DNA from: an uncultured Hyphomicrobiales bacterium
GTDB lineage: Bacteria; Pseudomonadota; Alphaproteobacteria; Rhizobiales; JAJFHR01
NCBI GenBank assembly: GCA_964549055.1
Contig: CAZJUF010000001.1
Span: 6,765-40,076 of the forward strand
Direction of reading: 5' to 3'
Length of the DNA stretch: 33,312 bases
Part shown: piece after piece, positions 1 to 33,312 of the stretch
Layout: every line of letters starts with the position of its first letter
Position numbering within the stretch: position 1 is the stretch's first letter
Program-made: the position numbers and the translations under genes
Notes under the pieces: generated by a model
Database searches by the model: none
Told to the model about the DNA's origin: nothing
Seen by the model: only the letters and a program-made list of their open reading frames with translations

Positions 1-695
1 TCTTCAAAAACTTCGTCAAGCGGGCGGCCATCGTACATCAGGTAATCAATGACGGACAGACCGGAGATAAACCGCTCCGCTGGTCCGTAAACTTCGGGTT
101 CAAACCCCTGATACTCGAGCCTGACACCATTAGCAGCAAACAACTCGTCCTGCTGATACCCACCAGCGCCGCCGCCAGCCAGATAGGCATCGCCACCTGC
201 GGCCTTGACCAGCGAAATCAGGAGTTCGGTCGCCTGGCCCTCGTGCGGCAATTCGGATTGGCGAACCATCGGGGTGGAAATTCCGAGCCTTGCTGCAATC
301 GCCTTAATGGCGGCAATATTGAAACTGGCCAGATTGGTTTGCGGCGATTTGATCAGGGGTTCAAGCTCAATCAACACTTCATCATAGCACAGTGCCTTGC
401 GGTAGTTGGCATCAAGCGTTTTCAATAGCTTGATTCGCCAGGGCTGGCTGTCGTTAATTTCGGCAGCCAGGATAGAACTGCCAAGCGGCATGCGCCTGAG
501 GGGACACGTCACCCATTGCGCTTTTCCCTGAATTGCCAGCTTCACCCGGTTTGTCCAGGAACCCATGGAGCCGGATCCTGAGCGTGGATAATCAACCGCA
601 TCGAGAAACACGAAAACATCGGCGCGTCTGATCTTGTCGAAATACCCAAGCCAGGGGAAGAAATTCGGTTGATGAATGGCAACAAGACCGCTCAT
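1..695 (-). CDS. WbqC-like family protein (C-terminus runs off the left window edge)
   Basis: Hand translation of the minus strand from ATG 695-693 gives MSGLVAIHQPNFFPWLGYFDKIRRADVFVFLDAVDYPRSG... and stays open to position 1. The HQPNFFPWLGYFDKI N-terminus is the hallmark I associate with the WbqC family. The start overlaps the upstream stop by ATGA (692-695). It is absent from the ORF track because no stop lies in the window. Confidence 0.7.
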   Translation of the reverse strand, partial: MSGLVAIHQPNFFPWLGYFDKIRRADVFVFLDAVDYPRSGSGSMGSWTNRVKLAIQGKAQWVTCPLRRMPLGSSILAAEINDSQPWRIKLLKTLDANYRKALCYDEVLIELEPLIKSPQTNLASFNIAAIKAIAARLGISTPMVRQSELPHEGQATELLISLVKAAGGDAYLAGGGAGGYQQDELFAANGVRLEYQGFEPEVYGPAERFISGLSVIDYLMYDGRPLDEVFE

Positions 696-1630
696 TGTGT
701 GTCCGCCGTTTTATCCATAAGGCGGAAGCGGTTGGCGTATGAAAGCGTCGCACCATCAGCGAGTTCCGCCTCCTCAATTTCGATGACGCCGGAGCCGCAC
801 GCAACCAGCACCCCATCACCCGGGCCGCGCCCCACAATCTGGCCAGGAACGGCTAAAATATCATGGTCAAGTTCAACTTCTCTGCCCCGCCACACAGTTA
901 ACTTCGTCCTTGCCTCCAAATACGAAAATGCCCCTGCCAGCGGTCGTGATGATGCCCGAACGAGGCGCGCGATATTTTCGGCCGAATGTCCCCAGTTGAT
1001 AAGGCCATCTTCCGGCCGTCGGGGGTGACAACGCAGAGGTAATACGCCAGAAGCATCCTGGCGTTCAGGAGCAAAAGAGGGATCTTCTACCCGCTCAAGC
1101 GCATCCGCAAACATATCAGGCAGCACATTTTCCATCCAGGCATAAACATCCGAAATATAAACCACATCATCGAGCAGCAATTTGCTGCGGACATATATAT
1201 CGCCAGCATCAACCATATCCGGGTCCATGGTGTGAACACATAGCCCCACGTGATTTTCGCCGTTGATTATCGCCCAGTTCGGGCAGGCATTGCCGCGATA
1301 GCGTGGAAGGTCGCCAGCGTGCCCATTCAAGATGCCGTGTGTCAGCGCTTCGCAGGTCTGGTGGCGGATCATCGTTGGCCAGTTGATGGAGATACCGATT
1401 TGTGCCCCGGATTGAACCAGTGCCTCACGGAAGTTGTCGTGGTTGACATCAGGGTCGAAGAGATACGGAGCCTCAGTTTCTGCGGCAAGCTGGGCAAAGG
1501 CGTCTTGCCCGGCAGCGTATTCTGGAGGTGCCGGTGCCGTAGCCACAAGGGCCACCTCATGACCATCGGCCAATAATTGCCGCACAACAGAAATAAGCCA
1601 GTGGGTGCGGCCAAGGACAGCTATTCGCAT
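692..1630 (-). CDS. Formyltransferase-family enzyme (probable sugar N-formyltransferase), copy 1
   Basis: The ORF track gives 692..1666. The N-terminus is MRIAVLGRTHW with an Fmt-type core ...THGILNGHAGDLPRYRGNACPNWAIINGE.... I chose ATG 1630 because GGAGG lies 8 nt upstream; the 1666 extension would overlap the preceding gene. Confidence 0.75.
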   Translation of the reverse strand: MRIAVLGRTHWLISVVRQLLADGHEVALVATAPAPPEYAAGQDAFAQLAAETEAPYLFDPDVNHDNFREALVQSGAQIGISINWPTMIRHQTCEALTHGILNGHAGDLPRYRGNACPNWAIINGENHVGLCVHTMDPDMVDAGDIYVRSKLLLDDVVYISDVYAWMENVLPDMFADALERVEDPSFAPERQDASGVLPLRCHPRRPEDGLINWGHSAENIARLVRASSRPLAGAFSYLEARTKLTVWRGREVELDHDILAVPGQIVGRGPGDGVLVACGSGVIEIEEAELADGATLSYANRFRLMDKTADTQ

Positions 1631-1634
1631 GATC

Positions 1635-2345
1635 TCAACCTCCCATTCCAACTTGCACGCCGCCAAGGCGGCAACTTTTTATGGTGCGGGATTTAACTTC
1701 GCTCAATAGCGTCGACAATCGATCACGTGAGCCGCCGCAGCCTTGGGACCGCCGCCGCTCCAGTAACTTGACCGGATCATTCGTTTCGTTGCGGGCAGCC
1801 TCATAATCGGCGATTGTTTCCGTATTTAAAAAAGTGTGGATCGGGTGAATATCCACTACCAACAGGTCGATCACCTCAAGATGATCAACTGGTTCGCCTA
1901 TTGAAGGATCGAGCAGCCGCACGTCATCTTCCCAGCGAATTGGAACCTGAATGAGGCCACTAAAATCACGCCAAGCGCCGATCTTTGAGCCTACGTGTGG
2001 CGGCAGCAGATAATTTGATTCATGCGTCATTCCAAACTTGCGAAACATGACACTTAACCGGCTCGATCTCACCAATGAGTGGCTACGCACAGAGATTGCT
2101 TCGGGCACAATGTCCAACAACTTTTTCACCGTATCAACGGCCTGCCCCGGTTCGCCATCAAGCAGCGGGTTAAAGTTTGGATGTATGCCCAGTTCATGCC
2201 CGCCAGCTGCGCGAATTTCTGCCAGTACCGGTGTATCATGCGTAACAAACCATGTAGCCTTGGCATCGTAGCGCTCAATAAGTTCAAGCGTATCTAAAAT
2301 TACGGCGTTATGCGCCCAGTCTATGTCAATTGTCAAACAAAGCAT
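1635..2345 (-). CDS. Polysaccharide deacetylase-fold protein (WbmS-like)
   Basis: 236-aa ORF starting MLCLTIDIDWAHNAVILDTLELIERYDAKATWFVTHDTPVL...HELGIHPNF. The pattern resembles the WbmS-type deacetylase-like proteins of O-antigen loci (from memory). It is in an operon with neighbours 4 nt and 31 nt away. Confidence 0.5.
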   Translation of the reverse strand: MLCLTIDIDWAHNAVILDTLELIERYDAKATWFVTHDTPVLAEIRAAGGHELGIHPNFNPLLDGEPGQAVDTVKKLLDIVPEAISVRSHSLVRSSRLSVMFRKFGMTHESNYLLPPHVGSKIGAWRDFSGLIQVPIRWEDDVRLLDPSIGEPVDHLEVIDLLVVDIHPIHTFLNTETIADYEAARNETNDPVKLLERRRSQGCGGSRDRLSTLLSEVKSRTIKSCRLGGVQVGMGG

Positions 2346-2376
2346 GAAGTACCATGTGCTCCTTCAGCCGCCGTTT

Positions 2377-3168
2377 TTACAGCCGCACATCGAAGAATGA
2401 TTTCAGGCGTCGAAACCATCTTAGGCCACCAATAAAAAACAAAACCGACAGGATCGTCATGTAAACAAACATCCATAGTGGTGGCAATTGATTGTTTAGT
2501 ATGGGCGCGCGGAAGAATTCGGCCAGGACGTAGAATGGATTGAATTGCAGGATTGGCTGGATCACCGTGGGATAAGCGGTCAGGGGATAGAAAATCGGCG
2601 ACGTAAAGAGTATAGCCATCAATATATTGGGCAACGCCAGAGAAACATCACGCACGAAGACGTTTAGCGAACTTAGAAAAAAACCGACACCTGAAACAAA
2701 GGTGAGCATCAGCATTACAGAAAACGGGAGTATTAAAACCGCCGCGCCTGGAATTTGGCCATCTGCAAGCTTCAAAACAAGAAGAATAGCAAAAGATACA
2801 AATAGCGGAACAATCCCCAACATGGCTCCGACCATCGGTAAAAGCTCGGATTTGAAAGCTATATTCTTAACGATACCGGCGTTTGCGGCGACCGACCCGG
2901 TGGATGAGTTCAATCCTTCGCTAAGCGCCAGCCATGGCCCGTATCCACTAATCAGCCAGATCACGAATGGCAGTGCTCCTTCGCGATCAGCCAGCCGGCC
3001 AGGAAACACGAAGGTGAATACAAAGACGAAAATTCCCATCATCATGAGCGGAGAGAGTACCGCCCACATCAGCCCCAGACCAGATCCGAGAAATCGATCC
3101 TTGAGGGTCATAACAAAAAGGTTTTTCAGCATGGCAAAGTCACGCTGGTCGAAACCGGCAATACTCAT
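2377..3168 (-). CDS. wzm: ABC-2 type polysaccharide export permease (Wzm)
   Basis: 263 aa and strongly hydrophobic, with multiple TM stretches. It has the typical Wzm N-terminus (...LKNLFVMTLKDRFLGSGLGLMWAVLSPLMMM...). ATGA overlap with the upstream ATPase gene at 3165-3168. Confidence 0.85.
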   Translation of the reverse strand: MSIAGFDQRDFAMLKNLFVMTLKDRFLGSGLGLMWAVLSPLMMMGIFVFVFTFVFPGRLADREGALPFVIWLISGYGPWLALSEGLNSSTGSVAANAGIVKNIAFKSELLPMVGAMLGIVPLFVSFAILLVLKLADGQIPGAAVLILPFSVMLMLTFVSGVGFFLSSLNVFVRDVSLALPNILMAILFTSPIFYPLTAYPTVIQPILQFNPFYVLAEFFRAPILNNQLPPLWMFVYMTILSVLFFIGGLRWFRRLKSFFDVRL

Positions 3169-4388
3169 AAATTTGTCCCCTCAATCCGCCGGACCATGAT
3201 TTGTGGCGGATGAAAAAGAAGCGGCACACCGCCGCGCTGGCCTTCCTCGTCGACGACCTCAAAAACCCGCGCCGCTCCATAGCACACGCCCAGATGGTCA
3301 ACAAGGTTTACATCCAGGCGATAAAGATCTGCGCCAAGTAAGAAAGGATCAAGTTTTACCTGCACGTTGAAAGCTCCTCGCTCAGGCAGATTGTAGCCAG
3401 CTTGACGCAGGCCGGAGTGCCAGATTTTTCGGCCATCGACGCGCATCATGGTGACCTGAATATCGCAATCCTTCGCTTGATCGCCCAGCGCTCCGGAAAT
3501 TTCAAAGGTTACCGGCTTAAAAGCCGCCACGCCTGCCTGACGAACCTCTCCCCCCTGGTGGATGATAACGTCTTCGATAATGCCGATTTCGGATCGATTT
3601 TTGATCGCGCGCGCGGCGCCAAACTTACGCTTCAGCACGGCCTCATCAGTTTGCCTGACAGACGCTTCGTAGGCCGATGTAACCTCCTTCGGATCGCCGT
3701 CCATGACCAGTTGACCGTTGTCGATCCACAGACATCGCGTGCACATTTCAACGATTGCATTGGTTGCATGTGTCACCAGAATGACGATGCGGCCCCGCTC
3801 AGCTACTTCTTTCATGCGGCGGCTGGCTTTTTGTGAAAAAAATACGTCACCAACCGCCAGTGTCTCGTCCAGGATCAGAATATCCGGCTCAATGAAAGTG
3901 CCCATGGAAAACGCCAATCGCGCCTTCATGCCGGAAGAATAAGTGCGTACCGGTCGCTCGATATACTCGCCCAGTTCGGTGAACTCGATAATCTCTTCGG
4001 CCACAGCGCTAATCTGTTCATTTGATCGCCCATGTATGGTGGCATCAAGATAGATGTTCTCGCGACCTGTCATCTCCTCCTTGAGCACAGCACCAATGGT
4101 GAGCATGGCATGAATGTCACCCTCAACCTCAATGGTGCCGGAGGTTGGTTCGGTTATGCCGGCGAGTAATGATAATAGTGTTGTCTTGCCAGCACCGTTG
4201 GGTCCAATAATTCCCACGCGCTCGCCCTCGCTGACCGAAAAGCTGACGTCATCAAGAGCCTGCACCTTGCGGATACTTTCCTGAGGCTGACCAAGACGCA
4301 AAGCCTCAAAGAGCGAAACCGCCCGGCCACCGACAGCTGCGAGGGAAAAGACCTTGCAAAGACCATTTACTTTAATCGAGGCACTCAT
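3165..4388 (-). CDS. wzt: Polysaccharide ABC exporter ATP-binding protein (Wzt-type) with C-terminal extension, copy A
   Basis: 407 aa. Walker A GPNGAGKTT, signature-like YSSGMKARLAFS, Walker B LILDETLAVGD, H-loop ILVTHA. About 150 aa of beta-rich C-terminal extension (...YRLDVNLVDHLGVCYGAARVFEV...). Confidence 0.85.
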   Translation of the reverse strand: MSASIKVNGLCKVFSLAAVGGRAVSLFEALRLGQPQESIRKVQALDDVSFSVSEGERVGIIGPNGAGKTTLLSLLAGITEPTSGTIEVEGDIHAMLTIGAVLKEEMTGRENIYLDATIHGRSNEQISAVAEEIIEFTELGEYIERPVRTYSSGMKARLAFSMGTFIEPDILILDETLAVGDVFFSQKASRRMKEVAERGRIVILVTHATNAIVEMCTRCLWIDNGQLVMDGDPKEVTSAYEASVRQTDEAVLKRKFGAARAIKNRSEIGIIEDVIIHQGGEVRQAGVAAFKPVTFEISGALGDQAKDCDIQVTMMRVDGRKIWHSGLRQAGYNLPERGAFNVQVKLDPFLLGADLYRLDVNLVDHLGVCYGAARVFEVVDEEGQRGGVPLLFHPPQIMVRRIEGTNL

Positions 4389-5548
4389 GAGCTTTTCACC
4401 GACCAGTTGGATGCAAGTGTAAGCCCCTGTCCCGGCTCACCTGAAACTTCGATCGGCAACCCCGTGCCGCTGAGCCAGCCAAAACCGTCAAGTGCCACGC
4501 GCCGGTTTGGCATCTCAGGATCGGGCATAACCAGGTGCAGGCTGATCTGATAGCTGCCGGGCTCCAGCGGAAGGCGGGGAACAGTGACCGTTACTTCATA
4601 GCGTCCCGGCACCTCGTCGACAGCTGTCACGTCGCGTGACATCAATGCCGTTTCCCAACCAAATCCCGGTTGCATCCGCTCCATGACGACAACCACACCG
4701 ACCTTCTCCGCTACTTCTATCTCGACCTCGACGGTCAGAATAAGATCTTCACCAGGTCGTGGCCTGGCGGGAAACTGCGGCGCATTGACAAAATGTGCAA
4801 CACCCTTGTGATGATCTTCCTTCGCGCTTTCACCATAAAGATAATGCCGTGCCGCTTTTTCAGCTGGTCCGGAAAAAACCACTTTGCCTTTGTCGAGGAT
4901 GTGCGCGGTCTCGCACAGTTTGACAACAGAGGCCCAGTCATGCGTGACCAGAACCCCCGATGCGCCACTTGAAACGCGCTCACGCAAGCGTCGCCAGCAC
5001 TTCGAGCGGAAATGCTGATCACCAACCGAGAGAATTTCGTCAAGCAGGTAAACATCATAATGGCCTGCGGTTGCTGTGGAAAAAAACAATCGCGCACCCA
5101 TACCGGCCGAATAGGTAAGGATCGGATCGTCAAACCGATCTCCCAGCTCGGAGAAGTCGTGAATGTCCGCGATCATGTCAACCTGTCGATTTGCACTGAA
5201 GCCATGCACTGTCAACAACCGCTGTGCATACTGACGCCCGGTGAGTTCCGGGTGGCCAACAAGGCCAAGCTCATAAAGACCGGAAAGAGCCCCGTTTACG
5301 CTTGCGCGACCCTGATCGCAAACATAGACACCGCCGATAACCCGCAACAATGTGGATTTTCCGGCACCATTGCGCCCCAAAATTCCGACAAACTGCCCTT
5401 TGGGCACATCGAAAGAAACGTCCGTAAGCGCATCAAAAACCGGCACACCGACGCCCCCTGCAAACATAAGGCGCCATGCGTTACCCGCATCCACCAAAGC
5501 AAAACTCTTGGTAACGCCCTGGCATGTAACTGCAATTGCTTGGGTCAT
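4385..5548 (-). CDS. Polysaccharide ABC exporter ATP-binding protein (Wzt-type) with a different C-terminal extension, copy B
   Basis: 387 aa. Walker A GRNGAGKSTLL, signature-like YSAGMGARLFFS, Walker B YLLDEILSVGD, H-loop VLVTHD. About 140 aa C-terminal extension (...PGSYQISLHLVMPD...). ATGA overlap with copy A at 4385-4388. Confidence 0.8.
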   Translation of the reverse strand: MTQAIAVTCQGVTKSFALVDAGNAWRLMFAGGVGVPVFDALTDVSFDVPKGQFVGILGRNGAGKSTLLRVIGGVYVCDQGRASVNGALSGLYELGLVGHPELTGRQYAQRLLTVHGFSANRQVDMIADIHDFSELGDRFDDPILTYSAGMGARLFFSTATAGHYDVYLLDEILSVGDQHFRSKCWRRLRERVSSGASGVLVTHDWASVVKLCETAHILDKGKVVFSGPAEKAARHYLYGESAKEDHHKGVAHFVNAPQFPARPRPGEDLILTVEVEIEVAEKVGVVVVMERMQPGFGWETALMSRDVTAVDEVPGRYEVTVTVPRLPLEPGSYQISLHLVMPDPEMPNRRVALDGFGWLSGTGLPIEVSGEPGQGLTLASNWSVKSS

Positions 5549-5552
5549 GATT

Positions 5553-6317
5553 TCAGATAAGATCCGTTTCGTCTGCTGGCTTGTTCGGACGCCACAGTTG
5601 AATGCAAACTTTTTGCCCGTGCAAATCGAAATATGCGGGGTAATGCTCAGAATTTGCCGCCCTGATTTTGTTAATCAGATCAAGGAGAGGCAGTTCCGGG
5701 TCGATTTTGGAATGTTCTGGAACCCGATTGGGCAAAATAGGTGGAGGGGGAAACGGTTGCGGTTTGATACCGGTGATACCCATAGTCTCAAATTTTTCAA
5801 GAGCATCAACGACCACCTGAGGTTCCAGCTCACCCGTTTTTCGAGCAAGGCTGGCTGTTGTCTCGAAGGGTGAAAGTGGAAAGGCGCGTTGCAACAAAAT
5901 TGGTCCGGTGTCCATGCCCTCATCAACGAAATGGACTGTTACGCCACTTTCAGTTTCACCATTCTCTATGACCCAAGACAATGTCCGTGCGCCAGCATAA
6001 TCAGGCAAGAGCGAGCCGTGCACATTCAGGCACGTCGAAACGCGGTCAAGAAATTTCGTCGGAAAGAGGTAGGAAAAACCGACTGAAAGACACAAGCTCC
6101 CAGCCACAGTGTCTGCTACTTTGTCGAGATCAAACTTGCTTTCCAACACCGTCACGGGTAATCCGAGGCTTTGCGCAAATTCAATACTGGCAGCAACCTT
6201 TGGCCATTTTTCAGGGGAATTTGCGAATACGTGTAAAACGCGGTGTCCGGCATCCACAACAGCCTTCAGCACTCGCTCTCGCGGCCCGCCGGTAAAATAA
6301 TACAGATCAAGACTCAT
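5553..6317 (-). CDS. Formyltransferase-family enzyme, copy 2
   Basis: 254 aa with the Fmt core motif CLNVHGSLLPDYAGARTLSWVIENGETESGVTVHFVDEGMDTGPIL. It has a short C-terminal domain and is clearly divergent from copy 1. Confidence 0.7.
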   Translation of the reverse strand: MSLDLYYFTGGPRERVLKAVVDAGHRVLHVFANSPEKWPKVAASIEFAQSLGLPVTVLESKFDLDKVADTVAGSLCLSVGFSYLFPTKFLDRVSTCLNVHGSLLPDYAGARTLSWVIENGETESGVTVHFVDEGMDTGPILLQRAFPLSPFETTASLARKTGELEPQVVVDALEKFETMGITGIKPQPFPPPPILPNRVPEHSKIDPELPLLDLINKIRAANSEHYPAYFDLHGQKVCIQLWRPNKPADETDLI

Positions 6318-6333
6318 AAGATTCCCACAACAT

Positions 6334-7395
6334 TCAATTGCCGAACGGTCTTACATAGAAAAACGGAAATTGTTCAAGTAGTTTTCGAGGTTGCGTTTTG
6401 TTTAGTCGCGAATCCCATACCGCGCCAAAATATTCATAGATGTGATCTATGGCGCCCCAACCTTGTTTAAAGCGATGCACACCGGCCTGGGTCGACCACG
6501 TGCCGCCCCAGTTCCAATGGCTTCGCCCTTCAATAACGGCATCGCACATCGCAGTTGCGATAAGTGCGGACAGGACCTGGTGACTGCGGAAGGAATCAAC
6601 AATGACCGGCGTGAAATACTCCACCCAATCGCGATAGTAAAGATTTAGCAGCGCCCCGGCAAACTCCCCCTCAAGACGGGCGACATAAAGGCGGCATGCC
6701 CCACGAGCTTCCAGGTTGTTGCGAATGGCAGAAAATTCACGCTCGCTTTTGGGATTTCCACCGATCTTTTCCATTCCAAGTCGATGATGCAGGATCAATT
6801 GACGCCAATCCTCATCTGCCGTGGAAATTTCTACCACAAACCCCTGACGCAAACCTTTGCGTACAAGGTTCCGGGTCTTTTGACGACAAGTTGCTAAAAC
6901 ACCTTCAAGCGCCTCTTCCTGATTAGCAGCAACAGGCAGGCGCGAAATTTGACCGATGCGGGAATCCCAAGCCTTTAACCCGATCTGATCGGCCAGAGAT
7001 GCAATCCCCGGTGACAGCGGGTGAGAGACAATATTGATTGATCCAATCGAATATTCGCGGCAAATCTCAACCAGCCCGTTGGCCAGCGCTGACAATACAC
7101 TTTGCGGACTGGAGACGTCATTGGCCAGCAATACATCACCGTGGCTGCCGAAATAGGGTAGCGAGTTCAAAACCACACCATGTTCTGAATTGTGGATGAA
7201 TGTCGGCAATGTCGCGATAATTTGCGAGTCTTCATAAGCCGCTATGATCACTTGCTCACTTTCGGGTAAGATTTCCGTCAGTGCCGCCAAATACTCCGGC
7301 GTATGAAACATGAGGCTCGCATCACAGCTATGGACAAATTCACCATATGCCAATCTTTCGTCACCTGATAACTTTTTTACTGTGATGTTCAACAC
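6334..7395 (-). CDS. FemAB-like / GNAT-fold (Acetyltransf_6-type) acyl- or aminoacyl-transferase
   Basis: 353 aa. The C-terminal half (...RLYVARLEGEFAGALLNLYYRDWVEYFTPVIVDSFRSHQVLSALIATAMCDAVIEGRSHWNWGGT...) resembles FemAB-family/BioF2-like GNAT proteins. The start is GTG at 7395, and the gene overlaps the upstream gene by 7 nt. Confidence 0.55.
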   Translation of the reverse strand: MLNITVKKLSGDERLAYGEFVHSCDASLMFHTPEYLAALTEILPESEQVIIAAYEDSQIIATLPTFIHNSEHGVVLNSLPYFGSHGDVLLANDVSSPQSVLSALANGLVEICREYSIGSINIVSHPLSPGIASLADQIGLKAWDSRIGQISRLPVAANQEEALEGVLATCRQKTRNLVRKGLRQGFVVEISTADEDWRQLILHHRLGMEKIGGNPKSEREFSAIRNNLEARGACRLYVARLEGEFAGALLNLYYRDWVEYFTPVIVDSFRSHQVLSALIATAMCDAVIEGRSHWNWGGTWSTQAGVHRFKQGWGAIDHIYEYFGAVWDSRLNKTQPRKLLEQFPFFYVRPFGN

Positions 7396-8417
7396 ATCCC
7401 CGCAAATTCTCCGGCCACAATGCGTGCGTTCTTATCGCCAAGCGCTGGATAAAATGGAGGTGACAAAGTTTTGCGGAAGGCTCGCATCGTGTTTGGAAAT
7501 TGGTTATCGTCAAGACCAAGCGTATGATGGGCAAGTTGATCTATCCCGTGGCGCATGACAATTCCGGCCTTAGCCAGTTCGGGAAACAAATCTTTGGCTT
7601 CACAGTCGTTTAAATCAAGCGGAAACCGGAACATGTGCCCCGGTGATACGTCAATTTGTTTCAACAGCCGCGACACCAGCGCCTTGGGAGCCTCGGCTAT
7701 ATAGAGATCAAAAATCCTGGCTCGTTGCGCTTCCAGTTCGTCAATCCGGGTAAGCTGCACAGAGCCAATAGCAGCCTGCATGTCCGTAAATGGAGCAGGC
7801 TCGTGACAAGCGCATTCCACAGCTTTCAGGTTCTCACAATATTGTCCCGTCATGTCGATAGCGGCACCACCACCGCCAGCACACAGATATTTGGTCGGGT
7901 GAAACGACAGGCTGACAATATCGCCAAAAGCCTCGGGAGAGGCATCAACAAGGACATTCGGTGAAGCCTGGCAGAGGTCGTGAACGATTGGCACACCGAA
8001 CTGACGGAAAGCGGCGGCGGATTGTCTAAAGCCAAAGGGCGGGGCGAGAATGATAGCACCGCAATCAGCGGTAAACACGGCCTCCATCTGTTCTACATTG
8101 GCAACCCAGCCATCCGCTATATCGCAGAGCAGCGGGCAATGCCCGGCTTCGCGGATTGCCCACAGCACCGCATCGCAGACGTAACTCTGAACAATAATGC
8201 TCGAACCTGAAGGAAGATCAAGGGCTGTCAGTGCAGCCTGAATAGCCATGCGACCACTGGCAAACAGCGTAACTGCCTTGTCGCCGCCAACAAGACGGTT
8301 GAGAGCATGGCGAAATTCACTCCCCGCATCACCGCCGATAAGCATGCCTGAGCGCAGGACATCGGCGACGGCGTCAACTTCGCGCTTTCCAATCCAGGGC
8401 TGGGAATGTGTAATCAT
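7389..8417 (-). CDS. DegT/DnrJ/EryC1/StrS-family sugar aminotransferase (short form)
   Basis: 342 aa. The N-terminus is ...QPWIGKREVDAVADVLRSGMLIGGD..., and the putative PLP lysine lies in SLSFHPTKYLCAGGGG. ATGA overlap with the upstream asnB-like gene at 8414-8417. Confidence 0.7.
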   Translation of the reverse strand: MITHSQPWIGKREVDAVADVLRSGMLIGGDAGSEFRHALNRLVGGDKAVTLFASGRMAIQAALTALDLPSGSSIIVQSYVCDAVLWAIREAGHCPLLCDIADGWVANVEQMEAVFTADCGAIILAPPFGFRQSAAAFRQFGVPIVHDLCQASPNVLVDASPEAFGDIVSLSFHPTKYLCAGGGGAAIDMTGQYCENLKAVECACHEPAPFTDMQAAIGSVQLTRIDELEAQRARIFDLYIAEAPKALVSRLLKQIDVSPGHMFRFPLDLNDCEAKDLFPELAKAGIVMRHGIDQLAHHTLGLDDNQFPNTMRAFRKTLSPPFYPALGDKNARIVAGEFAGMC

Positions 8418-10309
8418 GCCGCCCGGCCTTCAAACTGCAAATGATTTCCACCAAGGAAAACCCGGCACCATTGCTCGAAGCTCAGGAATGACCAGATCAG
8501 CAGTCTGTGGTTGGCTTTTTTTGACATATGTTCTTCGACAATTTTGCGGATGAAGTCGGGGTTAAGATAATCCGCTGAGGCAAGGTCTTTGGACAGCAGG
8601 GTTTCGCGCACATAATCTGCATTCTCACCGCGATACCACGAAGCCTCAGGCGATGAAAACCCTTGTTTGCGGCGTTGAATGACCTCACGCGGAACCAGGT
8701 GAGCCATGGCCTGGCGCAGACAGGACTTGCCGCCAGAAAACGCTTCTTGAGCAATGAGCTTCTTTTTGACTTCGTCTTCGTCAATATCAAGCATGTGTTT
8801 CAGGTCTGCGAGCTTGTGCTCGACCGGCAGACGCATGGCAAAATCAACCAGCGCATTGTCAAGAAAGGGAAAGCGCTCTTCGAGACCACTGGCCATCGCC
8901 AGCTTGTCGCCAACAAGGAGAAGGCCGGCAAGGAAGGTGCGGCATTCAAAATAAAGCGATGCTGAAATTTGTTCCTCCGGCGTTTGAAAACCAATGTTAC
9001 CGGCTTTGGAAAAGACACTGGCGAAAATATTGAACATCTCGTCTTTGTTTTCAGTACCGGAACGAAACAGCTCATCGCGGTCTTTTGCCGTGGTCAACCG
9101 TTGCCAGAAACCATAGTAGTTTTCCAGAAAGTTCTGCTTGTCGAGCGAGCGAAAAATACGGTAGTAGCGCCATGGATAGCCACCGAACAATTCATCGCCG
9201 CCCGCTCCCGACAGACAAACCTTGACGAATTTCGAGGCGAGACGAGCGATATAATAATTGGGATAGCTCATGCCAAGCCGTAAATCCTCAAGCTGCCAGA
9301 TCACCCGTGGCAGCGACCAGCGGATGTCTCCAGCATTCATCACCTGCTCATAATGCTCAGTCTTGTAGGTGTAGGCCATCAACTCGGCGGCGCGGCGTTC
9401 GTCAAATGAGGCTTCGGTGCCGTCCACTCGAGACATTTCAAAGCCCGCCGTAAAGGTTTGCATACGCGGCACGTGATTGGCTGCCAGTGCTACAATTGAG
9501 CCCGAATCCATGCCACCGGAAAGATAGGCGCCAACAGGAACATCCGAGACCAGTTGCCGTTCCACCGCCTCTCCCATCAGTCGTTCCAAAGTAGCAACGC
9601 TTTCCCTGGTATCGATTGGTTCAACTTGTGAAAAATCGTAATCCCAATAGGTCTCGAGCCGCTCGCCTTGCGCATCGATGACAAGTATTGATGCTGGTGG
9701 AAGGTGTTCAACGTCGCAAAACAGTGTGTGGTTGCGAAACAGGTTTTGAAAGGTAAAATATTCACGAAGGGCTGCATCATTAACCTGGACGGTGAAATCA
9801 GGGTGTTTCATGAACGCCTTGATTTCTGATGCAAAGGCAAGACCTTTTCGCCTCCGCCACAAATAAAGCGGCTTGACGCCATAGCGGTCACGCACTAAAA
9901 ACAGCCGTTTTTCATCAGCGTCCCACAGCGCAAACGCTGCCATGCCGTCTAATCGGCCGGCAAGTTTCTGAATGCCCCAGATCGCATAACCGGCGATCAG
10001 GACTTCAGTGTCGGAACGGCTTTTGAAGGTCCAGCCTGCCTTTTCCAACTCCAGCCGTAATTCCCGGAAATTGTAAATCTCTCCGTTATAGACAACGACG
10101 ATGCGCCCGTCGGGCGATTTCATCGGCTGGTGAGCTGCATCGGTCAGATCGATGATCGACAATCTCTGATGGCCCAGCCCCAGGGTGCCATCCACATAAA
10201 CCCCTTTGTCATCAGGCCCGCGATGAGCCAACGCATCGCGCATGGCAATCAGCACCTGTTCGTCGACGGGTGCGCCATCAAAATTGAAAATACCGACTAT
10301 GCCGCACAT
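8414..10309 (-). CDS. Asparagine synthase (glutamine-hydrolysing)-family amidotransferase, copy 1
   Basis: 631 aa. It begins MCGIVGIF (Ntn Cys2), followed by HRGPDD and a PP-loop region GAYLSGGMDSGSIV. Confidence 0.85.
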   Translation of the reverse strand: MCGIVGIFNFDGAPVDEQVLIAMRDALAHRGPDDKGVYVDGTLGLGHQRLSIIDLTDAAHQPMKSPDGRIVVVYNGEIYNFRELRLELEKAGWTFKSRSDTEVLIAGYAIWGIQKLAGRLDGMAAFALWDADEKRLFLVRDRYGVKPLYLWRRRKGLAFASEIKAFMKHPDFTVQVNDAALREYFTFQNLFRNHTLFCDVEHLPPASILVIDAQGERLETYWDYDFSQVEPIDTRESVATLERLMGEAVERQLVSDVPVGAYLSGGMDSGSIVALAANHVPRMQTFTAGFEMSRVDGTEASFDERRAAELMAYTYKTEHYEQVMNAGDIRWSLPRVIWQLEDLRLGMSYPNYYIARLASKFVKVCLSGAGGDELFGGYPWRYYRIFRSLDKQNFLENYYGFWQRLTTAKDRDELFRSGTENKDEMFNIFASVFSKAGNIGFQTPEEQISASLYFECRTFLAGLLLVGDKLAMASGLEERFPFLDNALVDFAMRLPVEHKLADLKHMLDIDEDEVKKKLIAQEAFSGGKSCLRQAMAHLVPREVIQRRKQGFSSPEASWYRGENADYVRETLLSKDLASADYLNPDFIRKIVEEHMSKKANHRLLIWSFLSFEQWCRVFLGGNHLQFEGRAA

Positions 10310-10353
10310 CGACTATGCCTCAATCTGCAATGAAAAAATGTCCACCGGGATAT

Positions 10354-11505
10354 TCAACGAAGCTTCTCCAATGCCATAACAACACGATCCACATCTTCAG
10401 CCCCCATGTGGTTGTGCAGGGGCAGTGCGATGCTTTGGGCTTCGACCCGCGTTGCCACCGGATAATCAGCAGGATTGGTTGCAAATGTTTCGCGGTAGAT
10501 TTTCAATCCGACAACTGAATGAGTACCCGGGCGCCCGGCGATGCCACTGTCCTGGAGGTGTTGAAGAATATCATTGCGGCGGGGAACACCGGCGACATCA
10601 TCAACCATCACAACATAGGCCTGTAATGCGTGGTCATAGTCTTGGGGCCTGAGCGGTGGTGCAATCCAGTTTAATTTCTTCAGGCGCTCGTCATATAAAT
10701 CCGCAAGCTCTTGGCGCTCAGCAATAAATCGGTCAAGTTTTTGAAGCTGGATGGTGGCGACCGCCGCCTGAATATCCGTCATGCGATAATTGAAGCCAAA
10801 GACCGTAAAATCCGGCAACTCATAGGGTTTGGGACCACGATGGCGCACTTCCTCAGAGATGCTGGCACCGTGATTGCGATACATATCCAATTTGGCTGCT
10901 AAACTGTCATCATCGGTGGTTACAACACCGCCTTCACCACAAGTTATGGATTTGCGCGGATGCAGGGAAAAACAGCCTATATGGCCGAGTGAGCCCGCCG
11001 GTCTGCCCTTGTAGGCCGCCCCGGCAGCACAGGCTGCATCCTCTATTACAACAACATGTTCCGGCAAAACCGCCGTCAAAGCATCCATGTCGGCTGCCAG
11101 CCCGAAAAGATGCACCGGGATGATTGCCCTGGTGCGGGGCGTTACAGCGCGCTCGACAGCTTCAGGATCAAGGTTGTAGGTATCGGCGCGAATATCGACA
11201 AAGACCGGTATCGCACCACATTGAACAACCACATTAGCGGTGGCCACCCAGGTGAATGCCGGCACTATAACTTCGTCGCCTTTTCCAACACCGGCAGCAA
11301 CTAGGGCCAGGTGCAGAGCCGTTGTGCACGAGGTTGTTGCCAGTGCGTGGCGCACGCCGTGACGTTTGGCAAATCCAGCTTCGAATTTACCTACCCACGG
11401 TCCTTGCGTCAGCCAGCCGGACTCAAGCACCGAACGGACGGCTTCAACTTCTTCTTCGCCCAGACAAGGCTTGGCAATTGGTAGAAAGGCTTGCTGTTTG
11501 GTCAT
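10354..11505 (-). CDS. DegT/DnrJ/EryC1/StrS-family sugar aminotransferase
   Basis: The ORF track gives 10354..11526 with a TTG start. I prefer ATG 11505 (MTKQQAFLPIAKPCLGEEEVEAVRSVLESGWLTQGP...) with GGTGAG upstream. The PLP-lysine context is FSLHPRKSITCGEGG. Confidence 0.85.
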   Translation of the reverse strand: MTKQQAFLPIAKPCLGEEEVEAVRSVLESGWLTQGPWVGKFEAGFAKRHGVRHALATTSCTTALHLALVAAGVGKGDEVIVPAFTWVATANVVVQCGAIPVFVDIRADTYNLDPEAVERAVTPRTRAIIPVHLFGLAADMDALTAVLPEHVVVIEDAACAAGAAYKGRPAGSLGHIGCFSLHPRKSITCGEGGVVTTDDDSLAAKLDMYRNHGASISEEVRHRGPKPYELPDFTVFGFNYRMTDIQAAVATIQLQKLDRFIAERQELADLYDERLKKLNWIAPPLRPQDYDHALQAYVVMVDDVAGVPRRNDILQHLQDSGIAGRPGTHSVVGLKIYRETFATNPADYPVATRVEAQSIALPLHNHMGAEDVDRVVMALEKLR

Positions 11506-11526
11506 AATAATCTCACCAATTCTCAA

Positions 11527-13431
11527 TCACGAATAAAGTTCGTCTGTCTCAGGCGGCAACCCTTTGGCAACACGATCTATCACCATCTCGAAACGACGCG
11601 CGCACACGTCGGCGGCAAACCATTTGAGCGCAAATGCTCGCGATTGCACAGACATTTCCTGCCGTTTTTCCGGGTCGTTTACCAGATCTCTCAACACACC
11701 TTCGATTGTCTGCTCAGTGGCATTCAGGGCGGGCGCTTCGGCAATGGTGCGAAGCTCGGGCATTCCCTCACCTTGCCCGGGCATCAGCCGTGTGATTACG
11801 GGTTTTCCCTGCATGAAGCTTTCACGCCCATTGGCACCAATCCGACCGTAGTTCAGTTGATCAACAACGATATCGGCCTGCGCCTTGTAGTAGCGGATCT
11901 TTTGGATAGGAAGTTTGGAGGCAAAAAACAGTTTAACGCCAAGCCCTTCGTCCTGCAACTTGGCAATTGCCGCCTCGATTGCAGTGCTACCCTTGATGTC
12001 ACGACCACCAGCGCGTCTGGCCTCAAGATTCCCTACCGCGTGGTAAATGAGGATTTCGCCTGGTTTACGCTCAATGCGCATTTCTTCCGGCACTTCGAGG
12101 TCCGGCGTCCAGTAATCCGGATCAAGGGTGGATACAATTGGCCCGCGGACAAATTTTGGACCAACGCGGTCTCCAACAGCCCAATCGCCCTCGATCCCGA
12201 TCCAGTCACAGATATCGTCCAGAGTATGTGCCCATGCCTGGTTTTTGGCGTCGCTACAAACATCGGGGCGGAGCTCCCAGACGCAGCGCCCGCAAACATT
12301 ATCGGAAATTTGCCTGATTGCCGATTGAGACGTGCCGTCAACGCAGCCACTCGCTGTATAACCAATGATGGTGCGATGGCGGCGAAGTTCCATAAAATCC
12401 CACGGAAATCTGGTTCTGTTTTTGGCGTTGTCATTGTTTTCATGAAAAAAACTGGGCCGATACTGACCGTAAAATTGCACGGCTCCAAAACGTTCCGGTA
12501 CGGTCTGTAGAAATTCACAAATCTGCCGGTGCCGGATTGCGGGATCGTCGTGATAAAGGTTGATATCTTCGCCAAAATAAAACTGCTGCTGCGCGCTACC
12601 CGGAGGCTCTACAGACACGGTAATCGCGTCCCATCCGCGTTTTTTTAACGCTGCGGCAAGCGTGTTGAAATGGTAGTAATTATTATGGAGAAATAACACG
12701 GATCGTGATTTTGGCTGGGCGGGCACCATCTTCGGCAACAGGTCTGCTGCATCGAAAGGCAGGGGCACACCTGTTTTAGTGCCTGCAAGCTGTGGCAGAT
12801 ATGCCGCCTGTCCATTCGCCATAAAATCGATAAGGTCGGGCTCCCGCTTTAGGGCATCCATAGTATCGTTGTAGAGGCGTTGCTCCGCTTCAGTGGTGTC
12901 CGGTTGCATCTCATCCATATGCAAAGTGGATTTCTCCAACTTCATCGCATCAAAAATAAGTCGCGCACCTTTGGGATACCGGCTGATAAATTCCAGTAGC
13001 TGCGGCTGATCTTCAGGTGGGCCAAGACGGCCTTGTACATCCAGACGCTGCAAGACAACCCGCTGAACCATGCCAGCGTTAAGATCGTTGCATATCGCTT
13101 CACCGGAAATGCCATTAAATCCTTCCGGTACCTTTCCACCTTCCCCGATTGCTACAAATCGCAGAGTTTCTTTTCGGCGCACACCGAAAACCCGATCTTC
13201 CGTTGAAAATGCTTGCTGCCAAAAAGGATCGTTCTTGACGCCTTCAAAAAATGCTTGGCGATGGGCCTCCAGCTCCTCATTCAATTTATTGTTGGAAATC
13301 TGTAACTCCAGCACTTCCATGCGAAGCTTCTCAAGCGACGTATTTACGAAGGTCCGCCAAACAAGGAATCTTCGTAGCAGGTTGAACTTCCTGCAGGTCA
13401 CACGAAATCGCTCAATCATCGAGTTAGTCAT
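11527..13431 (-). CDS. Large glycosyltransferase-like protein: N-terminal coiled coil plus unknown domain plus GT-B (GT1/GT4-like) C-terminal half
   Basis: 634 aa. A heptad-like stretch SLEKLRMEVLELQISNNKLNEELEAHRQ lies near the N-terminus. A Rossmann-like segment SVLFLHNNYYHFNTLAAALKKRGWD follows. The C-terminal segment ...GANGRESFMQGKPVITRL... resembles the donor-binding half of GT-B enzymes. Confidence 0.5.
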   Translation of the reverse strand: MTNSMIERFRVTCRKFNLLRRFLVWRTFVNTSLEKLRMEVLELQISNNKLNEELEAHRQAFFEGVKNDPFWQQAFSTEDRVFGVRRKETLRFVAIGEGGKVPEGFNGISGEAICNDLNAGMVQRVVLQRLDVQGRLGPPEDQPQLLEFISRYPKGARLIFDAMKLEKSTLHMDEMQPDTTEAEQRLYNDTMDALKREPDLIDFMANGQAAYLPQLAGTKTGVPLPFDAADLLPKMVPAQPKSRSVLFLHNNYYHFNTLAAALKKRGWDAITVSVEPPGSAQQQFYFGEDINLYHDDPAIRHRQICEFLQTVPERFGAVQFYGQYRPSFFHENNDNAKNRTRFPWDFMELRRHRTIIGYTASGCVDGTSQSAIRQISDNVCGRCVWELRPDVCSDAKNQAWAHTLDDICDWIGIEGDWAVGDRVGPKFVRGPIVSTLDPDYWTPDLEVPEEMRIERKPGEILIYHAVGNLEARRAGGRDIKGSTAIEAAIAKLQDEGLGVKLFFASKLPIQKIRYYKAQADIVVDQLNYGRIGANGRESFMQGKPVITRLMPGQGEGMPELRTIAEAPALNATEQTIEGVLRDLVNDPEKRQEMSVQSRAFALKWFAADVCARRFEMVIDRVAKGLPPETDELYS

Positions 13432-13463
13432 TTCGCCCCGGCAATCGTTTTTGGTTCATGTTA

Positions 13464-14432
13464 TCACCTCACAGCTCTGTCCGCCTGACGCCAGGCGATG
13501 AGTTGTTTGAGGCCGTCTTTCAAGGGGATTTTGGCCGTAAATCCAATCTCTTGTGTCGCGCGTTCAGGGCAGCCTATGCGATTGCGCACCAACGTTGCCG
13601 CACTGCGTGGGGCATATTGTATCTCCTGGTTACAGCCGGTCAATTGGCAGAGAATTTCAGCCAGCTCCTTGAGTGACGTTCGCGTGCCGGTGCCAACATT
13701 GTAGAACTGGTCGACAGTATCAGCGCGCAGGGCGCAAAGATTTGCACGCGCACAATCTTCGACCGCGACAAAATCAAAGGCTTCCGAACCATCGCCCAGA
13801 ATGGTTGGCCCTTCGCCACGGTCGATGGCATCCAGCATTTTCATGATGACGGCGATATAAGCACCCTTGTAGTCCTGGCGCGGCCCGTAAACATTCATAT
13901 ATCTGAGACCGGCAACATTGAGGCCGTAACGATGATGGAAGGCGCGTGCCATGGCTTCGCCGCAAATCTTGGTGGCACCATAAAAGTTTTTGTTATTGAA
14001 CGGATGGTCTTCGGTCATGGGTTCGGACACGGCATCGCCATAGACCGAAGCCGAGGAGGAATAAATCAGGCGCTTTACATCTTTGGCGACACAGGCTTCA
14101 AGCACATTGAACATACCGCGCACATTGACGTCGAATGCGGCGCGCGGATATTCGTGGCATTGCAGCAGCCACAATGCGGCCAGATGAAAAACGCCATCAG
14201 CACCTTCCAGCGCACTTTCGAGAACATCGCTTTGCAGGATGTCGCCACCCGCTTCAAAAATCTTCACCCGCGGATCACTCAGCGCGGCTGCAAGGTTTTC
14301 ATGCCGGCCACGAACGAAGTTGTCATAAATCAGTATCTCGCCAACATCGCTCGCAACCAGTTGATCGACAAGGTGTGATCCGATAAGGCCCGCACCGCCT
14401 ACCACCACTATTTTTTTACCTGTTATATCCAT
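13464..14432 (-). CDS. NAD-dependent nucleotide-sugar epimerase/dehydratase (extended SDR)
   Basis: 322 aa. Glycine-rich NAD motif VVVGGAGLIGSHLV, catalytic SSSASVYG and YGATKICGE (YxxxK). Confidence 0.85.
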   Translation of the reverse strand: MDITGKKIVVVGGAGLIGSHLVDQLVASDVGEILIYDNFVRGRHENLAAALSDPRVKIFEAGGDILQSDVLESALEGADGVFHLAALWLLQCHEYPRAAFDVNVRGMFNVLEACVAKDVKRLIYSSSASVYGDAVSEPMTEDHPFNNKNFYGATKICGEAMARAFHHRYGLNVAGLRYMNVYGPRQDYKGAYIAVIMKMLDAIDRGEGPTILGDGSEAFDFVAVEDCARANLCALRADTVDQFYNVGTGTRTSLKELAEILCQLTGCNQEIQYAPRSAATLVRNRIGCPERATQEIGFTAKIPLKDGLKQLIAWRQADRAVR

Positions 14433-14520
14433 GATGTTTCCTGCTCGTTACGGGCTCCACTGCCGAATGCAATTTTTTTGATAAATTTATAAACCACGAA
14501 GTGCGACCCAAAAGAATTTT

Positions 14521-15603
14521 TCATTCCAGTATCATATGATCACGAAAAACCAAATGCCTGAAATATTCGACTAACCCGGGAGAATAGCCTTCATCGACAT
14601 AGGAAAACTGTCGAAGACAGGTACTGGCTGGCCGGAAGAAGTTTTGCACCACCGTGCCGTCCGAATGTCGATATGTTCGCGGCAACTTTTCGATTAGCGC
14701 GACAATTTCTATATTGTTTTTATCCGCAGTGTAATTTTCCAACCGTAGTTGATCTGCTCCGATCGGGGTGCCTTTGGTGTCCGTAACCATTAGGGCAAGC
14801 CATGGATCGAAAATAACATATTGGTTCAACTCTTCTATCCAGATTTCAGCCGTACTGTGCCCATAGCTTATCAGATCTGGAATATGACGACCATAATTGA
14901 AGGCTTCAACGGCGCGGGCATTAAGGCCTTCCACGCCTTCAGATGCATGAAGAAATAAATCCCTCATACCCTGACACATAAGCGCGAATTCACCGTTTTG
15001 AACAATTTCAAGCTTGGCCTCGAGAGAATGTTGTAAAAAGTCGGAATAGCTTTTCGACGTCGGCCCCTGAACTACCGGTTGGCACCAGAGAAACTCCAGC
15101 AGCCCCGTTGCCATTTTCACTTCAGGAAACTTCGATCCACCCGCCGGTCTGATTTGCGGCAAAGATGGACGGCCTGCAAACTCCAGCGCATCAGCGCTAT
15201 ACAACGGACCGCCACAAACATTGATAGAACGTCGCCCAAGTATTGAATAACCGTCGGGTTTGCCGAAATCAAATTTCTGTTTGAGCCAATGTGCCGATTG
15301 CCTGATGAGTTCAAACCAGCTTTGGTCAGCGAACACAAAGATGGAATATTCATTATCAACCGGCTCGTTTTTGAGAGGGATTTTCAAAATACGTCTGTCC
15401 ATCGTCACGTCCGTGGCAAGATTGTTCAATTCATCCAAACTCAGTTGCAAAGGCACATTCTTCATATGGATAATTTTGATCGAACCCACTGATTTGTTGA
15501 AAGAGATTTCCAACGCTTCAGATGTTTGCGTAAATGCGACAATTGAGAGTGATTTTTTTGCAAATATTTTCTTTAACGACGCGATCAACACAATCAACCC
15601 CAA
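14521..15603 (-). CDS. Hypothetical protein with a possible transglutaminase-like Cys-His-Asp core
   Basis: 360-aa ORF in the operon, with visibly lower G+C than its neighbours. The segment ...ALMCQGMRDLFLHASEGVEGLNARAV...YGHSTAEIWIEELNQYVIFDPW... has the C...H...D spacing of transglutaminase-like cysteine-protease folds. The start is uncertain: TTG at 15603, first ATG at 15465. Confidence 0.45.
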   Translation of the reverse strand: MGLIVLIASLKKIFAKKSLSIVAFTQTSEALEISFNKSVGSIKIIHMKNVPLQLSLDELNNLATDVTMDRRILKIPLKNEPVDNEYSIFVFADQSWFELIRQSAHWLKQKFDFGKPDGYSILGRRSINVCGGPLYSADALEFAGRPSLPQIRPAGGSKFPEVKMATGLLEFLWCQPVVQGPTSKSYSDFLQHSLEAKLEIVQNGEFALMCQGMRDLFLHASEGVEGLNARAVEAFNYGRHIPDLISYGHSTAEIWIEELNQYVIFDPWLALMVTDTKGTPIGADQLRLENYTADKNNIEIVALIEKLPRTYRHSDGTVVQNFFRPASTCLRQFSYVDEGYSPGLVEYFRHLVFRDHMILE

Positions 15604-15648
15604 TTCGTTCGTGGTGGGCGCACAAAAATCACGCTGTGCTGTTCTTGC

Positions 15649-17562
15649 TCATGGTGCCATGCTGCGCCATTCAGCCGCCTTGTCGTGAAACGCCTGCTGC
15701 CACAGCTCGAGACTCAACAAGCCCCAGGTTTTGCGTGAAAAGCGGCTGTCGGCATTGAAACTCTCGAGAACCTTGTCAGAACGCATGAACGGACGGGCTT
15801 TGGCTGTTTGCGAGGAAAAAATATCGCGAACATAGTCCTTGAGCTCATTGCCATACCATTCTTTCAAAGGCACCGGGAACCCCATTTTGTCGCGCCGTGA
15901 CAGCAGTTTTTCCGGCAAAACGTCACTGAAGGCTGTTTTGAGCATATGCTTCATGTTGCCGCTTTCGAATTTTATGTCTGCGGGTACGGTGGCGGCGAAT
16001 TCGATCAGTGGATGATCCAGCATCGGCACCCGGCTTTCCAGACCATGGGCCATGCTCATACGATCTTCCACCTGCAACAGCGCTGGCAGCAGGCACTTGA
16101 AATCGAAATGCGTCATTTTATCAAAATAGGCTTCCTGGCTCACATTAGTGGTGGAATTAAAAATTCCTTCAAAGCGCTCAAACACACCTTCTTTATCAAG
16201 CCCGGTCCAGTCAACTTCGTCCTGCAGATCGTTGGAACGATCTATCAGGCGGAAATAGCGCTGGTCGAGATCTCCAAACAGGCCTTCCTGCCACAGCATT
16301 TGCATCATTGGTTTATATTCACGCAAAACTCCGAGATTGGGCACAATTGATTCAATCGTGACAATGTAATTGCCATTTCTGTAGGTGCCATCGAGTGCCG
16401 CTTTTAGGGATTGTTCCAGGTAAGCCACCAGATAGCGGGCATAGCCGCCGAAAATCTCGTCACCGCCTTGCCCGCCGAGCACCACTTTAACGTGGCGCGC
16501 GGCAAGTTCAGAAACCATATATTGAGGAAATGAACCCGGACCGGCAACCGGATAGTCTAGGTGATATATGACTTTTTGAATGTTGCTTTCGAAATCACTG
16601 GCGGTTATGTCGCATTGAAAAAGCTCGCCGTTAGCCGCATCGGCGGCCATTTCGGCATATGGGCTTTCATCATAGCCGTTATAATCAGTGAACTTGCCAT
16701 GGAAAAACTGGCGGTTTTGCGAGTTATGCCTGGCCGCCAGGATTGAAGTCAGGCTGGAATCAATGCCGCCCGACATATAACCGCCAACAGGAACATCTGC
16801 GCGCAAATGAACATCAATTGAATCATTCATGAGTTCGCGCAGGCGGTTGTAGAAATAGCGCGGTGAATGATCCCAGTCGATATTATAGTTCACATCCCAA
16901 TAGCGTTGAATGCTCATGTGGTTGTTTTCGATCACCAGCCGGTGGCCGGGCATCAATTGCTTAACGCCCTTGAACAAGGTGAGATCATCGACTGAGTACT
17001 GGAAAGTCAGGTATTGCGCCAGCGCCTCAGGCTCGGTGTCGATCTCCGGCAAAAACGGCATTAGCGCCTTGGGCTCGGAGGCAAAGTAAAAAACACCATC
17101 CACAGTCGCATAATAAAATGGCTTGATGCCAAAACGGTCGCGCGCGGCAATCAGGCGTTGGCGTTTCTCATCCCAAATGGCGAACGCGAACATACCACGC
17201 AGATGGGTCGTAAAATCGTCACCGTGGCGCTCATAAGCAGCGAGAATGGTTTCGGTGTCGGAGGATCCCTTGAATTGCCAGCCGTCTTTTAGTGCCTCAC
17301 GCAATTCGAGATAATTGTAAACTTCGCCGTTATGGGAGATGACGCAGCCGTTGGGTCCGCTCATCGGCTGGGCACCGGTATCCGACAGGTCAATGATTGA
17401 CAATCGCCGGTGCGCCAGACCCGCCTGATCTTTATCCGCACACCACACCCCCTCACCATCGGGGCCGCGATGAGCAATAATCTCGCCCATGACTTGCAGC
17501 TTTCGCTGCAGGTGCTTGATCGGCTGACCGCTGATACTGACTATTCCGGCAATTCCACACAT
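15649..17562 (-). CDS. Asparagine synthase (glutamine-hydrolysing)-family amidotransferase, copy 2
   Basis: The ORF track gives 15649..17586. I trimmed the start to ATG 17562 so that the protein begins MCGIAGIV (the catalytic Cys must be residue 2). It has HRGPDG and a PP-loop region GGYMSGGIDSSLT. Confidence 0.85.
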   Translation of the reverse strand: MCGIAGIVSISGQPIKHLQRKLQVMGEIIAHRGPDGEGVWCADKDQAGLAHRRLSIIDLSDTGAQPMSGPNGCVISHNGEVYNYLELREALKDGWQFKGSSDTETILAAYERHGDDFTTHLRGMFAFAIWDEKRQRLIAARDRFGIKPFYYATVDGVFYFASEPKALMPFLPEIDTEPEALAQYLTFQYSVDDLTLFKGVKQLMPGHRLVIENNHMSIQRYWDVNYNIDWDHSPRYFYNRLRELMNDSIDVHLRADVPVGGYMSGGIDSSLTSILAARHNSQNRQFFHGKFTDYNGYDESPYAEMAADAANGELFQCDITASDFESNIQKVIYHLDYPVAGPGSFPQYMVSELAARHVKVVLGGQGGDEIFGGYARYLVAYLEQSLKAALDGTYRNGNYIVTIESIVPNLGVLREYKPMMQMLWQEGLFGDLDQRYFRLIDRSNDLQDEVDWTGLDKEGVFERFEGIFNSTTNVSQEAYFDKMTHFDFKCLLPALLQVEDRMSMAHGLESRVPMLDHPLIEFAATVPADIKFESGNMKHMLKTAFSDVLPEKLLSRRDKMGFPVPLKEWYGNELKDYVRDIFSSQTAKARPFMRSDKVLESFNADSRFSRKTWGLLSLELWQQAFHDKAAEWRSMAP

Positions 17563-17710
17563 TTCGCAGAAGGCTCCCTTTCGCAAGTCGGTTAGACCTG
17601 TAACATTAACAAATTTTTGGTGCTGATTTCATGGCTTGAATGATGGTACGGCACACTGTCTTAAGTTTCCGTGCGGATGTGAAATATCACTATTGGGAAA
17701 AACCACTTTT

Positions 17711-17726
17711 CCACGGCTACCGCAGG
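17711..17726 (-). promoter_or_regulatory. ops-like element (candidate NusG-paralog recruitment/pause site) in the operon leader
   Basis: The minus-strand (sense) sequence is 5'-CCTGCGGTAGCCGTGG-3'. It contains GCGGTAGC, an exact 8-mer of the E. coli ops GGCGGTAGCGTG, and the trailing CGTG is displaced by one C. It lies about 150 nt upstream of the first biosynthetic gene and about 110 nt downstream of the NusG-like gene. A GGAAAA-gtggt-TTTTCC hairpin follows directly. Confidence 0.4.
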
Positions 17727-17834
17727 GGGAGGTGAACGATCATCTTCCCGGTACGAAGCATTCAGACTAGAGTGTTCAGAAGCTGAATGTCAATATCATT
17801 ATTCAGATCGCCAGCCGCATCTTAGGGCCGCACT

Positions 17835-18329
17835 TCAGGCTTCGACCACTTTTTTTGACGACATACGAACGCGCACTTTTCTACCCAGAATTTCCATCAG
17901 CGTCCAAATTCGGTCCTTTTCATCGATCTTGATAATCTGGCCAATTGCATCATGAAATGCGGTGCCATAACACCGGATTTTCTGACCCGGACTGAAACGC
18001 TCATGAGGTGCGGGAGCTTCCAGTTTACCGGCATTTTCCAGCGATTTTAAATCGGCAACAAATGCATCGGGCACAGGACTGAGGCGGTCTGAAAACATCA
18101 CGACAGCACGCACACCGCGAGAATAAACAATCGGACGCCACTGGTCGCAAGCCGGATCAATGCTGACAAACAGATAACCGGGGAAAAATGGCCGTAATAC
18201 CGTTGTGGTTTTGCGGGCATGGCGCCGCGTTGTCACAACCCTGGGGCAATAGCATTCAAATCCCTGACGCTCAATATTGGCAACAGCCAAATCCTCGGCG
18301 TTGGCGTGAGTGTTAACGGCTATCCACAT
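17835..18329 (-). CDS. NusG-family paralog (RfaH/UpxY-like operon-specific antiterminator)
   Basis: 164 aa. MWIAVNTHANAEDLAVANIERQGFECYCPRV...RPFFPGYLFVSIDP... is an NGN-domain pattern, and the C-terminal KOW-like region is GQKIRCYGTAFHDAIGQIIKIDEKDRIWTLMEILGRKVRV. AGGAG lies upstream of ATG 18329. Confidence 0.8.
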   Translation of the reverse strand: MWIAVNTHANAEDLAVANIERQGFECYCPRVVTTRRHARKTTTVLRPFFPGYLFVSIDPACDQWRPIVYSRGVRAVVMFSDRLSPVPDAFVADLKSLENAGKLEAPAPHERFSPGQKIRCYGTAFHDAIGQIIKIDEKDRIWTLMEILGRKVRVRMSSKKVVEA

Positions 18330-18343
18330 GACTTCGATGGCTC

Positions 18344-18958
18344 CTAGATAAATGCCGGGATCAGCGCTTGGGAATGATGCAGGTTGAGTTTTGTCAAAAG
18401 CGCTTCAAGATCACATTTTTCAGGCAGCTTGATGTCCGGACCTGTGCCTACTATGGCATCCACACGCCCGCCCGGAACGCAGGCCAAAACATCTTCAGCT
18501 GTTGATTTCACCGGCAAACCGGCGCAGGTATTGTTTTTGGCAGCGGCATCAAATACGCAATGGGCGGTGACATTATCAATTCGTGACAACACCAGCATGG
18601 CCAATTCGGCAAGTTCACTGTCGCCAACCAGAATAATGTTCTTCCAGTCATTGGCGAGGCAAAGGTTGAACAATGCCTCATATTGCTGACGCCCCACTCG
18701 AAAAATATCGAATGAAGTGCTCAGATAATCAGCTGTTAGCCGGGATTTTTCCGTAAAGCCTTCAGGCGTGAGGTAATAAAGATAGCGTTTGACGGGCACC
18801 TGACTAAGTTTAACCAGCCCCTTTTTGACGCAACGTTTGAGATGCCAGTTGATGGTGCCTACCGAAACACTGAGAACTTCGGAAAGCTTGCGCTGGGAAA
18901 CTCCGGGATCCCTTTCAATCTCAACCAGCAACTCTCGCACTATTCGTTCTTCAGACAT
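18344..18958 (-). CDS. MarR-type winged-helix regulator of the EPS-associated class, with a C-terminal Rossmann-like extension
   Basis: The sequence ...EERIVRELLVEIERDPGVSQRKLSEVLSVSVGTINWHLKRCVKKGLVKLSQVPVKRYLYYLTPEGFTEKSRL matches my memory of EPS-associated MarR regulators. The ORF track starts at GTG 18961; ATG 18958 is preferred. Confidence 0.75.
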   Translation of the reverse strand: MSEERIVRELLVEIERDPGVSQRKLSEVLSVSVGTINWHLKRCVKKGLVKLSQVPVKRYLYYLTPEGFTEKSRLTADYLSTSFDIFRVGRQQYEALFNLCLANDWKNIILVGDSELAELAMLVLSRIDNVTAHCVFDAAAKNNTCAGLPVKSTAEDVLACVPGGRVDAIVGTGPDIKLPEKCDLEALLTKLNLHHSQALIPAFI

Positions 18959-18980
18959 CACACTTCACTATAATTTTTAC

Positions 18981-18997
18981 TGTTCATAAAATGAACA
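18981..18997. promoter_or_regulatory. Perfect 7-3-7 palindrome TGTTCAT-AAA-ATGAACA, a candidate operator
   Basis: It lies 23 nt upstream of the MarR-type regulator start. It is nested inside a second inverted repeat, TCACTAT (18965-18971) / ATAGTGA (19004-19010). A TTGACT hexamer (sense strand, 19033-19028) lies just upstream. Confidence 0.4.
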
Positions 18998-19111
18998 TGA
19001 GGAATAGTGATATCTTCAGCACTGCAAAGTCAAGGCTTTTCAACAAAAGAGGGTTGCGTTGTGACCCGCCGTTTCTTCGGTCGGTTTCATCCAAATCAGA
19101 TGGAATTCACC

Positions 19112-20158
19112 TCATATTACCGCGCCTAGAACGTCGGTGATGCGGCGACCGGCATTGCCGTCACCATAAAGCTCAGTTGCAGGCACCTGGCCTGTTGCAG
19201 CCCAATTAACCGCATCGGCAATCTTAAGGGGGTCAGCCCCGGTCAGGCGATTAACGCCGGTTTCAACAAGCTCGGTCCACTCAGTCTCATCGCGCAACGT
19301 GACACAGCGTTTGCCGAGGAAATAAGCCTCTTTTTGCAGGCCACCAGAATCCGTCAACACAAAGGATGCCCCGCTTACCATAGCGATCATCTCCAGATAT
19401 GATACCGGCTCACAGAATTCAACATTTTGTGGCGCTTCCAGGCCATGGGTGACAAGAGCGTTACGCGTGCGCGGATGGATGGGCCATCTTACCGGCAACT
19501 CAGCTGTGGCAATGCCGCGAAGAATTCCAGCCAACCGGGCCGGGTCATCGGTGTTTTCGGCTCTGTGAACTGTCAAGACGGCGTAGGGTTTTTTATTCTC
19601 ATTTATAATCCGGTTGCGATAATAAAGCACAGCATCATACATAACATCGCCGACCATATGGACACCGCTGGTAATGCCTTCACGCGCCAGATTATCTGTG
19701 GCCGCCACGGATGGTACGAACAAAAGCGTTGAAACATGGTCGGTCAAAACACGATTGATTTCTTCGGGCATCCGCCGGTTATAACTTCTCAATCCGGCTT
19801 CCACATGGGCAATCGGGATATTGAGCTTTGCGGCGGCCAGCGCACCGGCCAAAGTGGAGTTGGTATCGCCATAGACCAGCACCAGATCGGGTTTGCGCGC
19901 GTCGATTTCACGCTCGCACAACTCCAGCATACGCCCGGTTGCCTGACCATGCTTGCCCCCGGCGATCTCGAGATTGACCGCAGGCTTTGGTATATCCAGT
20001 TCGTCGAAGAATACATCGCTCATATTGGCGTCATAATGCTGGCCGGTGTGGATGATGTCCTCGGTGATGGCACCGTCATCCAGGTTGGCAATCGCGCGGC
20101 TGACTACAGCACATTTGATAAATTGGGGACGCGCTCCAACAAAGCTTACTATTTTCAT
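19112..20158 (-). CDS. wecB: Non-hydrolysing UDP-N-acetylhexosamine 2-epimerase (WecB/WbpI family)
   Basis: 348 aa. MKIVSFVGARPQFIKCAVVSRAI...HTGQHYDANMSDVFFDELDIP...VLVYGDTNSTLAGALAAAKLNIPIAHVEAGLRSYNRRMPEEINRVLTDH is the classic family signature. In this context it is probably the WbpI-type step acting on UDP-GlcNAc3NAcA. Confidence 0.85.
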   Translation of the reverse strand: MKIVSFVGARPQFIKCAVVSRAIANLDDGAITEDIIHTGQHYDANMSDVFFDELDIPKPAVNLEIAGGKHGQATGRMLELCEREIDARKPDLVLVYGDTNSTLAGALAAAKLNIPIAHVEAGLRSYNRRMPEEINRVLTDHVSTLLFVPSVAATDNLAREGITSGVHMVGDVMYDAVLYYRNRIINENKKPYAVLTVHRAENTDDPARLAGILRGIATAELPVRWPIHPRTRNALVTHGLEAPQNVEFCEPVSYLEMIAMVSGASFVLTDSGGLQKEAYFLGKRCVTLRDETEWTELVETGVNRLTGADPLKIADAVNWAATGQVPATELYGDGNAGRRITDVLGAVI

Positions 20159-20332
20159 ACAACCTCATGATTTCCGGGTCAGGGCCCAGGCTTGCTATGG
20201 CGGCAAATTGTCGAATTGTCAAATATACTGCTGGCATTTTGGCGCTGGTTAAAAGTTTTAAGTGATTAATCCCCGGCCTCGCATCGTGTCTTAGGATGCA
20301 ATTTTTCTGATTGCAGTAGCGAGAGCAAAGTA

Positions 20333-21403
20333 ATGAACGATACCCCCAACCTGAAGATGCCGAGCATCGAAGCAGCCCAGGCGCAAAAACACGTCACCCA
20401 CAACGAGGCCTTGCGGGTTCTCGATGCCATTGTACAACTCAGTGTCAACGACCGTGACCTGACAGCCGCACCTTTATCACCTGTTGATGGTGCCCGCTAT
20501 ATTGTTGCAGCTGCCGCCACCGGTACATGGGCTGGCAAAGATCAACAGATTGCCGCCTGGCAGGACAACGCATGGAGCTATTATGTGCCGCAAGAAGGCT
20601 GGTTGGCCTGGGTGGCGGACGAGGACAAATTGCTGGCATGGGATGGCACAGTGTGGAGTGAAGTTTCCAGTGGCGGTGGTGGTGGCTCTGCAAATCTGAA
20701 CCCGGCTGATGGCGGGTTGATCGGCATAAATGCAACCGCCAGTACGACCAACCGATTGTCGGTATCTTCACCTGCCACGCTGTTTAATCACGAAGGAAAT
20801 GGCCACCAGCAGAAGATAAACAAGAACACGACTGGCGATACCGCCAGCCAGCTTTATCAAAGTGGCTTTTCAGGGCGCGCCGAGATCGGCCTTACCGGAG
20901 ATGATGATTTTCATTTTAAAGTAAGCCCTGATGGCACCAGTTGGTATGAGGCCATTAATATTGACCGCAACAACGGCATGTCATCGCTATTGATCCCGGC
21001 GGTGCAGGTGGCAAAGTCCTCGGCGCAATCCATCGCCAATAGCACGACGACGACCTTAACCTGGGACACAGAGAACTTGGACACTGATGCCATGCACGAT
21101 AATGCGATCAATAATTCAAGGCTGACCGCCAGAAAGGCCGGGAAATATGTTGTTTTCATGAACATTGTCTTTGCGGCCAACAACAGCGGTGTCAGGCAAC
21201 TTATCATTCGAAAAAACGGTACATTCACTTTGTGGACACACATTTACCCGAATGCAGGAGCGGGGGAAGATCAGACATTTACCGCAACAATCGTGGACCT
21301 TGCCGCTAATGAATATATTGAAGGACAAGTGTGGCACAACGGCGGAAGCAGCCTTGATGTCACCATTATCAGCCTCATGACCATGTACAAAGCCGGAGCT
21401 TAA
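20333..21403 (+). CDS. DUF2793-domain tail-fibre-like protein with Gly linker and C1q/TNF-like C-terminal domain
   Basis: 356 aa. The N-terminus ...MPSIEAAQAQKHVTHNEALRVLDAIVQLSV...GARYIV...WAGKDQQIAAWQDNAWSYYVPQEGWLAWV... is the DUF2793 pattern. It is followed by a GGGGG linker and a conserved middle part (...NRLSVSSPATLFNHEGNGHQQKINKN...SGRAEIGLTGDDDFHFKVSPDGTSW...). The last ~130 aa (...AGKYVVFMNIVFAANNSGVRQLIIRKNG...ANEYIEGQVWHNGGSSLDV...) match the C1q jelly-roll pattern. Confidence 0.75.
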   Translation: MNDTPNLKMPSIEAAQAQKHVTHNEALRVLDAIVQLSVNDRDLTAAPLSPVDGARYIVAAAATGTWAGKDQQIAAWQDNAWSYYVPQEGWLAWVADEDKLLAWDGTVWSEVSSGGGGGSANLNPADGGLIGINATASTTNRLSVSSPATLFNHEGNGHQQKINKNTTGDTASQLYQSGFSGRAEIGLTGDDDFHFKVSPDGTSWYEAINIDRNNGMSSLLIPAVQVAKSSAQSIANSTTTTLTWDTENLDTDAMHDNAINNSRLTARKAGKYVVFMNIVFAANNSGVRQLIIRKNGTFTLWTHIYPNAGAGEDQTFTATIVDLAANEYIEGQVWHNGGSSLDVTIISLMTMYKAGA

Positions 21404-21407
21404 AATA

Positions 21408-21878
21408 ATGAATATCGCTGAAGCTATCCAATATCTATATCCAGATGCGCGACCATTGATTGACTTTGAAGTCACGGATGAAAGTGACGGCAAGGGGCCG
21501 CATATAAGTAAATGGAACATTTTGCTTAAAAACGGCAAAAAAGCACCAATGCCAGGCTTGGACGAACTGACGGCGGCATATGCCGCTTCGCAACTGCCAA
21601 CGGAAAAAGATTTTCGCACTGAAGCGCAACGACGCATTCTTTCGGTTTTTCCGGACTGGAAACAACGCAATAACCTGTCGCGCATGCTGGAACTCTACCG
21701 CAAGGGTGAGGCCAATTGGTCAACCGGTGAACGGGCTGAGGTTGCGATTATTGATGCAAACTGGAGCTGGCTCAAATCGGTACGGGAAATGTCTGACGAG
21801 CTAACACTTAAATCACCGATTGATTTTACCCAAGACAGGCACTGGCCTGCCCGACCAAAGTCAAATGCATCGGTATGA
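21408..21878 (+). CDS. Phage-like protein with XkdW-like N-terminal domain (possible fibre accessory/assembly protein)
   Basis: 156 aa, starting 5 nt after the fibre gene stop. The N-terminus AIQYLYPDARPLIDFEVTDESDGKGPHISKWNILL...PMPGLDEL follows the XkdW pattern (YP.A...DF.L.DDG.G..I..WN....P.P....L). In PBSX, xkdW likewise sits just after the fibre gene xkdV (from memory). Confidence 0.45.
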   Translation: MNIAEAIQYLYPDARPLIDFEVTDESDGKGPHISKWNILLKNGKKAPMPGLDELTAAYAASQLPTEKDFRTEAQRRILSVFPDWKQRNNLSRMLELYRKGEANWSTGERAEVAIIDANWSWLKSVREMSDELTLKSPIDFTQDRHWPARPKSNASV

Positions 21879-21897
21879 GTAAAACAGGTTCAACGGG

Positions 21898-23118
21898 TTA
21901 AAATGATTGCAGAATATCGCTGGTTTGCCGGGCTCTATGAGCATAGGTATGGTTTTCCATGACCAGCTGATGGGCCTGATCGACAATTTTTTGCCAGTGG
22001 GATTTGTCCTTAAGTTTTTCCACCACTTCTGAAATATTGGAAAAATCAGGTTCCAGTGAGATGTAATGTTCGTCCGCCGTCAGAATATCATTATACCGTC
22101 CGGGAAACATAACCTGACAGGTTCGCGTGCCGATGGCATCGAAATTGCGCGATGATATTGCTTTTGAATATACCGGGCATTTCTTTGCGGTTTTGAAAAA
22201 ACGCTGATGGATATCGTCAAAATCAAGTTTTTCATCTTCAAAAACGCCATATTTGATCGGGCCTTTTTTGATCGCATAAATCAGCGGAGACTTTACAACC
22301 GCAGGCAAATAGCGAACCAGGCGGCGCAGTCTGCTTTTTTCACCGATCACCAGACCCCCGCGCTTTTGTGTGGCATAGGTGTGGATCTGTTTTACCAGAT
22401 CATCATCAGGCGACAGGTACCAGCTGCCGGTTTCAGTGGAAAGGACAGCCTTGCAACTGCCAAGGAACCCTCCCCATTTTTCCGGCGTAAACCGATGGGT
22501 TGTACTGATGTCATGCGACAGGCCAAGATCGGGACAATGTTCAATAAAATAATCTATTATGCGATTGCGATCATCATCTCCCAGATGGGGTGGATAGCGA
22601 TAGCTGCGCATGCCAATGTCGATGGACCGGTCTTCATAAGGTGTTTTGGCGTTAAATGCATCGGGATTGAGGGCATGGGGAATGGACACAATTTTTGCAT
22701 CACACCTTTGGTAAACATACCGACCGGCTTCTTCAAGCAACTGGGTTGCAATAACATCTGTGCGGATGTTTTTCAGCATCTCGATCTTATTCGACAATGG
22801 TTGATAAGGTGAGTTAAATTCATTGCCCACAAAGGCTAAAAGTATCGGGCGCTTGCGGTCCATCAAAACAGATTTCAATGGTGCAAGATAATCAAGCGTG
22901 TCGCCGGTTGCACTGTGCAACAATATTATCAGATCGAACTCTTCAATGCAGTTTGACAGATCAGCCGGTTCAATCTTCATCAGATTTAAAACCTGACATT
23001 TGAATAAGCTGGAGTTTGCGTAGGCATTTACCCAATCATTATAATATGACGCCCGGTGATCATATTGCAGGGTGAGAATAAGGGTACGAATTTGACTGCT
23101 GTGGTCAACGTCTCCCAT
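21898..23118 (-). CDS. CgeB-like / Glyco_trans_1_2-type glycosyltransferase (low G+C)
   Basis: 406 aa. The C-terminal half (...SSRNFDAIGTRTCQVMFPGRYNDILTADEHYISLEPDFSNISEVVEKLKD...MENHTYAHRARQ) resembles CgeB-family GT-B proteins. It is convergent with the fibre cassette; only 19 bp separate the stops. Confidence 0.55.
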   Translation of the reverse strand: MGDVDHSSQIRTLILTLQYDHRASYYNDWVNAYANSSLFKCQVLNLMKIEPADLSNCIEEFDLIILLHSATGDTLDYLAPLKSVLMDRKRPILLAFVGNEFNSPYQPLSNKIEMLKNIRTDVIATQLLEEAGRYVYQRCDAKIVSIPHALNPDAFNAKTPYEDRSIDIGMRSYRYPPHLGDDDRNRIIDYFIEHCPDLGLSHDISTTHRFTPEKWGGFLGSCKAVLSTETGSWYLSPDDDLVKQIHTYATQKRGGLVIGEKSRLRRLVRYLPAVVKSPLIYAIKKGPIKYGVFEDEKLDFDDIHQRFFKTAKKCPVYSKAISSRNFDAIGTRTCQVMFPGRYNDILTADEHYISLEPDFSNISEVVEKLKDKSHWQKIVDQAHQLVMENHTYAHRARQTSDILQSF

Positions 23119-23448
23119 CGTCGAAAATATCCTTGTTATTGGCGAAGCTGTCTTTTGGCCAGCATTATAAGTGCTAAATCTACCCGACTTTCAACAAGCT
23201 TTTCTCTCCTGATGTTGATTGGTGGGGGGAATTGATTATGAAACAACATGATGAGCAAAATGCTCTCTTGGCTCAAGTCACGGTTTGTCCCCTTTTATTC
23301 GACGACAGACAGGTTTGATTGTGCTTGTAACCTGTGTGCTTGCTTTTGGGGGAGTTGCCATCTATGGACGCCCCATTCAAGAGGCACATCTATCTATCAT
23401 TGTTCAGAAAGTTGGCGCAGTTCGTGCCTGGTTGATCTCGTTCAGAAA

Positions 23449-23465
23449 ATGAACATTTTAACAAA
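23449..23465. promoter_or_regulatory. Second copy of the TGTTCAT-AAA-ATGAACA motif (cGTTCAgAAAATGAACA, 15 of 17 identical)
   Basis: It is located in the 518-bp divergent intergenic region between the CgeB-like GT gene and the wbpB-like operon. A left half-site copy, TGTTCAGAAA, also occurs at 23401-23410. Confidence 0.3.
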
Positions 23466-23569
23466 TTCCAAGAATATTTTCTTAGACTGCGCCTCTGTAA
23501 TTTGATACAACCCGCTAACATTTATTTCTGGTTGTATAATCAGTATCTTGAAAAGCGCTCGCGGTCTTC

Positions 23570-23600
23570 TTGAAACAAATCGCCAAAATGAATTTATAGT
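23570..23600 (+). promoter_or_regulatory. Candidate sigma-70-type promoter for the plus-strand wbpB-D-E-A operon
   Basis: TTGAAA (23570-23575), then a 17-nt spacer, then TTTATA (23593-23598, overlapping TATAGT at 23595-23600). It lies about 37 nt upstream of ATG 23637. An alternative perfect TATAAT sits at 23535-23540 without a good -35. Confidence 0.25.
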
Positions 23601-23636
23601 GCGCATTTTTCACACCGGAATACATGGTAAAACCAC

Positions 23637-24629
23637 ATGAATGATCGTCATAAAATATCACTTGCCGTCATCGGCTGCGGCCACTGGGGAAAAAACCTGG
23701 TGCGCAATTTTCACACACTCGGCGCGCTCGCAGCATTTTCTGATCCCGATCCCGAGGTGTGCAAACGCATGCAAGAAGTCTGTGGTGTTCCTGCCAGGAG
23801 CGTCGATGATATTCTGGCCGATGACAACATAGACGCCGTTGTTATCGCCGTGCCTGCGGAGCTCCACCACCAACTGGCAATGAAATCTCTTGATGCGGAT
23901 AAGCACGTTTTTGTTGAAAAGCCGATTACTCTTACACTGGAAGATGCACAAGAGCTTTGCGACAGGGCGGACAAGCTAAACAAGACCCTGATGGTTGGTC
24001 ACCTCCTGCAATATCATCCAGCTTTCCTTAAACTGAAGGACATGGTTAGAAGCGGTCAGATCGGTAAAATCCGCTATCTTTATTCGCGCCGCCTCAACAT
24101 CGGCAAGCTTCGTGTCCATGAAAATGTACTGTGGAGTTTCGCTCCCCATGATATTTCCATGATCCTTGCACTGGCGGGTCACGAGCCCGACCAGATCCAC
24201 GGTTTTGCAGGTAATTTCCTGCAAAGCTCGATCAGCGATTTTGCCACTGTTCAAATGGAGTTTCCCGATGGCATCAAGGCGCACATCGAGGTGTCATGGC
24301 TCAACCCGTTCAAGGAACAGCGTCTCGTTGTTGTCGGCGACGAGGGCATGATCGAGTTCGATGATCAGGCGGACTGGCCAGAAAAACTGAAACTCTATAA
24401 TCATCGGGCCGAAATCAAGGACGGGTTGCCGGTGCTGGAGACAGCTGAGGCCAGGGCGATCGAGGTCGAACCGGGTGAGCCATTGTTAAACGAGTGTGAG
24501 CATTTTCTCAAATTCATTCAGACAGGTGAAAAACCTTATACTGATGGTCGTGAAGCAATGGCGGTTCTGCGCGTATTGCGCGCCGGTGATGCGTCACGTG
24601 AGGGTTGGAAAGGGGGCCCCGTCGAATGA
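23637..24629 (+). CDS. wbpB: Gfo/Idh/MocA oxidoreductase, WbpB/WlbA-like (UDP-GlcNAcA 3-dehydrogenase)
   Basis: 330 aa. Rossmann N-terminus [19 protein letters not shown], then ...[20 protein letters not shown].... The gene order oxidoreductase, acetyltransferase, aminotransferase matches wlbA-wlbB-wlbC. ATGA overlap with the next gene at 24626-24629. Confidence 0.7.
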
Positions 24630-25210
24630 ACGAAAAAACCAGTTATAAAGCCCATGAAAGTGCTTACGTTGATGATGGTTGCAAGATCGGCGATGGCACG
24701 AAGATCTGGCATTTCAGCCATATTCTGTCTGGCACTACCATTGGAGAGAACTGTTCATTTGGCCAAAATGTCATGGTTGGGCCTGATGTTTCCATCGGCG
24801 ATAATTGCAAAATCCAGAACAATGTCAGTATCTATAAAGGTGTGACCTTGGAACAAGGTGTGTTCTGCGGACCGTCTTGTGTGTTCACCAATGTGTTGAC
24901 GCCGCGTTCAGAAGTAGAGCGCAAGGATGAGTTCGCCTCCACTTTGGTAAAACAAGGGGTGACCATCGGTGCCAATGCCACCATCGTTTGTGGGCATACG
25001 CTCGGGCGTTATTGCACTGTTGGCGCAGGAGCCGTGATTACGAAAGATGTACCCGACCATGCTTTGATGGTTGGAGTGCCGGCCCGGCGCGTTGGTTGGG
25101 TTAGTCGCAGTGGTGATTTAATGAAAGACGACCTTGTCTGCCCCCGCACCAACGAGCGATATCGCGAAACGGAAACGGGGTTAGTGCTGATTGAGGATGA
25201 AAAAGTATGA
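24626..25210 (+). CDS. wbpD: Left-handed beta-helix N-acetyltransferase, WbpD/WlbB-like
   Basis: The start was trimmed to ATG 24626 ([97 protein letters not shown]...). The hexapeptide repeats and overall pattern are typical of WlbB/WbpD. Confidence 0.85.
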
Positions 25211-26331
25211 AGAATATTCAATTCATTGATTTGCAGGCGCAACGCGCCTACCTGGGGTCCAGGGTTGACGATGCCATAAGCCGGGTGCTGGAGCATGGCC
25301 GTTACATTATGGGTCCGGAAATCAAAATTCTGGAGGATCAGCTTAGCGATTTCAGTGGAGTTGAACGGACGGTTTCATGTTCAAACGGCAGCGATGCCCT
25401 GTTGTTGCCGCTTTTAGCCTGGGAAATTGGTCGAGGGGATGCGGTGTTCGTGCCCAGCTTCACCTTCGCTGCGACGGCAGAAATGGTGGCGTTTGCAGGT
25501 GCTACACCGGTGTTTGTCGATATTCTGCCCGACACCTTCAATATGGACCCGGATCATCTGGAACAGGCTATCAGGGAAGTAAAGGCGAAAAATGAACTCA
25601 CTCCCAAAGCGGTGATTGTGGTCGACCTGTTTGGTCAAATTGCTAATTATCCAGCAATAAAAAAACTCAGCGACGAGCATGGCCTCAAACTGATTTCGGA
25701 TGCTGCCCAAGGCTTTGGCGCAACACTTGACGGCAATCAGGCAGGCGACTTCGCTGATTGTGTCACCACCAGCTTTTTCCCGGCTAAACCCCTTGGCTGT
25801 TATGGCGATGGCGGTGCGGTTCTCACCAATGATCATGAACTTGCCGATATCATCGAGAGCCTGCGGGTGCACGGCAAGGGGCGTGATAAATATGACAATG
25901 TGCGCATCGGCATGAACGGTCGGCTGGACACTCTTCAAGCTGCGATTTTGATCGAAAAACTATCTATTTTCGCCGAAGAAATCGAAAAACGCAACAAAGT
26001 GGCAGAGCGGTATAACAAGGCTCTGATACAGGTTGTGGCAACTCCCCGGGTCATGGAAGGTGCCGTTTCCACATGGGCGCAATATACGCTAAAACTTGAC
26101 AACCGCGATGAAGTCCAGGCAAAGCTCAAGGAAAGTGGCATTCCCACTGCTGTTTATTATCCAAAACCGCTTCATCAGCAGACCGCCTATAAGGATTATC
26201 CTGTCGCAGGCAGCGGCCTGCCTGTTTCCGAGCGGTTGTCTGCTGAAGTACTCAGCCTGCCGATGCATCCCTATCTGGATGAGCAAACCCAGGATTATGT
26301 TATTGAAACCGTCAAAAACACCTTAGGGTAA
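25207..26331 (+). CDS. wbpE: DegT-family aminotransferase, WbpE/WlbC-like
   Basis: 374 aa. [51 protein letters not shown]...[10 protein letters not shown]...[30 protein letters not shown] overlap with wbpD at 25207-25210. Confidence 0.85.
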
Positions 26332-26350
26332 GAGTAGAGCTTTTTACATT

Positions 26351-27709
26351 ATGGAACAAAAAAATCCCTTGAATAATTCAAGCCGTCAATTTATCGAAAA
26401 ACTTAAAAATGGCGATGCCGTTATCGCCATCATCGGTCTGGGCTATGTCGGCCTGCCGCTGATCCTCGGTTTTAATAATGTCGGTTTTAACACTCTCGGT
26501 TTGGATATCAATCAGGAGCTGATCGATCAGCTAATGGCAGGTAAAAGCCGGATCGCCCATATCCCTTCAAGTAAAGTCAAGGCTATGGTCGCAACCGGAC
26601 ATTTTGAGGCGACAACCGATTTTTCGCAAATTAGCCGCGCCGATGCCATTTTAATTTGCGTCCCGACACCGCTCAATCAATACCGGGAACCAGATCTGTC
26701 GTTCATCAAGATTACCGCCAACAATATTGCACCACATATCAAGGCTGGACAGTTGGTCATTTTGGAATCAACAACCTATCCAGGAACAACACGCGAAATA
26801 TTACTGCCGATTTTAGAACAAGGCAGTGGCCTGAAGGGTGACAAGGATTTTTTCGTCGCCTTTTCGCCCGAGCGTGAAGACCCGGCCAATCCCGACTTTG
26901 ACACGACTACTATTCCCAAAGTTGTTGGTGCAGCGACCCCTGAGGGAGAGGAGATGGCCGCCGCGCTGTATGAGACGCTGATAACGCGCGTTGTTCGCGT
27001 CTCCAGCCCCGATACAGCCGAAGCCGTCAAACTAACTGAAAACATTTTTCGTGCCGTGAATATCGCTCTGGTAAATGAGTTGAAGCTGATCTATGACGAT
27101 ATGGGAATTGACGTGTGGGAGGTGATTGACGCTGCGGCGACAAAACCTTTTGGTTTCATGCCATTTTATCCTGGGCCGGGACTTGGCGGACACTGCATAC
27201 CCATTGATCCGTTTTATCTAACCTGGAAGGCGCGGCAATTTGGACGCCACACCCGATTTATCGAGCTTGCCGGCGAGATCAATCAGGATATGCCCAGACA
27301 TGTGATCAGCAAACTGGCCGTTGCTCTTAGCAAGCAGCAGAAAAAGGCGCTCAATGGCGCTAAAATACTGATTGTCGGCATTGCTTATAAAAGAAATGTC
27401 GATGATATGCGCGAAAGCCCAGCCCTGCTCCTCATGGAACTTTTGGCAGAACATGGTGCCAAATTTGACTATCACGATCCTTTTATCAGCATCATTCCGC
27501 CAACTCGTGAACATGCGCAGTTAGCTGGCATGAAATCCATCGAGTGGACGAAACAGAATATCAGCCAGTATGATGCAGCCCTCATTGTCACCGACCATGA
27601 TAATGTCGACTGGCAAACACTGGTGGACAGTGCAGCGCTGATCATTGATACGCGTAACGCACTAAAGGACGTGCAGACGGCCGATAACAACAAGATCATT
27701 AAGGCCTAG
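26351..27709 (+). CDS. wbpA: UDP-N-acetylhexosamine 6-dehydrogenase (WbpA/TviB/WecC family)
   Basis: 452 aa. Motifs read: VIAIIGLGYVGLPL, ...ILICVPTPL..., ESTTYPGTTREIL, PFYPGPGLGGHCIPIDPFYLTWKA and VGIAYKRNVDDMRESPA. Substrate assignment (GlcNAc versus ManNAc) cannot be settled by eye. Confidence 0.8.
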   Translation: MEQKNPLNNSSRQFIEKLKNGDAVIAIIGLGYVGLPLILGFNNVGFNTLGLDINQELIDQLMAGKSRIAHIPSSKVKAMVATGHFEATTDFSQISRADAILICVPTPLNQYREPDLSFIKITANNIAPHIKAGQLVILESTTYPGTTREILLPILEQGSGLKGDKDFFVAFSPEREDPANPDFDTTTIPKVVGAATPEGEEMAAALYETLITRVVRVSSPDTAEAVKLTENIFRAVNIALVNELKLIYDDMGIDVWEVIDAAATKPFGFMPFYPGPGLGGHCIPIDPFYLTWKARQFGRHTRFIELAGEINQDMPRHVISKLAVALSKQQKKALNGAKILIVGIAYKRNVDDMRESPALLLMELLAEHGAKFDYHDPFISIIPPTREHAQLAGMKSIEWTKQNISQYDAALIVTDHDNVDWQTLVDSAALIIDTRNALKDVQTADNNKIIKA

Positions 27710-27722
27710 TTGTGATTTCTCA

Positions 27723-27748
27723 AGAGGTTGTTCATTCGAACCAACTCT
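27723..27748 (+). terminator. Imperfect hairpin downstream of the wbpA-like gene (weak terminator candidate)
   Basis: AGAGGTTGTTC-attc-GAACCAACTCT, with 9 of 11 positions paired and a 4-nt loop. It starts 14 nt after the stop codon. No U-tract follows, so the call is weak. Confidence 0.25.
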
Positions 27749-27903
27749 GAAAAGGTGTAACATCAGGTGACTAGTGACCTGCACCCCTACCCGAATATAT
27801 TCAATCTCACGGGCCGTATCCGCACGGCAGATCACGACAAATGATTTGGTTAGGTCACGAACTCATTCAATCGTTTCATTCTGGGTGCGCAAGGGGCGTA
27901 AAC

Positions 27904-28098
27904 ATGTCTAAAAACCGCGCGCTAATTTTAATAGATTTCATAAATGATATTGTGCACCCGGATGGTAAGCTTTCTGGAAAAGGGTACCGAAAGACTATTA
28001 TGCCGGTCTCAAACCATCCGGCCAGTAAAGCGTTACATGTCTCTAAAAAAACGGCCCGCAATTTAATTGCTGACCGTTTTTTTGTTCTTGTTGCATAG
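27904..28098 (+). pseudogene. Remnant of an isochorismatase/cysteine-hydrolase-family gene (N-terminal ~28 codons only)
   Basis: MSKNRALILIDFINDIVHPDGKLSGKGY matches the N-terminal beta1/D-loop pattern of isochorismatase-like hydrolases (ALxxIDxQNDF..P.G.L). The remaining ~35 codons are unrelated and run into the terminator. The reading frame is far too short for a functional enzyme. Confidence 0.35.
28045..28083. terminator. Bidirectional rho-independent terminator
   Basis: AAAAAAACGG (28045-28054) is the exact reverse complement of CCGTTTTTTT (28074-28083). An inner palindrome GCAATT-T-AATTGC lies at 28058-70. The A7 and T7 flanks give a U-tract on either strand. It sits 22 nt downstream of the DASS gene stop (minus) and at the end of the plus-strand remnant. 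Confidence 0.5.
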
Positions 28099-28104
28099 TC
28101 TGTA

Positions 28105-29658
28105 TCAGAATGGCCAGGCAGTAGCATCCCAGACCGGAAGGCCAAGAAACGCATACCAGGGGACCATCACCAAAATTGTGTAGCCGATCGCGATAATCAC
28201 CGACATCCACCCCAGTTTGAGGTATTCAACCATGGTAAAGGTTCCGGTGCCGTAGGCAATTACCGCAGCGGTCAGTTGGGTTGGCAACAGGTAGGCAAAT
28301 GTATCGGCATTGGCAATCAGCATGGTGAATGCAGCTGCATTGAGACCGATTTTAGGGGCCAGTGCAATCATGATTGGTGCCAGTACAGTAATGGCAGCGA
28401 TGTTTGACAGCATGCCAATGCGGATGATGTGGGTGCCTACCAGCAGGATAAGCATAGCTCCCCACCAGGGGTACCCCAACACCAGCGGATGGATTTGATC
28501 GGCCAACCAGTCAGCCAGACCTGACGAGCCCATGACCTGTGACATTGACAAGGCGCCAACTAACATCACCCATGTTCCCCAGATGGTCTTGTCCTGGATG
28601 ATTTTCCAGCGAATGCTGAGCATGCCGGGTGCGAACATCACCATGATGCCAATGAGGATGGCCATGGCAGTGTGCAGATTATGCAACGACCGTTGCGTCA
28701 TCCAGAGAACGGCAACAAGGGCAAAAACGCCAAGAATGAAGTAATCCTGCCGTGTCATTGGCGGAATTTCCGCATGCATCTTGGTAATCCGTTCGGGACC
28801 TCCGGGAATCATAATGCTGCCGGTCTTCAACTGGCTGCGGATCCACAAATGGGTGAGCGGGAACATGAACAGATATGGAAACTGAAGCATGGCCCAGTCG
28901 ACATAGGAAACAGTCTGTTGAAGTTGCGAACTGATAAGACCGACAACAATGAGGTTGGGCACGTGCGCGGTCATAATAAAGATACCGCTGATCATCGCAC
29001 CATAAACAATCGACTGGATAACAATCGCCTTTTTGGCGTTGCGTTCTTCTTCAGTGTCTCCGAACAGACCAAGAATACCGGTAACAACCGGCAGCATGGT
29101 GGCGGCCCGGGCGTTTGCTGCCGGCAGGATTAACGACAACAGCAGGTTAAAACCAAATAACGTCCAGATAACGCCGCCAACTGTCTTGATTTTTGCCTTG
29201 TGCAGCAGACCAATAGCCACACGACGGTCTATGCCTGAAGCAATCATGATGGCCGAGAATATAAAGGCTGCCAGTACCAGAAGTGCAACGGGTGATGAAA
29301 AGGCCGAGGCGGCATATTTGATATGCGACACCGCACCAGTCAAGGCCAGCAGAGCGGGAATCATCAGGCCCGTCATGGCAATTGGAATAGCTTCGGTAAG
29401 CCATATTGTAGTTGCCCAGACCATGACGGCAAGGGTTGCACGGCCCGCAGCACTGAGTACCGTGGTTGTGCCATCCGCATTAACCGCATCAGGCAATGGC
29501 ACAACAAACAAGAATAAAAATAAAAGTACCCAGGCCAGTACAAAACCAAATATAGCCTTGTAGGGCGAATTGTTGCCACTCTCCCTGATATTGTTGATCA
29601 GCGTATCAAAAATACTGCCTTCATCCGGTTTTGTACCGGACTTTACCCCGTCTGTCAT
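28105..29658 (-). CDS. DASS/SLC13-family anion:sodium symporter-like permease
   Basis: 517 aa and highly hydrophobic throughout. Segments such as ...ATTIWLTEAIPIAMTGLMIPALL... and ...LILPAANARAATMLPVVTGIL... are typical of DASS/CitT/SLC13-type permeases. GGAG lies upstream of ATG 29658. Confidence 0.75.
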   Translation of the reverse strand: MTDGVKSGTKPDEGSIFDTLINNIRESGNNSPYKAIFGFVLAWVLLFLFLFVVPLPDAVNADGTTTVLSAAGRATLAVMVWATTIWLTEAIPIAMTGLMIPALLALTGAVSHIKYAASAFSSPVALLVLAAFIFSAIMIASGIDRRVAIGLLHKAKIKTVGGVIWTLFGFNLLLSLILPAANARAATMLPVVTGILGLFGDTEEERNAKKAIVIQSIVYGAMISGIFIMTAHVPNLIVVGLISSQLQQTVSYVDWAMLQFPYLFMFPLTHLWIRSQLKTGSIMIPGGPERITKMHAEIPPMTRQDYFILGVFALVAVLWMTQRSLHNLHTAMAILIGIMVMFAPGMLSIRWKIIQDKTIWGTWVMLVGALSMSQVMGSSGLADWLADQIHPLVLGYPWWGAMLILLVGTHIIRIGMLSNIAAITVLAPIMIALAPKIGLNAAAFTMLIANADTFAYLLPTQLTAAVIAYGTGTFTMVEYLKLGWMSVIIAIGYTILVMVPWYAFLGLPVWDATAWPF

Positions 29659-29852
29659 TACATCATCTCCCCGTGATATTGCCCTTTTCAGCGTCCAGGA
29701 GCTGTTCCCGACCTGCTAAAACCCTCTTTAGTTTTCCAGCAAATGATTATCCGGGAGCAAAATGATAATGTGACAGTTTAAGGAAACAGGATGTCGCCCA
29801 GAACACATATGGGGGAAAAATGTCTACCTGACGACACAGCTATAAGGCGGCA

Positions 29853-30578
29853 TCAATGCCGGATCAGGCGCGCCAGTTCTTCAAAATTGCGAATCTGAAT
29901 GCGCCCACGCGCCACATGAACAATCTCGCGACGCTTCCATTCGTTGATGACTTTGGTAACAGTGGTTCGCGTTGCCCCGATCATATTGGCAATCTCCTGG
30001 TGGGTAAACCGGTTCTCGATTGTAACCACACCCCCACGCGTTGAACTGCCAGCCTCCGCAAACTTCAGGATTATCTGAGCTATTCTCGAGCGCACATCTC
30101 CAATAACAAACTCGGTAATTGCATTGTGTGCCTGACGCAGGCGCTGACCAAGCAGGTGGATTACGGCAACCGAAAAACCAGGGTTGTCCTGTATGAACCG
30201 TTCGAAACTGGCAAGATCAACGCCCAGCACCTCAGTCGGTGCCTGGGTTTGTGCAAAAACCGGACGGACTTTGCCGCCAAAAACCGCAGACATTCCAAAC
30301 CAACTGTTGGCACCACACATCCGGTATATAATTTCACGACCATCGCCAGTCAGATCGTAGATTTTCACAAACCCGGCAACGACATAATAGACAACCGAGC
30401 TTTGGTCGCCGGGTGCAAAAATCAAGGCATTTTTGGGGTAAAACTGTTTTCTTGCATTGTTGAATAAGGTGGTGCGCTGTGCTTCAGTCAAATCTGCAAA
30501 CAGGTTTGCTTCTGACATCTCATCACGGGTTTGGTTTGCGCCTGCGTCATTCATGCCTGTAAAACTACTGCCTTCCAT
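29853..30578 (-). CDS. Crp/Fnr-family transcriptional regulator
   Basis: 241 aa. A cNMP-binding-like beta-roll (...KNALIFAPGDQSSVVYYVVAGFVKIYDLTGDGREIIYRM...) and a C-terminal HTH (FTHQEIANMIGATRTTVTKVINEWKRREIV). GGGGAGG lies upstream of ATG 30578. No FNR-type N-terminal Cys cluster was seen. Confidence 0.85.
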   Translation of the reverse strand: MEGSSFTGMNDAGANQTRDEMSEANLFADLTEAQRTTLFNNARKQFYPKNALIFAPGDQSSVVYYVVAGFVKIYDLTGDGREIIYRMCGANSWFGMSAVFGGKVRPVFAQTQAPTEVLGVDLASFERFIQDNPGFSVAVIHLLGQRLRQAHNAITEFVIGDVRSRIAQIILKFAEAGSSTRGGVVTIENRFTHQEIANMIGATRTTVTKVINEWKRREIVHVARGRIQIRNFEELARLIRH

Positions 30579-30661
30579 TCTCGTCTACCTCCCCGTCAAC
30601 TGCCTGCCGGAAAAGTGTACCAACAAGATATCGGAAGTTATACTGATATTTGCACCTTCTA

Positions 30662-31012
30662 TCACGGCAGGGAGACAGTTATTGTCTGCCCGGGAAAACC
30701 ATAGACATTGTGATGAGCGCAAACGGGAACGGTTTCGATGCCATCCGGCATCGCCAGCGTGTCCAGCGAGCATGTAAACGGCTGTTCTGTTTCATAAAGA
30801 TGAGCCAGTATCCTTTTACCCGGGACAATATCTCCCGGCCCCAGGGTTTCAAAAGCATCGGCAAAGCTGCCCCAACCGTAATCCTTGCTGCAAATTGTTA
30901 CATCGAAGCGATAGCTTGTATCCACATTCCTGCTTACAGACACATTAATCACACCGCACACCCCACGCGGGGTATCACTACCTTCTTTTACTTGCTCAAA
31001 TCCGGCTTTCAT
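30662..31012 (-). CDS. Hypothetical protein (116 aa), no family recognised
   Basis: The ORF lies 13 nt downstream of the sulfotransferase gene on the same strand, in a compact operon context. The composition looks like that of a globular protein. I recognise no motif. Confidence 0.45.
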   Translation of the reverse strand: MKAGFEQVKEGSDTPRGVCGVINVSVSRNVDTSYRFDVTICSKDYGWGSFADAFETLGPGDIVPGKRILAHLYETEQPFTCSLDTLAMPDGIETVPVCAHHNVYGFPGQTITVSLP

Positions 31013-31025
31013 GTTGTGCCACCGA

Positions 31026-32165
31026 TCACCGGGTGAACTGGCGTTTTATGGAGAAATGATTCTTCCATTTTTTCCATGCCCGGTAGCCCACAATAATCTC
31101 CTCGTCACGATGGCCTACAGGAAATTCATTGGTCGCATCAGCATCGCTCCAGATGCCTTTTTGCTTGCGCACCTGACGCTGATCCACAAGCCAGTCACGA
31201 TAACTTTCAAAGATGATATGACCGTTTGGTCCATCAAGACGCGCTGCGCGAAAACGAGCGTCCCATTCAATCCACAGATCGCGATCCTGATCCGAGATAT
31301 CCATCGGCTCAACATCGAGATCATACCCAAGCGCTTTATGAGTTTCACCGGCAACAGCTGCATAGACCTGCTGGTCATGCAGGCTGAGTAGTTTCTTGTG
31401 GATGCCGACATGCTCAGTCGTGATCGGCCGGGCCAGGAGTGCGTGATCGCGCTGTTTGCCGCGGGCAATCGCGGTCGGTGTGGCGAAAAACTCAAACATG
31501 CCTTCTTCAAAATCTTCTTCGATAAAATCACAAACACCCTTCATCACCGGCTCGGGATTTCTGCATAGTTCTTCATAGGAGATATCATGCCAGACATTAT
31601 CGTCCAAATCCTTGCGGAAAGGTGCCACAAAACGCGCTGCGGCATCCCACGTATGTGCGGCCATATAGATATGACCCGCACCAAATGCGGAATCCAGACT
31701 GAGGGCAGAAGCATCACGGCCGTCACGGGTGATGCATATAATCTGCGCATCAGGGAAATTTTCGAGTATCTGGGGTACAAAATAAAGATTGTTGGGCGTC
31801 TTCTGCCCCCATCTCGGCTTGCCGCCGAACTGCTTGGCATAATACCTGTGCATCGCCATATAGATGCCGGCAAAACTGCGTTCAGGTGCCAGTGCACAGA
31901 TTTGCTCAGCCGCAGTAGCCGGATTAAGGTCCATGCCCCACAATGGCTGATTGAGACCAAACAGCATCTCGTCTGCCAGTGTCTTGAAATTGGCATCAAC
32001 AGAAAGATCGCCATAGGTGTGGCGCCAGGGATATATGCGCGGGAACATCCAGCCGACTTCAGGAAAGGACAATCGTGAATGATGGCCAAGCAACGCCATC
32101 AAAAGCGTTGTTCCTGATCTTTCATATCCGACTACAAATATCGGGCGGTCTCCGGTTATTGCCAT
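31026..32165 (-). CDS. Sulfotransferase-family protein (Sulfotransfer_3-like) with C-terminal extension
   Basis: The start was trimmed to ATG 32165, with AGGAGA 6 nt upstream. The 5'-PSB-like loop is IFVVGYERSGTTLLMALLG and the 3'-PB-like motif is IICITRDGRDASALS. About 100 extra C-terminal residues have unknown function. Confidence 0.75.
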   Translation of the reverse strand: MAITGDRPIFVVGYERSGTTLLMALLGHHSRLSFPEVGWMFPRIYPWRHTYGDLSVDANFKTLADEMLFGLNQPLWGMDLNPATAAEQICALAPERSFAGIYMAMHRYYAKQFGGKPRWGQKTPNNLYFVPQILENFPDAQIICITRDGRDASALSLDSAFGAGHIYMAAHTWDAAARFVAPFRKDLDDNVWHDISYEELCRNPEPVMKGVCDFIEEDFEEGMFEFFATPTAIARGKQRDHALLARPITTEHVGIHKKLLSLHDQQVYAAVAGETHKALGYDLDVEPMDISDQDRDLWIEWDARFRAARLDGPNGHIIFESYRDWLVDQRQVRKQKGIWSDADATNEFPVGHRDEEIIVGYRAWKKWKNHFSIKRQFTR

Positions 32166-32213
32166 AATATCTCCTGCACAGCATTCGACCACGCTTGATG
32201 TGGGTTTCGCCAG

Positions 32214-32232
32214 TTTATCTATTCAAGATAAA
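32214..32232. promoter_or_regulatory. 7-5-7 inverted repeat TTTATCT-attca-AGATAAA upstream of the sulfotransferase operon
   Basis: A perfect inverted repeat about 50 nt upstream of ATG 32165, in the 245-bp gap between that start and the pseudogene. The binding factor is unknown. Confidence 0.25.
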
Positions 32233-32410
32233 AACATTAAACGTTGCAAGTGGACCCGACTGTGCTCTGGAACACAATTAATGGAATTGGTTTTTTACGA
32301 GGCGCTTGCAACACCGCAGGGATGGCGAGCTTTTGTGGTTTGAAATGGGGCGGGAAAAAATCACGATGAACCCATGGCAAACCTTGATTCCAAGCGCAAA
32401 TGGTATTTTA

Positions 32411-33312
32411 TCAAACCCCGACACGACCAAACAAAATATCCTCTATATGCAGGCTTACGGCGGTCGTTTCCATGATCTCGTCGAATGAAATTGGAGCCGG
32501 ATTTCCTTCGGCGATAGCATCACCCAGCAGGCTCAATTGTTCGAAATGCCCCTTGTCCGCAGCCTTCGCCTGCCACAAGACTTCCCCGTTGGAACATCTG
32601 GTAAGCGACTTGAAATCATCGATGATATAGGCTTCGCCATCATAAAAACCTCAATCCGTTCTTTAGGCATCCCCTGCTTCGGTCCAAGGGAAGTATACGT
32701 CAGAGTTCCGACACTACCGTCTTCATAGGTCATGGTAGCGACAAAATTGTCGTTTCTTAAGTAGGCGGATTGCGCCGGATCTATGCTTGAGGCATTGATC
32801 GATTTGACCGGTGCTCTGCTCAAAGACCGAAACAGATCATACATATGGCAGGCTTCACCTATATTACGACCGCCACCCTCGTTGCTCTGTATCCAGTGAT
32901 CGGCCGGAATAAATCCGCCATTTAACCGGTAATTTATAATCACCGGTGACCGCCTGTCCTCCAGAATATCCTGCAGCTTGCGTACCGCCGGGGCAAAACG
33001 ACAGTTGAAGCCGAGCGCACATCGTCCATATCCGTGGCGAGGATTTCAACCCGGCGGGAGCGCGCGAAATTCCCGCCGCGCACCTGATCACGACTGACAA
33101 CGGCCCTGAGAAAATAGCGGTCACTTCGCTTGTCCAATTGCGGGACCAGCATGGCGGTGCCGAAAGCGCCTGCGCCAACTAACGCATAGTTGATGCGGTC
33201 CGGGCGCTTTGCGGCATGCCCGCGCAAGGTGATCTTGTGGGCTCCTGCCGCGTCCTGTTTTGCTTTATCTCCTTCTGAATATTCGAGGAGAACCGCCAGG
33301 GGGGCGTCCTGC
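32411..33312 (-). pseudogene. Disrupted bi-domain / Gfo-Idh-MocA oxidoreductase gene (N-terminus off the right edge)
   Basis: The minus-strand frame is open from the window edge: ...LLEYSEGDKAKQDAAGAHKITLRGHAAKRPDRINYALVGAGAFGTAMLVPQL...ATDMDDV. The EKP-containing part of the Rossmann domain is missing, and the reading continues in another frame as ALGFNCRFAP...VIINYRLNGGFIPADHWIQSNEGGGRNIGEACHMYDLF...KERIEVF. After an A5 run (32645-32649) the sensible continuation YDGEAYIIDDFKSL...KGHFEQLSLLGDAIAEGNPAPISFDEIMETTAVSLHIEDIL is in a third frame, ending at TGA 32413-32411. Confidence 0.65.

What the first reader, a model, noticed from the sequence alone, without database searches (positions are those of the whole stretch)
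3165..5548. Two tandem, apparently competent Wzt ATPases with unrelated C-terminal domains serving a single Wzm
Two adjacent ABC ATPase genes (407 and 387 aa) overlap each other by ATGA (4385-4388), and the distal one overlaps the only Wzm permease gene by ATGA (3165-3168).

Both proteins keep all the catalytic motifs, so neither looks like a degenerate partner:
- Walker A: GPNGAGKTT / GRNGAGKST
- Signature-like motif: YSSGMKARLAFS / YSAGMGARLFFS
- Walker B plus Glu: LILDETLAVGD / YLLDEILSVGD
- H-loop: VTH in both

Each carries a roughly 140-160 aa beta-rich C-terminal extension, in the position where Wzt proteins carry the carbohydrate-binding module that reads the chain-terminating cap. By eye the two extensions do not align with each other.

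Characterised O-antigen ABC exporters are Wzm2Wzt2 with one Wzt. The arrangement here suggests one of two things:
- an obligate heterodimeric NBD pair with two different glycan-end readers; or
- two alternative ATPases that let one channel export two differently capped glycans.

The second idea fits the locus, which also duplicates formyltransferase, AsnB and DegT functions.
Basis: partly seen in the sequence, partly recalled or inferred. Interest (0 to 1): 0.65.

Follow-up and report, generated by a model that had tools for sequence, protein, structure and literature searches.

The report
Conserved two-ATPase O-antigen exporter cassette
Two different Wzt-type ATPase genes sit next to one Wzm channel gene here; the same trio recurs in 21 other loci (a Bordetella protein matches the A type), so this exporter probably runs on a mixed ATPase pair, which nobody has tested.

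Summary
Three minus-strand genes overlap by ATGA: wztA (4385-5548, 387 aa), wztB (3165-4388, 407 aa) and wzm (2377-3168, 263 aa). Both ATPases belong to the Wzt/TagH class, and all catalytic motifs are nearly invariant across about 119 homologs of each.

The two C-terminal domains show no sequence similarity to each other (hhalign probability 2%). Both AlphaFold models nevertheless match solved Wzt carbohydrate-binding domains best, so they share one fold and differ in lineage.

This is not a local duplication. A-type and B-type are two old subfamilies. In all 21 other loci examined, down to 33% identity, an A-type gene is followed directly by a second ATPase gene; it scores B-type in every locus I profiled. 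A never appears alone. Hosts include Bradyrhizobium, Bosea, Microvirga, a cyanobacterium and many MAGs. Bordetella encodes an A-type protein, 45% identical to A.

A separate protein family fuses two Wzt modules in one chain, and the one context examined has a single permease gene alongside.

Best reading: an obligate WztA-WztB heterodimer on a Wzm dimer (confidence about 0.6), fixing the asymmetry already seen in the homodimeric Aquifex transporter. The arrangement has been mentioned in passing but I found no study of it, so I rate it a new variant of a known kind.

The parts
4385..5548 (-). wztA: A-type Wzt ATPase, 387 aa (NBD plus CBD), first gene of the pair
   Evidence: ORF. ABC_tran. Best PDB hit A. 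aeolicus Wzt, aligned 41-338 vs 38-349. Belongs to a distinct subfamily with invariant Glu93 in 'YELG', and with 'TGR[AQ]YA' in place of canonical 'TGRENI'. The NBD sits on its own long branch.
4829..5548 (-). WztA nucleotide-binding domain (residues 1-240), including the gate-helix region with conserved 'AWRL'
   Evidence: Motif conservation in 119 homologs. The hinge region 'ARHYLYGE' keeps the Tyr aligned with A. aeolicus Tyr233 (PMC9445017).
4388..4828 (-). WztA carbohydrate-binding domain (residues 241-387)
   Evidence: AF2 pLDDT 92.2. Foldseek top hits are 2r5o, 6o14, 8dky and 5hnp, all Wzt CBDs. Pfam Wzt_C is weak only (E = 0.0045, 17.4 bits, cut-off 30.4). The invariant loop 'ERMQPGFGWE' aligns with the A. 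aeolicus CBD loop that docks on the NBD.
3165..4388 (-). wztB: B-type Wzt ATPase, 407 aa (NBD plus CBD), second gene of the pair
   Evidence: ORF. ABC_tran. NBD 42-43% identical to canonical Wzts and groups with them. Aligns over 98% of its length with the annotated 'O8 family O-antigen export ABC transporter ATP-binding subunit' (33% identity, E = 4e-54). Thr/Ser replaces the 'LLELG' Glu in 118 of 118 family members.
3654..4388 (-). WztB nucleotide-binding domain (residues 1-245), with canonical 'TGRENI' and gate-helix region 'VSLFEALR'
3168..3653 (-). WztB carbohydrate-binding domain (residues 246-407), preceded by a short conserved helix
   Evidence: AF2 pLDDT 85.9. The top 17 Foldseek hits are all Wzt CBDs (5hno, 5hnp, 6o14, 8dky, 2r5o; TM 0.60-0.67). 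No Pfam hit even at E <= 10. Invariant 'RVDGR' and 'EEGQxGGxP' patches.
2377..3168 (-). wzm: the only ABC-2 permease gene found, 263 aa, translationally coupled to wztB
   Evidence: ABC2_membrane. Weak KpsM-family hit. A permease of 261-273 aa lies next to the pair in related loci wherever the contig allows, except L085.
1635..2345 (-). WbmS-like/WbqC-like gene, a conserved neighbour of the transporter cassette
   Evidence: PF22537 WbmS-like, E = 1.2e-50. A WbqC/WbmS-like gene follows or lies near the cassette in L001-L005, L078, L081, L085, L086 and L087.
692..18961 (-). The long minus-strand operon holding the cassette. Gene order: HTH regulator, NusG-family protein, AsnB, unknown 360 aa, SDR epimerase, unknown 634 aa, DegT, AsnB, DegT-like, FemAB/GNAT-like, formyltransferase, wztA, wztB, wzm, WbmS-like, formyltransferase
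19112..27709 (.). UDP-ManNAc3NAcA precursor genes that define the likely substrate chemistry: WbpI-type 2-epimerase (19112-20158, minus strand), then WbpB-, WbpD-, WbpE- and WbpA-type genes (23637-27709, plus strand)
   Evidence: Pfam Epimerase_2, GFO_IDH_MocA, Hexapep, DegT and UDPG_MGDP_dh. The pathway assignment rests on established knowledge of the Pseudomonas Wbp and Bordetella Wlb pathway.

Best explanation
The three genes encode one O-polysaccharide ABC exporter with the composition Wzm2-WztA-WztB. This is a Wzm homodimer channel driven by an obligate heterodimer of two different, catalytically competent Wzt ATPases, each carrying its own Wzt-type carbohydrate-binding domain.

Shown:
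- Both proteins are Wzt-class NBDs with intact motifs.
- Both C-terminal domains have the Wzt-CBD fold.
- A-type and B-type are separate old subfamilies that always occur together, in the order A then B, beside one permease gene.
- Translational coupling is kept in the close family.

Inferred:
- The two proteins assemble 1:1 on Wzm2.
- Their CBDs form a heterodimeric reader below the NBDs. This would fix genetically the asymmetry seen in the homodimeric Aquifex transporter, where the CBD dimer docks on one NBD only and just one CBD, together with its own hinge helix, binds the capped O antigen.
- The substrate is probably a Bordetella-like polymer of 2,3-diacetamido-2,3-dideoxy-uronic acid or uronamide. 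Its terminal residue would be modified by the neighbouring DegT, FemAB-like and formyltransferase enzymes.
- The faster-diverging B CBD may read the variable cap, and the better-conserved A CBD may have a conserved docking or recognition role. This last step is the weakest.
For: 1. Competence: Walker A, YS[SA]GM, Walker B Glu, D-loop and H-loop His are nearly invariant in about 119 homologs of each protein.
2. Fold: AF2 models have pLDDT 92 and 86, and the top PDB matches of both are Wzt CBDs. A aligns by sequence into the A. aeolicus CBD. B aligns along its whole length with O8-family Wzt.
3. Co-occurrence: in 21 distinct loci besides the window, an A-type gene is followed directly by a second ATPase gene. 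It scores B-type in every locus profiled (L078, L081, L083-L087). A single permease gene is adjacent where the contig allows, except L085. I found no A-only locus. This holds down to 33-36% identity to A and across Alphaproteobacteria, a cyanobacterium and MAGs labelled Bacteroidota, Opitutales and others. In addition, 46 of the top 120 hits of each independent homolog search share a contig length, which is a lower bound.
4. Subfamily signatures: A has invariant Glu in 'YELG' plus 'R[AQ]YA'. B has Thr/Ser/Asp at that Glu position plus canonical 'RENI'. The NBDs evolve at equal rates, with mean pairwise identity 57.1% against 57.4%.
5. Origin: A and B are not sister paralogs (33.5% identity). 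B groups with canonical Wzts. This is an old partnership and not a recent duplicate.
6. Coupling: ATGA overlaps A/B and B/wzm in the window, and 4-bp overlaps occur in close relatives.
7. Both N-termini keep a conserved segment in the gate-helix region, an element that works at the Wzm interface (PMC6379404).
8. Rosetta-stone analogy: 46 representative proteins of 740-921 aa contain two Wzt-class NBDs in one chain. Most (43) are NBD-CBD-NBD-CBD by profile comparison, while P0337 is NBD-NBD-Wzt_C. In the one context examined, the fused gene lies next to a single ABC2_membrane gene.
9. Precedent for asymmetry: in A. aeolicus WzmWzt the CBD dimer contacts one NBD, and only CBD1-a binds the O antigen (PMC9445017).
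Against: - There is no direct evidence of physical A-B interaction. I could not run a multimer prediction, and I had too few paired sequences for coupling analysis.
- Strict co-occurrence is also expected if both proteins are needed for separate reasons.
- Neither ATP site is degenerate, unlike many heterodimeric ABC proteins, so nothing in the motifs forces heterodimerisation.
- B-type relatives such as O8-family Wzt are known to work as homodimers, so B2 could in principle work alone.
- The fused proteins are a different family, not A+B orthologs. Both of their halves score somewhat better against the B NBD profile. They therefore show only that the design exists in nature.
- L085 shows no wzm within the sequence recovered.
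- The divergence-rate difference between the CBDs is modest, and the locus pairs compared are not independent.
Confidence: 0.6

Rival explanations
1. There are two alternative homodimeric motors for one channel. Wzm2-A2 and Wzm2-B2 form separately, and each CBD pair reads a differently capped glycan or a different terminal variant of one glycan.
For: - Both proteins have complete catalytic motifs, so each could form two consensus ATP sites as a homodimer.
- The CBDs belong to different lineages, A. aeolicus-like and O8-like.
- Canonical relatives of B act as homodimers (established knowledge of E. coli O8/O9a and A. aeolicus Wzt).
- From my own recollection, unchecked here, Bordetella O antigens carry heterogeneous terminal residues.
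Against: - If A2 were self-sufficient, A-only loci should exist. I found none in 21 loci spanning 33-88% identity.
- The order A then B and the tight coupling are conserved, as expected for subunits made in equal amounts.
- The pair stays the same while the neighbouring tailoring enzymes change. It does not track duplicated biosynthetic functions.
- I saw no sign of a second polymer pathway in the window, although several large ORFs have no Pfam assignment.
Confidence: 0.2
2. Wzm2-B2 is the transporter. A is an accessory ATPase that does not sit on Wzm. It could be a cytoplasmic cap or chain sensor that couples chain termination or delivery to export.
For: - B is the canonical partner: 42-43% identity to canonical Wzts, with 'TGRENI' kept.
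- A is the divergent partner. It lies on a long branch, and its 'ENI' motif, which starts the helical subdomain (in ABC NBDs generally the part that contacts the permease), is replaced by '[AQ]YA'.
- A never occurs without B, whereas B-like Wzts occur alone elsewhere.
Against: - A keeps the gate-helix-region insertion with conserved 'AWRL', all catalytic motifs and the hinge Tyr. These features make sense for a subunit docked on the channel.
- In the fused family, two Wzt modules in one chain accompany one permease gene.
- As far as I know, no Wzt-class NBD has been reported to work off the membrane.
Confidence: 0.12
3. One copy is a redundant or decaying paralog left over from a duplication or locus fusion, with no function of its own.
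For: Two similar genes lie side by side. Only the weaker scores of A against ABC_tran (58 bits against 88 bits) could hint at drift.
Against: - Both subfamilies are conserved along their full length, with near-invariant catalytic motifs and conserved CBD patches, over divergence down to about 33% identity and across phyla.
- The two NBDs evolve at equal rates.
- There are no frameshifts or truncations.
Confidence: 0.02

Closest known systems
Aquifex aeolicus WzmWzt O-antigen ABC transporter (PDB 6amx, 7k2t, 8dku, 6o14, 8dky)
   Same: - Same NBD class: E = 1e-41 for A and 8e-53 for B.
- ABC-2 Wzm partner, a conserved segment in the gate-helix region and a hinge helix.
- A C-terminal CBD of the same fold.
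- A's CBD aligns by sequence, including the conserved NBD-docking loop.
- The solved transporter already works asymmetrically: the CBD dimer sits on one NBD and only one CBD is active (PMC9445017).
   Different: - The Aquifex transporter is a Wzt homodimer encoded by one gene. Here two non-sister Wzt subfamilies are always encoded together.
- The B partner has Thr/Ser where Aquifex has Glu in 'LLELG', and Glu where Aquifex has Tyr233. The A partner lacks 'ENI'.
- The substrate chemistry differs: a methylated mannose/rhamnose cap in Aquifex, against a probable diacetamido-uronic acid polymer here.
E. coli O8/O9a and Klebsiella/Raoultella O12 Wzt, the cap-reading CBD prototypes (PDB 2r5o, 5hno, 5hnp)
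   Same: - NBD plus C-terminal CBD architecture.
- B aligns over 98% of its length with annotated O8-family Wzt at 33% identity.
- Both window CBDs hit these structures at TM about 0.55-0.65.
   Different: - Those systems have a single wzt, usually in the order wzm-wzt, and form homodimers.
- Pfam Wzt_C does not reach threshold on either window CBD.
- No WbdD-like kinase/methyltransferase terminator was identified in the window.
Bordetella wbm O-antigen locus (wbmL, wbmM, wbmN exporter genes) and Burkholderia pseudomallei type B O-antigen clusters (two wzt plus one wzm)
   Same: [quoted passage not shown]
- Bordetella encodes an A-type protein (P0496) that is 45% identical to the window's A and carries all A hallmarks.
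- The window has wbm-like content: a WbmS-like gene, AsnB, formyltransferases and the Wbp/Wlb precursor pathway.
   Different: - I could not verify that P0496 lies in the wbm locus, nor which of wbmL/M/N is which.
- In Burkholderia the two wzt genes flank wzm instead of lying in tandem, and I did not classify them.
- In neither organism did I find a study of why there are two ATPases.
ABC systems with two different, both-consensus NBD subunits, such as OppD/OppF and EcfA/EcfA'
   Same: Two paralogous, catalytically complete ATPase genes are encoded side by side and assemble as a heterodimer. This comparison rests on established knowledge of those systems.
   Different: - Those are importers with different folds and different or non-repeated membrane partners.
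- Here the membrane part is a single-gene type V exporter channel.
- Here each NBD also carries its own substrate-reading domain.
Fused double-Wzt proteins (NBD-CBD-NBD-CBD, about 770-920 aa) found here
   Same: - Two Wzt modules work with one permease gene (L079).
- Their first CBD-like domain is related to both the A and B CBDs.
- The Glu of 'xELG' is kept in nearly all N-terminal modules and relaxed in C-terminal modules, echoing A against B.
   Different: - They are a single polypeptide and a different lineage. Both halves score closer to the B NBD profile, and the composition is high-GC.
- The neighbourhood is different: radical SAM/SPASM, NRPS-like and PhyH genes.
- As far as I could find, they are uncharacterised.

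Membership tests
Wzt (ATPase of Wzm/Wzt O-polysaccharide ABC exporters) | ABC NBD with Walker A, 'YSSGM'-type signature, Walker B with catalytic Glu, D-loop and H-loop | tested here: met
   Both proteins meet this, and the motifs are nearly invariant in about 119 homologs each.
Wzt (ATPase of Wzm/Wzt O-polysaccharide ABC exporters) | Closest solved relatives are Wzt/TagH/TarH-class NBDs | tested here: met
   phmmer against PDB: A. aeolicus Wzt, Mtb RfbE and TarH/TagH top both lists. The best NCBIfam models are galactan Wzt/RfbE and TagH, though below the equivalog cut-offs.
Wzt (ATPase of Wzm/Wzt O-polysaccharide ABC exporters) | Encoded next to an ABC-2 (Wzm) permease inside a glycan biosynthesis locus | tested here: met
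   wzm overlaps wztB by ATGA. The locus holds Wbp-pathway, DegT, AsnB, formyltransferase and epimerase genes.
Wzt (ATPase of Wzm/Wzt O-polysaccharide ABC exporters) | C-terminal carbohydrate-binding domain: Pfam Wzt_C (PF14524) above the gathering score | tested here: not met
   A CBD: E = 0.0045, 17.4 bits against a cut-off of 30.4. B CBD: no hit at E <= 10.
Wzt (ATPase of Wzm/Wzt O-polysaccharide ABC exporters) | C-terminal domain with the Wzt-CBD beta-sandwich fold | tested here: met
   AF2 pLDDT 92 and 86. The Foldseek top hits of both are 2r5o, 5hno/5hnp, 6o14 and 8dky.
Wzt (ATPase of Wzm/Wzt O-polysaccharide ABC exporters) | The CBD binds the non-reducing terminal cap of the cognate glycan | not testable with these tools
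   Needs the glycan and binding assays.
Wzt (ATPase of Wzm/Wzt O-polysaccharide ABC exporters) | Functions as a Wzt homodimer (Wzm2Wzt2), as in all characterised systems | tested here: inconclusive
   Two non-sister Wzt subfamilies were encoded together in every one of the 21 other loci examined, which argues against a simple homodimer. No physical data exist.
Heterodimeric ABC NBD pairs with one degenerate ATP site | One partner has non-consensus catalytic residues (Walker B Glu, H-loop His or signature) | tested here: not met
   Both partners keep consensus residues. B's Thr/Ser at the 'LLELG' Glu position also occurs in both halves of another Wzt-like protein, P0337. I therefore do not read it as degeneracy.
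Bordetella wbm-type O-antigen systems | UDP-ManNAc3NAcA precursor pathway (WbpA/B/D/E/I or WlbA-D type), amidotransferase, formyltransferase and WbmS-like genes | tested here: met
   By Pfam domain content only. The glycan itself is unknown.
Bordetella wbm-type O-antigen systems | Exporter built from three genes homologous to wbmL/M/N | tested here: inconclusive
   A Bordetella protein (P0496) is a clear A-type homolog: 45% identity, A-NBD 311 bits against B-NBD 154 bits. The literature names three exporter genes. I could not fetch its genomic position or the partner genes.

The most novel reading that the evidence does not exclude
Heteromeric Wzt may be a widespread, unrecognised class of O-polysaccharide exporter. 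In this class, Wzm2 is driven by an obligate WztA-WztB pair whose two different CBDs divide the work, for example one reading the variable chain-terminating cap and the other providing conserved docking or backbone recognition. That would fix in the genes the functional asymmetry that the homodimeric Aquifex transporter adopts transiently. The class would span Alphaproteobacteria, Betaproteobacteria (possibly including the Bordetella O-antigen exporter) and cyanobacteria. It would have a fused single-chain counterpart in high-GC bacteria.
Probability: 0.5. Interest if true: 0.7.

Novelty: new variant of a known kind. Interest (0 to 1): 0.55.

Why it matters
All mechanistic models of ABC-dependent O-antigen export come from homodimeric Wzt systems: E. 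coli O8/O9a, Klebsiella O12, Aquifex and the mycobacterial galactan exporter.

The 2022 Aquifex structures raised a puzzle. The CBD dimer is positioned asymmetrically, and only one CBD, together with its own NBD, binds the polymer. A natural system in which the two halves are different proteins would let each half be mutated separately:
- the ATP site, hinge or CBD of one subunit only;
- which CBD binds the cap;
- whether both ATP sites are needed;
- how cap recognition is coupled to hydrolysis.

None of this can be separated in a homodimer.

The family is large and occurs in culturable, genetically tractable bacteria such as Bradyrhizobium, Bosea, Microvirga, Pseudanabaena, Polaromonas and Achromobacter. 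Bordetella encodes an A-type homolog, and if it lies in the wbm locus the same design would serve an O antigen that matters for infection and cross-immunity.

The finding also affects annotation. The second ATPase is currently labelled only as 'ABC transporter ATP-binding protein', and Pfam's Wzt_C model misses both CBD types.

Tried and rejected
1. Reading B's Thr at the 'LLELG' Glu position as a degenerate Q-loop. Rejected, because the same Thr occurs in both halves of another Wzt-like protein (P0337). The structural papers I read do not define a Q-loop residue for Wzt.
2. A recent tandem duplication. Rejected, because A and B are less similar to each other (33.5%) than either is to A. aeolicus Wzt (38-42%), and B groups with canonical Wzts.
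3. Direct homology between the two CBDs. BLASTP and hhalign find none. Only fold comparison and a bridging family connect them.
4. The Chelatococcus plasmid with two matching places. It turned out to hold two separate, ordinary wzm-wzt pairs.
5. Loci L018-L076 from the genome scan are unrelated ABC ATPases picked up by short peptide patterns. The 828-aa Streptomyces ORF in L064 looks like a TMD-NBD exporter, not a fused Wzt.
6. Confirming what wbmL/M/N encode. Preston 1999 (PMC96651) is not held. The supplements of two Bordetella papers and a locus-tag search gave nothing. The Tuanyok 2012 Burkholderia paper does not mention wzt.
7. The first listing of cluster members gave no organism names.
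8. No B-type family member was found on PLSDB plasmids; the best hit there was 33-35% identical.
9. Literature searches for 'two Wzt', 'wzt1/wzt2', 'second wzt' and 'heterodimer' found no functional study of paired Wzt proteins. This covers open-access text only.

Full report
**1.

On the minus strand there are three tightly packed ORFs: 4385..5548 (387 aa, called A here), 3165..4388 (407 aa, B) and 2377..3168 (263 aa, Wzm).

The junctions read ...AGCTC**ATGA**GTGCC... and ...AATTT**ATGA**GTATT..., so both are true stop/start overlaps. The upstream formyltransferase stops 4 nt before A.

Pfam assigns ABC_tran to A and B and ABC2_membrane to the third protein. The best solved relatives of both ATPases are Aquifex aeolicus Wzt, M. 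tuberculosis RfbE and TarH/TagH. The best NCBIfam models are Wzt/RfbE and TagH.

The two NBDs are 37% identical over 238 residues (E = 1e-43). BLASTP finds no alignment beyond residue about 240.

**2. Both ATPases look competent, and not only in this genome**

I aligned about 119 homologs of each protein. Walker A, the YS[SA]GM signature, Walker B with its catalytic Glu, the [SA]VGD D-loop and the H-loop His are all nearly invariant in both families. Neither protein is a degenerate partner.

There are subfamily differences that are fixed across each family:

| Feature | A family | B family |
|---|---|---|
| Position of the Glu in A. aeolicus 'LLELG' | Glu, 119 of 119 | Thr 89, Ser 29, never Glu or Gln |
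| Canonical 'TGRENI' | replaced by 'TGR[AQ]YA' (Tyr 119/119, Ala 118/119) | kept (Asn 118/118) |
| Position aligned with A. aeolicus hinge Tyr233 | Tyr ('HYLYG') | Glu ('AYEA') |

I do not read B's Thr as an inactive site. Another Wzt-like protein, P0337, has 'LLTLG' in both of its NBDs.

**3. The C-terminal domains: no sequence similarity, same fold**

- Pfam's Wzt_C model gives only a sub-threshold hit on the A domain (E = 0.0045, 17.4 bits against a cut-off of 30.4). It gives nothing on the B domain even at E <= 10.
- Profile-profile comparison of the two domains gives 2% probability.
- AlphaFold2 models built on family alignments are confident: A domain pLDDT 92.2, B domain 85.9. Both are all-beta sandwiches.
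- Foldseek against the PDB puts Wzt carbohydrate-binding domains first for both. For B these are 5hno/5hnp (O12), 6o14/8dky (A. aeolicus) and 2r5o (O9a), filling the top 17 hits at TM 0.60-0.67. For A they are 2r5o, 6o14, 8dky and 5hnp at TM 0.55-0.64.
- At the sequence level, A aligns with A. aeolicus Wzt well into its CBD (41-338 against 38-349). This includes A's invariant loop 'ERMQPGFGWE', which lies opposite the A. aeolicus loop that docks the CBD on the NBD.
- B aligns over 98% of its length with the annotated 'O8 family' Wzt (33% identity, E = 4e-54).
- A third family of CBD-like domains, described in section 6, matches both profiles: 96% probability (E = 5e-9) to A and 88% (E = 3e-6) to B.

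So the two domains are very distant homologs. Both are Wzt-type CBDs, of different lineages.

**4. The pair is an old, conserved cassette**

The closest relatives are a Hyphomicrobiales MAG (87/88/98% identity for A/B/Wzm) and two Alphaproteobacteria MAGs. They have the same three genes in the same order.

So do Bradyrhizobium spp., Microvirga alba, a Bosea MAG, a Methylobacteriaceae MAG, and MAGs labelled Opitutales and Bacteroidota.

An exhaustive search with A against 1.84 billion representatives collapsed this whole close family into one cluster. It then revealed about 40 further full-length A-like lineages at 32-46% identity.

I looked up the context of seven of these lineages, at 33-43% identity to A. 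One is from the complete genome of the cyanobacterium Pseudanabaena sp. Chao 1811. In every one, the A-like gene is followed directly by a second ATPase gene. By my profiles that second gene is B-type: B-NBD 268-313 bits against A-NBD 136-170 bits in the four divergent loci profiled. It has Thr or Asp at the Glu position and canonical 'GRENI'.

Altogether, 21 distinct loci besides the window show A followed by a second, B-like ATPase gene. A single permease gene is adjacent wherever the contig allows, with one exception (L085). In one locus the order is wzm-A-B. I found no A-only locus.

A crude NBD tree shows that A and B are not sister paralogs. They are 33.5% identical, B is 42-43% identical to canonical Wzts and groups with them, and A sits on its own long branch. 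Across 15 paired loci the two NBDs have evolved at the same rate, with mean pairwise identity 57.1% against 57.4%.

**5. Chemistry and the Bordetella connection**

The window encodes the WbpA/B/D/E/I-type pathway to UDP-ManNAc3NAcA (19112-20158 and 23637-27709). It also encodes two AsnB amidotransferases, an SDR epimerase, extra DegT aminotransferases, a FemAB/GNAT-like protein, two formyltransferases and a WbmS-like protein.

AsnB, WbqC/WbmS-like and Wbp genes travel with the cassette in distant lineages too. This gene content matches the Bordetella wbm O-antigen locus.

Hester et al. 2013 (PMC3849452) state that wbmL, wbmM and wbmN together encode the ABC exporter, which is three genes.

My last homolog search found a 'MULTISPECIES [Bordetella]' protein, P0496. 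It is unambiguously A-type: 45% identical to the window's A over 366 residues (E = 4e-104), A-NBD 311 bits against B-NBD 154 bits, and A-CBD 74 bits. Similar proteins occur in Achromobacter dolens, Polaromonas aquatica, Dechloromonas and Accumulibacter.

I could not fetch its genomic position, so the claim that the Bordetella exporter is of this type remains an inference.

[quoted passage not shown] Two wzt genes were also noted in Massilia violaceinigra (PMC9834719).

I found no study that asks why there are two.

**6. Fused double-Wzt proteins**

The representative search also returned 46 proteins of 740-921 aa with two matched stretches.

- They contain two Wzt-class NBDs. In 43 of them, each NBD is followed by about 140-160 residues.
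- In P0277, Pfam calls both of these regions Wzt_C (109 bits).
- In the others, the two regions are related to each other (98.6% probability) and to the A and B CBDs.
- One such gene (L079) lies next to a single ABC2_membrane gene.
- The N-terminal modules nearly always keep the 'xELG' Glu. The C-terminal modules have Glu, Asp, Gly or other residues there.

These proteins are a separate lineage and not A+B fusions. They do show that two non-identical Wzt modules serving one permease gene is a recurring natural design.

**7. Mechanism**

The reading I favour (about 0.6) is an obligate WztA-WztB heterodimer on a Wzm homodimer. It rests on:
- strict co-occurrence and a fixed gene order;
- translational coupling;
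- equal evolutionary rates of the two NBDs;
- intact catalytic motifs in both partners;
- conserved segments in the gate-helix region of both (gate-helix role from PMC6379404);
- the fused-protein analogy.

The idea also fits what is known of the homodimeric Aquifex transporter. There the CBD dimer docks on only one NBD, and only 'CBD1-a', together with the hinge helix of its own NBD, binds the capped O antigen. The second CBD is 'inactive' but contributes one residue to the pocket (PMC9445017). A heterodimer would make that asymmetry permanent.

Which subunit reads the cap is open. A keeps the hinge Tyr and an Aquifex-like docking loop. B's CBD diverges somewhat faster: mean pairwise identity is 30.0% against 35.4%, and A's is the higher in 91% of locus pairs, which are not independent. 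B's CBD profile also fails in two of the five most distant lineages profiled (L083, L085) and scores lower than A's in the other three. This is weak support for B as the specificity module.

Rivals:
- **Two alternative homodimeric motors sharing one channel (0.2).** The absence of A-only loci counts against it. So does the constancy of the pair while the neighbouring tailoring enzymes change.
- **B2-Wzm2 as the transporter, with A as an off-channel accessory ATPase (0.12).** A's conserved gate-helix-region segment and full catalytic set count against it.
- **A decaying paralog (0.02).** Conservation effectively excludes it.

**8. Verdict**

The link to locally duplicated biosynthetic genes is not supported.

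The gene arrangement is already visible in public annotation, and two or three papers mention it in passing. It is therefore not a new kind of system. The idea of a heteromeric Wzt with two different CBDs appears to be unstudied, it applies across phyla, and it can be tested directly in culturable bacteria.

I rate it a new variant of a known kind, with interest 0.55.

Noticed in passing
L079:7001-9394 (fused gene) and L079:9400-10200 (permease); proteins P0252-P0337: There is a family of about 770-920 aa proteins with two Wzt-class NBDs, mostly arranged NBD-CBD-NBD-CBD in one chain. I found 46 representatives, with high-GC composition. One lies beside a single ABC2_membrane gene in a cluster with radical SAM/SPASM, WelO5-like, PhyH, carbamoyltransferase and NRPS-like (A-PCP-TE) genes. 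I found no description of such fused Wzt proteins.
   Followed up: partly
window:20333-21878 (+): A DUF2793 protein (356 aa) and an XkdW-like protein (156 aa) sit between the glycan operon and the Wbp precursor genes. As I recall, unchecked here, both domains are typical of phage or gene-transfer-agent tail and fibre modules. They could be a receptor-binding remnant next to the surface-glycan locus.
   Followed up: no
window:17835-18961 (-): A NusG-family paralog (164 aa) and a winged-helix/MarR-like regulator (205 aa) head the roughly 18-kb minus-strand operon. This suggests a dedicated RfaH/LoaP-like antitermination system for the long polysaccharide operon.
   Followed up: no
window:11527-13431 (-) and window:14521-15603 (-): Two large ORFs (634 and 360 aa) inside the operon have no Pfam hit. 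A 646-aa ORF with no Pfam hit occupies the same position in the closest relative, L001. No typical glycosyltransferase is present in the operon, so these are candidate polymerising enzymes of unknown family.
   Followed up: no
window:2377-3168 vs L006:8369-9160: Wzm is 97.7% identical to that of the closest MAG, while the two ATPases encoded immediately upstream are only 87-88% identical. This is a sharp step in divergence within one cassette. It could reflect recombination or much stronger constraint on the channel.
   Followed up: no
L083:5199-8309 and L085:1243-3596: The cassette has variants. L083 has the order wzm-A-B instead of A-B-wzm. In L085 the A-like protein keeps canonical 'GRENA', its CBD is not detected by the A profile, and no wzm lies in the recovered sequence. 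L085 may mark the edge of the family.
   Followed up: partly
window:31026-32192 (-): A sulfotransferase-family gene (388 aa) lies near the end of the window, beyond a Crp-family regulator and a Na+/sulfate-type symporter. It may relate to sulfation of a surface glycan or another small molecule.
   Followed up: no
window:3168-3653 (-) and the homologs in alignment A2: Pfam Wzt_C (PF14524) misses the B-type CBD completely and the A-type CBD nearly so, although both have the Wzt-CBD fold. Surveys that rely on Wzt_C will therefore under-count cap-reading Wzt proteins.
   Followed up: yes

Follow-up and report, generated by a model that had tools for sequence, protein, structure and literature searches.

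The window (the whole stretch of DNA analysed, 33,312 nucleotides) carries a two-gene cassette on the plus strand, which was located with its immediate surroundings as follows:

19112..20158, minus strand: gene of a non-hydrolysing UDP-GlcNAc 2-epimerase of the wecB type, transcribed away from gene 1, assigned by Pfam and NCBIfam
20159..20332, no strand assigned: intergenic region separating the divergent 2-epimerase gene and gene 1, presumed to hold the cassette promoter and 5' UTR
20333..21403, plus strand: gene 1, tail fibre of the Rcc00171 type (DUF2793), 356 aa
21408..21878, plus strand: gene 2, presumed accessory protein linked to the fibre, 156 aa
21898..23118, minus strand: 406-aa GT-like gene, oriented towards gene 2, weak Pfam match to Glyco_trans_1_2

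The 2-epimerase scored 286 bits against NCBIfam wecB (cut-off 210). Genes 1 and 2 are separated by 4 bp only (ORF coordinates), which makes co-transcription and translational coupling of gene 2 probable; gene 2 and the convergent GT-like gene have their stop codons 19 bp apart, and no terminator-like site was found between them. Apart from the cassette, Pfam scans of the window ORFs of at least 120 aa gave glycan-pathway, transporter and regulator genes only; no other phage gene, integrase/recombinase or structural gene of gene transfer agents (GTAs, phage-like particles carrying host DNA from cell to cell) was found among these ORFs over the 33 kb, and no tRNA gene in the window. The GC content of the cassette (0.48–0.52) was the same as that of its flanks. 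A first-pass annotation of the same DNA had described the two ORFs, their domain layout and the 19-bp stop spacing without terminator, all of which were borne out by the ORF list, Pfam and the structure model; its statement that capsid, portal, tail-tube, integrase and lysis genes are missing from the 33 kb agrees with the Pfam scans.

Gene 1 was divided into four parts, all on the plus strand:

20399..20656, plus strand: DUF2793 domain, aa 23–108, part of a presumed baseplate (megatron) docking module
20672..20686, plus strand: Gly5 hinge, aa 114–118 (GGGGG), read off the sequence
20687..20977, plus strand: conserved middle (shaft) region, aa 119–215
20990..21400, plus strand: C1q/TNF-like jelly-roll tip, presumed receptor-binding head, aa 220–356

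DUF2793 was recognised by Pfam with E 2.6e-33 (114.2 bits, cut-off 27; aa 23–108), and aa 4–148 were aligned to the baseplate fibre of roseophage R4C (8gtc_S) with E 1.9e-12. The hinge was modelled at pLDDT <50; homologues carry a Gly-rich stretch of varying length at this position. The middle region (ca. aa 119–215) is spanned by PHROGs 13925, 15388 and 25093 and showed many invariant columns in an alignment of 22 homologues. No N-terminal signal peptide was apparent by eye in the gene 1 product, which starts with MNDTPNLKMPSIEAAQAQKH.

The tip (aa ca. 220–356) was modelled at pLDDT ca. 90 in a monomer prediction, and the ten-strand jelly roll of C1q-family heads was found in the model. Foldseek matched it to C1QL1/2/3, the C1q domain of Caprin-2, collagen X NC1 and TNF-family ligands with a target-normalised TM of ca. 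0.8 (0.78–0.83); superposition on C1q-family heads gave rmsd of ca. 2.2 Å (2.2–3.0 Å); the structure search also gave numerous matches among 'C1q domain' proteins of phages and among tail fibres. Pfam C1q (PF00386) gave nothing at E <=1 with gene 1, so the resemblance lies at the level of fold and not of sequence-family membership; the same model does match homologues P0048, P0096, P0106 and P0117. A query with the tip only against a word-indexed protein database returned nothing, though full-length homologues exist; this is a sensitivity quirk of the search and carries no information on the tip. Both the DUF2793 domain and the C1q/TNF-like tip had been claimed from the letters of the sequence, and Pfam in the former case and the monomer model with Foldseek in the latter upheld them.

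Gene 2 was divided into two parts:

21414-21593, plus strand: XkdW-like domain, gene 2 aa 3–62
21594-21875, plus strand: helical domain, gene 2 aa 63 to C-terminus

XkdW (PF09636) was found with E 2.6e-13 (49.9 bits, cut-off 24.6; aa 3–62) and a match to the PDB entry of PBSX XkdW (2hg7) with E 0.002; the XkdW-like start of gene 2, proposed before, is confirmed by the two together. In PBSX of Bacillus subtilis the gene of this protein, whose N-terminal domain of ca. 60 aa is the matching part, lies among tail genes and follows the fibre gene. The helical C-terminal part has a likeness in the XkdW-like gp25 of Bacillus phage Sam46, of which mutations in the C-terminal coiled coil alter the plaque type (PMC8190038). 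Searched with an HMM of its own, the gene 2 family was found directly 3' of fibre genes in ca. 8 further distinct loci; only a minority of these fibres have such a partner. It comprises 776 cluster representatives aligned mainly over aa ca. 60–150; the conserved part is the C-terminal helical domain, for which there is no Pfam or PHROG model. No tblastn match of gene 2 was obtained in 50,697 phage genomes, no meaningful PHROGs match for gene 2 or nine relatives, and nothing at E <=0.001 on comparison of the gene 2 model with viral structures (Foldseek); no characterised homologue was found. A strict tie of the partner to one tip type was considered and rejected: every fibre with the tip of the window has the partner, but 6 partner-bearing loci carry other tips.

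The intergenic region 20159..20332 showed 93% column identity in four relatives, the fibre proteins of which are 82–85% identical. Two repeats were found in it:

20206..20220, plus strand: direct repeat AATTGTC-G-AATTGTC, putative operator
20297..20315, plus strand: inverted repeat TGCAAT-N7-ATTGCA, putative operator or 5' UTR hairpin, ending 18 bp 5' of the gene 1 ATG

The direct repeat occurs once in the window and is near-invariant in relatives (one variable base); the inverted repeat is unique in the window (0.03 chance matches expected); every close relative has it at the corresponding position, and no other locus carries it. A regulatory motif common to the cassette and the glycan operons was rejected, the conserved repeats being confined to the gene 1 upstream region and the close clade. 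No match to the sigma-70 consensus was found in 20159..20332. An ops-like GGCGGCAAATTG at ca. 20199-20210 agrees with the RfaH ops consensus at 8 of its 10 defined positions; it was not counted, since ca. 0.14 matches are expected in the region by chance (rough calculation). As to the CtrA box (TTAA-N7-TTAA or TTAACCAT), no full box was present upstream of gene 1, no TTAA-N7-TTAA in the window, and no full or half box in the fibre upstream regions of related loci (0/63); no regulatory tie to a GTA is therefore visible, and the CtrA-type regulation suggested in the first-pass annotation was not borne out.

The cassette occupies an identical position in at least three diverged relatives, where its surroundings are free of prophage genes, synteny being retained at dS ca. 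0.4–0.6, and the 406-aa GT-like gene keeps its place beside it in L001, L002 and L006. An 82% identical cassette is carried by GCA_024278055.1. In relatives it lies at the edge of a conserved locus, not between the halves of one pathway; the wbpB/D/E/A-like block to the right of the cassette is specific to the window, and the junction to the right of the GT-like gene is variable, with a mobile element at this place in L002. Values of dN/dS were 0.061 (gene 1, aa 1–215), 0.12 (tip) and 0.20–0.28 (gene 2); dS and GC of the cassette are in line with those of neighbouring genes. Both genes are under purifying selection, and the cassette is a long-resident pair. Only the tip-coding segment has been replaced within it; the tip has a dS of 1.03, and its coding segment is the only block with nucleotide identity to relatives down to 60–77%. 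Across Hyphomicrobiales the N-terminal part of the fibre keeps 58–70% identity, in agreement with docking to a partner that is conserved and inherited vertically. A recent insertion, integrative island or prophage was rejected (no integrase or other phage genes among ORFs of at least 120 aa, no tRNA gene, no GC shift; synteny in diverged relatives; dN/dS). The earlier description of the cassette as inserted inside the glycan locus was thus overstated in view of its locus-edge position in relatives, the purifying selection and the lack of an anomaly in GC or dS.

Genomic contexts of the fibre family in relatives were not random, as the first-pass annotation had allowed they might be. Panel glycan ORFs made up 11.9% of the fibre-adjacent ORFs versus 1.6% at distances above 6 genes (66 more distant loci); the enrichment beside the fibre gene (odds ratio 8.6, p = 1e-5) decays with distance. 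The 2-epimerase gene is the neighbour that keeps its link with the fibre gene, its homologues adjoining the latter in L012, L020 and L051 too; L051 and L020 also have homologues of the 406-aa GT-like gene next to the fibre gene. A glycan operon of L093 contains a C1q-tipped fibre gene in the same direction. Co-variation of the tip with the glycan locus had also been proposed; for the most variable glycan gene, which encodes a hypervariable protein of 634 aa, it was rejected in the clade of the window. The window and L002 have tips only 70% identical, and this protein is 91.5% identical between them. The tip changed without a corresponding change in this gene; there is no simple match of tip and locus.

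In a related Hyphomicrobiaceae genome (L044) a complete RcGTA-type head-tail cluster was recognised by Pfam (capsid, connector, head completion, tail completion, tube, GTA-gp10, DUF2460, hub, NlpC/P60, megatron, in this order) and is followed directly by the fibre gene, the product of which is 59% identical to that of gene 1 over aa 1–219. The same linkage of fibre and GTA cluster was found in L038, L040, L072 and L083; a megatron-like gene lies upstream of the fibre gene in 5/66 loci (directly adjacent in 4, fragmented in L083). Phage homologues of gene 1 (Rhodobacter, Paracoccus and RDJL-type phages) stand directly after 'GTA TIM-barrel' genes.

Rcc00171, the tail fibre of RcGTA, carries DUF2793 and is essential for RcGTA gene transfer (PMC5026251); its gene lies off the main RcGTA cluster, beside extracellular-polysaccharide (EPS) genes (PMC5026251), and the fibre binds capsule (PMC10218006). 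The statement in the first-pass annotation that DUF2793 is the domain of Rcc00171, encoded off the cluster, and that adsorption depends on capsule agrees with these reports (PMC5026251, PMC10218006). Of 293 alphaproteobacteria with GTAs, 225 possess a DUF2793 fibre gene, which shows co-evolution with the GTA genes (PMC10883770). Judged by domain and published description, gene 1 resembles rcc00171 in its N-terminal DUF2793 and its position outside a head-tail cluster, beside polysaccharide genes; its product is predicted here to be, like Rcc00171, a polysaccharide-binding receptor-binding protein, fast-evolving relative to the structural cluster. The C-terminal part of Rcc00171 is a predicted beta-helix-like tailspike (PMC5026251), whereas gene 1 ends in a compact jelly roll of the C1q/TNF type; the host of RcGTA belongs to Rhodobacterales and the present one is close to Hyphomicrobiales; gene 1 has an XkdW-domain partner 3', and the cited RcGTA papers describe none for RcGTA.

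The N-terminal module of gene 1 is homologous to that of the fibre of roseophage vB_DshS-R4C (chain S of PDB 8gtc, entered there under the name 'Ribonuclease III'; PMC10276861), which attaches to a megatron-type baseplate, a type also present in RcGTA; the hub, megatron and fibre proteins of R4C are homologous to their RcGTA counterparts (PMC10276861). 'Ribonuclease III' of RDJL Phi 1 is a structural match to gene 1. Fibre genes of the R4C and RDJL Phi 1 type differ from gene 1 in standing within phage genomes, directly after the megatron gene, and in their tips; identity to gene 1 is ca. 35% only. Phage C1q-like tips ('C1q domain containing protein' of marine Caudovirales; central spike knob of phi812, 9eul) have the same jelly roll in the last ca. 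[quoted passage not shown]

Taken together, the evidence points to gene 1 as coding for the tail fibre of a GTA like RcGTA, encoded off the cluster and the counterpart of Rcc00171, the N-terminus docking, the tip binding glycan and gene 2 assisting (probability ca. 0.7). Since no GTA structural gene lies in the window, a GTA cluster in this organism is an assumption. We infer the attachment to a particle, trimerisation, ligand and role of gene 2 in the following form: the N-terminal ca. 215 aa (DUF2793, Gly hinge, shaft) would dock onto the baseplate megatron at the fibre-binding domain of the latter; the fibre is presumably trimeric; the C1q/TNF-like head would bind a surface polysaccharide of recipient cells, a likely ligand being a glycan of the diamino-uronic-acid type made by the surrounding ABC-transporter-dependent locus; the gene 2 product would most likely assist the fibre, as an assembly factor or as a subunit associated with it.

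Service of the fibre on some other particle encoded elsewhere (a siphophage prophage related to RcGTA, a tailocin or a satellite), gene 1 being a spare or alternative receptor-binding protein, is unlikely. The same N-terminal module does occur in bona fide phages (Rhodobacter, Paracoccus, RDJL-type, R4C), Hynes et al. found extra rcc00171 homologues within prophage regions, and one MAG has two fibre loci (L016 and L033); but the position is stable in the at least three diverged relatives with prophage genes absent nearby, the N-terminus keeps its 58–70% identity across Hyphomicrobiales, the best phage identity to gene 1 is 54%, and the tip is common to no phage.

Domestication of the gene pair as a glycan-binding lectin or adhesin working independently of particles, e.g., in cell-cell adhesion or glycan organisation, would agree with the absence of particle genes nearby, with the siting among glycan genes in the window and in L093, and with the general use of C1q-like heads as ligand-binding modules. 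It is nevertheless rather improbable: the product has no signal peptide apparent by eye, the same N-terminus is found in fibres joined to GTA clusters in relatives, and the strongest constraint (dN/dS 0.061) falls on the baseplate-docking N-terminus, which argues against a free lectin, as such a protein has no need of docking. Least probable is that the pair are inert leftovers of a decayed prophage, i.e., two orphan tail genes of no current function. The isolation from other phage genes, the variable junction right of the GT-like gene and the mobile element in L002 might point that way; this reading was rejected on synteny, composition and dN/dS, for both ORFs are intact with dN/dS 0.06–0.28 at dS ca. 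0.4–1.0, the upstream region is highly conserved, synteny is kept, and GC and dS are like those of neighbouring genes.

For the off-cluster GTA fibre a fibre gene next to polysaccharide genes, capsule binding and kin-restricted exchange are already known from RcGTA, and the cassette is a further example. Of the self-recognition module put forward in the first-pass annotation, the glycan adjacency is supported; self-recognition or kin-restricted exchange had been proposed for RcGTA before (PMC5026251, PMC10883770). It is conceivable, though doubtful, that the position of the fibre gene is an evolved linkage, GTA fibre genes of Hyphomicrobiales favouring glycan loci, with the cassette as a kin-recognition module and the gene 2 family as its dedicated accessory. 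With GTA fibre genes in or beside surface-glycan loci by such a linkage, particle specificity and recipient receptor would be inherited and exchanged together.

GTAs are thought to persist because kin benefit, and receptor specificity is one proposed restriction; a linkage of fibre and glycan genes spanning an order, beyond R. capsulatus, would, if true, be a genomic signature for kin restriction, testable by comparing tip types with glycan-locus types. Many 'DUF2793 hypothetical proteins', some of them misnamed 'ribonuclease III', become annotatable as GTA/phage fibres with swappable tips, and a small unannotated partner family is flagged directly 3' of some DUF2793 fibre genes.

Both reading frames of the cassette, i.e. 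the DUF2793 tail fibre gene (gene 1) and its XkdW-domain partner (gene 2), were found where the first-pass annotation had placed them, and DUF2793, the Gly5 linker, the conserved middle region and XkdW were all confirmed (Pfam, alignment):

20333-21403, plus strand: gene 1, 356 aa
gene 1, aa 23-108: DUF2793 (Pfam, E 2.6e-33, far over the curated cut-off)
gene 1, aa 114-118: Gly5 run
21408-21878, plus strand: gene 2, 156 aa
gene 2, aa 3-62: XkdW (Pfam, E 2.6e-13, far over the curated cut-off)

Gene 1 aa ~119-215 is conserved, numerous columns being invariant in the alignment of 22 homologues. The tip (aa ~220-356) was modelled by AlphaFold2 with pLDDT ~90 and superposes (Foldseek) on C1QL1-3, Caprin-2 C1q, collagen X NC1 and TNF-family ligands, with target-normalised TM-score ~0.8 and rmsd ~2.2 Å against C1q/TNF-type heads; further matches were the RDJL Phi 1 "Ribonuclease III", tail fibres and numerous phage proteins of the "C1q domain" type. 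The Pfam C1q sequence model did not match the gene 1 product; the resemblance is therefore at the level of the fold, and as a fold the predicted C1q-like tip was borne out.

The reading of gene 1 as a putative off-cluster Rcc00171-type GTA tail fibre with a C1q-like tip is well supported by DUF2793, by the match to the fibre of roseophage R4C and by GTA-cluster-linked relatives, in line with the lead of the first-pass annotation. Rcc00171, the fibre of RcGTA, does carry DUF2793, as stated there, is required for RcGTA gene transfer and is encoded just after EPS genes; "ribonuclease III" is a frequent misannotation among its homologues (PMC5026251). The top PDB sequence match of gene 1 was 8gtc chain S, a "Ribonuclease III" entry (E 1.9e-12, aa 4-148), from the cryo-EM study of R4C, the baseplate of which contains hub, megatron (the presumed fibre dock) and fibre proteins homologous to the RcGTA counterparts (PMC10276861). 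Sequenced phages, namely Rhodobacter, Paracoccus and Roseobacter siphophages, match gene 1 at aa 1-~219 only (≤54% identity); in them the fibre gene comes immediately after a "GTA TIM-barrel" megatron gene; the tip was shared by no phage in the search of sequenced phages.

The gene 1 protein family gave more than 5,800 matches; members from Hyphomicrobium, Filomicrobium and other Hyphomicrobiales share 60-70% identity over the N-terminal ~220 aa, and the C-termini are interchangeable. The reference genome scan yielded 80 fibre loci. The gene immediately upstream of the fibre encodes Phage-tail_3 and Rcc01698_C in 4 of 63 distant loci, with GTA_TIM as well in 3 of those 4; all three are megatron domains. 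At one fibre locus (L044; fibre 59% identical to gene 1 over aa 1-219) the upstream genes are capsid, connector, head completion, tail completion and tail tube, then GTA-gp10, a short 194-aa protein, DUF2460, hub and NlpC/P60, which is the RcGTA order. A DUF2793 fibre gene is present in 225 of 293 GTA-bearing alphaproteobacteria and co-evolves with GTA genes (Kogay et al., PMC10883770). These comparisons tie the family to bona fide GTA clusters. The MAG JAJRQA01 (Dive100_bin10.29) contains two DUF2793 fibre loci, L016 and L033, with differing tips (490 and 508 aa); each locus is close to genes of sugar pathways or ABC transporters.

The surrounding polysaccharide locus was annotated by Pfam and NCBIfam scans of every ORF of ≥120 aa; no other phage gene was found in the window by these scans, and tRNA genes were absent from the window. 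The gene order is minus-strand operon, 2-epimerase, cassette, convergent 406-aa GT-like gene and WbpB/D/E/A-like genes:

692-17586, minus strand: long glycan operon (Pfam/NCBIfam)
19112-20158, minus strand: wecB-type 2-epimerase gene, adjoining the cassette
23637-27709, plus strand: WbpB-, WbpD-, WbpE- and WbpA-like genes

The operon encodes two formyltransferases, a WbmS-like deacetylase, an ABC-2 permease with two ATPases, DegT aminotransferases, two asparagine-synthase-type (AsnB-type) amidotransferases and an SDR epimerase. The WbpA/B/D/E-like, wecB-type, AsnB-type, formyltransferase and WbmS-like enzymes together (692-11526, minus; 23637-27709, plus) point, by comparison with the Pseudomonas Wbp and Bordetella Wbm pathways, to a 2,3-diamino uronic acid polymer with amide or formyl groups. 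At the operon head (17835-18961, minus strand) lie an RfaH/UpxY-like NusG paralogue, scoring under NCBIfam cut-offs, and a MarR_EPS-type winged-helix regulator; by analogy with Bacteroides capsule loci, the pair suggests locus-specific antitermination. A 634-aa protein of the operon (11527-13431, minus strand) matched no Pfam or NCBIfam model and is the most variable among syntenic relatives (68-92% aa identity, dS 1.17), its first ~40 aa being especially diverged. Site search confirmed the absence of a terminator-like site from the 19-bp gap between the stop codons of gene 2 and the GT-like gene.

The framing of the cassette as an insertion was not upheld: it occupies the same position in three relatives, its dN/dS is low, and no compositional break was observed at it. 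The arrangement epimerase, fibre, partner, GT-like gene is common to three independent relatives (L001/L011, L002/L003 and L006; fibre 82-85% identical). Beyond the GT-like gene follow a response regulator and FGase (L001, L006), a mobile element with serine recombinase, ParB-methylase and DUF5681 genes (L002) or, in the window, a 518-bp non-coding gap (23119-23636) and the wbpB/D/E/A-like genes; the cassette is therefore the edge of a conserved locus in the relatives. This junction is a variable spot in the window, L001, L002 and L006, and GC across the gap and the GT-like gene is the window minimum (0.435-0.45). The dN/dS values were 0.061 for fibre aa 1-215 (epimerase likewise 0.061), 0.12 for the tip and 0.20-0.28 for gene 2; dS of the tip was ~1.0 vs 0.4-0.6 in the neighbours. 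In a sliding window, nucleotide identity to the relatives falls from ~88% to 60-77% across 20991-21390 only, exactly the tip-coding segment, and only in comparisons that include the window, a pattern consistent with the tip having been swapped for a diverged allele. On this sequence evidence the two genes of the cassette are resident and functional, and the tip alone would have been replaced.

Linkage to glycan genes was assessed by matching the ORFs of 66 distant loci to a panel of the window's sugar enzymes, GT4 and rmlB/rmlD-like proteins, the shares obtained being a lower bound: 11.9% of ORFs directly adjacent to the fibre gene, 7.4% at positions 2-3, 2.7% at positions 4-6 and 1.6% more than 6 genes away. 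The odds ratio, adjacent vs more than 6 genes away, was 8.6 (p = 1e-5; p = 3e-4 once one repeated arrangement was collapsed); since the comparison set comes from these same loci, which are phylogenetically related, the effect size is approximate. A panel gene lies within 6 kb of the fibre in 24 of 66 loci and directly adjacent in 13; pooled Pfam results for the genes next to the fibre are in agreement. In L012, L020 and L051 the fibre gene is flanked by homologues of the epimerase or GT-like gene of the window, and in L093 a C1q-tipped fibre gene is co-directional within a glycan operon. In a Hyphomicrobium clade (L025, L029, L030, L034, L062, L063) the order is pnp (polynucleotide phosphorylase), fibre, rmlB/rmlD-like sugar-nucleotide genes, a second conserved fibre-glycan arrangement. 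Judged from these neighbourhoods, glycan linkage is a property of the fibre family; it is apparently undocumented in the literature beyond R. capsulatus and worth follow-up. Random placement in relatives, which the first-pass annotation had named as refuting its reading, does not describe these 66 loci, where enrichment falls with distance.

The self-recognition idea of the first-pass annotation is not new for RcGTA: its fibre and head-spike genes adjoin polysaccharide genes (Hynes et al., PMC5026251), the tail fibre binds capsule (Alim et al., PMC10218006), and polysaccharide receptors could limit GTA delivery to kin (Kogay et al., PMC10883770). The neighbouring polysaccharide locus probably makes the receptor of the fibre; fibre-receptor matching is hypothetical. 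Within the clade (four genomes, too few to decide) the tip did not co-vary with the 634-aa protein, which is 91.5% identical between the window and L002 vs 70% for the tips; the wbpB/D/E/A-like genes are adjacent in the window only.

The intergenic region upstream of gene 1 is 93% conserved among relatives and contains two repeats, each unique in the window:

20206-20220, plus strand: direct repeat, AATTGTC twice
20297-20315, plus strand: inverted repeat, TGCAAT-N7-ATTGCA

Among relatives the inverted repeat is fully conserved, and a single base varies in the direct repeat; outside the close clade both are absent from all other fibre loci. They may be regulator sites.

The gene 2 product would be a fibre accessory, a role inferred from position, 4-bp spacing and purifying selection, and the weakest step of the explanation. 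An HMM of gene 2 plus its three syntenic homologues located family members immediately after the fibre gene in ~8 further distinct loci, among them those of P0018 and P0035, with tips similar to that of gene 1; fibres with other tips are accompanied as well. Exhaustive search gave 776 cluster representatives, mostly 110-200 aa; their matches fall on the helical C-terminal part (aa ~60-150) more frequently than on XkdW. The helical part matched no Pfam or PHROG model; gene 2 gave no tblastn match in phages, and its model no significant match in the viral structure library. XkdW is without established function; in the sole study of an XkdW-like protein, C-terminal coiled-coil mutations were linked to plaque type and a role in tail assembly was proposed (PMC8190038). 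One homologue, P0126 (201 aa), joins a counterpart of gene 2 aa 1-~108 to a stretch resembling CoA-transferase (PF01144); it probably reflects a frameshift or a chimeric gene prediction in a metagenome contig.
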